Origin: Acetofilamentum sp.
Lineage (GTDB): Bacteria > Bacteroidota > Bacteroidia > Bacteroidales > JAFGUD01
Reading direction: 5' to 3'
Length of the DNA: 50,723 bases
Assembly (NCBI GenBank): GCA_020722645.1
Contig: DYKL01000001.1
Location: 1-50,723 of the forward strand
Part shown: piece after piece, positions 1 to 50,723 of the stretch
Layout: each line of letters opens with the position of its first letter
Numbering within the stretch: the stretch's first letter is position 1
Translations under genes and position numbers: made by a program
The notes under the pieces: generated by a model
The model's input: the letters and a program-made list of their open reading frames with translations, nothing else
Told to the model about the DNA's origin: nothing
Database searches by the model: none

Positions 1-63
1 ATGAATTATGAATTATGAATGATGAATTATGAATTATGAATTATGAATGATGAATGTTGAATA
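1..63. repeat. Tandem heptamer array ATGAATT/ATGAATG (8 units plus 1 degenerate), cut by the window edge
   Basis: Direct reading: atgaatt atgaatt atgaatg atgaatt atgaatt atgaatt atgaatg atgaatg ttgaata. Confidence 0.9.
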
Positions 64-197
64 AAAAAATTGAATAGAATTTTACCAGATAATAAAAACA
101 TAAAAACAAGTAAAGGATAATTATTTTAAAAAAGAGATATTGAAATTTTAACGAACCGGAATTTTTAAAAACAACCTTAAAAAAACAAAAACAAATT

Positions 198-2951
198 ATG
201 TCAAAAAACAAATTTTTTATTTTAGACGCTTACGCATTGATTTTCAGAGCTTATTATGCATTTATTAAAAATCCCCGTTACAATTCAAAAGGGCTAAATA
301 CATCAGCGATATTCGGTTTTACAAACGTAATTGATGAAATAATAAAAAAAGAAAAACCGACTCACATCGCTGTTTGTTTTGATGCTCCGGCAGCTACATT
401 CAGAAAAGAAATTTATCCCGAATACAAAGCAAACAGAGAAGCAACACCTGAAGACATAAAAAAATCAATTCCTTACATTAAAGAAATACTCAAAGGGTTT
501 AAAATCCCCATATTTGAGCAAGAAGGATTTGAAGCAGACGATTTAGCGGGTTCATTAGCTAAAAAATTTTCAAACGAAAACTTTGATATTTTTCTGATGA
601 CATCTGATAAAGATTATCTGCAACTAATAGACGAAAACATCAAAATCTACAAACCACGCAAAAGTGCTACTGACGTTGAAATAATTGACATACCGGCATT
701 TCAGGAAAAATTCGGTTTAGAAAACCCTAAACAATTCATTGATGTTCTTGCACTTGCAGGCGACACAGCTGATAATATTCCGGGCATATCGGGTGTTGGA
801 GAAAAAACAGCATTAAAACTTCTTCAGGATTTTAAAAATATCGAAGGTATTTATCAAAACATTGACAAATTAAAAGGGAAACTTAAAGAAAAAATTGAAG
901 AAAATACTGAAGCACTAGAATTGTCTAAAAAACTTGTAATCATTAAAACAGATATTGAAATAAATATTTCAGAAGAAGAATTAAAACTGAAAGAACTCGA
1001 TGAAAAAAAATTAAGAAAAATTTTTGCTGAACTTGAATTTAGAAATACCGTTGATAGAATACTACAAAAACCAAAACCTGTACAACAAGATTTATTCGGA
1101 AACCTTTTAGCATCAACCGATACAATCAAAGACAATAAATTTTTGACGATAAAAGATATAAAACCCGATTATTCACTTGTAGAAACTGAATATGAATTAG
1201 AACTATTACTAAAATTACTCGAAAATTCAGAAGAATTTGCATTTGACACAGAGACAACTTCAATTGATCCGCACGATGCAGATTTAGTTGGTATGTCATT
1301 TTGCGCTGAAAAAAACAAAGCGTTTTATGTTCCTATTTCAAAAAACAGAGACGAAGCAATAAAAATCATTGAACGCTTTAAAAACATTTTGGAAAATGAA
1401 AAAATACACAAAATTGGGCAAAACATTAAATATGATTTAATTATGATGCTCAATTACGGTATTGAAGTGAAAGGTAAACTATTTGATACAATGGTTGCTC
1501 ATCATCTTTTAGAACCTGATTTAAAAAACAATTTGGATTATCTTGCAGAAACATATTTGGATTACAAAACTATTCACATAGAAGAATTAATTGGAGAAAA
1601 AGGCAAAAATCAGAGAAATATGAGCTCTTTGAGTCCCGAAAGAATAAAAGATTATGCAGCAGAAGACGCAGACATTACTTTTCAGTTAAAACAAATTTTT
1701 GCTGATAAAATAAAAAAAGAAGATCTTTTAAAGCTTTTCAATGAAGTTGAAATGCCTCTGATTTATGTACTTGCCCAAATGGAACATAACGGAGTGAAAA
1801 TTAACAGCAAATTTTTGAATAATTATCGCAATGAAATAGTAGAAAAAACTCTCGAAACAGAGAAAAAAATCTATGAATTTTCAGGTAATCAATTTAACAT
1901 TTCTTCGCCGAAACAATTAGGAGATATTTTATTTCAAAAATTAAAAATATCGGACAAACCAAAATTAACAAAAACAAAACAATATGCTACCGATGAAAAT
2001 GAACTTTTAAAATACAAGGATAAACACCCCATTGTTGAGACAATTTTGGAATATCGATCATTAAAAAAATTAATTACAACTTACATTGATGCATTACCAC
2101 AATTAATCAACAAACGCACAGGCAGAATACATACATCTTATAATCAAACAATTACAATAACAGGACGACTTAGTTCAAATAATCCAAATTTACAAAATAT
2201 TCCAATAAAAACCACAGAAGGAAGAGAAATCAGAAAAGCATTTGTGCCTGAGGAAGGATTAATTCTGATTGACGCAGACTATTCTCAGGTTGAATTGAGA
2301 ATAATGGCACATTTGAGCCAAGACCCGACTATGCTCGAAGCTTTTCAGAAAAACATTGACATACACTCACAAACAGCTTCAAAAATTTTCAAAGTTGAAT
2401 TAAATCAAGTAACATCTGAAATGCGACATCAGGCTAAAACAGCTAATTTTGCAATGATATATGGTTCTTCATCATTTGGACTGTCACAAAACTTAAATAT
2501 ACCGGTAACCGAGGCTAAAACTTTAATAGACAATTATTTTGCGACGTATCCCAAAGTAAAAGAATATATGGACAAAATGATAAAACAAGCCAGAGATACT
2601 CAAATTGTAACAACTCTTATGGGCAGAAAACGGCAGTTGAAAGATATAAACTCGCAAAATTCTTTAGTTCGCTCAAATGCCGAACATAATGCAATAAATA
2701 CACCTATTCAAGGCTCTGCAGCCGATATTATAAAACTTGCTATGATAAAAATTTCAAACAAAATAAAAGAACTTGGGCTGAAAACCAGAATGATTATGCA
2801 AGTTCACGATGAACTTACATTTGAATCGCCTATTGAAGAGAAAGAACAAGTATTGGAGTTGATTAAATACGAGATGGAAAATGCTTACATATTGTCAGTT
2901 CCTCTTTTAGTTGATATAAAATTCGGAAATAATTGGGCAGAAGCACATTAG
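198..2951 (+). CDS. polA: DNA polymerase I
   Basis: 917 aa. 5'-3' exonuclease N-terminus, 3'-5' exo block (FDTETTS), family A polymerase motifs (DYSQVELRIMAH, QVHDEL). Confidence 0.97.
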   Translation: MSKNKFFILDAYALIFRAYYAFIKNPRYNSKGLNTSAIFGFTNVIDEIIKKEKPTHIAVCFDAPAATFRKEIYPEYKANREATPEDIKKSIPYIKEILKGFKIPIFEQEGFEADDLAGSLAKKFSNENFDIFLMTSDKDYLQLIDENIKIYKPRKSATDVEIIDIPAFQEKFGLENPKQFIDVLALAGDTADNIPGISGVGEKTALKLLQDFKNIEGIYQNIDKLKGKLKEKIEENTEALELSKKLVIIKTDIEINISEEELKLKELDEKKLRKIFAELEFRNTVDRILQKPKPVQQDLFGNLLASTDTIKDNKFLTIKDIKPDYSLVETEYELELLLKLLENSEEFAFDTETTSIDPHDADLVGMSFCAEKNKAFYVPISKNRDEAIKIIERFKNILENEKIHKIGQNIKYDLIMMLNYGIEVKGKLFDTMVAHHLLEPDLKNNLDYLAETYLDYKTIHIEELIGEKGKNQRNMSSLSPERIKDYAAEDADITFQLKQIFADKIKKEDLLKLFNEVEMPLIYVLAQMEHNGVKINSKFLNNYRNEIVEKTLETEKKIYEFSGNQFNISSPKQLGDILFQKLKISDKPKLTKTKQYATDENELLKYKDKHPIVETILEYRSLKKLITTYIDALPQLINKRTGRIHTSYNQTITITGRLSSNNPNLQNIPIKTTEGREIRKAFVPEEGLILIDADYSQVELRIMAHLSQDPTMLEAFQKNIDIHSQTASKIFKVELNQVTSEMRHQAKTANFAMIYGSSSFGLSQNLNIPVTEAKTLIDNYFATYPKVKEYMDKMIKQARDTQIVTTLMGRKRQLKDINSQNSLVRSNAEHNAINTPIQGSAADIIKLAMIKISNKIKELGLKTRMIMQVHDELTFESPIEEKEQVLELIKYEMENAYILSVPLLVDIKFGNNWAEAH

Positions 2952-2971
2952 TTTAAAACAACAAAGAAGGA

Positions 2972-3532
2972 TTATAAATTTTCTTTATTCTGTACTTTTT
3001 TTTCGGCAAAATAACTGTATTTTTTAATCCATCTTGCCCATAACAAAAAAATCACGACATAAACTACAATTTTAAAAACATAATGATGATTAAAATCAAG
3101 ATATTCACGGCAGCAATAATCAGTTATAGTAAGCCCAAGTATACGTAAAATATTAAGAAAAAGAAATATAATTATACCGACAAAAATATACCATAATTTG
3201 TTAGAAAATTTTCCGGGGAAAGCTAAAATAAAGCCAACGAACAAGCCAAGAGTATTTCTTCCCAGACATCCTCTATCAACGTGAACTCCGTAACTTCCGA
3301 TTATTTTTATTGTTTTACCGTAAACTTCTATGCTGTATCCTGCAATACTTAAAATAACTTTTGATAAAAAAATTTGAATATTAGTCAAAATAAAAATTCC
3401 TTCTTCGTAAATATAATCAATAAACCATATATTTCGGAAAAGGTTATAAAAAAGAAGCCAAAAAGTTACAATTAAAGCAATATTTATTAAAAATTTTTTA
3501 AAAAATTTTGTATTAAGTTTTTTAAAATCCAT
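2972..3532 (-). CDS. Exosortase-family membrane protein, XrtF-like
   Basis: 186 aa, polytopic. Ordered Cys/Arg/His candidates typical of exosortases: VDRGCLGRN, NILRILG, FNHHY. Size and Bacteroidota context fit XrtF. Starts 5 nt after the upstream gene. Confidence 0.6.
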   Translation of the reverse strand: MDFKKLNTKFFKKFLINIALIVTFWLLFYNLFRNIWFIDYIYEEGIFILTNIQIFLSKVILSIAGYSIEVYGKTIKIIGSYGVHVDRGCLGRNTLGLFVGFILAFPGKFSNKLWYIFVGIIIFLFLNILRILGLTITDYCCREYLDFNHHYVFKIVVYVVIFLLWARWIKKYSYFAEKKVQNKENL

Positions 3533-3537
3533 AAAAA

Positions 3538-4353
3538 TTATTCTATTTTATCTTCTTCAACATTTAAAATTTTGAAACTTTCATCAAAGATAAAAGCAAC
3601 AACACTACAATTGTTGATATTCCATAAATTATTTACAGAATAATTATAAGTTTTTGTTTCGGTATTCAAACTATTTAAAACGACATCATCACCCCAAACA
3701 TTGCTGATTGCATCTCTAAAAACATTCATTTGTACATAATTTTCTATATAACCGGGAGCAACATCTGTGGCTTGTCTTGTAATAATACTGTCCTCCAAAA
3801 TAAAAACACATAATTTCAATTCTGATTTTAACTCGGACAAAGATAAAATATTTATAGAAATTTCTAAATTATTATCAGAAGAATTATAAAAATTATCTAA
3901 ATCTAATTTTATTAAAGGTTCTTCATCTATAACGTTAGTAACAGCATCTGCCCATGCTGTCTGTTGTAATAATGAATTTTTGCAATAATTATCGACCAAA
4001 CCAATAGGTATGGAATTGATTCCGAAAGTAGAAATTATCTCATTACCATCATCAGTCCTTAAATCAACTGTATATTCACCTATTGGATAAGCTAAACCGG
4101 TACCGTGAATAGCTACCGGTATTATTTTACAAGAATAAACATCTTGCAACTCATGAATTGTTTCATGAGCAGAAGGACAGTTAGTACATCTTATTCCGGT
4201 AAAATCAATTACTAAAACCTTTTTTACAGCAGTTTGTGTATCTATCTGATTACTGTTTAGAGTATCTGCTATATAATAATTATCGACTGGTATTATAATA
4301 TCACAGGAATATATAAAAAACAATATCAATGGTAAAAAAATTATTTTTTTCAT
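3538..4353 (-). CDS. Lipoprotein with thioredoxin-like CxxC domain (Omp28-related family candidate)
   Basis: Signal peptide with lipobox (FIYSC). VLVIDFTGIRCTNCPSAHE resembles a Trx-fold CxxC motif. Confidence 0.55.
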   Translation of the reverse strand: MKKIIFLPLILFFIYSCDIIIPVDNYYIADTLNSNQIDTQTAVKKVLVIDFTGIRCTNCPSAHETIHELQDVYSCKIIPVAIHGTGLAYPIGEYTVDLRTDDGNEIISTFGINSIPIGLVDNYCKNSLLQQTAWADAVTNVIDEEPLIKLDLDNFYNSSDNNLEISINILSLSELKSELKLCVFILEDSIITRQATDVAPGYIENYVQMNVFRDAISNVWGDDVVLNSLNTETKTYNYSVNNLWNINNCSVVAFIFDESFKILNVEEDKIE

Positions 4354-4383
4354 AACAAATATTTTAAACTGATTTTTAGAAAA

Positions 4384-6078
4384 TTAAAATGAGCTTGTTA
4401 AAGTAAACATAAAACCGTTTGTCGCCGGCATTGACCTACAAACACCACCGATACATACAACTCCTTCTCTTTGTCTTCCATAGCTTAACTGCAGACGAGT
4501 AGAATTGATTTTGTATCCAAAAGCAAAATTGTAGTAATGAGTTTCGTATTCAGGTCTTGGGTTTTTGTAATTATATTGGTCAGATAAAGAAAAAAACCAA
4601 TTAGGAGAAACATTATATTCACAAGCCGCCATTGCCCAATTACCCATATCCTGTTCAGAAAAAAGACCTTCAAGTTCAATTCTAATTGAATGTTTGTTTG
4701 AAATTTTATATGTAAAATCAGCAATTGCGATATTTGCGTAAACAGTTTTCATTTCGGGCTCACCGCGAAGTTTAGCATAGTCAAAAATCAAATTCTGATA
4801 AACAACAACAAATTTGAATTTCTTAGAAATTTTTCTGTCAATTTCCAAAGATATGTCCTGATAAAATACGTCATCATTAAATTTAAACACATCAGAAATA
4901 TAGCCGTTTGTTCCTTTTTGCCCGATAGAAATATCTGAACTAATTTGCTGCTTATAAATATTGTGCATTCGAGAATAATTCAGTCTCAGATTTGTACCAT
5001 ATTTTCCGCCAATAAAAGAGCCTTTTTTAATGTTGAAATTAATTTCTGAAGCAACTCCAACTTCACCGTTGTTTTGAGTCGCATAAGGATAAAAGGCAGG
5101 AAAAGCGTAAATATGATTTCTTGTAATATCAGGCAAATAATTTATATTCAAGTCGCTTAAAGTTGCAGTTCTGTCTGAACGAAAACCAAAATTATCAGTT
5201 CGTTTTAAAGCGACAATCATCCCAAAACCTTTGATAGAGTATGTTAAATTTAAAATAGTTGCATTTCCGGGCTTATAAATATATCCGTTTTCTGCACTTG
5301 GGTCATTAATTTTATAGGCATATTCAGCCGAAATAGCAAAAGGTTGTCTGACAATATTAAATCGACCGGAAAAAGCAGATACATTTTCAGGTATATCAAG
5401 TAAATATGTTGTATCATTTAAAGTAACATATTGAGCCTGTTCTTTTTGATACTTACTGACAAGGCTGAAACCGAATAGAATACTTGTTTTTGAATCTGCA
5501 AATGACTTAAATAAATCATTTAATGAAACTTCACTATCAAACCCTCGAATTAATCCTTTATTCAACACATTTGAATAACCGTTCTCATTTTTCGAAAATG
5601 CATATCTCTGACGTCCAATTATTGCGTTAAAATGCAAACAGGAAATGGGATTAAATTTAACCCTTAAGCCATCAATCGCATTATCATATCCGATGTATTT
5701 ATCTTCATAAGAACGAAATACAATACCATTTCCAAATTGTTCGTAGAAATTACCGACTGTAATATCAAAATTATCAGTATTATACTGAATAAATCGATAC
5801 GGGAAACCAAAACCATCATTTTTAGAATCATATCCCTGCAGCGTATTGAAGTAGCCTTCATATCTGACTCCTGCATTTATATTTTTGTAATTATATAAAA
5901 AATTGGCATAAGAATTAAGAAGCAGTTTTTCAGGAGCGTTGTCTGCTCCAATTAAAGTGTCTTTATTGTAAGTCTGAAGTGTTGTTTGGAAATTTCCTCT
6001 TATAGTTGCTCCTTCTTGTGAAAAAATATTTGTTGAAAGACAAAAACAAAATGCAATAAAAAATAAAAATTTTCGCAT
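4384..6078 (-). CDS. Outer-membrane beta-barrel protein of unknown function (DUF6029-like candidate)
   Basis: 564 aa. Cleavable signal peptide (..NIFSQ), alternating aromatic/Gly-rich strands, C-terminal Phe (TLTSSF). Confidence 0.6.
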   Translation of the reverse strand: MRKFLFFIAFCFCLSTNIFSQEGATIRGNFQTTLQTYNKDTLIGADNAPEKLLLNSYANFLYNYKNINAGVRYEGYFNTLQGYDSKNDGFGFPYRFIQYNTDNFDITVGNFYEQFGNGIVFRSYEDKYIGYDNAIDGLRVKFNPISCLHFNAIIGRQRYAFSKNENGYSNVLNKGLIRGFDSEVSLNDLFKSFADSKTSILFGFSLVSKYQKEQAQYVTLNDTTYLLDIPENVSAFSGRFNIVRQPFAISAEYAYKINDPSAENGYIYKPGNATILNLTYSIKGFGMIVALKRTDNFGFRSDRTATLSDLNINYLPDITRNHIYAFPAFYPYATQNNGEVGVASEINFNIKKGSFIGGKYGTNLRLNYSRMHNIYKQQISSDISIGQKGTNGYISDVFKFNDDVFYQDISLEIDRKISKKFKFVVVYQNLIFDYAKLRGEPEMKTVYANIAIADFTYKISNKHSIRIELEGLFSEQDMGNWAMAACEYNVSPNWFFSLSDQYNYKNPRPEYETHYYNFAFGYKINSTRLQLSYGRQREGVVCIGGVCRSMPATNGFMFTLTSSF

Positions 6079-6160
6079 AAAAATAGTTTAATTGTTTTTA
6101 AATACTTAAACAATTACACAAAATCATGTTGTGCAAGTTAATGTTTTATAGTTAATAGTT

Positions 6161-6679
6161 TTACTTATTTTCGGTCAATTCAAGCAGTATTTCATAATAT
6201 TTTTCCTCATCGCCTTCAGCATAAGCAGTATGTTCGTGAACAATATTACCTTGACCATCAATTATAAAAGTGTGAGGGACATCTACAACACCCATCGCAC
6301 GTTTGAAATCTGAATTTGCATCAAGTAAAACATCAAATTCCCATGCTTTGCCATTAACAAAAGGAGCCACATTGTTTGTACTACGAGAATCGTCAACAGA
6401 AACGATAAAAATTCGGACTCCTGTTTCTTCTTTCCAGTCAATATAATTTTCATCAAGAACCATAAGTTCTTTAATGCAGGGTTTACACCAAGTAGCCCAA
6501 AAATCCACAATAATAGGTGCCCCGTCATTTATAATCTGAGAAGTGTTAAAAACATTTCCTTCAATGTCTTTTATTTCAACACTTGGAATTTTTTTATAAG
6601 TTTTTGTTGTATCATTTTGTGAAAAACCAAAACTTACAGAAAAAATTAAAACAAATGAAAGTAAAAGCAAATTTCTCAT
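6161..6679 (-). CDS. TlpA/ResA-family periplasmic thiol-disulfide oxidoreductase
   Basis: 172 aa. Signal peptide and the WATWCKPC thioredoxin active site. Confidence 0.87.
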   Translation of the reverse strand: MRNLLLLSFVLIFSVSFGFSQNDTTKTYKKIPSVEIKDIEGNVFNTSQIINDGAPIIVDFWATWCKPCIKELMVLDENYIDWKEETGVRIFIVSVDDSRSTNNVAPFVNGKAWEFDVLLDANSDFKRAMGVVDVPHTFIIDGQGNIVHEHTAYAEGDEEKYYEILLELTENK

Positions 6680-6730
6680 AATCTACATTTTAAAATATTA
6701 ATATTCGAATTTTAAAAATTAGGACTTGGA

Positions 6731-6826
6731 TTAAAACCGTTGAAATTTCAGGTGCGGACACCTGAAATGTATGTAATACACGCTTTTGTCGGTGTCCCCA
6801 CCGACAAAATCAACAGGTTTAAAACC
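6731..6826. repeat. GC-rich double-hairpin palindromic element (element A), REP/MITE-like
   Basis: Hairpin A1 6745-6768 atttcaggtg-cgga-cacctgaaat. Hairpin A2 6784-6809 ttttgtcggtg-tccc-caccgacaaaa. Flanked by ttaaaacc at 6731-6738 and 6819-6826, and by an imperfect outer stem (aaaccgttga / tcaacaggttt). Confidence 0.75.
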
Positions 6827-6863
6827 AATATCTAAAAATTATTATCTAAAAGAACAAAGTTAT

Positions 6864-6871
6864 TATTTTTG
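6864..6871 (+). promoter_or_regulatory. Candidate Bacteroidota -7 box (TAnnTTTG) for dtd
   Basis: tatttttg, 39 nt upstream of the ATG at 6910. Confidence 0.4.
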
Positions 6872-6909
6872 TTGCACAGATAATTTTAAAATTTTAACAA
6901 AAAATTTAT

Positions 6910-7362
6910 ATGAAAACGATTATTCAGAGAGTTAATTTTGCAAAAGTAACAATAGAAAATGAAATTGTGGGAGAAATCTGTGAAGGTTTGTTAATTTTGG
7001 TTGGATTTGAAAATTCAGATACAGAAGAAGATATTGAGTGGATGGTAAAAAAAATTGTTGGTTTGAGAATTTTTAATGATAAAGAAGGCAAAATGAATCT
7101 TTCGATATTGGATATTGATGGAGAAGTTCTTATCGTAAGCCAATTCACATTACACGCAAACACAAAAAAAGGGAATAGACCTTCTTTCATAAAAGCCGCA
7201 AAACCCGAAATATCTATTCCACTTTACAATCAGTTTGTCAAAAAATTCAAAGACACAAATATAAGAAAGATTGCCACTGGTATATTCGGAGCTTATATGA
7301 AAATAAATTTTGAAAATGACGGACCAGTAACTATTATAATTGACAGTAAAAACAATGAATAG
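6910..7362 (+). CDS. dtd: D-aminoacyl-tRNA deacylase
   Basis: 150 aa. MKTIIQRV start, SQFTL and GPVT motifs, typical length. Confidence 0.93.
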   Translation: MKTIIQRVNFAKVTIENEIVGEICEGLLILVGFENSDTEEDIEWMVKKIVGLRIFNDKEGKMNLSILDIDGEVLIVSQFTLHANTKKGNRPSFIKAAKPEISIPLYNQFVKKFKDTNIRKIATGIFGAYMKINFENDGPVTIIIDSKNNE

Positions 7363-7572
7363 CTATTTTAACAAATCCTTAATTGTAATATAAATAGCAA
7401 CAAAAATAGAAATGCCGGCAAGTATAAGTGCAAAAACAGGAAAATTCAACTTGAATAATTTATCAAGTTGAATTCCTCCGAAAACACCAGTCCCAATTAT
7501 AACGAGCATTTGAACAGGAATATTCAAATATCTTCTGATACTTCTTTTATCGTCAGAATCTTTATTAGACAA
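7363..7572 (-). CDS. AtpZ/AtpI-like small membrane protein (start uncertain)
   Basis: C-terminal two-helix pattern YLNIPVQMLVIIGTGVFGGIQLDKLF..FALILAGISIFVAIY. I prefer the TTG at 7572, which overlaps the bactofilin stop (ATTGTCTAA). The ATG at 7668 would overlap bactofilin by about 100 nt. Confidence 0.5.
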   Translation of the reverse strand: MSNKDSDDKRSIRRYLNIPVQMLVIIGTGVFGGIQLDKLFKLNFPVFALILAGISIFVAIYITIKDLLK

Positions 7573-7939
7573 TTTCTGTGTTTTCTTTGTTAATATCCTC
7601 GCCCATTTTGCAAATTCCGTTAAATACAGCACCCGGTTCAATTGCAATTTTATTTGTAGAAATATCACCCTGAATTTTAGAAGTAGAATTAAGAGTTATG
7701 ATATCTTCTACGAATATTTTACCGATAATTTTGCCTGAAATATAAGCACTTTTGCAATAAACTTCACCTTTAATTTCTCCGGTTTCGCCTAAAACGAGTT
7801 TACTTTTTGAAACTAATTTACCTTCGAGTTTCCCATCTAATTTTATGTCATTTTCGGTTGTTAATTCACCTTTAAACTCAGTTGTCTGCTTAAAAAAATT
7901 AACATCATTGGGATTAGAAACAGGTTCTTTTTTAATCAT
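7565..7939 (-). CDS. Bactofilin-family polymer-forming protein
   Basis: 124 aa. Repetitive beta-helix pattern ([53 protein letters not shown]). Confidence 0.8.
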
Positions 7940-9278
7940 TATTTATTATTTTAAAAGTTTCCAAAAATTTTGTTGTATATTGACCTTTAATAAATTCTTC
8001 ATTTTTCATTAATAATTTATGAAAAGGAATTGTCGTATGTACTCCTTCAATTACAAATTCATCTAAAGCTCTTTGCATTTTAGCAATTGCTTCTTGTCTT
8101 GTTGGAGCAACAGTTATAAGTTTTGCAATCATCGAATCATAAAAAGGTAAAATGTTATATCCGGCGTAAACATTAGTATCCACTCTAATTCCGTGACCAC
8201 CGGGCTGGTGCCAGATTTTTATTTCACCGGGAGATGGTCTGAAATTATTAAAAACATCTTCCGCATTAATTCGGCATTCTATAGCGTGTGCTTGTGGATA
8301 ATAGTTTTTCCCTGAAATACTAATCCCAGCAGCAATTTTTATTTGTTCTTTAATTAAATCGAAGTTTATAATCTCTTCTGTAACCGGATGCTCTACTTGA
8401 ATTCTGGTGTTCATTTCCATAAAATAATAATTTCTGTTTTTATCAACAAGAAATTCGATGGTTCCTACACCTTCGTAATTAATTGCTTTTACAGCTTTAA
8501 CTGCGGCTATGCCCATTTTTTCTCTTAATTCATCTGTAATAAAAGGAGACGGAGATTCTTCAACAAGTTTCTGATTTCGTCTTTGAATAGAACAGTCTCT
8601 TTCAGACAAATGACATGCCCTTCCATATTGGTCACCGGCAATCTGTATTTCGATATGATGAGGTTCTTCGATAAATTTTTCGATATATAAATCACCATTT
8701 CCAAAAGAAGCTAAGGCTTCTGCATTAGCATTTGTCCAGTTTTTTTCGAATTCTTCAGGTTTCCAGACCAAACGCATACCTTTGCCACCGCCACCGGCAG
8801 TAGCTTTAATCATTATAGGATACCCAATTCTATCAGCTTCTTTTTTTGCAAATTCAATATCTTTAATTATATCATCAGAGCCGGGAGCAATTGGAACACC
8901 GGCTTCAAGCATAGTTTTTCTTGCAGTGGCTTTGTCTCCCATTTTATCTATTTGTTCAGGAGTTGGTCCAATAAATTTAATACCTGCCTCAGTACAAATT
9001 TTTGCAAATTTTGAATTTTCAGAAAGAAAGCCATACCCCGGATGAATAGCGTCAGCATTTGTTAATTCAGCTGCTGATATAATATGAGGAATATTCAAAT
9101 ATGATTTATTGGTTTGTGCCGGTCCAATACAGACAGCCTCATCAGCAAATCTGACATGTAAAGAATTTTTATCTACCGTAGAGTAAACAGCTACTGTTTT
9201 TATTCCCATTTCTTTACACGTTCTAATAATCCGTAGAGCTATCTCACCTCTATTCGCAATTAATATCTTATTGAACAT
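7932..9278 (-). CDS. accC: Acetyl-CoA carboxylase biotin carboxylase subunit
   Basis: 448 aa. [19 protein letters not shown] start, ATP-grasp GGGGKGMR. Confidence 0.97.
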
Positions 9279-9281
9279 ATA

Positions 9282-9761
9282 TTACGGTTTAACAAGAAAT
9301 AAAACTTGGTCAAATTCGACAGGAGAAGCATCATTAACTAAAACATCAACAATTACACCTTCAATTTCAGATTCGATTTCATTAAATAATTTCATTGCTT
9401 CGATAATACAAACAACATCACCTTTTTTAATTGTTTGTCCTTTCTCCACAAAAGCAGGTTTATCAGGAGAAGGTTTTCGGTAGAAAGTACCTACCATCGG
9501 AGATTTTATTTTGATTAAATTTTCATTTTGAGACGATTGTTCTTTTATCGGTTCCAAGTATTCTTGCTTTGGAATATTCTGATTTATATGAGGTGAAGAT
9601 ATTTGAGGATTCATTAAAATTTGACCGTTATTTATATTATATTCAGGTTTTAACTGAACATTTATTTCAAAATTATCAGTTTTAATTTGTACTTTCTGGA
9701 TTTCTGTTTTTGCAATATTTTCTATAAAATCCTGTATTTCTTTAAGACTATTCATTTTCAT
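9282..9761 (-). CDS. accB: Biotin carboxyl carrier protein
   Basis: 159 aa. Biotinyl-lysine motif [13 protein letters not shown]. Lies 3 nt upstream of accC. Confidence 0.93.
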
Positions 9762-9779
9762 TTAATTTGAATTTTAAAC

Positions 9780-9787
9780 ACAAAATT
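9780..9787 (-). promoter_or_regulatory. Candidate -7 box (TAATTTTG on minus strand) for accB
   Basis: Plus-strand caaaatta, 19 nt upstream of the accB ATG. Confidence 0.4.
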
Positions 9788-9790
9788 AGA

Positions 9791-9827
9791 AAAAAAAACC
9801 GAAATTTAAAAAAATTTCGGTTTTTTT
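9791..9827. terminator. Bidirectional rho-independent terminator
   Basis: A8-ccgaaattt-aaaa-aaatttcgg-T7, between the fabH 3' end and the accB promoter. Confidence 0.7.
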
Positions 9828-9960
9828 AATATTTAAAAATTATTTATGAGTTCGGTCTAAAAAGTATAAATATTTTAGTTTAGCAAACATAAATAGCTGA
9901 TTATCAATATTATAATAATTTTCTAAGGAATAACATAATTTTCTGATAATCAATGCATTA

Positions 9961-9993
9961 ACTTTATAAACTTTCAACTTTATGAACTTTATA
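9961..9993. repeat. Short tandem AACTTT(A/C)-type repeat block
   Basis: aacttt at 9961, 9970, 9977 and 9986. Positions 9961-9980 are an exact 20-nt reverse-complement match to 36263-36282. Confidence 0.75.
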
Positions 9994-10005
9994 GACTAAA
10001 CTCAT

Positions 10006-11004
10006 TTATTTACCATCATAAGCCCATTTAACATAAACACTTCCCCAAGAAAAACCGGCACCAAATGCAGACAATATAAGATTGTTGCCTTTTCGCAGAT
10101 AACTTTCATAATCAGAAAGGCACAAAGGAATTGTAGCGGCAGTAGTGTTACCGTATTTTTCAATATTTATCATAACTTTTTCTCTTTCAATGTCCATTCT
10201 TTTTGCAGTAGCTTCAATAATCCTAATATTAGCCTGATGTGGTACCAGCCAAGTAATATCTTTGCTGGTCATTCCGTTCTTTTTCATAATTTCAACGCTA
10301 ATATCAGCCATTCTGGTAACGGCAAATTTGAATACGGCTTGTCCTTCCTGATAAATAAAATGTTCTTTATTGTCAATTGATTGATGAGTAGGAGGTTTTA
10401 AAGATCCTCCGGCTTTTTGATGTAAATGTTTAAAACCGTATCCATCGTTACGAAGAATAGAATCCAAAACACCATAATTTTCGGTAGTAGGTTCAAGTAA
10501 TACAGCCGCAGCAGCATCACCAAAAATAGGAGAAATAGATCTGTCGGTATAATCTACCAGAGAAGACATTTTTTCAGCACCAACTACAATAGCCTTTTTA
10601 ACACTTCCGGTTTGAATATATTTTGATGCAGTTGTTAGAGCGAATAAAAAACCTGAACAAGCGGCATTGGAATCAAAGCTAAAAGAATTTACAAGCCCAG
10701 CCTCGTATGCAATTAAATTGGAAGAAGCCGGAAAAATATAATCAGGGGTAACTGATGCCAAAATTAATAAATCAATCTCCTCCGGTTTTGTATTAGTTTT
10801 TTCAAGTAAATTTTTAACAGCTTGTGTACCCATAAATACTGTAGATTTATTAGGGTCTTTCATAATTCGTCTTTCTTTGATACCTATTCTGGTCATTATC
10901 CACTCATCAGAAGTATCTACCATTTTTGAAAGTTCATCATTTGTCAAAATATAATCAGGTAAATATTTACCTACACCAGTAATAACAGCATTCAACTTTT
11001 CCAT
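10006..11004 (-). CDS. fabH: Beta-ketoacyl-ACP synthase III
   Basis: 332 aa. Active-site AACSGF, HQAN and GNTTAATIP motifs. Confidence 0.95.
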
Positions 11005-11042
11005 AATCCATATTTAATATAAAAAAATAGAAGAAGAAAACA

Positions 11043-11240
11043 TTAGTTTTCTTCTTTTAAGATATTATCTTTACTAATTGCCAACTGTCCTTTATAAAAC
11101 CCGCAAGAGGGGCATACTGTATGAGTTTCGTGAGCTGTACCACAATTTGAACAAGTAGTAAGCTGAGGCAGAGTAGCTTTTAAATGTGTTCTACGTTTGT
11201 CTCTTCTGGTTTTCGATGTTTTTCTTTTTGGATGTGCCAT
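11043..11240 (-). CDS. rpmF: 50S ribosomal protein L32
   Basis: 65 aa. MAHPKRKTSKTRRDKRR start and a CxxC..CxxC zinc ribbon. Confidence 0.95.
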   Translation of the reverse strand: MAHPKRKTSKTRRDKRRTHLKATLPQLTTCSNCGTAHETHTVCPSCGFYKGQLAISKDNILKEEN

Positions 11241-11257
11241 TTTTCCTAAATTTATAT

Positions 11258-11782
11258 TTAATTAAGTAATTTTTTTATTTCGTCCCATTTAGGGTCATCA
11301 TTTAATTTCTGTTTTGGTTTGTATTCTTCAAGTTTTTTCAATATTTCAGGATTACAAGTTCTATTTCCGTTTTTGTCTAACGGGTGAACTTTTTTTATAG
11401 GCAAACTTAAAACAATAAAATCATAAAAATGTTTGTCTAAATCAATAAAATCCTGCGATTTTGGCAAAGTAATTTTATTGTCACCTTCAAAAAATTCCTC
11501 ATCACCTTCTAATCTATCGCTAAATCTAATAAACAAATCTTCTTTTGAATCTATTTTGTACAAAAAATATTCTAAACAAATATCGCATTGAACTTCAACT
11601 TCTCCGGTAATAATAAAATTAAAACTTACAGAACTAACTTGATAATCTATGTTACATTCAATATTTATATTTCCTTTGGATAATTCAGTATATTCAAATT
11701 TTTTAAAAAAATCATCTCCGATTAGAAAATTTAATCTATTAACGCCCAAATTTAATTGTTTAAAACTAACTCTGTAACCCAT
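11258..11782 (-). CDS. yceD: YceD/DUF177 family protein
   Basis: 174 aa, in the conserved position upstream of rpmF. Contains a CDICLE motif. Confidence 0.82.
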   Translation of the reverse strand: MGYRVSFKQLNLGVNRLNFLIGDDFFKKFEYTELSKGNINIECNIDYQVSSVSFNFIITGEVEVQCDICLEYFLYKIDSKEDLFIRFSDRLEGDEEFFEGDNKITLPKSQDFIDLDKHFYDFIVLSLPIKKVHPLDKNGNRTCNPEILKKLEEYKPKQKLNDDPKWDEIKKLLN

Positions 11783-11836
11783 AAAACGCTAAATATCAAC
11801 CATTTGTAAATTATATTAACAAATCAAAATTGTTTG

Positions 11837-11844
11837 CAAAAATA
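11837..11844 (-). promoter_or_regulatory. Candidate -7 box (TATTTTTG on minus strand) for the yceD-rpmF-fabH operon
   Basis: Plus-strand caaaaata, 55 nt upstream of the ATG at 11782. Confidence 0.35.
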
Positions 11845-12013
11845 ATCATTTACATTAATAAACAAAAAATATACTTTGTTTTTTTAAATAAAAATGATTT
11901 ATACTCTGTATTTTCAGAGCAAACATAAAAAAAATTTTTTTCAGTTAAAAATGTTCATTATTTTTGTTTATAAAATTTTGACGAAAAAAATTATCATTTA
12001 ACAAAAATAGCAT

Positions 12014-12021
12014 TATTTTTG
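12014..12021 (+). promoter_or_regulatory. Candidate -7 box (TATTTTTG)
   Basis: 32 nt upstream of the ATG at 12053. Confidence 0.4.
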
Positions 12022-12052
12022 ATAATTAATTTTAAACTTAAATTTTAACAAT

Positions 12053-12937
12053 ATGAAAAAAATTTTGATTTTATTTATTTTGGTTCCATTATTATGGATG
12101 GTTAGTTGTAAAAATGAAGATGAAAACAACAATAACCAAAACACAACACAAAACACAGAAGAACAAGAAATTCAAACATTCTTTTTAGTCCCATCTCCTG
12201 AAGATGTTTTTGGTTTTGCAGATGATGAATCTCTTACATTTGACAAAAATTTGTTAAACCCAACCGAAAATATCAGTAAATATCATAATGATATCAAATT
12301 ACAGGAATTTAACTTTGGGGTATATGCAGCAGACTTGGCATATTGTGCCGCTTTTGTAAAAAAAGATGAAACAAGCCAATATTTAAATGTTGTAAGAGAA
12401 TTAAGTCAAAACATCGGTTTAGCCGATATTTTTAACGAAAGTTTAATATATCGGATTGAACATCTAACACCGGAAAAAGATTCATTAATTGCAATTTCAA
12501 GCGATACTTATTTTGATATAATAAGGTATCTTGACAGAAACGATAAAACTACAACACTTGCAATTATGGCAGCTGGAGGATGGATTGAGTGTATGTATTT
12601 AGTGGTTAATCTTACAGAATTTGCAGAAGGTGACGAAACAATTCAAAAAGTAGCAGATCAAAAAATGGTTGTTACAAATTTGTGGAGATTTCTTGAACAA
12701 AATCAAGAAAACGCATCAGTAAAAACTTTAATGGAAGATTTCAAAAAAGTTTACGACTTATACAATCAGTTAGAAATTATTTTAGATGAAGCTAATTCGC
12801 CAAAATCAGACAACAATGAAATCATAGTTGTCGGCGGAAACAGTAAAATTGTTATTAATGAATCACAATATTACGAGTTGAAAAAAGTTATTATTGAGAT
12901 GCGTAATAAATTAACCCAAAATAACGTTACTTTATAA
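12053..12937 (+). CDS. Lipoprotein, unknown function (predicted helical)
   Basis: 294 aa. Signal peptide plus lipobox (WMVSC) and an Asn/Gln-rich linker. No motif I recognise. Confidence 0.7.
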   Translation: MKKILILFILVPLLWMVSCKNEDENNNNQNTTQNTEEQEIQTFFLVPSPEDVFGFADDESLTFDKNLLNPTENISKYHNDIKLQEFNFGVYAADLAYCAAFVKKDETSQYLNVVRELSQNIGLADIFNESLIYRIEHLTPEKDSLIAISSDTYFDIIRYLDRNDKTTTLAIMAAGGWIECMYLVVNLTEFAEGDETIQKVADQKMVVTNLWRFLEQNQENASVKTLMEDFKKVYDLYNQLEIILDEANSPKSDNNEIIVVGGNSKIVINESQYYELKKVIIEMRNKLTQNNVTL

Positions 12938-12951
12938 AAATGTAAAGAATT

Positions 12952-13458
12952 ATGAAAAAGGCTAAAAATTTAATCGTTTTATTGCTGATTTTACCTATAT
13001 TGTCAGCAGCTCAAATGGATTGTTCATCAACTTTAGCAAACCTTGAAGTAGAGCCTCCTTTTAATATGAATTCACTTTCAAAAAGTGCAGTTTGTGTTTC
13101 AGGACACTCATACGAATTTGTTGTTCCTTTAACAAAAGGTTATCATTACAGATTTGTATTTTATGCAAGTTCTGTATTTAATAATGATATTCATTTTAAG
13201 ATGGTGGACTTGAATACAAACAAAGAAATTATTAATCTACCGGGGAAAAGTGACACTAATGCAAGAGGAACTGCTGTATTAGCATCATATTTTGATGAAA
13301 AAACCTATAAAGAAATTCACCCTTTTTTTGATGTTTTACCATCTTCTGCAACAAGTATAAAAATTGTAATTGATGTGCAGGAAAAACCGGATTTAATTAA
13401 AGGTTGTGTAACGGTTGTAATTTTAGACAAAGAATTTGAAGTTGGTGATTTCAATTAA
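12952..13458 (+). CDS. Secreted protein, unknown function
   Basis: 168 aa. Signal peptide (LSAAQ). Starts 14 nt after the preceding lipoprotein gene. Confidence 0.7.
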   Translation: MKKAKNLIVLLLILPILSAAQMDCSSTLANLEVEPPFNMNSLSKSAVCVSGHSYEFVVPLTKGYHYRFVFYASSVFNNDIHFKMVDLNTNKEIINLPGKSDTNARGTAVLASYFDEKTYKEIHPFFDVLPSSATSIKIVIDVQEKPDLIKGCVTVVILDKEFEVGDFN

Positions 13459-13464
13459 AAACAT

Positions 13465-13506
13465 AAAAAACTGTATTAAGGCGAAAGTTTTAATACAGTT
13501 TTTTTT
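13465..13506. terminator. Bidirectional rho-independent terminator between convergent genes
   Basis: A6-ctgtattaa-ggcgaaagtt-ttaatacag-T8. Confidence 0.7.
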
Positions 13507-14245
13507 ATCTTTTCCAAAACTGGGATATTTTAAAAAAATTTTTCTTAAAAAGAGTAAACACTCCTCCAACATTATTCCTTTTAATAATTCTATAATCTTC
13601 CGTTGATTTTATCAAAATATTCATAATTTTATTGTTACTGACACCACCTACACGCATTTTAATCAGCACTTCAGGGATATATAACAACTTGACACTATTA
13701 GTCAAAAATCTTAAAATTAAATCATAATCGGCAGAAATTTTATATTCAGTATTAAAATATTTATATTTATCGAATATTTCTTTTTTTACATAGAAAGTAG
13801 GATGTGGAGGCATCCAACCACTTCGTAATTTTTTATTATTATAAAAACCTGACTTCCATCTTCTTATAATTTGCTGAGGGTTAGAAAATGAAACATAATC
13901 CAAATCACTGTATGTTGCATCACAACTTGAATTTTCAAAAGTTTCAGCAATTTTTTCAACAACATTTTCATCAGAAAAAAAATCATCTGAATGCAAAAAT
14001 CCTATAACATCACCTGTAGATTCTCTGATTCCTTTATTTAATGCGAAATAAATACCATCATCTTGTTCGGAAACAATTTTTGAGATGTGATCAAATTTTT
14101 TTACAATTGACAAAGTATTGTCAGTTGAACCACCATCTATAATAATATGCTCTAAGTTTTTATAAGTTTGTGATTTAACCGATAAAAGAGTATCTTCAAT
14201 AGTTTCCTGATTATTAAAACAAGCAGTAATAATAGAAATCTTCAT
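13505..14245 (-). CDS. Family 2 glycosyltransferase
   Basis: 246 aa. MKISIITACFNNQETIEDTLLSVKSQTY..IIIDGGSTDNT, then a DD motif (HSDDFF). Confidence 0.85.
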   Translation of the reverse strand: MKISIITACFNNQETIEDTLLSVKSQTYKNLEHIIIDGGSTDNTLSIVKKFDHISKIVSEQDDGIYFALNKGIRESTGDVIGFLHSDDFFSDENVVEKIAETFENSSCDATYSDLDYVSFSNPQQIIRRWKSGFYNNKKLRSGWMPPHPTFYVKKEIFDKYKYFNTEYKISADYDLILRFLTNSVKLLYIPEVLIKMRVGGVSNNKIMNILIKSTEDYRIIKRNNVGGVFTLFKKNFFKISQFWKR

Positions 14246-14252
14246 CTAAAAA

Positions 14253-14603
14253 CTATATCAATTTATTTGTAGCAGTATCCGGAAAAACAACGGCAGGTTG
14301 AAAAACTTTTGCTTCATCGGGCGTCATTATAGCATAAGAAATAATTATAACGATGTCTCCAACCTGAGCTTTTCTGGCAGCAGGTCCGTTTAGACAAATT
14401 TCTCCGCTTCCTCTTTCACCTTTTATAACATAAGTAATTAGTCTTTCTCCATTGTTTAAATTAACAACGTGCACTTTTTCTCCTTCTATTAAATTGGCGG
14501 CTTGCATTAAATCTTCGTCAATTGTAATACTACCAATATACTGTAAATTTGCATCGGTTACAGTAACCTTGTGTATTTTCGATTTTAAAATTTCAATAAA
14601 CAT
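14253..14603 (-). CDS. panD: Aspartate 1-decarboxylase
   Basis: [16 protein letters not shown] start and the YIGSITID self-cleavage site. The TTG at 14621 listed in the ORF track lies inside the promoter box. Confidence 0.93.
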
Positions 14604-14618
14604 CTTCTTATTTTTATG

Positions 14619-14626
14619 CAAAATTA
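14619..14626 (-). promoter_or_regulatory. Candidate -7 box (TAATTTTG on minus strand) for panD
   Basis: Plus-strand caaaatta, 16 nt upstream of the ATG at 14603. Confidence 0.45.
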
Positions 14627-14674
14627 CAATGAAAAAAATTAAAGGGACAAATTATTTAATTCTAATTATTCAAT

Positions 14675-14803
14675 AATTCGTTAATTTTTCAATTAGCAAA
14701 TTAGCAAATTATTGATTTTCAATCAACTACTAATTTGTTACACATACAAAATCAATTTGCTGAATATTAACGAATTACTTTAAAATATACCGAACTATTG
14801 ATT
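14675..14803 (+). repeat. MITE-like intergenic repeat, copy 1
   Basis: 11-bp perfect terminal inverted repeat aattcgttaat ... attaacgaatt, with an imperfect extension. Shares 26-nt and 20-nt exact blocks with copy 3 at 44.1 kb. Confidence 0.75.
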
Positions 14804-14829
14804 ATTGAAATAGTATATAATTTCAAAAC

Positions 14830-14856
14830 ACAAATTATTGTATTATAATAATTTGT
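14830..14856 (-). terminator. Weak AT-rich hairpin, possible panC terminator
   Basis: acaaattatt-gtattat-aataatttgt. On the minus strand it is followed by gtttt. Confidence 0.3.
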
Positions 14857-14905
14857 ATTACATAATCTAAATATAAAATTTCTAATAATTGACAAAGATT
14901 ATTTT

Positions 14906-15754
14906 TCAATTATAAAAAACATTATCAATCAAACGAACAGAGCCACAAAAAACAGCTATGCAGCCGATTGCTTTCTCTGATGTATTTGTATTGTCTATTG
15001 GCATTAAATTTTCAGAATTTACTATTTCAAAATATTCAACTTTTAAAAATTCGGATGAATTAATTTTATTAATAACATTTTCTCTTAGTTGCTCAATGTT
15101 AGATGAACGGTAATCTTTTACGGATTCAAATAGAGTATTGAAAATTAAACCTGCATTTTGTCTGTTTTCTTTGCTTAATAATTCATTTCTTGAACTCATA
15201 GCCAAACCGTTTTCTTCCCTTTTAATAGGACAACCTATAATTTCAATGTTAAGATTTTTCAGATACTTTTCAACAAGTTTTTTTACAATTAAATATTGCT
15301 GGTAATCTTTTAACCCGAAAAAAGATTTGTCAGGTCTGACAATTTCAAACAATTTACTGACAATTTGAGCAACACCATTAAAATGACCTTTTCTGTATTT
15401 ACCTTCCATAACTTTATCGAGATTGTCAAAATCAAAGACACGATTGTCAGGTTCAGGATACATTTCTATGACATCAGGCAGAAAAAGAAAATCTGTGTTT
15501 ATGCTTTCAAGTTTAGTTATGTCTGTATCAACTGTTCTTGGATATTTTATCAAATCATCGGGATTATTAAATTGTGTCGGGTTAACAAAAATGCTTACAA
15601 AGGTTACATCTGTCTGTTTTTTTGATTCCTGAACTAATGACAGATGACCTGAATGTAAAGCTCCCATTGTTGGTACAAATCCGATTTTTTTGCCTGAATT
15701 TTTCAGATTTTCAACTTTTTTTATAACTTCGTTTTTTGTTTTAAAAATTTCCAT
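14906..15754 (-). CDS. panC: Pantoate--beta-alanine ligase
   Basis: 282 aa. PTMGALHSGHLSL motif. Confidence 0.95.
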   Translation of the reverse strand: MEIFKTKNEVIKKVENLKNSGKKIGFVPTMGALHSGHLSLVQESKKQTDVTFVSIFVNPTQFNNPDDLIKYPRTVDTDITKLESINTDFLFLPDVIEMYPEPDNRVFDFDNLDKVMEGKYRKGHFNGVAQIVSKLFEIVRPDKSFFGLKDYQQYLIVKKLVEKYLKNLNIEIIGCPIKREENGLAMSSRNELLSKENRQNAGLIFNTLFESVKDYRSSNIEQLRENVINKINSSEFLKVEYFEIVNSENLMPIDNTNTSEKAIGCIAVFCGSVRLIDNVFYN

Positions 15755-15783
15755 AATTCTTTTTTTATTCAGACAAAACTATA

Positions 15784-16389
15784 ATGAATATTGTTACTCC
15801 ACCGAAAATTTTGAAAAAATTATTCAAAAAAGTTATTTGGAATATTGAAAACGAAGAAAATAAAATATTTTTAACTTTCGACGACTGTAGTGATTACGAT
15901 GTTTCTATATGGATTTTAGAAGTTTTGAAAACCTATAATATCAAAGCTACGTTTTTTTGTGTTGGAAAGTATGTCGAAAAAAATAATTTAATCAAACAGA
16001 TTTTAATTAACGGACATACTATTGGAAATCATACTTATAGTCATTTAGACGGTTTTAAATACTCTTTGAAAAGCTATTTAAAGGATATTCAAAAATGTAA
16101 TGAAATAGTTAAAAGTAAATATTTTAGACCACCTTACGGTAAAATAACTTTAAATAAAATAAATAAAATTTCTGAAAACTATAAAATTGTGATGTGGGAT
16201 TTAATTAGTTTTGATTTTGATACAGATACTTCACCCGACAAATGTTTCGAGAATGTAAAAAACAATGCTAAATCAGGCTCGATAGTGGTATTTCACGCAT
16301 CAAAAAAAGCAGAAAAAAACCTGAAATTTGCTTTGATAAAAACAATTGAATTCTTTTTAATTAAAGGTTTTACATTCGATAAGTTATAA
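15784..16389 (+). CDS. Polysaccharide deacetylase (NodB homology domain)
   Basis: 201 aa. FLTFDDC, TFFCVG, GHTIGNHTYSH motifs. Confidence 0.82.
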   Translation: MNIVTPPKILKKLFKKVIWNIENEENKIFLTFDDCSDYDVSIWILEVLKTYNIKATFFCVGKYVEKNNLIKQILINGHTIGNHTYSHLDGFKYSLKSYLKDIQKCNEIVKSKYFRPPYGKITLNKINKISENYKIVMWDLISFDFDTDTSPDKCFENVKNNAKSGSIVVFHASKKAEKNLKFALIKTIEFFLIKGFTFDKL

Positions 16390-16983
16390 AGAATCAATAA
16401 ATTTTTCTAATTCCGCATACAATTTCTGAACAGGTAAACCGACAACATTAAAGTACGAACCTTCTATTTTTTCAACTGCAATATAACCTATCCATTCCTG
16501 TATTCCATAAGCACCCGCTTTGTCAAAAGGTTTGTAGTTATCAACATAATACTCTATTTCATTCATTGATAATCTTTTAAACCAAACGTCTGTAATACAA
16601 CAAAAAGAGTGTCTTTTTTTATTATTTGAAATGGTTATTCCTGTAATAACAGAATGCTTTTTTGACGAAAGTTTGTTTAACATATCAATAGCTTCTTCTC
16701 TGTCTTTTGGCTTTCCAAGAACTTTATTATCCACCCATACTATTGTATCGGCAGTTATCAGAATTCTATCGGGTGTTTCCAAAACATCTTTATAAACATC
16801 AGCTTTTTTATCAGACAAGTACAATGCGATTTCTTCTCTGTTAAGTGCCGTTGAAAAAGTTTCATCAACATAGGCTTTAGCAGTAATTAAAAAATCAATG
16901 TCCAATTTTTTTAATAATTCTAACCTTCTGGTTGATTGGGAAGCAAGATATAGATTGTAATTTTTTAATTTTTCTAATAACAT
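16384..16983 (-). CDS. maf: Maf-family nucleoside triphosphate pyrophosphatase
   Basis: LASQSTRRLELL, ADTIV and AGAYGIQ motifs. The ATG at 16983 is preferred over 17013. Confidence 0.88.
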   Translation of the reverse strand: MLLEKLKNYNLYLASQSTRRLELLKKLDIDFLITAKAYVDETFSTALNREEIALYLSDKKADVYKDVLETPDRILITADTIVWVDNKVLGKPKDREEAIDMLNKLSSKKHSVITGITISNNKKRHSFCCITDVWFKRLSMNEIEYYVDNYKPFDKAGAYGIQEWIGYIAVEKIEGSYFNVVGLPVQKLYAELEKFIDSL

Positions 16984-16987
16984 AATA

Positions 16988-18634
16988 TTAAAATTTTCCA
17001 AAAAATAAGTCAATGTTGAAATACATTAATTTTTTATTATCTGATTCAATATATGTTAAAACATCGTAGTTGTTTTTCTTAGATGATTCTAATGCTTGAC
17101 CTGCAAATTGCAATTCCATATACCTTAAAATAAGATATTCATCAGTAACAGAACTGACAATAAAAGCAGTTTCTTTTGAATCTCCATATCCTGTAGCAAT
17201 TACAGATTGTAAAAAGCCGTAATAAACTGTCAGGTATTTAAGACTTAGTGTATAATCCTTTAACATAAAATACGAATTTGCAAGATAATAATATGTGCTG
17301 ATAGATGAAGGGTGAGATTGCAAAAAATCTAATGCAACACTTATGCACAATTCATAGTCTTCGTCTTCAAAAGCTTTGCTAACTGCCGGGCTTGTGTTAG
17401 TATAACCGGAATAACCATCTTGCAATGCAGCTCCAAAATAAAGCATAAAAAACTCATCTAAAGACAATGAAGTCGGGTCAAAAATAAATTTAGCCTGAAG
17501 TTTGTTATAATAATATTTATGATTTTTATCGTTAGCCCATTTACTCATTTTGGACATATTATTCTGATTTAGTTCAACGAATTTTTCATTTACGTCAAAA
17601 ACATTCGAATCTGTATTTAATAAAATTCGGCTGTTGCAGGCATAATAAAAATATTCAACATCTTCAGGATTAAGTTCAATAGCGGCATAAAACGCAATCA
17701 AAGCATTGTTATAATCGCGGTTGTAAAAATGGATATATCCTTCAATATAATAAAACAAATCATTATTTGCATCAAATTTACGGGCTTTTTTAATATATGC
17801 GAATGTGCTATCATTATTATTAGTATAAAAAAACGCAAGTATTGTATAATAGTAAAAGTCAGCATCATAACCCTGTTTTGTTAAAGGGAGTGTAATTCTA
17901 AGGACGTCATTATATTGTTCCAATGCTGCATATATCTGAATTTTTGCCAACTGATATGATTTTTCATCAGGATTTAGCTCTATTGCTTTATCAATTTCAA
18001 ACAAGGCATCTGTGTATCTTTCAGCATAATAATAAATTTCAGCTTTTAATTTATAATAATCAGCCTCCTGTTTATATTTAAGTGCAAGATTGACAAATTT
18101 AATTGCAGAATCAGTCATATATACCGATGAGTAAACGTATGATTTGTAATAATATGCGGTCGGATTATTTGGCTCAATTCTTAAAGCTTCGTCAAAAAGC
18201 TGCAGTGCAGTATCCAACGATTGATAATACATATAAGTTATACCTTCGTAAATGGGATACATTGCTGTATCCGGCTTGAACTTTCTTGCCAATTTAATAA
18301 GACTTAAAGAAGTATCTATTTGTTCATCTATGAAATAAATATTTGAAAGTGTTGCATAAGCTTTTGAATAAGTTGAATCGAGACTTATCGTTTTGTAAAG
18401 ATAAAACTTTGCAGAATCTGACATATTCAAATCAACATAACACTCTGATATTTTGTAGTAAATATCTTCCTTTTTCTCGCTTTGATTTAATATTGATTTG
18501 TAAACAGTAATTGCCTGATTATATTTTTGTAAATTAATCAAACTATCTGCTTCTGCCAAGTAACTTGAAATGTTTTGCGAGTTCAAATTACTGAAAATCA
18601 GAAAAGACAATAATGTAAAGAAAAATTTTTTCAT
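16988..18634 (-). CDS. TPR-repeat protein, secreted
   Basis: 548 aa. Signal peptide and many 34-aa TPR-like repeats (A..Y....I..P.N..AYY). Confidence 0.78.
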   Translation of the reverse strand: MKKFFFTLLSFLIFSNLNSQNISSYLAEADSLINLQKYNQAITVYKSILNQSEKKEDIYYKISECYVDLNMSDSAKFYLYKTISLDSTYSKAYATLSNIYFIDEQIDTSLSLIKLARKFKPDTAMYPIYEGITYMYYQSLDTALQLFDEALRIEPNNPTAYYYKSYVYSSVYMTDSAIKFVNLALKYKQEADYYKLKAEIYYYAERYTDALFEIDKAIELNPDEKSYQLAKIQIYAALEQYNDVLRITLPLTKQGYDADFYYYTILAFFYTNNNDSTFAYIKKARKFDANNDLFYYIEGYIHFYNRDYNNALIAFYAAIELNPEDVEYFYYACNSRILLNTDSNVFDVNEKFVELNQNNMSKMSKWANDKNHKYYYNKLQAKFIFDPTSLSLDEFFMLYFGAALQDGYSGYTNTSPAVSKAFEDEDYELCISVALDFLQSHPSSISTYYYLANSYFMLKDYTLSLKYLTVYYGFLQSVIATGYGDSKETAFIVSSVTDEYLILRYMELQFAGQALESSKKNNYDVLTYIESDNKKLMYFNIDLFFGKF

Positions 18635-18660
18635 AATAATGTTTTTTTAATATCGACAAA

Positions 18661-19230
18661 CTATATTTCTGATAATATTTTTTCTATGCACAAAGGATAA
18701 TAATGATATTCTAACTTATGAATCTTTTGTGCCAGATGAATATATGAATCTTCGGGGCTTATAGAACATTTTGTCTGAAAAATTATTTTACCGGAATCAT
18801 ATTCATTATTAACAAAATGAATTGTAATTCCGCTTTCGTTTTCTTTGTTTTTTATTACAGTTTTATGAACGTTATCACCGTACATTCCTTTTCCTCCATA
18901 TTTAGGCAATAAAGCAGGATGAATATTTACAATTTTATTCCGATATTTAGTAATAATTTTCTCCGGCAAAAGCCATAAAAAACCAGCCAAAACAACAAAA
19001 TATATATTATTTTCCTGTAATACGCTCAAAACATTGTCTGTATTATATAAATCGTCTCTGTCAAAAATTATGCTCTTTACACCTAATTTTTTCGCCCTCT
19101 GTATAACATAAGCATCATTTTTATTTGTCAAAACCAATTCAACAGCATCTGAAGGATGGTTGGCAAAATACCTAATAATATTTTCGGCATTTGTTCCTGA
19201 ACCGGAAGCAAAAATGGCGATTTTTTTCAT
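18661..19230 (-). CDS. purN: Phosphoribosylglycinamide formyltransferase
   Basis: 189 aa. IAIFASGSGTN start and the NIHPALLPKYGG motif. Confidence 0.93.
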   Translation of the reverse strand: MKKIAIFASGSGTNAENIIRYFANHPSDAVELVLTNKNDAYVIQRAKKLGVKSIIFDRDDLYNTDNVLSVLQENNIYFVVLAGFLWLLPEKIITKYRNKIVNIHPALLPKYGGKGMYGDNVHKTVIKNKENESGITIHFVNNEYDSGKIIFQTKCSISPEDSYIHLAQKIHKLEYHYYPLCIEKILSEI

Positions 19231-19286
19231 TTATCGGTTTTTGAAATTTTTTGCTAATTTGCAAAAAAAATCAGTAAAAAAAAAAA

Positions 19287-20282
19287 CTATTCAATAATTT
19301 TGAGAGTTTTGATAATTGATTCCGTTTGCCATAAATAAAGCTTTTTATTTTGTTTTCCAGCATAAACGTAAGCTTCGATTGTAATAATTCTGTTTCTTTT
19401 TTCATCTAAAGTTGTTATACTTACAAAAGGTCCTCCCAAAAAATAATTTTCAGTGTACCATAAACCTCTGACTAAAAATCCATAATTTCCATCAATTGTA
19501 ATTTCTTCAGTAATCATAGGCACTCTGACCTCGGTTTGCATATAAGTATTCTTTTCCGGACCGGGGACATTTTGTTTTGTAAACTGATTTCTTTTTTCAA
19601 CAATATAATCTAAAGTAAAAGTATTTTCATCAGTATAAGGATAAGTATAAATAAAAATACCTTGGCTGGATATATCAGTTTCTCTCGAAATCCAACAAAA
19701 ATCTTCTTTTTTAATGTCAATTTGATAATCGGAAGCTAAGTCAATTGTTAAAAAATATTTTTCAGCTATTTCTTTTTTTGCTATATCGTTTTGATAGTTT
19801 TTATACGCAGCATTATACCTTTTTAACTCCTCTTGAAAAAAAGTTTTTTTGATTTCAGGTGCATATTTTTGCCATAATTTAAGAAAAGATGAATCACTGG
19901 GAGCATAAAAATTATAAATTAATTGTGAATTAGCCCACTGATTTGTAGTTTTAGATATTTTAGGCTCAAGATTTTCTTTTCCGATATTTATAAAAATTAT
20001 GTTTCTGTGAGTTTTAAAAAAACTATTAAAAGCATCTTTCGGAAGCTGAATTACTTCAAAAATAGGTTCGTCTTGTGGTAAAACCCCAAAAGGTTCGGCA
20101 AGTGAATAAAAAATAGTGTCACCAATAACTCCGTTCCATAAATTATCTGATATAACAACCAGAACCTCACCTGATTTACCTGATGAATTTGGCTTTACAT
20201 AATTTTGATTATCGTAAAAACTACTGCAATTAATGGAAATTATTGATATTGTAAAGAATAATAAAAAATGAATAGTTTTCAT
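19287..20282 (-). CDS. Conserved Bacteroidota secreted/lipoprotein (DUF4837-like candidate)
   Basis: 331 aa. Signal peptide with Cys (SINCS). The family name is recalled, not verified. Confidence 0.55.
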   Translation of the reverse strand: MKTIHFLLFFTISIISINCSSFYDNQNYVKPNSSGKSGEVLVVISDNLWNGVIGDTIFYSLAEPFGVLPQDEPIFEVIQLPKDAFNSFFKTHRNIIFINIGKENLEPKISKTTNQWANSQLIYNFYAPSDSSFLKLWQKYAPEIKKTFFQEELKRYNAAYKNYQNDIAKKEIAEKYFLTIDLASDYQIDIKKEDFCWISRETDISSQGIFIYTYPYTDENTFTLDYIVEKRNQFTKQNVPGPEKNTYMQTEVRVPMITEEITIDGNYGFLVRGLWYTENYFLGGPFVSITTLDEKRNRIITIEAYVYAGKQNKKLYLWQTESIIKTLKIIE

Positions 20283-20361
20283 TTAAAGTGCATTTTAATA
20301 TTTCTTTTGTAAAAATAGAAAATAAAGAAAGAAAATGCCACAAAAAGTGGCATAAAAAAGG

Positions 20362-21663
20362 TTAAAAAATATGATTTATAAAATCATTACCTAAGGCATA
20401 TACAATTAAAGCAAGCAAAATAACCATTCCAACCAATTGAGCTTTCTCCAAAAATTTGTCACTCGGTTTTTTGCCAACAATCATTTCGTATAAAGTAAAC
20501 ATAACGTGACCGCCGTCAAGAGCAGGGATAGGTAAAAGATTAAGAACCGCAAGCATTACAGACAGCAATGCTGTTAATGACCAAAAAATTTCCCAGTTCC
20601 ATTTTTTTGGGAATAATTTCGTAATTGATATAAAGCTACCAACTGATTTATATGCTTTTGTTTTGGGAGTAAAAACAAGTTTTAATTGTTTTAAGTACAA
20701 GCCCACTTCTTCAACTGTTTTGCTAAGTCCGGCAGGAATTGCGGCAAAAAAAGAATAATTTGTTGTATCTAATTTAATAGTTTGAACAATTACGCCCAAC
20801 TTCCCTGTTTCAGGCAGGATTAAACTTAAATATACCGTATCAGATTGTTCTCTTATAATAGTCAAATCGATTTTTTTTGATTTATTCTCATCTAATTTTG
20901 GTTTAATTTCCTGAAAATAACTAACAGGTTCGTTATTTATTGCAATAATTTTATCATAAGGCAACATACCGGCATTTTTAGCAACCGAAGTATCAGGGAT
21001 TTCTTCAATAATAAAAGGTATTCGAGGTTCAAAAATAAAACCGTTTTTGATAATTCCTGAAATAATTTCATTTGTGATAATAACTGAAGTGTCTTTTCCT
21101 TGTCGGTTTACTGTTAGTTTATGAGGATTATTGAGCAATAAATTTTTTATTACATCGTCGTAATCAGTAAGAACTTCATCATTAACAGAAACGATTAAAT
21201 CGCCGTCTCTTAAACCAATTTCTCTGCCGAGAGAATCAACAAAAATTCCGTGTTTATTAACTTCATCAACAGAAATATATTTTTCGCCCCAAACGAACAA
21301 AATAGCAATATAAATAATAAAAGCAAGAATAACATTAACCATAACACCGCCTAACATAATCAAAAGGCGTTGCCAAGCAGGTTTAGAACGGAATTCCCAT
21401 GGTTGAGGAGGTTGTTTCATTTGTTCTTTATCCATTGATTCATCTATCATACCGGCAATTTTAACATAGCCACCCAAAGGCAACCAGCCTATACCGTATT
21501 GGGTTTCACCTTTTTTAAACTTGAATAACGAAAACCAAGGATTAAAAAATAAATAAAATTTTTCTACACGGGTTTTAAAAATTTTTGCAAAAAGAAAGTG
21601 TCCAAATTCGTGAAAAATCACCAATATAGCCAAACTTAATAATAATTGTGCGACTCTTAACAT
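20362..21663 (-). CDS. rseP: RIP (site-2) zinc metalloprotease
   Basis: 433 aa. HEFGH, PDZ region, NLLPIPALDGGH. Confidence 0.92.
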   Translation of the reverse strand: MLRVAQLLLSLAILVIFHEFGHFLFAKIFKTRVEKFYLFFNPWFSLFKFKKGETQYGIGWLPLGGYVKIAGMIDESMDKEQMKQPPQPWEFRSKPAWQRLLIMLGGVMVNVILAFIIYIAILFVWGEKYISVDEVNKHGIFVDSLGREIGLRDGDLIVSVNDEVLTDYDDVIKNLLLNNPHKLTVNRQGKDTSVIITNEIISGIIKNGFIFEPRIPFIIEEIPDTSVAKNAGMLPYDKIIAINNEPVSYFQEIKPKLDENKSKKIDLTIIREQSDTVYLSLILPETGKLGVIVQTIKLDTTNYSFFAAIPAGLSKTVEEVGLYLKQLKLVFTPKTKAYKSVGSFISITKLFPKKWNWEIFWSLTALLSVMLAVLNLLPIPALDGGHVMFTLYEMIVGKKPSDKFLEKAQLVGMVILLALIVYALGNDFINHIF

Positions 21664-21800
21664 TAAAATAAAAATTTAAAATTTGCGTGCAAAGATAAAA
21701 AATAACAATCTTTATAAACAATAAAAAAACTTTAAATTTATAAAGAATGTTAAAAAGGAAAAATAAAAATCAATAATTACTTACGTGAAATTGCTTCGCA

Positions 21801-21925
21801 AGTTCGTTAATTATTCAATTTTCTAATTAGCAAATTACTGATTTTCAGACAATTAACCATTTATTACTTATACAAGCATAATTCTCTAAAAATTAGCAAA
21901 TTAAAGTAAAATATGCCGAAATTTT
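21801..21925 (+). repeat. MITE-like intergenic repeat, copy 2 (degenerate)
   Basis: agttcgttaatt..aattagcaaatta..gattttca..aaatatgccgaa is colinear with copies 1 and 3. The 3' inverted repeat has eroded. Confidence 0.6.
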
Positions 21926-21932
21926 AAAAAAA

Positions 21933-22427
21933 TTAATATTCAATTTTGTCATCTTTTTTTTTCCATATTTTAAAAGCTTCTAAGGCTTCGTTACGCATCA
22001 TTTGAATAGTTTTAATTTTGCGTTTTTCATAAGGTAAATCAATTTCTTCGTATATAAATGAATCATCAAAACCAATATCTTTAGCGTCTTTTTTAGTGTT
22101 GGCAAAGTACAATTTGTCTAGCCTTGCCCAGTATATAGCACCAAGACACATAGGGCATGGCTCACAGGAAGAATAAATTTCACAGCCGCTTAAATCGAAT
22201 GTCCCTAACTTTTTTGTTGCTTGTCTGATAGTATTAACTTCGGCATGAGCGGTAGGGTCATTATCTTTTGTAACGCTATTAGAACTTGCAGCAATAATTT
22301 CACCGTCCTTTACAATAACAGCACCAAAAGGACCACCACCATTTTTAACACTTTCTACAGACAATTCAATAGCTTTACGCATAAATTTTGATTTTTCGTC
22401 CATCAATTCATTATTTTTGTTTAACAT
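21933..22427 (-). CDS. guaD: Guanine deaminase (CDA-fold, GuaD-like)
   Basis: 164 aa. GGPFGAVIV, DPTAHAEV, SCEPCPMCLGAIYWAR, GFDDSFIYEEI. Matches the B. subtilis GuaD pattern as I recall it. Confidence 0.82.
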   Translation of the reverse strand: MLNKNNELMDEKSKFMRKAIELSVESVKNGGGPFGAVIVKDGEIIAASSNSVTKDNDPTAHAEVNTIRQATKKLGTFDLSGCEIYSSCEPCPMCLGAIYWARLDKLYFANTKKDAKDIGFDDSFIYEEIDLPYEKRKIKTIQMMRNEALEAFKIWKKKDDKIEY

Positions 22428-22506
22428 TCAAAATTAAACAATTTTTGAAAGACTTTTGTAATTTTACAAAAATTTTCAATGATTTTTTAAAAAACAACTA
22501 TTAAAT

Positions 22507-24153
22507 ATGACCTATAAAAACAAAAAAATGAAAAATTTTAGAAAAAAAATTCTGATTATAAGTTTATTATCTTTATTTATTTTAAGTGTAGGTTTTAAAA
22601 TATATGATGATGGTGATGATTTTGAACTGATTAAGAATCTCGAAATTTATCACAATGTTCTAAAACAGTTAAGATTGAACTACGTCGAAGAAATTGAACC
22701 AAGAAGTCTGATAACTTTGAGTATTGACAAAATGCTTGAAGATTTAGACCCATATACTGTTTATTATCCCGAATCAGAAATAGAGTCAATCAGATTATTA
22801 TCTGAAGCGAAGTACATCGGCATAGGTATAACAACAGAAATAATAGACTCCAATTTTTATGTTTACGATATCGAAAAAAACAGCAGTGCTTATACAGAAG
22901 GAATTGAAATCGGAGATAAAATAATAGAGATAAACAATATCCAGACCAAAGGATTAACACAAAATGATTTTCATAACCTTATAAGCGGTCAAATGAACAC
23001 GGAGGTTGAACTTACAATCGAAAAAAATGGAGAACAGAAAAAAATTAAAGTTTTTAGAAAAAATGTTGAACTACCGGTTGTATCATTAGTACAGACTGTT
23101 GATAAATATGGATATATAAAATTAGACAATTTTTCGGAGACATCGGGAAATGATTTCAAAACAGCATTTTTGAGTTTAAAAGATAAAAAAATAGAAGGGC
23201 TTATTATTGATTTAAGAGACAATCCCGGTGGATTATTAGACCAAGCAGTTATGATTGTAAATTTGTTTATTGAAAAAGATTTGGTAGTTGTAACATCAAA
23301 AGGAAAATCAATGAACTCAAATGCAACATTTATGACCAAAGAAAAGCCAGTTGATACAAAAATTCCCATTGTTGTTCTGGTAAACGGAAATTCGGCATCG
23401 GCATCGGAAATCGTTGCAGGAGCTTTACAGGATTACGACAGAGCAATTATTATTGGTGAACAAACTTATGGAAAAGGTTTAGTGCAAAGAATTTTCGATG
23501 TAGGTTACAATTCAAAAATTAAAGTTACAATCTCCAAATATTACATTCCGAGCGGAAGATGTATTCAAGCGATTGAATATTCAAAAAGCAATAAACAAAA
23601 ATTAAACACAGAAACACCATTTTATACAAAAAACGGAAGACTTGTTTATGAAGGCAACGGAGTTTTGCCAGATGTAATAATTAAAACAGATACTTTGCCG
23701 TTGATTGTCAAAAACTTATTAGATAATCAAATAATTTTTAAATTTGTAAATTCATATTATTTAAAGACAGATACAAGCACAATAACATCTCCCGAAAGTT
23801 ATAATTTCAAAGAATTTCTAACTTTTAAAGAATATATTAACAATGTTGCATTTTTTGACAATTGTTTTCAGATTAAATACATAGATGAAATCAACAAATC
23901 TTTTGAAAACAATTCAAATCTTGAAAACAATATAGCAAATTGCAAAAATCTAATGATTGAAGAGCTTAACAGAGAAGTAGATAATTGTGAAAAAATTATT
24001 TCAATACTAATTTCAAAAGAAATAGTAAGAAGAAAATATTTGCAAATAGGATTAATAAAATTTTCTTTAATTCATGACAAAGAAATTAACGAAGCAATTA
24101 ATTATCTATCAGACGAAAAAAAGTATAATTCTACCCTAAAAACAAAAAATTAA
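22507..24153 (+). CDS. S41 family C-terminal processing peptidase
   Basis: 548 aa. PDZ region, IIDLRDNPGG, NGNSASASEIVAGALQD, TYGKGLVQ. The true start may be the ATG at 22528. Confidence 0.9.
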   Translation: MTYKNKKMKNFRKKILIISLLSLFILSVGFKIYDDGDDFELIKNLEIYHNVLKQLRLNYVEEIEPRSLITLSIDKMLEDLDPYTVYYPESEIESIRLLSEAKYIGIGITTEIIDSNFYVYDIEKNSSAYTEGIEIGDKIIEINNIQTKGLTQNDFHNLISGQMNTEVELTIEKNGEQKKIKVFRKNVELPVVSLVQTVDKYGYIKLDNFSETSGNDFKTAFLSLKDKKIEGLIIDLRDNPGGLLDQAVMIVNLFIEKDLVVVTSKGKSMNSNATFMTKEKPVDTKIPIVVLVNGNSASASEIVAGALQDYDRAIIIGEQTYGKGLVQRIFDVGYNSKIKVTISKYYIPSGRCIQAIEYSKSNKQKLNTETPFYTKNGRLVYEGNGVLPDVIIKTDTLPLIVKNLLDNQIIFKFVNSYYLKTDTSTITSPESYNFKEFLTFKEYINNVAFFDNCFQIKYIDEINKSFENNSNLENNIANCKNLMIEELNREVDNCEKIISILISKEIVRRKYLQIGLIKFSLIHDKEINEAINYLSDEKKYNSTLKTKN

Positions 24154-24222
24154 TAGAAATTTTTTAAAAATATTGAAGTTCAATTTAGATTTATTAAAAA
24201 AAAATTGAAAAAATTTGTTATT

Positions 24223-24256
24223 AAATCTATACATTAAGTTGTATAGATTTTTTTAT
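24223..24256 (+). terminator. Rho-independent terminator of the S41 peptidase gene
   Basis: aaatctataca-ttaagt-tgtatagattt followed by a T-run. Confidence 0.65.
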
Positions 24257-24363
24257 TAAATTACAGAATATTATAAAAATAAATAAAAATAAATTTAATA
24301 GAATAATTAAAATTTTATTTAAAATAATTCCATTAAAGTTACACTTAATTAAAAATATGTTTT

Positions 24364-24371
24364 TATATTTG
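24364..24371 (+). promoter_or_regulatory. Candidate -7 box (TATATTTG)
   Basis: Upstream of the 24388/24418/24445 start candidates. Confidence 0.4.
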
Positions 24372-24387
24372 TCAAAGCAAACTTTTA

Positions 24388-24816
24388 TTGAAGTCAAAGC
24401 AAGTTGTCAATAAGTTAATGAAACACAAAAAAATTTCAGGAGAAATGAAATTTAAATGGTACATATTGTTAGTATTTGTTTTAGTGATAACTGCTTTTAA
24501 TTACAACAAAACATATAGTTTTAATAATCCTTCAATAAAAATTTTGAAAAAAGCAACAGAAAAAGATAGCGTTCTTTGTTTACAGATAAATATCTCTTCT
24601 CTTGAATATTTAGATTCACTAATAGTTGAAAGCACATTTGAAGACAACAGAATAGACAAAAAAATATTTGTGTTTGATAAAAAAACAAGAAGAGCTAGTG
24701 TCAATTATTTTTTTTTATTAGTTGAGAAAAAAGAAAAAATTAAATTTTCTTTAACCACTTATAACGAGCAAAAAGACAACTATTACGAGAAAATTATAAA
24801 CATTAATGAAATATAA
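24388..24816 (+). CDS. Small membrane-anchored protein, unknown function
   Basis: The hydrophobic anchor starts at MKFKWYILLVFVLVITAF, so the ATG at 24445 (preceded by aggag) is the likelier start. Confidence 0.6.
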   Translation: MKSKQVVNKLMKHKKISGEMKFKWYILLVFVLVITAFNYNKTYSFNNPSIKILKKATEKDSVLCLQINISSLEYLDSLIVESTFEDNRIDKKIFVFDKKTRRASVNYFFLLVEKKEKIKFSLTTYNEQKDNYYEKIININEI

Positions 24817-24906
24817 TTAAACTAATGTTTACAATTTTTGCACGATTTTTGTAAAATTATAATATCAATTTTGATTTTAAAAAAATTAGTGTAAACAAAA
24901 AAGGTA

Positions 24907-25296
24907 ATGAAACAATTAATAAAAGAGCCAAAAATTGATACTCCCAAAATTAATTTTGATGCAGATTCAGGAGAATTGTACATAGAAGGAAAATCATTTC
25001 CACCAGATGTTACAGTAATTTATAAAGATGTAATAGAATGGATTGAAGAATATTCAAAAAAGCCGGCAAAAAAAACGACATTAATATTAAAACTTGATTA
25101 CTTTAACACTGCTTCATCAAAAATAATAATGGATATTCTTTATAAGATGGAAGAATTAACTAATTCAGGATATAAAGTTTTAATAAAATGGTTTTTCCCT
25201 GAAGACGATGAAGATATGATGGAAACCGGAAAAGAATACGAAGAAATAATCAATGTTCCATTCGAACATATTGGTTATACTTTTATTATAGGTTAA
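24907..25296 (+). CDS. DUF1987 / SiaC-family protein
   Basis: 129 aa. TPKINFDADSGELYIEGKSFPPD..WIEEY..LDYFNTASSK pattern typical of DUF1987, from memory. Confidence 0.62.
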   Translation: MKQLIKEPKIDTPKINFDADSGELYIEGKSFPPDVTVIYKDVIEWIEEYSKKPAKKTTLILKLDYFNTASSKIIMDILYKMEELTNSGYKVLIKWFFPEDDEDMMETGKEYEEIINVPFEHIGYTFIIG

Positions 25297-25328
25297 ATTT
25301 TTTCTTGTGCGTTTGATTTGTGCCCTGC

Positions 25329-25370
25329 GAAGCCGACATTTATTTTATAAAGTCGGCTTCTTTTTTTTTT
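25329..25370 (+). terminator. Rho-independent terminator
   Basis: gaagccgac-14 nt loop-gtcggcttc followed by T10. Confidence 0.8.
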
Positions 25371-25380
25371 GAAATTTTGA

Positions 25381-25388
25381 TATTTTTG
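25381..25388 (+). promoter_or_regulatory. Candidate -7 box (TATTTTTG) for radC
   Basis: 27 nt upstream of the GTG at 25415. Confidence 0.4.
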
Positions 25389-25414
25389 TTTAAAATTTTC
25401 AAAAATAAATATTT

Positions 25415-26098
25415 GTGAAAAAAACACTGAAATTTTGGTCAGACGACGATAAACCCAGAGAAAAACTTATGAATAAAGGAATTTCGGTATTATCAGATGC
25501 CGAACTTATCGCTATATTGATAGGTTCAGGAAACAAAGAAGAAACAGCCGTCGAACTTGCTCGAAGAATACTTATGGACAATGATTTGAATGATCTCGGC
25601 AAATTATCCATTAAAGAACTCACCAAATACAAAGGCATAGGAGAAGCAAAAGCAATAGCTATTGTTGCGGCAATAGAATTAGGAAAAAGAAGAAAAAGTT
25701 TTGAAGTATATGAAAAAAAAATTATTGAAAGCACAACAGATATCTTTGAATATATGTATCCGGTACTTTGTGATTTGGAACACGAAGAATTCTGGGCAAT
25801 TTATATGAATAATTCAGGAAAAATAATTAAAAGACAAAAAATAGCACAGGGAGGAATAACAAGTACTACGGTTGATTTGAGATTAATTATGAAATCTTCG
25901 ATTGAAAACCTTGCCGTTTCAATCATAATTTGTCATAATCATCCTTCTGGCAATGTGATGCCAAGCGAAGAGGATATTAAACTGACAAAAAAAATCAAAG
26001 AAGCTTGCAACACATTAAACATTAAACTTTTAGATCATCTGATTATAAGTGGAAACAACCGCTATAGTTTTTACGAATCCGGAATATTGGAATTATAA
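25415..26098 (+). CDS. radC: RadC-family JAB/MPN domain protein
   Basis: 227 aa. HhH region (LTKYKGIGEAKA) and the HNHPSGN JAMM motif. Confidence 0.88.
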   Translation: MKKTLKFWSDDDKPREKLMNKGISVLSDAELIAILIGSGNKEETAVELARRILMDNDLNDLGKLSIKELTKYKGIGEAKAIAIVAAIELGKRRKSFEVYEKKIIESTTDIFEYMYPVLCDLEHEEFWAIYMNNSGKIIKRQKIAQGGITSTTVDLRLIMKSSIENLAVSIIICHNHPSGNVMPSEEDIKLTKKIKEACNTLNIKLLDHLIISGNNRYSFYESGILEL

Positions 26099-26100
26099 TT

Positions 26101-27003
26101 ATGGATATACTATATAAAAAAAACTCTGAAATTGATAAAGACAATTGGGACAAAAATATGAACAAATGCCTCAATCAAAACACTTATGCTTATAGCTGGT
26201 TCTTAGATACTGTTTGCAATAATTGGGATGCTTTAATTTCAGATGACTACAAAATTTTGATGCCTTTACCAACAACCGGAAAATTTAATTTAAAAGTTTA
26301 TCAGCCAAAATTTATCCCAAAACTTGGAATTTATTTTTCCAGAGAATTTTCAAATGCAAAACAAGCTCTTTTCTTAAACAATATTCCATCTTCTTATAAA
26401 ATAGTAACCTTAAATTTTAATAAATTCAACAATTTATCTTATAAAAAAGGTGTTCTGAAAAAATCATTTTATTCGATTGATTTATATCAAACTTACAATC
26501 AGATAACAAAAAAATACTCTGAAAAGTTAAAAAGCACATTGTTTAATAAAAACTCCGAAAAAATATATATTACTAATTCGATACAAATTAATGATATTAT
26601 AGATTTTTTAAATAAAAAGCATACATTCAAAAACGTAAAAGATTACGATACAATAAGAAGAATATTAGCTATTACAACAATCCGAAAACTTTCAAATATT
26701 TACGCTGCATATTCGGGAAAAAACGAATTAATTGGATTAGGAATTTTTATTATATCAGCATACACGACTGATTTGATTGTTATTGAAAGTGAAGAAAACA
26801 AATACAATACAAGTGCTTTAATAATTGATAAATTTATAAAAACAAATTCAACAAAAGCGCTTACGCTAAATTTTGAATATTCAAATGAAAATCTGATTGA
26901 CTTATATATTGATTTTGGAGCTGAAGAATATCTATACGAACAACTGAAATTCAATAGAATACCTTCGCTATTCAAATTATTTACAAAACATAAAACAAAA
27001 TAA
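26101..27003 (+). CDS. Uncharacterised ~300-aa protein, FemAB/GNAT-fold candidate (paralog 1)
   Basis: N-terminal EIDKDNWDKNM..YAYSWFLDTVCNNWDALISDDYKILMPLP aligns with the paralog at 29852-30763. The fold assignment is my recollection of similar Bacteroidota proteins, not a search result. Confidence 0.5.
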   Translation: MDILYKKNSEIDKDNWDKNMNKCLNQNTYAYSWFLDTVCNNWDALISDDYKILMPLPTTGKFNLKVYQPKFIPKLGIYFSREFSNAKQALFLNNIPSSYKIVTLNFNKFNNLSYKKGVLKKSFYSIDLYQTYNQITKKYSEKLKSTLFNKNSEKIYITNSIQINDIIDFLNKKHTFKNVKDYDTIRRILAITTIRKLSNIYAAYSGKNELIGLGIFIISAYTTDLIVIESEENKYNTSALIIDKFIKTNSTKALTLNFEYSNENLIDLYIDFGAEEYLYEQLKFNRIPSLFKLFTKHKTK

Positions 27004-27007
27004 AACA

Positions 27008-28276
27008 TTGATTTTTAATAAATTAATAAAAAATGAATTTGTAAAAAATGTTTTTACTCTTTTAAGTGGCTCTGCTGTATCCCAAATTATAGTTTTTTTG
27101 CTGATGCCGATACTTACAAGATTGTATTCTGAAGAATTATTTGGCGTTTATTTCATTTTTGTAAGTACTTTGAATATTTTAAAAAAAATTACAACATTAA
27201 GATTAGAACTTACAGTTGTATTGCCTAAAAAAGACTTCTGGGCAATTAATGCTCTGGCTTTATCTATTTTTACAACCATTATCACATCTTTATTATTCTT
27301 AATAATTTCAATTTTTACTAAAAAAGTAATTTTAAAAATCTATGAAATTTCAGCTATTGGAAATTATATTTATTTACTTCCTCTAACATTATTTTTTATT
27401 GGTATTTACGAATCATTTTCATCTTGGAACAATAGATATAAAGAATACAAAAAAATAAGTATCAGTAAATTAAGCTATTACGGCACATCAACAGCTTCAC
27501 AAATTGCAGCAAAATTTTATATATTGACAGTAAACGGTTTGATTTTAGGTGCTGTATTTGGACAAATGTTTTCAACAATTTTAATTTTTTTATTATCAAT
27601 AAAAAACGTAATAACACATTTGAAAGATGTTAAAATAAAAAGAATTAAAATTCTATTAATCAGATACAAAAACATTCCCACATTTAATACTTTAATAAAT
27701 TTCATAACAAATTTTTCAAATGAAATTCCGATTTATCTTTTTACTAGTTTTTATTCAACAATTATTTCAGGTTTGTATGGTATTGCAAATAAAATTGTAG
27801 CAACACCAATGAATATGCTTAGTCAATCAATCGGGCAGGTTTTTTATCAAAAAGCATCAGCACAATATTCAAACAGACAGGACATTCAACCATTCATAAA
27901 AAAAACAATATTAAATGTTCTGAAATTAGGAACTTTACCAATAATTGCAATTGCAGCAATTTCGCCTTTTGTTCATTTTATTTTGGGAGAAGAATGGAAG
28001 GAACTAGGTCAGTATATTCTAATTCTTTTACCTTCAATTTTGGCAAATTTTGTTGTTCAACCACTAACGATTGTACCTACAATTGTTAATAAACAGAATA
28101 AATTTCTGCTTCTTTTAATAATTTTTTCTGCTGTGAAAATTTTGTCTATTTGGTTGGGCTTAATAATATTTTCAAACCCTCTGATTTCTTTAATTTTCTT
28201 GTCGGTAAGTTCTACAATTTTCAGAATCTACCTGTCTATATGGATATACAAATCAGTTATCAAGAATCAGGTTTAA
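27008..28276 (+). CDS. MOP-superfamily oligosaccharide/polysaccharide flippase (Wzx-like)
   Basis: 422 aa, about 12 TM. N-terminal KNVFTLLSGSAVSQIIVFLLMPILTRLYSEELFGVY is typical of Wzx-type translocases. TTG start. Confidence 0.8.
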   Translation: MIFNKLIKNEFVKNVFTLLSGSAVSQIIVFLLMPILTRLYSEELFGVYFIFVSTLNILKKITTLRLELTVVLPKKDFWAINALALSIFTTIITSLLFLIISIFTKKVILKIYEISAIGNYIYLLPLTLFFIGIYESFSSWNNRYKEYKKISISKLSYYGTSTASQIAAKFYILTVNGLILGAVFGQMFSTILIFLLSIKNVITHLKDVKIKRIKILLIRYKNIPTFNTLINFITNFSNEIPIYLFTSFYSTIISGLYGIANKIVATPMNMLSQSIGQVFYQKASAQYSNRQDIQPFIKKTILNVLKLGTLPIIAIAAISPFVHFILGEEWKELGQYILILLPSILANFVVQPLTIVPTIVNKQNKFLLLLIIFSAVKILSIWLGLIIFSNPLISLIFLSVSSTIFRIYLSIWIYKSVIKNQV

Positions 28277-29852
28277 TTAGTTTTTCTAAAAAATCTAAAT
28301 ACCAGATTGTTATTATCGAATTATATTTCACAACATTTTTGAATTTATAATCCAACTCTTTAACCATAGGCTCAGTAATTGGATAATGAAAACACCAATC
28401 GTTTTTAATTAAAATTTTCTTTTTAATGTAACCACTTAATCGTCTTTTAATAAGATCTTTAATTCTCTGAAATATTATTTTTGAAATTGTAGCTTGCAAT
28501 TCTTTTTTAAAATTTACCTTAAACCCAGTAAAATATTTGTTAATTAAAACATCATCATATAATCGTTTAGATATCCTGTATTTAGAAGGTAAAGCTTTGA
28601 AAAAATCCATTAGTTCATTATCCCAATAAGGAAACCTGACCTCATATCCAAAGTAATCGAAAACAGTTGAGGAATTAAAAATAAATTTTGCGATTTTTTC
28701 TTTTATATCATATTCTTCAATTAATGAATAGGGAATGTATGATTTTTCGCCTCTTAGATTTTGAAGCCTTTTGTTTATAATATCATAAATTTCCTTTTGA
28801 AAGTTTTTATTGATTTTATTTAAAAATAATTTTCTTTTAAAAATAATTTCAGGAACTTCTTTTAGTTCGACATTATCATTAAAAACTTTAACAAACTGGC
28901 TACCACCAAGCAAATCGCCGGAATGACCAGGAATAAATACTGCGTTTGATTCTATTAATTTGTTGTCTTTTAGGTACTTTACAGCAAAATACTCCTGAAG
29001 ATAAGGCATAGACGTAATTTTACCTGCATATTTTGCATAATCTCTAAATAGTTCGCTGTTGTAATAATCTTTAATCAATTCATTATTATATTCTACAAAA
29101 TACCATTTAAAGCCCAACTTATGAGCAGCATTTCTTGAGTTTTCAATTTGTTCGTTCCCCTTTCTGCCATAAGTAAAACAAACAACATTTTGGTAATTGA
29201 ATTTTTTGAGCATCACTGCAATAAGTCTTGAATCGTACCCTCCACTTAAAGGCAAAGCAACCTGTTTGTTTTCCAAAGATACAATTAGCCTTTTAAATGA
29301 ACTTTCCAGTTTTTCGACAGACATTTCCTTTAATTCATTATATGAGCTATTTAATTGATTTTCAATTGCGAAAGAATAAAAAGATGATGTTTTTACAATT
29401 TGATTATTTTCGAATAAAATCCATTCTGCAGGCTTCACGGAAAAAATTCCTTTAATTAAAGTACCATTGTCAATTGTATATCCCGATGCTTTAAAAATGT
29501 GAGCATTAACTAAATCTATAGAAGGATTGGGCATTCTGTTTATTAACTCAAAAGCAGAATCACTAATGTAATACTTATCTGAAATTAATGTGTAAAATAT
29601 TGGAAAAAAGCGAGTTTTGTCTGATGCAATAAACAAAGTTTCATTTTTTTTGAATAAAATTGTAAAAACACCATTCAATTTTCCGACTAATTCAATTAAA
29701 TCATCAAAAGCAGAAAAATTACATAAAAAATTCAACGCATCAATATTCTGATAAAAATTGTTGTTTTGATCAAAAAAATAACCTTTTACAAAAAAAATAT
29801 CGTTGTGATACCATTTAAAACCCTTGTTATTTTTTAGAATAAGTTCGTACAT
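28260..29852 (-). CDS. Asparagine-synthase-family ATP-dependent amidoligase, no N-terminal Cys nucleophile
   Basis: PP-loop LPLSGGYDSRLIAV. The N-terminal domain resembles the Ntn glutaminase fold (LNGVFTILF..IASDKTRFFPIFY) but has no Cys2 with either start. The ATG at 29852 shares one base with the upstream stop (TAATG). Confidence 0.8.
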   Translation of the reverse strand: MYELILKNNKGFKWYHNDIFFVKGYFFDQNNNFYQNIDALNFLCNFSAFDDLIELVGKLNGVFTILFKKNETLFIASDKTRFFPIFYTLISDKYYISDSAFELINRMPNPSIDLVNAHIFKASGYTIDNGTLIKGIFSVKPAEWILFENNQIVKTSSFYSFAIENQLNSSYNELKEMSVEKLESSFKRLIVSLENKQVALPLSGGYDSRLIAVMLKKFNYQNVVCFTYGRKGNEQIENSRNAAHKLGFKWYFVEYNNELIKDYYNSELFRDYAKYAGKITSMPYLQEYFAVKYLKDNKLIESNAVFIPGHSGDLLGGSQFVKVFNDNVELKEVPEIIFKRKLFLNKINKNFQKEIYDIINKRLQNLRGEKSYIPYSLIEEYDIKEKIAKFIFNSSTVFDYFGYEVRFPYWDNELMDFFKALPSKYRISKRLYDDVLINKYFTGFKVNFKKELQATISKIIFQRIKDLIKRRLSGYIKKKILIKNDWCFHYPITEPMVKELDYKFKNVVKYNSIITIWYLDFLEKLIKPDS

Positions 29853-30763
29853 TATCTTTTTAGACACATTTTTAAAAATTTCCAATTATATTTAAAATAT
29901 CTTGAATATGGAACAAGAGTTGAGCCAAATCCTGAATTAAAATACTCAATTCCTTTTACATTTGAACCGGCAAAATCTAATGTTAAATCCTTCTCTGAAT
30001 GATCTTTAATAAATTCATTTACAATTGCATAATTTGCATTTATTGAAACACCTTTATCATTTGATATATGCGAAATTACAACTTTTTTGCCATTTAAAAA
30101 AAAACAAGCGGAAGCACAAAAAAAATTATTTTCATCATAAGCATTATAAACTAATAATCTGTTTGTTTGCTTCAAATAATTCAAAAGTTTATATAATTTT
30201 TCATAATCATTTTCGGTAACTTTATTTTTAAGTCTGTCTAAAATAATTTTTTTTCTGGTATTAAAAAAATCAGAAAAATCGTCTGTTTTTTTTACAGTTA
30301 CAAGAGAATTAGCTTTATCAATATTTCTTTTGGTATTTCGTCTGAAATTATTATAAATGCTTTTATATTCGGTGTTCAAATATAACAGATAATTCTTCAT
30401 TGTTTCGATTTTTGCATTTGAAAAAGAACTATCTGTTAAATCGATTCTTAAATCAATCAAAGCGAATTTATGTGGTATTTTACTTAAAAAAATACTGATT
30501 GATGCTTTATCCATAGGTTCCCTTGAATAAATAGCAACTTTTTGAAGGTGTGTCGGTGTATAAATATAGTTAATCAGAAATTTTTTATTGAATGGCAGAG
30601 GCATAACAGCTTGATAGTCATCTAAAACCAATGCATTCCATTTTTCGGCAATAATATCCAAAAACCAAGAATAACCGTAAATATTATTATTGTGTGCATC
30701 TGCTATCAGATTATCCCATTTATTTCTGTCAATTTCATTATTTTTCAAAAAACTAATACTCAT
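29852..30763 (-). CDS. Uncharacterised ~300-aa protein, FemAB/GNAT-fold candidate (paralog 2)
   Basis: EIDRNKWDNLI..YGYSWFLDIIAEKWNALVLDDYQAVMPLP. Paralogous to 26101-27003. The ATG at 30763 overlaps the sulfotransferase stop by 11 nt. Confidence 0.5.
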   Translation of the reverse strand: MSISFLKNNEIDRNKWDNLIADAHNNNIYGYSWFLDIIAEKWNALVLDDYQAVMPLPFNKKFLINYIYTPTHLQKVAIYSREPMDKASISIFLSKIPHKFALIDLRIDLTDSSFSNAKIETMKNYLLYLNTEYKSIYNNFRRNTKRNIDKANSLVTVKKTDDFSDFFNTRKKIILDRLKNKVTENDYEKLYKLLNYLKQTNRLLVYNAYDENNFFCASACFFLNGKKVVISHISNDKGVSINANYAIVNEFIKDHSEKDLTLDFAGSNVKGIEYFNSGFGSTLVPYSRYFKYNWKFLKMCLKR

Positions 30764-31631
30764 CAAAGTAAATATTATAAAATTCTTTTAATTTTTTCAA
30801 ATCTTGTTCAAAATATTTTTCTGCAAATTTAATTTCGTTGTTTGAAATATCAATATCATTAGCATCGGTTTTATTCAAATTGTGGATTTTATCTACCATA
30901 CCGCTTCTAAAAATAAAATTTTTCATAAAATTCGGAACAATATTTCTTAGCAATCTTCTAAAAAAATTATTTCTGTTCAAAAGTAGCTGTTCGACAGTTT
31001 TGGATTTTACTTTTTTTGATGTATTGGCTTTAATTTCTTCAATGTAATCGAAATCAGAGATTTGAAGAAAATCTGAAATTTTTTTCAGAACAGATTTGTA
31101 TGATTTTTTTAAATCTTCGGTTTTAACAATTAAAAAATTTTCTTTCGGAAAAACAGATGTCCATTTTTGCAGATGCTGAAAATAGAGACTTTGATATGCA
31201 TTACACAAATTATTTTTTTGTTCAATTGATAATTTTGAAATAATATTTTTTTCTTTTTCAATTGATTCGATAAACGATATTTTTTCAGACAGATAACCAT
31301 TATTGACAGCATATTTATATCCGGAAAAACTTCTGTAAACTGGATTTCTGAGCATAACAATAAATTTCATCTGCGGATTATACTCATAAATTTTATTTAT
31401 TGCCTCATAATCTATAAACAAATAAGTATCAGCACTTACGAAAACTTTTTTATCTTTTTCATTGAAAAAAGAATGATAATATTTTAAACCCCGCTTGTAT
31501 AAGTCGTTAACTGAAAAAAAGTGAACTTCTTTTATCGAACTAAAAGCGACCTGTTCGTGGTTTTCGAGATATTGAAAAATTGTCGTTGTACCGCTCCTAC
31601 CCGCTCCAATAATTATAGCATCAACTTTCAT
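30753..31631 (-). CDS. PAPS-dependent sulfotransferase
   Basis: 292 aa. 5'-PSB-like IIGAGRSGTT and 3'-PB-like LRNPVYRSFSGY. The ATG overlaps the upstream stop (ATGA). Confidence 0.8.
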   Translation of the reverse strand: MKVDAIIIGAGRSGTTTIFQYLENHEQVAFSSIKEVHFFSVNDLYKRGLKYYHSFFNEKDKKVFVSADTYLFIDYEAINKIYEYNPQMKFIVMLRNPVYRSFSGYKYAVNNGYLSEKISFIESIEKEKNIISKLSIEQKNNLCNAYQSLYFQHLQKWTSVFPKENFLIVKTEDLKKSYKSVLKKISDFLQISDFDYIEEIKANTSKKVKSKTVEQLLLNRNNFFRRLLRNIVPNFMKNFIFRSGMVDKIHNLNKTDANDIDISNNEIKFAEKYFEQDLKKLKEFYNIYFDEY

Positions 31632-32608
31632 CTTTTAATCAAATTTTTTCCAAAAATACCCTTTATTAAATAATAAAAAAATTCATATTTGATTGTTTCA
31701 ATGGCAGTTTTTCCGTTTTCCATCGGAATACGCTGAATATTAAATTTGATAGAATCATTTTTTAATCCCGCAGTACCAAAAGTTAAATCAACAGAAGTAG
31801 AAATTCTTTCAAAAAATGATTTATTAACCTTATAATCTGTAAAGGGAAACGCAAATAATTTGAATTCGGGATTAAATTCTCTGATTACAAAATCAAGACT
31901 ATCAATAGTTTGTTGAATTTGTTCATTTTCGGTTAATTGTGAATAATAAAAATGATTGGCACTATGTGCACCAATGTAAAAGCCTTGATTGTGAAGCTCT
32001 TTGATTTGATTAGAAGACATATAAGGCTTGTGTTTTTGCAAATATTCAGCAAAATCAATTTCTAAAAGTTTAGCTATTTGCTCAATAACATTAGTATTTT
32101 TATGATTCAACGAAAGCAAATATTTTTTAATGTCAGATGTATTAATATTTATCTTTTTCAAATACTTTTCAACGATGTTTTGATACTTAGTGTTTTTAAA
32201 AGTTTTGTCAATAATCAGTGAAATTTTGTAACGATAAAACAAATCTAAATTGTCAACAAAAGCAGAATTGATAAAAAAAATAGCAGGTATTCCCTTTTTT
32301 TTTAATAATGGAGCAACAATGTCATAAATTTCGGAAAGACCATCGTCAAAAGTAAGAAAAAAGGTTTTTTCGTTTATAAATTTTTCGTTTATAAACAACT
32401 TTAAATCAATACGTTTGAAATTTTTTAGATAAAAATCCAAATCCTCAACAAATTCTTTAGTTGATTTTATTTTATATAAATGTTTTAAATGAATGGGAGA
32501 AATATCTGATACAGAGTGATACAAAGGGAAAATAGTTTTTTGTTTGTTAAGCGTATATAAAAATTTAAACGGAAATATTTGAGCAATACTGAAAATTAGA
32601 TTATTCAT
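31628..32608 (-). CDS. Polysaccharide deacetylase (NodB homology domain)
   Basis: 326 aa. FLTFDDGLSEIYD, IPAIFFINS, IGAHSANH. Confidence 0.85.
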   Translation of the reverse strand: MNNLIFSIAQIFPFKFLYTLNKQKTIFPLYHSVSDISPIHLKHLYKIKSTKEFVEDLDFYLKNFKRIDLKLFINEKFINEKTFFLTFDDGLSEIYDIVAPLLKKKGIPAIFFINSAFVDNLDLFYRYKISLIIDKTFKNTKYQNIVEKYLKKININTSDIKKYLLSLNHKNTNVIEQIAKLLEIDFAEYLQKHKPYMSSNQIKELHNQGFYIGAHSANHFYYSQLTENEQIQQTIDSLDFVIREFNPEFKLFAFPFTDYKVNKSFFERISTSVDLTFGTAGLKNDSIKFNIQRIPMENGKTAIETIKYEFFYYLIKGIFGKNLIKR

Positions 32609-33005
32609 TATCAGAAGATAAATTTTGAATAATTTTATGCAAAATCTTTACCATTTCATTTTGAATTGATTGAAAATCTTGGATAGTTGAATCAACATAG
32701 GCAAAAGAAACTACAACAGACAAATTGTTTTTTCCCAAAAAAGTAAAAAGTAAACTTTTATTCAAGCGATAAGATTCTCTTATCAGTCTTTTTATGCGAT
32801 TCCTGTCAACAGAGCGTTTGAATTTTTTTTTTGAAACCGTTATTAAAATTTTACAAAGAACATCATTAGTTTCAACAATTAAATATTTTGCAATTAAGGG
32901 GAAAGATTTTATAGGCAAACCCTTTAAATATATATCATTGATGATTTTTTTTGATGTTAGTTTTTCTTTTTTGGGAAAAGTGAATCTATTTTGTTTTATT
33001 TGCAT
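32601..33005 (-). CDS. rnpA: RNase P protein component
   Basis: 134 aa. Basic RNR motif (VDRNRIKRLIRESYR). Confidence 0.82.
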   Translation of the reverse strand: MQIKQNRFTFPKKEKLTSKKIINDIYLKGLPIKSFPLIAKYLIVETNDVLCKILITVSKKKFKRSVDRNRIKRLIRESYRLNKSLLFTFLGKNNLSVVVSFAYVDSTIQDFQSIQNEMVKILHKIIQNLSSDNE

Positions 33006-33732
33006 TCTTTTTTAGATATTTTTCTAATGCCATTGCCATTGAAGGTACTCCGGCGGTCGGAGCTTTTATATCAACTTTTAAACCTGCTTTAACTGCAGAT
33101 TTTGTAGTTTCAGAGCCAAATGTTGCTAATTTTATTTTTTTGTCTCTAAAATCAGGAAAATTTGCAACCAAAGAATCAACTCCCGAAGGGCTAAATAAAG
33201 CCACAATATCATAGCTTAATTTTAATTTGCTTAAATCTACATTAACAACCTTGTATGATACCGCTTTTATAACATTTAATTTTTTTCGTTTCAACTTATT
33301 GATTAAATTGTTCTTGTGAGTATTAGCAACAGGTAATAAAAATACTTCATCAGTAAATTTTGAAACCACTTCAATTAAACTATCCATTAGTCCATCTGTA
33401 AAAAATATTTTTCTTTTACGATAAGTGATATATTTATTCAGATAGTTGGAAATAGATTCATTTATGCAGAAATATTTTAAGGTAGTAGGAGGGTAATATC
33501 TCATTTCAGTTGCCAATCTGAAATAGTGATCAACTGCTATTTTACTAGTAAAAATAACAGCAGTAAAAGAAGATAAATCTATTCTGAGACGACGAAATTC
33601 TCTTGCTTCAACCGGTTCGATATCAAAAAACTTGTGAAAATCAACTTTAACATTGTATTTTTTAACAATATCATCGTAAGGTGAGCGCTGAGTTGGTTGT
33701 GGTTGTGAAATTAAAATACTTTTAATTTGCAT
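32986..33732 (-). CDS. Uroporphyrinogen-III synthase-like (HemD-fold) protein
   Basis: 248 aa. ILISQPQP..SPY, AVIFTSKIAVDHYF, YFCINESISNYL..YRKRKIFF. This is the conserved Bacteroidota HemD-like protein that pairs with DUF4271. Confidence 0.78.
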   Translation of the reverse strand: MQIKSILISQPQPTQRSPYDDIVKKYNVKVDFHKFFDIEPVEAREFRRLRIDLSSFTAVIFTSKIAVDHYFRLATEMRYYPPTTLKYFCINESISNYLNKYITYRKRKIFFTDGLMDSLIEVVSKFTDEVFLLPVANTHKNNLINKLKRKKLNVIKAVSYKVVNVDLSKLKLSYDIVALFSPSGVDSLVANFPDFRDKKIKLATFGSETTKSAVKAGLKVDIKAPTAGVPSMAMALEKYLKKNANKTK

Positions 33733-33757
33733 ATAAATCTCTTTTTTAATTCTCTAA

Positions 33758-34585
33758 TTAAAATTTTTGAATCGAAAAAAGTTTTAAAGTAATTAAAACA
33801 GGAAAAATTTCGACCGTGCAAAGATATAAAATGAAATAAAACAATGATAATCCTTGATGAAAAAATTCTTTGAACTCCTTATAAATTCTCAAAAAAAAGA
33901 TTATCAAAATAAAAAAAATTGATAAAAAAAGACCTCTTTCTGAAAAAACAGGGTTGTAAATTGTAATAAAAATTAAAAAAATTAAAAAGATGGAAATAAA
34001 TGCATTAGATATTTTAATTGAAAGAATATTTATTTCGGAAAAAATCTTTTTATCTATTGACAATGACCATATTTTTGAAGTTATAACTTTTAACAAAAAA
34101 AACAATGATAATGAAAATAAAACTATAACATAAGTTAGTAAGGAATCTTTATGAGTAATAATTGAATAACTATCAATAAAAAGAATACTTAGTACAGAAA
34201 CCGAAATAAAAAATGCGACATTCAAAATATTAATAAATGAGACAATTACTGAATTTTTATTATTTAAAAGTTGCCGAAAAAACACATTATTAAATGTCGC
34301 TTTTACAATCAAATTTATTTCCTGATTATAATTGTAATAAATATAGACAATAAAAGCAAAAAATATAAAAAAAAGTGGAATATACCACCAGTTACTATTA
34401 ATTTGAATTTTATCAGATTGAGCATGTTCAACCGGGAGAACTTCAGATTTATTGTAGTTAAAATCTACGCTTCCAAAATTTCCTTTGTATTCTGATTTTT
34501 TTTTATTTGTTTCATTATAATTTTGGGAGCTGGCAACAACTGGAATTAAAAAAAGCAATAATATTATTAAATTCTTTTTATTCAA
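33758..34585 (-). CDS. Polytopic membrane protein (DUF4271-like candidate)
   Basis: 275 aa. Signal peptide then about 6 TM. Usual neighbour of the HemD-like gene in Bacteroidota, from memory. Confidence 0.6.
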   Translation of the reverse strand: MNKKNLIILLLFLIPVVASSQNYNETNKKKSEYKGNFGSVDFNYNKSEVLPVEHAQSDKIQINSNWWYIPLFFIFFAFIVYIYYNYNQEINLIVKATFNNVFFRQLLNNKNSVIVSFINILNVAFFISVSVLSILFIDSYSIITHKDSLLTYVIVLFSLSLFFLLKVITSKIWSLSIDKKIFSEINILSIKISNAFISIFLIFLIFITIYNPVFSERGLFLSIFFILIIFFLRIYKEFKEFFHQGLSLFYFILYLCTVEIFPVLITLKLFSIQKF

Positions 34586-35072
34586 CTATTTCAATTTTTT
34601 GTATTTTTGAATTATCTTCTGAATTTTTAGATAAATAGTCCACAGATTTTAATAAAACAGGGTGTACAAAATCCGATTCTATTTCTAAAAGAGGCGTAAG
34701 AACAAAATTTCTTTTATGTGCAAATTTATGTGGAATAATTAAATCATCTGTATTTAAAATTAAGCTGTCGTAAAAAATAATGTCAATGTCTAAAGTCCTT
34801 GCCTCGTATGTGTTTTTATTTTTTATTCTTTTATGTGTTTTTTCAATGAATTTTATTTTATTTAATACCTCATTTGGAGTAAGCTTGGTGGTAACTTTAA
34901 GAGCCATATTCAAAAAATTATTATCGTCATTAAAACCCCATGGTTCTGTCTCATATTTTGAAGATATTTTTGAAATAGTACCTATTTCTTTTTCAATATA
35001 TTTAACAGCACTTTGTAAAGTTTCATATCTGTTACCCAAACTGCTGCCCAAGCTTAAAATTACATTATGCAT
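34578..35072 (-). CDS. folK: 2-amino-4-hydroxy-6-hydroxymethyldihydropteridine diphosphokinase
   Basis: 164 aa. LGSSLGNR, TEPWG, RTLDIDII, IPH..RNFVL motifs. Confidence 0.92.
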   Translation of the reverse strand: MHNVILSLGSSLGNRYETLQSAVKYIEKEIGTISKISSKYETEPWGFNDDNNFLNMALKVTTKLTPNEVLNKIKFIEKTHKRIKNKNTYEARTLDIDIIFYDSLILNTDDLIIPHKFAHKRNFVLTPLLEIESDFVHPVLLKSVDYLSKNSEDNSKIQKIEIVE

Positions 35073-35161
35073 AAAAGTTGTTTCTTATAATCATTTATGA
35101 TTAATTTATCAAATAAAGATTTTTATAAGTTAAATTAGTTACAAATATTTACGGCAAAATT

Positions 35162-35197
35162 AAAAAAAAAGCCTTAATAATTTAAAAATTATAAGGC
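35162..35197 (-). terminator. Rho-independent terminator of the response-regulator gene
   Basis: Minus strand: gccttataa..ttattaaggc hairpin followed by T9. Confidence 0.7.
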
Positions 35198-35249
35198 TTT
35201 TAATTCAAAATATACATTTTTATTTAGTCCTAAAACTATGAAAAAAAAA

Positions 35250-35942
35250 TTATTCTTGACTGTCAGTTACTAATTTGAAACCTTTTGAATGAACGTTTAT
35301 GATTTTAACATTAGTATCTTCCTGTAGGTATTTTCTTAATTTTGTTATGTAAACATCCATACTACGAGCATTGAAAATAGAATCGTCTCCCCATACTTCT
35401 TTAAGCACATAATTACGTTCTACTAATTCGTTTTGATTTTCGGCTAAAATTTTCAAAAGATTATTTTCTTTGGTTGTAAGTTTGACAACATCTATTCCGT
35501 TAATCAATTCCTGTTTAAGAGAATCGAATTCATAAATACCGATTGAAAATTTTATTTGTTTATCTTTTTCTTTTGTTGTTCTTCTTAAAACAGCTTCGAT
35601 GCGAACCAAAAGTTCTTCCATTTCAAACGGTTTAGTTATATAGTCATCAGCACCTATCGAAAAACCTTTTATTACATCATCTTTTAAGGATTTTGCAGTA
35701 AGATAAATGATTGGCATTTTGGAATTTATTCTTTTTATATTTTTTCCTAACGTAAAACCATCTTGTTTAGGCATCATTACATCTAAAAGGCACATATCGT
35801 AAAGGTTTTTCATAAAAAGCTTATATGCAGTTTCGCCATCAAAAACCAAATCAATATCATAGTTTTTTGCAACCAGATATTGTTTTAATAAAGAACCTAA
35901 ATTCAAATCGTCTTCGGCTAATAAAATCTTTGCTTTATGCAT
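35250..35942 (-). CDS. OmpR-family response regulator
   Basis: 230 aa. Receiver domain (DLCLLDVMMPKQDG, K at LTAKS) and a winged-helix C-terminus (DVYITKLRKYL). Confidence 0.93.
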   Translation of the reverse strand: MHKAKILLAEDDLNLGSLLKQYLVAKNYDIDLVFDGETAYKLFMKNLYDMCLLDVMMPKQDGFTLGKNIKRINSKMPIIYLTAKSLKDDVIKGFSIGADDYITKPFEMEELLVRIEAVLRRTTKEKDKQIKFSIGIYEFDSLKQELINGIDVVKLTTKENNLLKILAENQNELVERNYVLKEVWGDDSIFNARSMDVYITKLRKYLQEDTNVKIINVHSKGFKLVTDSQE

Positions 35943-36051
35943 AATGTTAAATTTTAAAATTATTTTGTAAAAATACTAAAAAAGTCGAATTCAAAATGTT
36001 AAAATCAATTAAAAATTTAACAAACAAAAAACAATGCGAATTTTTATTTAA

Positions 36052-36183
36052 TACCTTAAATCCGCAAGTCTTTTCGTTAGTGGTTGCAGGTGAAAACGCC
36101 TGCAACATGTAGTTTGCACCAGTCAGGTGTTTTCACCTGGCTGAATTTCAGATATATAAGTATAGACTTACGGATTTAAGGTA
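36052..36183. repeat. GC-rich double-hairpin palindromic element (element B), same architecture as element A
   Basis: Outer 19-20 bp stem taccttaaatccgcaagtct / agacttacggatttaaggta with 1 mismatch. Hairpin B1 36083-36106 gttgcaggtg-aaaa-cgcctgcaac. Hairpin B2 36120-36143 cagtcaggtg-tttt-cacctggctg. Confidence 0.8.
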
Positions 36184-36209
36184 ATATATTAACATATTTA
36201 TCATTTAAC

Positions 36210-36262
36210 CCACATTATTAACTTCGTTGAGCTCGCAAAGCCTCGGTTCATAAATAATGTGG
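36210..36262. repeat. Stem-loop element C
   Basis: ccacattattaa / taaataatgtgg, 11 of 12 bp paired, enclosing a 29-nt GC-richer loop (cttcgttgagctcgcaaagcctcggttca). Confidence 0.6.
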
Positions 36263-36402
36263 AGTTGAAAGTTTATAAAGTTGAAAGTCAAAAGGTTAAA
36301 TTGATTTTAATTTAATAATTTTTAGCCCAAATTTGGGCTAAATTTTAAATTTAAAAAAATACCATAACTTTATGAACCTTAAACTTTTAACTTTATAACT
36401 CC
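36261..36402. repeat. Inverted-repeat element D with a central perfect palindrome
   Basis: Arms ggagttgaaagtttataaagttgaaagt (36261-36288) and acttttaactttataactcc (36383-36402), built of AACTTT-type units. Central 22-bp palindrome tttagcccaaatttgggctaaa (36321-36342). Confidence 0.7.
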
Positions 36403-36424
36403 TGAATTATATGAATAATTCAGG
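36401..36424 (-). other. Perfect 10-bp hairpin abutting the histidine-kinase stop codon
   Basis: cctgaattat-atga-ataattcagg. No U-tract follows on the minus strand, so it is not a classic terminator. Confidence 0.6.
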
Positions 36425-37909
36425 TTAATTATTATCCTTTGTTACAGGAAAATACAAAGAAAAAGTGGTGCCTTTATTTAATTCGCTTTTGATTTTAATT
36501 TGTCCTTGAAATTCATCTACAATTCTTTTAACATAAGACAAACCTAATCCAAAACCTTTAACATTGTGTAAATTTCCTGTTGGAACTCTGTAAAACTGCT
36601 CGAAAATATGTTTTTGATGTTCTTTTGAAATTCCAATTCCGTTGTCTGAAATTTCTATAACGAAACGATCTTTTACATTACTTGTAGAAAGTTTTATAAG
36701 TGGCTCAACTTCAGTATATTTTATTGCATTATCTATTAAATTGTATAAAACATTTGAAAAATGCAATTTATCAACATATACAATATCATTTTGTGCATTA
36801 AACGCTGCTTCTAATTTACCGTATCTGGCTTTAATTTTTAAATCAAAACTTTTTAGTATATCAGTTATGACATTATGTGAAGAAAGAAAATCAAATTTGA
36901 ATTTCAGACGACCTCTTTCAATTATTGCCATTTGTAAAATTTTTTCTACCTGAAAGCTCAATCTTTCTGTTTCTTGCGAAATCATAGTAGAAAGCATCGG
37001 TACATCTTTAACATCAAGAGGGATAGACTCATCTTTTAGCATTTGAGATGCAAGAGAAATTGTTGAAATTGGCGTTTTGAGTTCGTGTGTCATATTATTG
37101 ACAAAATCATTTTTCATTTCAGACAACTTCTTTTGTTTTAGAATTATATATAATGTAATTGCAAATAGACTTATAATCATCAAAGTTAACAATAATGATG
37201 TCAGAACAATTTTTGGCAAGTATTTAAACAATTGCTTATCTTGATTGGTAAAATAAAGAATAATGTAAAACTTTTTTTCTGACAGCAAATCGTTTGGATA
37301 TAATTGTTTTTTAAAAATTTCAGTACTTTGGTTTAAATCATATAAATTGGTCTTATAATATAACGTGTTGCTGTTATCAACAATCGAAAACTGATATTCT
37401 TCGTTAATGCTGTTATCTTTAAGAGCCTGATCAAGAAAGAGTTTTATTTTTACAGAGTCTAATCTTTCACGATTATTTATTCTTTTTTTTGTTAACTGAT
37501 TAATAATTTCATAAACAAAATATGTTTGATTATTTAAAGGTTGATCAAGTTTTTTTGTATCATCGAAATTGTAAGGCTTTTCCACGATTGTATCACTATA
37601 AGAAGTGTCTGATTTATGAAAAAAAATTATATTTGAAGCATTATTAAAGTTATTTGCAGAAGAATCAACATTAACAGGAACGACCAAAGAATCATCAGTA
37701 ATAGTAGTTGATTGATCTGTAATTATTTGAATAATTTCATCTCTTTCCAAATTTGAAACAAACTCATCTAATGAGCTTCTAACATTGTTAATAAATTCAT
37801 TTTCCCGAACTTCCATAGCACCTTCAATCCATTTTATCTGAAAAAACACAAACCAAATTCCGGTTGCTGCCATAATTACAGCCAATAATACAATAAGTTT
37901 TTGATTCAT
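36425..37909 (-). CDS. Sensor histidine kinase
   Basis: 494 aa. Two TM segments flanking a periplasmic domain, H-box HELKTPIS, N box NLIDNAIKY, G boxes DNGIGI and GFGLGLSYV. Confidence 0.93.
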   Translation of the reverse strand: MNQKLIVLLAVIMAATGIWFVFFQIKWIEGAMEVRENEFINNVRSSLDEFVSNLERDEIIQIITDQSTTITDDSLVVPVNVDSSANNFNNASNIIFFHKSDTSYSDTIVEKPYNFDDTKKLDQPLNNQTYFVYEIINQLTKKRINNRERLDSVKIKLFLDQALKDNSINEEYQFSIVDNSNTLYYKTNLYDLNQSTEIFKKQLYPNDLLSEKKFYIILYFTNQDKQLFKYLPKIVLTSLLLTLMIISLFAITLYIILKQKKLSEMKNDFVNNMTHELKTPISTISLASQMLKDESIPLDVKDVPMLSTMISQETERLSFQVEKILQMAIIERGRLKFKFDFLSSHNVITDILKSFDLKIKARYGKLEAAFNAQNDIVYVDKLHFSNVLYNLIDNAIKYTEVEPLIKLSTSNVKDRFVIEISDNGIGISKEHQKHIFEQFYRVPTGNLHNVKGFGLGLSYVKRIVDEFQGQIKIKSELNKGTTFSLYFPVTKDNN

Positions 37910-37918
37910 AAAAACTCT

Positions 37919-38971
37919 TTAATTTTCATATTGTTTTTTGTAATAATTTTTATATTCGCCTGAAATGGTATTATTAAGCCATTCTTCATTAGATAAATAC
38001 CAATCAACCGTTTTTTCAAGACCTTTTTCAAAAGTCATTTCAGGTTTCCAGTTCAAATGATTTTGAATTTTTGAAGAATCAATTGCATATCTTAAATCGT
38101 GACCTGCTCTGTCTTTTACAAAACTTATCAATTTAGCTGACTCATATTCAGGTCGGTTTAATTTTTTATCCATTATTTTACATAATAAATAAATAAGGTC
38201 TATGTTTTTCCATTCATTTGAGCCGCCGATGTTATATGTTTCTCCATTTTTTCCGTAATGAAAGATAATATCTATTGCTTTGGCGTGGTCTTCTACATAT
38301 AGCCAATCTCTGATGTTTTCTCCCTTACCGTATATTGGAATAGGTTTTTGATTTTTAATATTATTTATAGCCAAAGGGATTAATTTTTCCGGAAATTGAT
38401 TTGGACCATAATTATTTGAGCAATTGCTGATTACAATTGGTAAATTAAATGTGTTTTTGTAAGCCCTTACAAAGTGGTCTGATGATGCTTTAGCCGCAGA
38501 ATATGGACTTTTTGGATCGTAGGAGGTATTTTCGGTAAAAAAATCAATTTGATTCTCTAACGAACCATAAACCTCATCAGTTGAAATATGATAAAACAAA
38601 TTATTTTGATTATTAGTCCAATACTTTTTTGCAATATTCAATAAAGTTACAGTACCTATTATGTTTGTATTTATAAATTCCATAGGATTTAAAATTGACC
38701 TGTCAACGTGTGATTCTGCAGCAAGGTGAATAACAGAATCAATTTCATAAGAATTGAATACTTTATCAACAAAATTTTCGTCGCAGATATCACCTTTTAT
38801 GAATTTATAATTTGAACTGTTTTTAATGTCAGTTAAATTCAGCAAATTTCCTGCATAAGTAAGTTTATCAAGATTAAAAATGTTATAGTTTGGATATTTA
38901 TTTACAAAGAGTCTGACAACGTGCGAACCAATAAAACCGGCACCACCTGTAATGAGTATATTTTTTTTCAT
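37919..38971 (-). CDS. rfbB: dTDP-glucose 4,6-dehydratase
   Basis: 350 aa. GGAGFIGS, YSAAKASSDH, DWLYVEDH. Confidence 0.95.
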   Translation of the reverse strand: MKKNILITGGAGFIGSHVVRLFVNKYPNYNIFNLDKLTYAGNLLNLTDIKNSSNYKFIKGDICDENFVDKVFNSYEIDSVIHLAAESHVDRSILNPMEFINTNIIGTVTLLNIAKKYWTNNQNNLFYHISTDEVYGSLENQIDFFTENTSYDPKSPYSAAKASSDHFVRAYKNTFNLPIVISNCSNNYGPNQFPEKLIPLAINNIKNQKPIPIYGKGENIRDWLYVEDHAKAIDIIFHYGKNGETYNIGGSNEWKNIDLIYLLCKIMDKKLNRPEYESAKLISFVKDRAGHDLRYAIDSSKIQNHLNWKPEMTFEKGLEKTVDWYLSNEEWLNNTISGEYKNYYKKQYEN

Positions 38972-39070
38972 TTTTATTCGTTAAAATTATAAAACAAATT
39001 AAGAAATATTATAAACTGGAAACGACTATAATAATAAAAATTAATATAAAAAAACATAAATTCGGGAGGA

Positions 39071-39778
39071 TTAATAAATATCACTTATAATTCTTAATTT
39101 ATCAATGTTTTTGACTTTAATTTTTCGACCTTTTAAATCAATCGAGCCTTCTTTTTTGAAATCAGATAACTGTCTGATAACAGATTCAGTTGCTGTTCCG
39201 ACAATATTTGCAACCTCTTCGCGTGTTAACGAAACCTGAATAAAGTCTTCATTATCAACACCAAATGTATCATACAACAAAATAATAATTTCAGCAACTC
39301 TCTCTCTCAACGTTTTTTGAGCCAAGTCAAGTATATATTTATTTGATTCTCCTAATTCTTTACAAGACAGCCTTATTAAATGCATCGAAAAGTCTGAATT
39401 TTTAGAGGCAATATCAACAAATAGTTTCGACGGAATAAAGCATAAGATTGCATCTTCGATAACTTTTGCTGTGGTGCAGGCGGCTTCATCGCTTAAAACA
39501 GACCTGAAACCAATCAAATCACCGGGTTTTGCAAAACGTAAAATTTGTTCTTTCCCGTCAATTCCTGTTTTATATAACTTCAATACACCTTTATTTACAC
39601 AATAAACTCCACCACCTTTGTGTCCTTCGTGATAAACAATATCTCCACGTTTATACAAATTACAGGCTTTTTCATAATTCAATAATTCCAGTTGTTCCTT
39701 GTTCAAATGTTTAAAACTTGTTAAAGCACGAATATAACAATTTTCACAATAAATGAAATCATTATCACTATTTCTCAT
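39071..39778 (-). CDS. Crp/Fnr-family transcriptional regulator with a Cys-containing N-terminus
   Basis: 235 aa. cNMP-binding-like fold, C-terminal HTH (REEVANIVGTATESVIRQL), N-terminal CENC. Confidence 0.88.
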   Translation of the reverse strand: MRNSDNDFIYCENCYIRALTSFKHLNKEQLELLNYEKACNLYKRGDIVYHEGHKGGGVYCVNKGVLKLYKTGIDGKEQILRFAKPGDLIGFRSVLSDEAACTTAKVIEDAILCFIPSKLFVDIASKNSDFSMHLIRLSCKELGESNKYILDLAQKTLRERVAEIIILLYDTFGVDNEDFIQVSLTREEVANIVGTATESVIRQLSDFKKEGSIDLKGRKIKVKNIDKLRIISDIY

Positions 39779-39809
39779 TATATAAACTTATTTAACTTTT
39801 GTTTTTTTG

Positions 39810-39817
39810 TATTTTTG
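39810..39817 (+). promoter_or_regulatory. Candidate -7 box (TATTTTTG) for the OsmC-family gene
   Basis: 39 nt upstream of the ATG at 39856. Bracketed by the 8-bp inverted repeat ttaacttt (39792-39799) / aaagttaa (39819-39826). Confidence 0.45.
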
Positions 39818-39855
39818 CAAAGTTAATGTTTAAAAATAAAAAAAAGAAATAAAAT

Positions 39856-40278
39856 ATGAAAGCAGAAAGAATATCTGTAAATTGGCTTGAAAAAATGGCA
39901 TTTCAGGGAGAAGTTAACGGTCATAAAGTTGTAATTGATGCAGATGAAACAGTCGGAGGAGAAAATAAAGGTATGAGACCTAAACCCCTGATGCAATTAT
40001 CATTAGCCGGTTGTACGGCAATGGACGTAATTTCGATATTACAAAAAATGAAAGTAGAAGTAGATGATTTCAAGGTACACGTTGATGGTGAATTAACCGA
40101 AGAGCATCCTAAACACTATACTTCAATGCACATTGTTTATGAATTTAAAGGTAAAAACTTATCAGAAGAAAAGATAAAAAAAGCGGTGGAATTATCACAA
40201 GACAGATACTGTGGCGTTAGTTTTTCTTACAAAAAAGTAATGAATATCACCAACGAAATAATTATACACAATGTTTAA
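39856..40278 (+). CDS. OsmC-family peroxiredoxin-like protein
   Basis: 140 aa. Two conserved Cys contexts (LAGCTAMDV, DRYCGVS). Confidence 0.87.
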   Translation: MKAERISVNWLEKMAFQGEVNGHKVVIDADETVGGENKGMRPKPLMQLSLAGCTAMDVISILQKMKVEVDDFKVHVDGELTEEHPKHYTSMHIVYEFKGKNLSEEKIKKAVELSQDRYCGVSFSYKKVMNITNEIIIHNV

Positions 40279-40334
40279 TAAAAAAAGGGGGAAGATTAAT
40301 TTCCCCCTACTTACAAACAAAACAGAAATCATTT

Positions 40335-41438
40335 TTAAAAACGTAAACCAATACCGGCAGAAACCGGATATAATTCGGGTCCTTTATTATTTTCAAATAA
40401 CGGAACTAATGAATAATTTGCGAATAAGTACCATTGATCGTAGCCAAATCTTGCTGTTGCCTGATAAGAAAATGTTGAAATAGGCCAGTTAGATATTTTA
40501 TCTTTATATATTATTTCTGTTTGACCATCAAAATATGTGGTTTTCATTCTACCAGCCAAATTTAAACTTCCGATAACTCCAGCACCTAAAAATATTCTTT
40601 TATCTGATTTACTAACAGGAATTTGAAATTCAATAATAAGTGGAATATTTAAACTTGCTGTTTTAAATCTGTTTTTTGTATATGTGAATGTACCCAATGA
40701 GTAGGTAAGATTTCTATAAGCATCAACACCTAACAATACATTTTGTAGAAGTTCGTAATTATTGAAAGAAAAACCAAGACCTGTAACAGCTCCGACATAT
40801 CTGTTAAAAAAAGGTATGCTGAATTGTAGTGGATTAAAATCAAATTGCCATGATTTATTTGTATGAACTGTCATAAATTCTGACTCAACAGGTAAATTCA
40901 AAGATTTATTCCCATCAACGTATGAATTTAAGCCAAGTTGTAAACCTGAATAATGACCTTTAAATTTCTTTTCTTTTTTTGATTTTTTGTCATCGTCGTC
41001 ATCATCAAAATAATAATTATCATCTACTTCAATATTACTCATTTCAATATTTAATTCTTCAATCTCTTCCGCCAAATCTTCCATTTCTTCCGAAAGTTCT
41101 TCCATTGCCTCATTAATATCTTCAATAATCATTTCATTTACGTCAATTAAGCTGTCTAAACTGTCAATTTGATTTTCATATACATTTTCTCCATCGGGTT
41201 TTGAGGTTAATTCATAAATTTCATCGATTAATTTATCTATTTCTGCTTGTTTCTCATAAATAATTTCTTCCATTTTCAATTTGTTTTCTTCAATTGTTTT
41301 GATTATTTCATCTACATCAATTTCAACATTTACACTAATTACGTTATTTTTTTCGACACTTACTTTGTTTGTGTCTTGCCCTTTTATTTGAACCAAAAAT
41401 AAGAGCAAACCTGCGATTAAAATACTAATTGTTTTCAT
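40335..41438 (-). CDS. Outer-membrane beta-barrel protein with an acidic coiled-coil N-terminal domain
   Basis: 367 aa. Signal peptide, about 130 aa of Glu/Asp/Ile-rich heptad-like sequence, a D6-K-rich linker, then barrel-like strands ending GIGLRF. Confidence 0.65.
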   Translation of the reverse strand: MKTISILIAGLLLFLVQIKGQDTNKVSVEKNNVISVNVEIDVDEIIKTIEENKLKMEEIIYEKQAEIDKLIDEIYELTSKPDGENVYENQIDSLDSLIDVNEMIIEDINEAMEELSEEMEDLAEEIEELNIEMSNIEVDDNYYFDDDDDDKKSKKEKKFKGHYSGLQLGLNSYVDGNKSLNLPVESEFMTVHTNKSWQFDFNPLQFSIPFFNRYVGAVTGLGFSFNNYELLQNVLLGVDAYRNLTYSLGTFTYTKNRFKTASLNIPLIIEFQIPVSKSDKRIFLGAGVIGSLNLAGRMKTTYFDGQTEIIYKDKISNWPISTFSYQATARFGYDQWYLFANYSLVPLFENNKGPELYPVSAGIGLRF

Positions 41439-41704
41439 TTTAAAATTTTTTTGGGTTGTTTTTAATTTTCTGTTAGACGATTAGATTGTAATTTTGTTAC
41501 AAATTCTGTTAAAAAATATTCCGTATAAATTTTAGCAAATTAGATTGAACACATAACAAACAATATATCTGAATATTCCGAAAGATTTTTTTTTACACAT
41601 AATCAAAAAACTTAAAAATATTTTAACAAAAAATTCAAAAAAATGATTAGTTTTACAAAAAACATTTATAATTATTATTTTTACAAAAATTTTAAAACAC
41701 TAAA

Positions 41705-42583
41705 ATGGAATTTGATTCGTTGACAATTACTATAATATTAGTCTTAGCTGCAATTATAATAGGAATTATATCCAGAAAAAGAAGTAAAGACAGATGCCTG
41801 TTAGATTTTGACAAATCACCGGTTACTATTGAAAAAATTGATGGTACAGTTTTGGCGAAAGGTGTTTTAAAAGTAAAGACTACGGGTATGATTATAAATT
41901 TTCCTAAAACAATAAAAACACATTCAGGTTTCTTAATAAGTTCATACCTTTTATATAAATACGAATTTGATTTAATACAAGCAATTATAAGACCTCACGA
42001 AGAGTTAAGCGAAAAAGGACTTTCAAAAAGAAACAACAAACTCAGAAAAACATATCGTCCGTCTTTATTCAGAAAAATTATCAGAAAAATAAGAAATTTA
42101 TTTAATGCACTAAAAGACTCATTTTTAGAGATTATGAATATCAGTTTAAGCTATTTGACTGCCAGAAAAACAGCACTTCTGACACCTCACGACAAGTATG
42201 TAAGGAAACTCAACAACAATTTACTCGAATCAGTCGGTATGTCGCACGAACCGCTTATTGAACCTTTTATCGGACATTATGTTGTCTTTGAATTAATTAA
42301 ATCCAAAGAAAAAATCAAATTAAGCGGAGTTTTAAAGGATTATACGAAAGATTATATTGAGATAACAGATGTTAAATATACAATGCCAGAAGAAAAAGAA
42401 CCACAAATGGTTGATATGATTGTTCCACAAAAATTAGCAGTTATAAGGCATTTTAGCGGAAAAATTCCTTATAATTTTCCATTTCTTAAAGAAATAAGAA
42501 CTTTTGCATTAAAAATTAATAAAGTGGAACGAAACAAAGAAAAAAATTCAAAACAAATACCAACTCATTCCAAATCTGATTGA
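41705..42583 (+). CDS. N-terminally anchored protein, unknown function
   Basis: 292 aa. One N-terminal TM and a basic middle region. No motif recognised. Confidence 0.62.
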   Translation: MEFDSLTITIILVLAAIIIGIISRKRSKDRCLLDFDKSPVTIEKIDGTVLAKGVLKVKTTGMIINFPKTIKTHSGFLISSYLLYKYEFDLIQAIIRPHEELSEKGLSKRNNKLRKTYRPSLFRKIIRKIRNLFNALKDSFLEIMNISLSYLTARKTALLTPHDKYVRKLNNNLLESVGMSHEPLIEPFIGHYVVFELIKSKEKIKLSGVLKDYTKDYIEITDVKYTMPEEKEPQMVDMIVPQKLAVIRHFSGKIPYNFPFLKEIRTFALKINKVERNKEKNSKQIPTHSKSD

Positions 42584-43939
42584 AAAATTATCATCTTGAA
42601 ATTCATTTCCTGCAAGCCAACCTTTTGTTTTTGCTAAAAATTCAATATATGGGAAAAATTTTTCTTTACCAAATTTTAAATTCATATTAAAAGCCCCACC
42701 TAATGAAATTGTTTTATCACTAAAAAGTAAATTTGCAGGTTGTGCCCACACATTTGTTTGAAAAGAAGAACGAATTTTAAATTTATTTAGATTAAAATCA
42801 TAATCAATAAGTTCCAATTCAATTCCGGGCAATTTCATTCTTTGATTTTGATACAAATGTAATGTTGATATTAAATTGATTTTATCTTTTTGATAAAAAA
42901 AATGAAAACTTATATCATTGCCAAAAGAATTTAGCAAATGTCTGAAAGCAAAATTAATATAATATGTGTTTTGATTTTTTTCTATTGGAATTCTGTTTAT
43001 ACCAAATAACATTGGAGATACAAAATTTACAAATTGCAAAAAACCTTGATTTTTTAGATATTTTAATTGTTCATCAGTTAAGTCGGAAGGCTTTATATAC
43101 CTGTCAATCCCCACACCTGACTGATGAATACCTCTGTCTTGATATGGTTCAAAAGGATCGTACAAATCATAAACCCAAGCTGTAAAGTCCAAGCCAGTAA
43201 AATCTCTTATTTTAATATTTAAACCATCTTCAATATTAATTTCATTAGTTGTAATTTCAGCATTTTCAGTATGACAAAACCAAACATAATAAAAAGAATT
43301 AATTGCCCACATCAAAGTGTAAGCAAAATAAGGCAAACTTTGATTGTAAAAAAAATTGTATGAATTCAATTTATATGCAAGCATGTATTCACCTTCTATG
43401 CCAGCCGAATGAAGTCTGACAAAATCTACTGGGTTTTGTGACTTAAATCTGATTAAATCTTCGTCTGTTACATTATTAACACTGATAAGTTCACTAAAAA
43501 GAGAAATATCATTAACCTGATTGTAGCTTCTGGTAAAATTATTTGTAAGGACAGCCCGATGGAACTCTTCGTGCAACCATGCATCTCCGAGTGGTATATA
43601 TGTAGAAAGAAGTTCTGCGGTAACAAAAATAGTCGTTTCGGTTAAATAATTTACAAATTCATTATTGAACCAATTAATTTTCAGTTTTGATAAACCAAAA
43701 TTTAATGAATTGTAAAAAGCAGCAGACCATGATATTGATTGATGCATACTTGGAGAATTATATGCTTTTAAAAAATCATACATTTTTAATGTAGATGTTG
43801 AATTGCTATATGTTTTAGCTGAATTATAAGAGTATTTGTAATCAAATAAATCAAAATCCAAAACTAACTTAGAATTTATCTGAGCAAACAAAGTATAAAC
43901 ATTTAACAACCAGATAACTAAAAAAACAAATTTTTTCAT
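42548..43939 (-). CDS. Secreted/outer-membrane protein with an HExxH motif, unknown function
   Basis: The ATG at 43939 gives signal peptide MKKFVFLVIWLLNVYTLFAQ. Contains LHEEFHR and a C-terminal aromatic end (MSWYLF). Confidence 0.6.
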   Translation of the reverse strand: MKKFVFLVIWLLNVYTLFAQINSKLVLDFDLFDYKYSYNSAKTYSNSTSTLKMYDFLKAYNSPSMHQSISWSAAFYNSLNFGLSKLKINWFNNEFVNYLTETTIFVTAELLSTYIPLGDAWLHEEFHRAVLTNNFTRSYNQVNDISLFSELISVNNVTDEDLIRFKSQNPVDFVRLHSAGIEGEYMLAYKLNSYNFFYNQSLPYFAYTLMWAINSFYYVWFCHTENAEITTNEINIEDGLNIKIRDFTGLDFTAWVYDLYDPFEPYQDRGIHQSGVGIDRYIKPSDLTDEQLKYLKNQGFLQFVNFVSPMLFGINRIPIEKNQNTYYINFAFRHLLNSFGNDISFHFFYQKDKINLISTLHLYQNQRMKLPGIELELIDYDFNLNKFKIRSSFQTNVWAQPANLLFSDKTISLGGAFNMNLKFGKEKFFPYIEFLAKTKGWLAGNEFQDDNFSIRFGMSWYLF

Positions 43940-44011
43940 AATAATTTTTTTTTTAAAAACATTTGGCAAAATAAAAAAAAGTAACTAATTTTGCAAAACA
44001 AATTTTTTAAA

Positions 44012-44084
44012 GGCGCCATAGCTCAGTTGGTAGAGCAGTGGACTGAAAATCCATGTGTCCCCGGTTCAAATCCAGGTGGTGCCA
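44012..44084 (+). tRNA. tRNA-Phe (anticodon GAA)
   Basis: Hand-folded 73-nt cloverleaf. Acceptor GGCGCCA/TGGTGCC with one G-U, anticodon loop CTGAAAA, T-loop TTCAAAT. One C-A mismatch in the T-stem. No CCA is encoded. Confidence 0.9.
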
Positions 44085-44090
44085 CAAAAT

Positions 44091-44118
44091 AACGACTCTA
44101 ATCTGAGTCGTTTTTTTT
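44091..44118 (+). terminator. Rho-independent terminator after tRNA-Phe
   Basis: aacgactc-taatct-gagtcgtt followed by T8. Confidence 0.85.
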
Positions 44119-44137
44119 ATATTTACTATATAACAAT

Positions 44138-44286
44138 AATTCGTTAATTTTTCAATTAGTGTCATCCTGATTGATAACGAAGGAAGCAAATTATTGATTT
44201 TCAATTATTTACCAATTTGTTACTCGCATAAACATAATTCGCTGAATATTAACAAATTACCATGAAATATGCCGAACTATTGATAT
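44138..44286 (+). repeat. MITE-like intergenic repeat, copy 3 (carries an extra ~27-bp internal segment)
   Basis: caataattcgttaatttttcaattag (26 nt) and gcaaattattgattttcaat (20 nt) are identical to copy 1. The internal segment gtgtcatcctgattgataacgaaggaa is absent from copy 1. Confidence 0.75.
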
Positions 44287-44400
44287 AAAAAACTCACCAA
44301 AATTAAAAAAATTACTTTAAATAATGAATAAAAGTTTGTGAATATTTGGATATTATATTTTTTTGTTTTATAATTGTACAAAATTTTAAATTACAGGGCA

Positions 44401-45456
44401 GTGAAAACACAAATTTTAATCAAATCTTTACTATTTTCAAATCAAACATTCTCAATTTCGGGTCTTGGAAGTTTTTTATCCGAATACAAAAGTGCCGAAA
44501 TTGACGAAAAATCAGGCGAAATTAAACCACCAACAAAAAAAATCATTTTTGACACTTCAAAAAAAGATGATGATGGTGTTCTGAAAGAAGCATTGAAAAA
44601 AATGGGACTGTCAGAAGAAGACGCTCAAAAAGAAATTGACTTGTTAAAAGAAAATATTCTCAAAAAATTTGAAGCTAAAGAAAAATATGAAATTCCAGAA
44701 GTTGGTTTTCTTGCTTCTGACGATAAAGGTGATATAACTTTTAACACAACTACAAATGCTTCTTTATTACCTGAAAACATAGGCTTAAATGCTGTTAGTT
44801 TTAATCAGGAAGAATTAACAAAACACCCTTATACAAAAGAAAAGAAGACAAAAGAAAAAGAACAGCCTGTCGAAATAAAAAAACCGATTGAAGTTAAAAA
44901 ACCAATTGAAGTTAAAGAAAAACAAGTTAAACCCAAAAAAGAAAAAAAAGGAAACAAAAAACTTGTTAAATCTTTATTTTTTATTTTACCCATTTTAATA
45001 GTCTTTGCATTAGTTTACTGGTTTAGAGAACCAATTTTAAATTTTGGTAAAGATTTATTTGCCGGTAAAGATAAAAAAGATGATAATCAGAACATTTCGC
45101 AAGTTGATACCAACAAAACAAATAACAATAACAATACTAATCTAAACAATGAGTTTGGAAACGATGTTGAGTACAGAAAAATATTAGACGCTAAAATTCC
45201 TCAAACTTATGAAGTTAAATTAGGAAATGAGTACAAAAAATTTTACATAATTGTAGGTAGTTTTACAATTAAAGAAAACGCTGACATACTAATCAAAGAC
45301 CTTAAAAAACAAGGTTATTCACCTACGATATTGAACAATAATCAATATTTTAGAGTTGCAATCGTTGGTAACGACACAGCTGACAATATAATTCAAGAAC
45401 ACAATAAACTAAAGAATCAATATGGAACAAATATGTGGCTCTTAATCAATAGATAA
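44401..45456 (+). CDS. SPOR-domain protein with an HU-like N-terminal domain
   Basis: The GTG at 44401 gives MKTQILIKSLL..ISGLGSF. Lys/Glu/Pro repeat linker (KKPIEVKKPIEVK), one TM, and a C-terminal SPOR-like YIIVGSFTIKENADILIKDLKKQGY..YFRVAIVG. Confidence 0.78.
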   Translation: MKTQILIKSLLFSNQTFSISGLGSFLSEYKSAEIDEKSGEIKPPTKKIIFDTSKKDDDGVLKEALKKMGLSEEDAQKEIDLLKENILKKFEAKEKYEIPEVGFLASDDKGDITFNTTTNASLLPENIGLNAVSFNQEELTKHPYTKEKKTKEKEQPVEIKKPIEVKKPIEVKEKQVKPKKEKKGNKKLVKSLFFILPILIVFALVYWFREPILNFGKDLFAGKDKKDDNQNISQVDTNKTNNNNNTNLNNEFGNDVEYRKILDAKIPQTYEVKLGNEYKKFYIIVGSFTIKENADILIKDLKKQGYSPTILNNNQYFRVAIVGNDTADNIIQEHNKLKNQYGTNMWLLINR

Positions 45457-45460
45457 ATCA

Positions 45461-46474
45461 ATGAAAACAAAAGCAAAATATTTTGTTCAATTAGAAAATA
45501 AATTAGTAAAATGCACTCTATGTCCTCACGAGTGCATTTTATCTTTAAATAAATATGGTATATGCCGAACCCGTAAAAACATTGACGGAGAGTTGTTTAC
45601 ATTAGCATATTCTAATCCATGTGCCGTCAACATTGACCCCATTGAAAAAAAACCTCTTTTTCATTTTTTACCCGGCACTCAGACTTTTTCTATTGCTACA
45701 GCAGGTTGCAATTTAGCTTGCTTAAATTGTCAAAACCACACAATTTCGCAGGTATCTCCCGAACAAACAGATAATTACAACTTAATACCTCAACAAGTTG
45801 TAGAATCAACAATAAAAAACAATTGTCAATCAATTTCTTATACTTACACAGACCCCGTAGCCTTTTATGAATATACATTAGACACAGCAAAAATTGCAAA
45901 AAAAAACAATATAAAAAATGTAATTGTTAGTGCAGGTTACATTAATCAAGAACCATTACTTGAACTTATACCTTATATAGATGCAGCTAATATTGATTTA
46001 AAAAACTTCTGCAATAATACATATAAAAAAATTAACCATGCAACATTAGAACCAATATTAAACACACTTAAAACACTAAAAAAATATAATGTTTGGTTAG
46101 AAATTACATATCTTCTCATACCGGATATAAACTCATCTAATCAAATGCTTAATGATGTTTGTAAATGGCTTAAAGAAAACAATCTTTCTGATGTTCCACT
46201 GCATTTTAGCAGATTTTATCCAACATATAAATTGAATAATATTTCGCCCACAAGCCTTGATTTGTTAAAAAAAGCGTTCAATATTGCTAAAAATAACAAT
46301 ATAAAATATGTTTACATAGGAAACGTTGCCGGAACGAATTTTGAGAATACAATTTGCCCTAATTGTAACAGAACTATAATTGAAAGGATTGGTTTTAAAG
46401 TAAAAACTAATAATATTTCAAATTCAAAATGTAAATTTTGCGAATGCATAATAGATGGCATTTGGGATAATTAA
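45461..46474 (+). CDS. amrS: AmmeMemoRadiSam-system-type radical SAM enzyme
   Basis: 337 aa. N-terminal CTLCPHEC..GICRTR, IDPIEKKPLFHFLPG, radical SAM CNLACLNC, C-terminal CPNC..CKFC. Confidence 0.78.
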   Translation: MKTKAKYFVQLENKLVKCTLCPHECILSLNKYGICRTRKNIDGELFTLAYSNPCAVNIDPIEKKPLFHFLPGTQTFSIATAGCNLACLNCQNHTISQVSPEQTDNYNLIPQQVVESTIKNNCQSISYTYTDPVAFYEYTLDTAKIAKKNNIKNVIVSAGYINQEPLLELIPYIDAANIDLKNFCNNTYKKINHATLEPILNTLKTLKKYNVWLEITYLLIPDINSSNQMLNDVCKWLKENNLSDVPLHFSRFYPTYKLNNISPTSLDLLKKAFNIAKNNNIKYVYIGNVAGTNFENTICPNCNRTIIERIGFKVKTNNISNSKCKFCECIIDGIWDN

Positions 46475-46482
46475 AAAAGAAA

Positions 46483-47472
46483 ATGTTAAAAAACTTTCAG
46501 AAATACACATTCAGCAGTATTATTATTACAGTTATTATCTCAATAATAATTCTGTTTTCCACTTATATTATAAAACCACAAATAAATAACGATATATATA
46601 CCACACCTTTTTATAATTTTATTTTCAGATGGTTTAATAATTCAAAAAATTGGCTGATTCTTGCAGGAATATTCTTAATTATGATTCAAGCAACTTTTTT
46701 GGCTCTATATACAAATAAAGACAAATTGTTTGGAGTTAATACTTTTGTTGTAGCAATTTTATTTATTGTTTTAAATTCACACCCATCTTTACATTACTTT
46801 TCTCCGGTTTTAATTTCTAATACTATAATTATTGTTTCATTAGGCACATTTTTCAAAACTGTCAAAGAAAAAAAATCAACAAATGAATTTTTAAAAATCT
46901 CAATTTTACTGGCAATTGCATCATTATTTTACTTCCAGTATATTCTTATTATTATGTTTGCGATTGTTTCAATATTTATAATAAGATCAAAACCTACCAA
47001 AGAAATTTTTTCTGTTATTTTTGGATTTATTTTGGTTTACGTCTTTTTTTATGAATCATATTTTTTGATAAACGGAACATGGTTCAGTTTCAATCCATTT
47101 TTTGAAAGTATTTCGATTAAAACATTAAAATTAGATAACACAGCCATATTTATTGGATTTGGAATATTTATTCTTCTTACATTCGTAATAGCAAACAACC
47201 ACATTCTTCAGAAAATAGCAACTAAGGAAATTGAAAAAAGGACTATTTTTCAGCTTTTATTCTCATTATTTGTCTTTTTCACAATTTCATATGTTGCAAT
47301 TCCAAATGTATCTTTTAACTTTTTAAACTCTTTAAGCATACCTGTCTCTATACTTTTCGGGGATTATGTATCTAATCTGAAACTAAAAAAAATCAATAAA
47401 ATTTATTTTATATTATTAATTTTTTCTTCTTTGGCATTTATAACAGAATTTATTTTAAACAAACTATTTTAA
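46483..47472 (+). CDS. Polytopic membrane protein, unknown function
   Basis: 329 aa, about 9 hydrophobic segments. Confidence 0.68.
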   Translation: MLKNFQKYTFSSIIITVIISIIILFSTYIIKPQINNDIYTTPFYNFIFRWFNNSKNWLILAGIFLIMIQATFLALYTNKDKLFGVNTFVVAILFIVLNSHPSLHYFSPVLISNTIIIVSLGTFFKTVKEKKSTNEFLKISILLAIASLFYFQYILIIMFAIVSIFIIRSKPTKEIFSVIFGFILVYVFFYESYFLINGTWFSFNPFFESISIKTLKLDNTAIFIGFGIFILLTFVIANNHILQKIATKEIEKRTIFQLLFSLFVFFTISYVAIPNVSFNFLNSLSIPVSILFGDYVSNLKLKKINKIYFILLIFSSLAFITEFILNKLF

Positions 47473-47931
47473 AGATTTAATTTTCAGCAAAGTATTAAAT
47501 TCTTTTTTTAATTCCTCGATTTGATTTTTTGATAAAAGAGACAAACTTACGGGAGGGTATGTTCCTGATTTCTTACCTTTTTTGATATGTAAAATTAAAT
47601 TTTTGTTAAAACCTTTAAAGGAATCTTTAATTTCGTATTTGTCAAATTCATCTAGTTGTATTTCATAAGCTTTAAATTTAGATAAAAAAGGATGTGGATT
47701 AAAAAACCTGATTACAAAACTTTTGTATTTTGTTTCAAATGAAAAATAGTATGGCTTTTTAAAAAAGAAAAAAATATAAATAAAAATCAAAACAATTCCA
47801 ATAATCAATAATATTATATTATAGTCAACAGGGTTTGAAAAATAAAACACCAGACTTACTACGAAAGAAATTATCAACAAAGGAAAAATTAAACGGTATG
47901 GAGCTGCTTTTTTAAAATTTTCGATTTTCAT
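47464..47931 (-). CDS. Two-TM membrane protein, unknown function
   Basis: 155 aa. Two N-terminal TM segments and a basic soluble C-terminus. Confidence 0.62.
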   Translation of the reverse strand: MKIENFKKAAPYRLIFPLLIISFVVSLVFYFSNPVDYNIILLIIGIVLIFIYIFFFFKKPYYFSFETKYKSFVIRFFNPHPFLSKFKAYEIQLDEFDKYEIKDSFKGFNKNLILHIKKGKKSGTYPPVSLSLLSKNQIEELKKEFNTLLKIKSLK

Positions 47932-48101
47932 ATTGAGTTTTATTTATGAAAAAACACAAAAAACAAATTTTGACTTTAACTTTTTAAAAGAAAATACAAA
48001 AGTAAATCATTTTAAGTTCTTTTAAAAATTACTTTGAAATTGATAAATTTTTAAAAAAAAAATCACTAAAAAATTCGTTTTTACTGAAATAATAGAACAA
48101 A

Positions 48102-49588
48102 CTATTCCAATTTGACTATTTTGAAAACTTTCACATTGTTTTTGGTCTTAATATTCAAAAATTAAACCGAATTCTGAAAGTTTGACAAATCTAAACTATT
48201 TTTAGTACTAAAATTATCGGAATGAAATATTAAACAACCATTTATATCATAAATTATTAAATTTACCACATCAACAGGCTCCCCATCTTCTGATGCTTGA
48301 ATTGTTATCAAATTGTTTGTTGGATTAGGATATGTAATTATTTCGCAATAGGTTGTTTCGTTAATAAAAGTACTATTATTAAAATTAGTGTAAAGATATG
48401 CCGAGCCTGAATTATTCCCGAAAATATCATCTGAATGAGCTCCGACCATTAAAACATTGTCATATATATTGACAGATATCCCAAAATTATCACCTGCGCT
48501 TGCATCAGAAGACACTATTTTGTAATAATACTGCCATGAGTTGCCAATAAATCTATAAATATATACAGCTCCGGTTGATGGTCTTTGACTATTATCGCCT
48601 CTACAACCTATGGCTAAAAATTTCCTGAAATACATATATCATGTCCAAAATTCTTATCATTAAATTTTTCGTCAAATGGTTTAATTTTTTGAAAAAAAGT
48701 CCAATTTTCATTTTCTTTTCGATAAATATAAACTGCTCCACAATTCAAATAACCATCAGTATCATGTGTATATGCACCAATTGCGATAAAATCACCGTAA
48801 ATTGAGGCAGTCCAACCAAATCTATCATCATCACTTCCATCTTCATGGTATAAAAAATCAGTCATAACCCATTGACCATTATTGCGTTCATAAACATAGG
48901 CGGTTACGGAACTTATGTTATTATATTTTCATCCAGAAGCAGTAACTAAAAGAGTAGAATCAATAATATTAACTTTGGTACCAAAATATTCATTACTTTG
49001 TGAGTTGGGTGGATATAAAACTTGGTTTTCAACCTATTGATTGTCTTGTTTCTCAAAACAATAAACAGCACCACTATGATAACTTGCATTATTACAATAT
49101 ATAGCACCTGATACTGCAAAATTTTCAGGAAAATCTATTGATTTACCAAAACTGGCGTTTGAATAATTTGTTTCAGGAAATATTTCACTATACAAAACCC
49201 ACGATCCATTGGATCTGTTGAACTAATATAATTCACCATCTCCTGTGTAGTACTGAAAAGCTCCAACATACAAATTATTTTCAACCAAACTAAGTTCTTC
49301 GCCGAAAAAATTATCATCTATACCGTTTGGATGCATAATAATTTCGTCAAAAGTCCAATTTTCTCCACTATTTTTAAAAATATAAATAGCCCCATGCTCA
49401 ACACCATAATTATTAGAATATTTTTTGGATCCAATAAACATATCTTTACCGTTCATTAATAAGGCTCTGACAAAATAATCATCATCGCTACCAAATGGTG
49501 GTACTATTTTTATCTCTTGAACTCTATTTTGTGTAAATAAATTTAAAGAGATAAAAAATAAAAACAAAATGTAAATAAACTTTTACAT
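48102..49588 (-). pseudogene. Decayed gene for a T9SS-secreted FG-GAP-like beta-propeller repeat protein
   Basis: One reading frame runs from the ATG at 49588 to about 48620, interrupted by TAA (49583-49585), TAG (49223-49225), TAG (49034-49036) and TGA (48929-48931). A 1-nt shift follows in an A5/T5 run (48616-48620). TAA at 48162-48164 is followed in frame by FLNIKTKNNVKVFKIVKLE, which completes a T9SS CTD (YPNPTNNLITIQ...). There are 6-7 repeats of the D..FG..I...G....GA......G.VYIY.....W pattern. Confidence 0.82.
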
Positions 49589-49675
49589 TTTTTTTAAAAA
49601 TTAATAAAAAAATATCTTAAATTACAAACTGTGAGAATCTATAAAATTGTTAATGAACTTTTGGTTAATAAATCG

Positions 49676-50461
49676 TCAAATTTGGTCAGTTAATTCATAA
49701 TTCAATTTTTTTAGTAAATCAGAATTTTCTTTTAAAAATTCTTTATATGAATCATCATCAAAATAATTTTTATAATCACCAATTATGCCTTTTCTAGCAG
49801 AGACACTAGTAGTTTTGCGACCTTTTAGTAGATTGAATAATTTTCTGATTTTTCTATTTTTAAATTTATATTTTTTTAATCTTATATCAATTATTTTATT
49901 TTTTAATTTTAATTCAAATTTATTTGCAATATCTTGAATAGTCTTTTCGTAATTAAGATTTAAGTCTTCATATTTTAGAAAAAGTATTTTGTTAGAATAA
50001 ATACTTCTCTCCCATGATTCAATGTGAAACTTCCAAAATTGTATACGATTATATTCTTCTGAAGTTTTATCAAAATTGTGTTTTGTCATTAAAAATTCTT
50101 TAAACGAAATAACTTTTATCTTTTCGTCAAATTTTTTCATAAATTCAAAAAGGGAAACCATCACATCTAAACCATTTCTATACACATAGATAATATTTGA
50201 GTTGAAAAACAAAAGATTGATTTTGTTTCTAAAATCTTGGTTTTCAATATATATATCGAATTGAGGCAAATAATGGGTTTTTATTAAAACGGGTATTTTT
50301 TTTTTGTTAAAATATTCAATTTTTTCTAATGCTAACTTGTAGTTTTCATTTAAAACAATCAATTTTTTTTTATTAAAACCTTGGACATTATTTATTAATG
50401 TATCTAAAGTTAAATGAGTACCCGATCTTCTATGGGTAACAATTATTAGATTTTTATTCAT
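49676..50461 (-). CDS. Sulfotransferase-domain protein (cytosolic SULT-like motifs)
   Basis: 261 aa. THRRSGTHL (5'-PSB), KTHYLP, VYRNGLDVMVS (3'-PB-like). Confidence 0.7.
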   Translation of the reverse strand: MNKNLIIVTHRRSGTHLTLDTLINNVQGFNKKKLIVLNENYKLALEKIEYFNKKKIPVLIKTHYLPQFDIYIENQDFRNKINLLFFNSNIIYVYRNGLDVMVSLFEFMKKFDEKIKVISFKEFLMTKHNFDKTSEEYNRIQFWKFHIESWERSIYSNKILFLKYEDLNLNYEKTIQDIANKFELKLKNKIIDIRLKKYKFKNRKIRKLFNLLKGRKTTSVSARKGIIGDYKNYFDDDSYKEFLKENSDLLKKLNYELTDQI

Positions 50462-50634
50462 TTTTATGTGTTTTGAATAATTGACAAAACTAATTAATTA
50501 TTTAGATTCTTGAAAAGAATTTTGTGTCTTAAAAATTTATAAATAAAACAAAAAATATGTGAAGATTTAGTTATCAAAAACATATTTATTAACCAATATT
50601 ATTCATAATTAATACTGTCGCTTAAAAATAACTA

Positions 50635-50666
50635 CAAATTTGGGTTTTAACGAAGACCCAAATTTG
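50635..50666 (-). terminator. Hairpin, probable terminator of a minus-strand feature lying beyond the right edge
   Basis: caaatttgggt-10 nt loop-acccaaatttg. On the minus strand it is followed by tagttattttt. Confidence 0.4.
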
Positions 50667-50723
50667 AGTTATTCAAACGGAACTTACTTACAACTTTTCA
50701 GGTTTTACAGGCGATAGCTAAGA

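Follow-up and report, generated by a model that had tools for sequence, protein, structure and literature searches.

A putative Wbp/Vim-type amino-sugar tailoring locus between radC and rnpA in Acetofilamentum sp.

The six-gene block at positions 26101-32608 of a 50,723-nucleotide stretch of Acetofilamentum sp. DNA (contig DYKL01000001.1; the whole stretch is called the window here) is probably a Wbp/Vim-type Bacteroidota locus for amino-sugar tailoring that was rearranged in this lineage, a reading to which we assign a probability of about 0.55. The gene set conserved in Bacteroidota most likely replaces the acetyl group on an amino sugar of the cell surface with an amino acid. In Porphyromonas, the same exchange chemistry yields a sugar that anchors secreted proteins to the outer membrane. 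A sequence-only reading of this DNA had proposed envelope tailoring linked to an exosortase. Our analysis supports the view of the block as a module that tailors an envelope glycan precursor and brings its own Wzx-type flippase, and the proposed deacetylation, aminoacylation, amidation and sulfation fit the folds and families and are rated the most likely chemistry; the exosortase link, however, found no support.

Gene organization of the block

As previously described, eleven genes form two convergent strings with overlapping stops and starts, which was confirmed by ORF coordinates and sequence. The forward string consists of radC (25415-26098; RadC Pfam 4e-41, NF000642 227 bits), the first of two paralogs of about 300 aa with a FemX/FemAB fold (P1, 26101-27003) and a Wzx-type MOP flippase (27008-28276; Polysacc_synt_3 4e-19). 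Upstream on the reverse strand lie four housekeeping genes (32601-35072). The outermost, folK (34578-35072, placed by its ORF coordinates), overlaps the DUF4271 gene (33758-34585; DUF4271 3e-19) by 8 nt, the HemD-like gene (32986-33732; HEM4 1e-24) overlaps rnpA (32601-33005; Ribonuclease_P 1e-16) by 20 nt, and rnpA overlaps the NodB deacetylase gene (31628-32608; Polysacc_deac_1 2e-16) by 8 nt, all as calculated from coordinates. The remaining junctions of the reverse string were read from the sequence: an ATGA stop/start overlap joins the deacetylase to the sulfotransferase gene (30753-31631; Sulfotransfer_1 2e-17), which overlaps the second paralog (P2, 29852-30763, about 300 aa, FemX/FemAB fold) by 11 nt, and P2 meets the AsnB-like gene (28260-29852; Asn_synthase 7e-10, DUF7411 1e-07) at TAATG. 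The flippase and AsnB-like genes overlap convergently at their 3' ends by 17 nt.

Inside 26101-32608 there is indeed no glycosyltransferase, Wzy/Wzz, sugar-nucleotide, transposase or tRNA gene. Such genes in the vicinity are rmlB (37919-38971) and a GT2 gene (13505-14245). Being free of glycosyltransferases is not special to the window: the core locus of Flavobacteriales described below usually has none either; GT4 adjoins cassette-type genes in some other relatives. Neither wbpA, wbpB, wbpE, wbpD, T9SS core genes nor a DUF7033 gene are present within the window. One window-encoded protein showed a weak match to the T9SS sorting domain. The junction of the cassette with rnpA occurs in 0 of 161 related loci, and rnpA, HemD-like, DUF4271 and folK genes were found near cassette genes in none of them. 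The rnpA junction seems to be specific to this lineage and is probably an incidental juxtaposition.

The FemAB-like paralogs and their partner enzymes

P1 and P2 are 28% identical over 272 aa (E 2e-28) and are thus true paralogs. Profile HMM searches gave neither protein a match of its own in Pfam or NCBIfam, and the FemAB-like family had no match to NCBIfam models even at E<=10. Among 21 paralog-family members, nine matched PF13480 and two FemAB. One family member matched TIGR03019 (4.8e-6). Structure prediction and fold search revealed a tandem-GNAT FemX/FemAB fold for both proteins: the AlphaFold model of P2 (pLDDT 91.7) retrieved Sbb17, FemX and FemA as top Foldseek matches (E 2e-11, TM 0.68), and that of P1 (pLDDT 93.7) retrieved Sbb17/Sba18 and Weissella FemX (E 5e-9 to 1e-7). 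A family profile matched FemX 6snr at E 0.005. The FemAB relationship proposed earlier is therefore borne out by family profile matches and fold.

The best structural matches of both paralogs are aminoacyl-tRNA-dependent enzymes that act on an amino sugar. Sbb17/Sba18-type enzymes use Gly-tRNA to aminoacylate the streptothrisamine amino sugar (PMC12945691). P1 and P2 share only 8-13% sequence identity with these FemABX-like proteins of streptothricin-type antibiotics (Orf11, Sba18, Sbb17), which aminoacylate a sugar amine and are encoded in actinomycete antibiotic clusters, whereas the window genes belong to an envelope locus that is conserved and includes a flippase. Judging from its modelled fold, P1 is a putative aminoacyl transferase onto an amino sugar. 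In the NJ tree, the paralogs fall in different clades. P1 is the more divergent one, on a long branch near Salinivirgaceae and sulfidic-cave Bacteroidales copies, and P2, closer to the canonical Flavobacteriales copy, clusters with L002 and the radC-linked Flavobacteriales clade. In one relative (L168), the order radC, P1-like gene, flippase is kept, with a P1 homolog of 49% identity in the same position followed by a flippase homolog of 48%. The closest P2 homolog (45% identity) adjoins an AMP-ligase and an acyl-carrier-like protein, and therefore the donor may not be tRNA. One homolog bears the JGI annotation lipid II:glycine glycyltransferase.

The deacetylase carries TFDDG and HSANH motifs and is predicted to be a CE4/NodB N-deacetylase of the PgaB-N-terminal-like type, not of the VimE/DUF7033 type; it matched neither the VimE model NF053580 nor TIGR03006. 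Homologs with 36-43% identity lie directly downstream of a FemAB-like gene in six related loci (L030, L032, L043, L053, L107, L109). The sulfotransferase, with visible PAPS-binding motifs (GAGRSGTT and RNPVYRSFS), is predicted to be PAPS-dependent and carbohydrate-directed. Its closest solved structures are bacterial 3rnl and heparan-sulfate glucosamine 3-O-sulfotransferases (2e-15), with the NDST N-sulfotransferase domain at 7e-10. Homologs were found in 0 of 161 related loci, and the gene appears to be a lineage-specific addition.

The AsnB-like protein keeps a PLSGGYDSR PP-loop, but the catalytic cysteine (Cys2) is absent from it and from 34 family representatives, its N-terminus and theirs starting M-x-x-x-L. 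From these features it is predicted to be a PP-loop ATP-dependent amidotransferase or amide ligase without a glutaminase nucleophile. Its family comprises 1709 representative clusters at E<=1e-30. Matches to TIGR01536, Asn_synthase and DUF7411 were far under the cutoffs, as was that to the WbpS-type model TIGR03108 (49.7 bits, cutoff 816.9), and the best solved structure was human asparagine synthetase (E 1e-3). The flippase belongs to the Polysacc_synt_3 and Polysacc_synt families (Wzx-type), gave no MurJ match, and is predicted to transport an undecaprenyl-PP-linked glycan unit. In 33 of the 53 related loci with enough flank, the AsnB-like gene is immediately preceded by a Wzx flippase homolog, and porS-wbpS of P. 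gingivalis shows the same pairing (PMC7468200).

A conserved locus in relatives and the Wbp/Vim pathway

At least nine Flavobacteriales-type loci share a core in which radC is followed by a DUF7033/VimE-like and a FemAB-like gene, convergent with flippase, AsnB-like (about 530 aa) and hexapeptide acetyltransferase genes (e.g., L088, L090, L096, L099, L105, L107 and L139). This core is single-copy and located among housekeeping genes across Flavobacteriales, and we found no description of it in the literature consulted. radC, which precedes the VimE-like and FemAB-like genes, serves as synteny anchor and is no part of the chemistry. Of 73 related genome loci, 34 encode the 435-aa DUF7033 protein directly before the FemAB-like gene, the two frequently overlapping by 4 nt. 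This protein matches VimE model NF053580 over its full length (E 1.9e-53, profile positions 65-430 of 431), at 181.6 bits and hence under the equivalog cutoff of 440. Neighbouring genes in relatives encode GT4 proteins, sugar acetyltransferases and polyprenyl-phosphate sugar transferases.

The window and the Flavobacteriales core have the radC anchor, the FemAB-like family and the convergent layout in common, with identities of 40-48% for the AsnB-like protein and 33-38% for the flippase. However, neither the DUF7033 deacetylase nor the hexapeptide acetyltransferase is present in the window, which adds P2, the NodB deacetylase and the sulfotransferase. Its flippase is relocated behind P1 on the forward strand, and it abuts rnpA, whereas the Flavobacteriales core abuts HAD and MgsA genes.

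The Wbp/Vim pathway comprises the deacetylase VimE, the FemAB-like transferase VimA, the AsnB amidotransferase WbpS and the flippase PorS, and its product is a sugar linking T9SS cargo to LPS (Veith et al., 2020; PMC7468200). The logic in P. gingivalis and T. forsythia is alike: after a CE4 enzyme has freed the amine, Ser or Gly is attached by a FemAB-like GNAT; the uronamide is made by an AsnB-family enzyme, whose gene adjoins that of a Wzx-like flippase. In relatives of the window, a full-length VimE homolog is joined to the FemAB-like gene and the flippase-AsnB pair is kept. VimA matches an N-acetyltransferase domain and TIGR03019, and the GT4 gene beside FemAB-like genes in some relatives recalls vimF, which adjoins vimA and vimE (PMC7468200). 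P1 and P2 may be likened to VimA by fold, family matches and synteny rather than by direct sequence comparison. The window differs from Wbp/Vim in having two FemAB-like genes instead of one, a deacetylase of another CE4 subfamily, an AsnB-like protein without the glutaminase cysteine and far from the WbpS-type model, and an added sulfotransferase, with no GT4 (VimF) or wbp gene nearby. Its genes form two convergent strings by radC and rnpA, whereas the Wbp/Vim genes lie downstream of recA. Precedent for a flippase with a sulfotransferase or AsnB beside the VimA/VimE pair comes from gene maps of Pseudomonas mosselii (PorS-'sulfotransferase'-VimA-VimE) and Aeromonas veronii (PorS-AsnB-VimA-VimE; both Fig. 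S7, PMC7468200). These clusters include glycosyltransferases and a complete wbpA/B/D/E set, unlike the window, which in turn carries the AsnB-like gene and the sulfotransferase together.

Proposed pathway and alternatives

Beyond the observed folds, families and synteny, the pathway below is inferred, including substrates, acyl donor, step order and a T9SS role. The CE4 deacetylase would strip the N-acetyl group from an N-acetylamino sugar, probably a uronic acid, linked to a nucleotide or to undecaprenyl-PP, and free its amine. One or both FemAB-fold transferases would then put an amino acid on the free amine(s), most likely from aminoacyl-tRNA; the presence of two suggests two sites or a dipeptide. 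The AsnB-like enzyme might adenylate a carboxylate, with amidation by free ammonia or another amine, the sulfotransferase might sulfate an oxygen or nitrogen, and the Wzx flippase would export the lipid-linked unit. Glycosyltransferases and sugar-nucleotide genes would be located elsewhere in the genome.

The same chemistry could serve an ordinary O-antigen, capsule or EPS residue, namely an aminoacylated, amidated and sulfated amino-uronic sugar without T9SS anchoring, which we regard as possible but rather unlikely. Pseudomonas, Aeromonas and Vibrio, in which T9SS is absent, have VimA/VimE homologs in clusters of O-antigen type (PMC7468200), and no T9SS core gene adjoins the cassette in the window or its relatives. 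The AsnB-like/flippase pair is also found in glycosyltransferase-rich polysaccharide loci, in L127 and L145 together with the hexapeptide acetyltransferase, and therefore the product could be a plain residue of this kind. However, the conserved, single-copy Flavobacteriales locus amid housekeeping genes is unlike hypervariable O-antigen loci, which speaks against such a residue.

It is tempting to speculate that the deacetylase and sulfotransferase, translationally coupled through the ATGA overlap, form an NDST-like pair converting N-acetyl to N-sulfate, with the FemAB-like enzymes using another amine. In three relatives (L032, L043, L109) a GNAT-like acyltransferase comes after a deacetylase of this type, where the window has its sulfotransferase; such a pair would exchange acetyl for another acyl group. 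The sulfotransferase is closest to glucosamine sulfotransferases, including the NDST N-sulfotransferase domain. Nevertheless, 3-O-sulfotransferases score better than NDST, and O- and N-sulfation are not separable by gene adjacency alone. To our knowledge, N-sulfated sugars are not established in bacterial glycans, and we consider such a pair doubtful.

Modification of peptidoglycan precursors, with Fem-type addition of an amino acid to the lipid II side chain or bridge, amidation of mDAP or Glu, NodB deacetylation and lipid II flipping, is very improbable: FemX and FemA, the fold matches of P1 and P2, act on such precursors, one homolog carries the JGI label mentioned above, mDAP is amidated by AsnB-family members in certain Gram-positive bacteria and peptidoglycan is a substrate of NodB deacetylases, but the flippase is Wzx-type and not MurJ, P1 and P2 do not match the FemAB Pfam model, relatives pair the FemAB-like gene with a homolog of the UDP-sugar deacetylase VimE, the neighbours there are the sugar-related genes listed above, and we know of no role of a sulfotransferase in peptidoglycan synthesis.

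Equally hard to sustain is a Bacteroidota counterpart of the XrtA/PEP-CTERM EPS trio (TIGR03019, TIGR03006, TIGR03108) tied to the exosortase-family gene of the window. The block contains the same three enzyme superfamilies (FemAB-like, CE4 deacetylase, AsnB-like), and one paralog-family member matched TIGR03019. A parallel between the PEP-CTERM trio and VimA, VimE and WbpS was already speculated on by Veith et al. (2020; PMC7468200) and is not new. However, TIGR03019 and TIGR03006 were unmatched by the block, its TIGR03108 score is far under the cutoff, and exosortase homologs were found within 10 kb in 0 of 161 related loci. The presence of the gene itself (2972-3532) was confirmed by TIGR04178 (52 bits, cutoff 23); it best matches XrtX (117 bits, cutoff 170) rather than XrtF (61 bits, cutoff 90), stays under both cutoffs, and lies 23 kb from the block among unrelated genes, beside polA and an Omp28 lipoprotein gene.

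Layout of the cassette and its junctions

The cassette (26101-32608) consists of six genes in two convergent strings, and its layout is exactly the one described in the sequence-only reading. Pfam and NCBIfam back every assignment except those of P1 and P2, the two paralogs of about 300 aa. On the plus strand, radC (25415-26098) is followed by P1 (26101-27003, 300 aa, without a match in either database) and by a Wzx-type flippase, a 422-aa membrane protein (27008-28276, Polysacc_synt_3). On the minus strand, the string of folK, DUF4271, HemD-like and rnpA genes (35072-32601) has a gapless junction to the CE4/NodB deacetylase gene (32608-31628), which is followed by the sulfotransferase (31631-30753), P2 (30763-29852, 303 aa, likewise without a Pfam or NCBIfam match) and the AsnB-like protein (29852-28260, 530 aa). 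The reported stop/start overlaps are real: ATGA, 11-nt and TAATG junctions were seen in the sequence itself, and overlaps of 8, 20 and 8 nt were derived from the coordinates. The strings end with a 17-nt overlap of the stop-proximal ends of the flippase and AsnB-like genes on opposite strands (28260-28276), so that no space is left between them for an intergenic terminator. The contig stems from a metagenome (JGI 3300000227) and is also part of assembly GCA_973310575.1; its G+C content is about 27%. A scan for rnpA co-transcription in this AT-rich region, with a tool that does not cover Bacteroidota promoters, gave promoter and terminator counts near those of shuffled sequence.

A fusion of these genes to a housekeeping operon had been proposed. 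The junction is indeed tight, with an 8-nt overlap of rnpA and the deacetylase gene, but in none of 161 related genome and metagenome loci do rnpA, HemD, DUF4271 or folK lie near cassette genes. The fusion is therefore specific to the lineage of the window, and it is probably incidental. From the standard Wzx/Wzy O-antigen or capsule set, only the flippase was found within 25400-35100, which holds no initiating transferase, glycosyltransferases, Wzy or Wzz. A GT2 glycosyltransferase (13505-14245) and a second, classical NodB deacetylase (15784-16389; PdaB/PgdA-like, with a weak match to the XrtA model TIGR03006, 3e-9) are located among housekeeping genes 10-12 kb upstream of the cassette.

FemAB-like transferases and their relatives

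P1 is a homolog of P2 (28% identity, E 2e-28), and an initial search found only about 20 relatives. Among 21 aligned family members, PF13480 (Acetyltransf_6) was matched by nine, FemAB by two and TIGR03019 by one (4.8e-6). When the family profile was compared with the PDB, S. aureus FemX was the sole meaningful sequence match (E 0.005). Confident AlphaFold models (pLDDT 93.7 for P1 and 91.7 for P2) gave the same top Foldseek matches for both proteins, namely Sbb17 and Sba18, aminoacyl-tRNA-dependent peptide synthases solved with streptothrisamine. Weissella FemX, S. aureus FemX/FemA and then MprF-type aminoacyl-phosphatidylglycerol synthases occupied the further ranks. Given the family-profile matches and this ranking, the sequence-only reading was right to guess that the paralogs are FemAB-like. 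Pfam FemAB (PF02388) matches neither P1 nor P2, which have only the fold in common with the FemABX peptidoglycan-branching transferases (TM 0.6-0.7, 8-14% identity). None of the NCBIfam models matched the FemAB-like family even at E<=10, so that NCBIfam either has no VimA model or has one to which the family is too remote. Orf11, a homolog of Sba18 and Sbb17, carries out the Gly-tRNA-dependent aminoacylation of the streptothrisamine amino sugar (PMC12945691). Judged by the predicted structures, amino-sugar aminoacylation is the nearest structural precedent for P1 and P2.

In a distance-based NJ tree without support values, P2 clusters with the canonical radC-linked copies of Flavobacteriales, and P1 is placed on a long branch, close to the sequences of Salinivirgaceae and of Bacteroidales from sulfidic caves. 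This separate placement suggests that the two genes are old or of different origins. A recent tandem duplication is ruled out by the separate clades together with the 28% identity. Another tandem pair of FemAB-like genes (325 aa and 307 aa) was observed at L143:7039-14200, where an M20 peptidase/deacylase-like gene, the pair and an AsnB-like gene are convergent with GT4 and flippase genes. P2 has its closest homolog (45% identity) in a different operon (L002:6418-10927, also in L003), where the FemAB-like gene comes last, after genes for an AMP-binding ligase, a GNAT, an 83-aa acyl-carrier-like protein with a WNSL motif and a 361-aa protein without a Pfam match, in this order. This operon hints that the acyl donor for some FemAB-like members may be a carrier protein rather than a tRNA.

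A family-profile scan with one genome per species yielded 317 confirmed matches, and the best 80 of these, which were examined, are almost all from Bacteroidota. In 34 of the 73 loci with sufficient flank, a gene for a 435-aa DUF7033 protein lies directly upstream of the FemAB-like gene on the same strand, often with a 4-nt overlap. Annotated by NCBI as 'polysaccharide deacetylase family protein', the DUF7033 protein matches the whole profile of the NCBIfam model NF053580 for VimE, UDP-2,3-diacetamido-2,3-dideoxy-glucuronate deacetylase (E 1.9e-53; 181.6 bits, below the equivalog cutoff of 440). The order in Flavobacteriales is radC, in some cases an SLT transglycosylase, VimE-like and FemAB-like, and this string often converges with genes for a Wzx flippase and a GT4 glycosyltransferase. 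In Chitinophagaceae, a polyprenyl-phosphate sugar transferase gene and a GFO/IDH/MocA sugar 3-dehydrogenase-like gene are among the neighbors. No Porphyromonas protein is among the best-scoring matches to the FemAB-like or DUF7033 family profiles, which are mostly from uncultured organisms. In L168, the string of radC, P1-like and flippase genes is kept (64%, 49% and 48% identity to the window, respectively) and the minus-strand string is absent. There (L168:8459-15692), the genes that come after HAD, radC, P1-like and flippase encode a SAM methyltransferase, a Schlafen/AlbA-type ATPase and an FdtA-like sugar ketoisomerase.

The AsnB-like enzyme, the deacetylase and the sulfotransferase

The AsnB-like protein is a member of a large and so far uncharacterised subfamily, for which an exhaustive search at E<=1e-30 gave 1709 representative clusters with a length of about 530 aa throughout. 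The PP-loop PLSGGYDSR is kept, the N-terminal domain is shortened and the Cys2 nucleophile is absent, for which reason the family is predicted to be incapable of canonical glutamine hydrolysis. The window protein scores far under the cutoffs of all named AsnB-type models, including the WbpS-type model TIGR03108 (eps_aminotran_1; 49.7 bits, cutoff 816.9). Through this family, 80 metagenome loci were retrieved. In 33 of 53 related loci, the AsnB-like gene is directly preceded by a Wzx flippase gene in the same orientation; in the window, the flippase (Polysacc_synt_3) is its convergent neighbor.

At least nine Flavobacteriales-type loci share one arrangement, in which radC, VimE-like and FemAB-like genes are convergent with flippase, AsnB-like and hexapeptide acetyltransferase (200 aa) genes, flanked by trkA/trkH on one side and by HAD and MgsA on the other. 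This conserved locus is represented by the metagenome loci L088, L090, L096, L098, L099, L105, L107 and L139 and by the genome loci L008, L016, L041, L048, L050 and L070. The window contains no DUF7033/VimE-like gene, hexapeptide acetyltransferase or GT4. Since the conserved Flavobacteriales core usually has no glycosyltransferase either, the glycosyltransferase-free state that had been pointed out is not a peculiarity of the window. Further AsnB-like members occur inside ordinary glycosyltransferase-rich polysaccharide loci (e.g., L127). We found no published description of the compact Flavobacteriales locus in the literature examined.

The VimE model NF053580 does not match the CE4 protein of the window. 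Six loci encode a homolog of this NodB deacetylase (36-43% identity) directly downstream of a FemAB-like gene, and three of them continue with a GNAT-like gene. A family of about 360 aa recurs beside a NodB-type deacetylase or FemAB-like gene (L032:10617-11468, L043:8172-9272, L109:4313-5416 and L002:8906-9991); a weak Pfam GNAT match is confined to the L109 copy, which is related to the remaining copies at 20% identity. The window has the sulfotransferase in the place that follows the deacetylase. Both PAPS-binding motifs are kept in the sulfotransferase, which is nearest to glucosamine 3-O-sulfotransferases and the sulfotransferase domain of NDST and has no homologs in the 161 related loci. 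Its translational coupling to the deacetylase would leave room for an NDST-like swap of N-acetyl for N-sulfate, an unlikely reading. To our knowledge, N-sulfate in a bacterial surface glycan would be the first of its kind.

Relation to the Wbp/Vim pathway and alternative readings

In P. gingivalis and T. forsythia, T9SS cargo is amide-bonded to 2-N-seryl-3-N-acetylglucuronamide or 2-N-glycyl-3-N-acetylmannuronic acid (Veith et al., 2020, PMC7468200). In the Wbp/Vim pathway, which makes the sugar linking cargo to LPS, the CE4 deacetylase VimE takes off the 2-N-acetyl group, the GNAT VimA, also a TIGR03019 match, attaches the amino acid and the AsnB-family protein WbpS, whose gene comes right after the wzx-like porS, produces the uronamide (PMC7468200); vimF is an adjacent glycosyltransferase gene (PMC13086638). 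Related sets are PorS-AsnB-VimA-VimE in Aeromonas veronii and PorS-'sulfotransferase'-VimA-VimE in Pseudomonas mosselii (Fig. S7 in PMC7468200). P1 and P2, candidates for the VimA role, have the FemX fold, and the PF13480 and TIGR03019 matches of their relatives are of the weak kind reported for VimA. A flippase adjoining the AsnB gene, by family and position a putative PorS counterpart, is common to the window and the pathway. In contrast, the window deacetylase is not VimE-type, although the gene upstream of the FemAB-like gene in relatives does match NF053580, and the AsnB-like protein, which has no N-terminal Cys, is not WbpS-type. Strict membership in the pathway therefore fails on these two tested components. 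Most economically, the block would work like a Wbp/Vim-type tailoring module and can be filed there, its product being either a T9SS-anchoring sugar or a plain surface-polysaccharide residue. The new elements are the joint presence of two FemAB-like genes that diverge from each other, an AsnB-like enzyme lacking the cysteine, and a sulfotransferase with translational coupling to the deacetylase. These comparisons show the module to be evolutionarily plastic, with deacetylase types swapped, the transferase duplicated or taken from another clade, and a sulfotransferase or acyltransferase plugged in.

Experiments have identified the aminoacylated linking sugar that fixes T9SS cargo to the cell surface in no more than three oral Bacteroidales, and it is not the same in all of them (PMC7468200, PMC11969387). 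Prevotella intermedia uses an N-alanyl-deoxyhexose in the absence of VimA and VimE, and the authors of that study expect several linking-sugar pathways across Bacteroidota (PMC11969387). For Cytophaga and Flavobacterium, the cargo anchor is still unidentified, as a review on C. hutchinsonii states explicitly (PMC11611037). The radC-linked locus is a candidate for the linking-sugar genes of Flavobacteriales, compact and testable in culturable strains such as Polaribacter. We consider it unlikely, taking both parts together, that the radC-linked locus (VimE-like, FemAB-like, AsnB-like and Wzx) is the T9SS cargo-anchoring-sugar pathway of Flavobacteriia and that the uncultured organism of the window has remodelled it into a new anchor chemistry. 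Such an anchor would bear two aminoacyl groups or a dipeptide added by a pair of FemAB-like enzymes that differ in origin, an amide from an AsnB-like enzyme working without glutamine, and a sulfate, possibly an N-sulfate made by the NDST-like deacetylase/sulfotransferase pair.

Regarding other functions, a role in peptidoglycan is unlikely, as the flippase is Wzx-type and the partner in relatives is homologous to a UDP-sugar deacetylase. The sequence-only reading suggested that the block may be a Bacteroidota counterpart of the exosortase-A/PEP-CTERM trio, which comprises a FemAB protein, a deacetylase and an AsnB-family enzyme, a parallel already drawn for the Wbp/Vim proteins by Veith et al. 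(2020, PMC7468200). An exosortase-family gene is indeed present (2972-3532, flanked by polA and the gene of an Omp28-family lipoprotein), but it lies 23 kb from the cassette and stays below the cutoffs of its best model, XrtX (117 bits, cutoff 170), and of XrtF (61 bits, cutoff 90). TIGR03019 did not match P1 or P2 at E<=10, TIGR03006 did not match the cassette deacetylase, the AsnB-like protein stays far under the TIGR03108 cutoff, and no exosortase was found within 10 kb of the 161 related loci. The exosortase link thus fails on both model scores and neighborhood. A natural-product cluster with a streptothricin-like, lasso-cyclase-like or beta-lactam-synthetase-like AsnB was rejected because the locus is conserved, lies amid housekeeping genes and has a Wzx flippase. 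For the window, the main outcome is that an odd-looking cassette is re-filed under a published pathway and its exosortase connection is removed.

The 50.7-kb contig carries no wbpA/B/E/D and no PorU/V/Z/Q, and its only T9SS type-A sorting-domain match is weak (48162-48635; 20.8 bits, cutoff 23). The second sulfotransferase of the window (49676-50461) was considered as a paralog of the cassette enzyme and dismissed, the two being barely similar (E 0.008). Within 47464-50461, it is located beside three short FG-GAP ORFs (48162-48635, about 48.6-48.9 kb and 49223-49567), which look like one fragmented or frameshifted cargo gene, one of them bearing the weak sorting domain.
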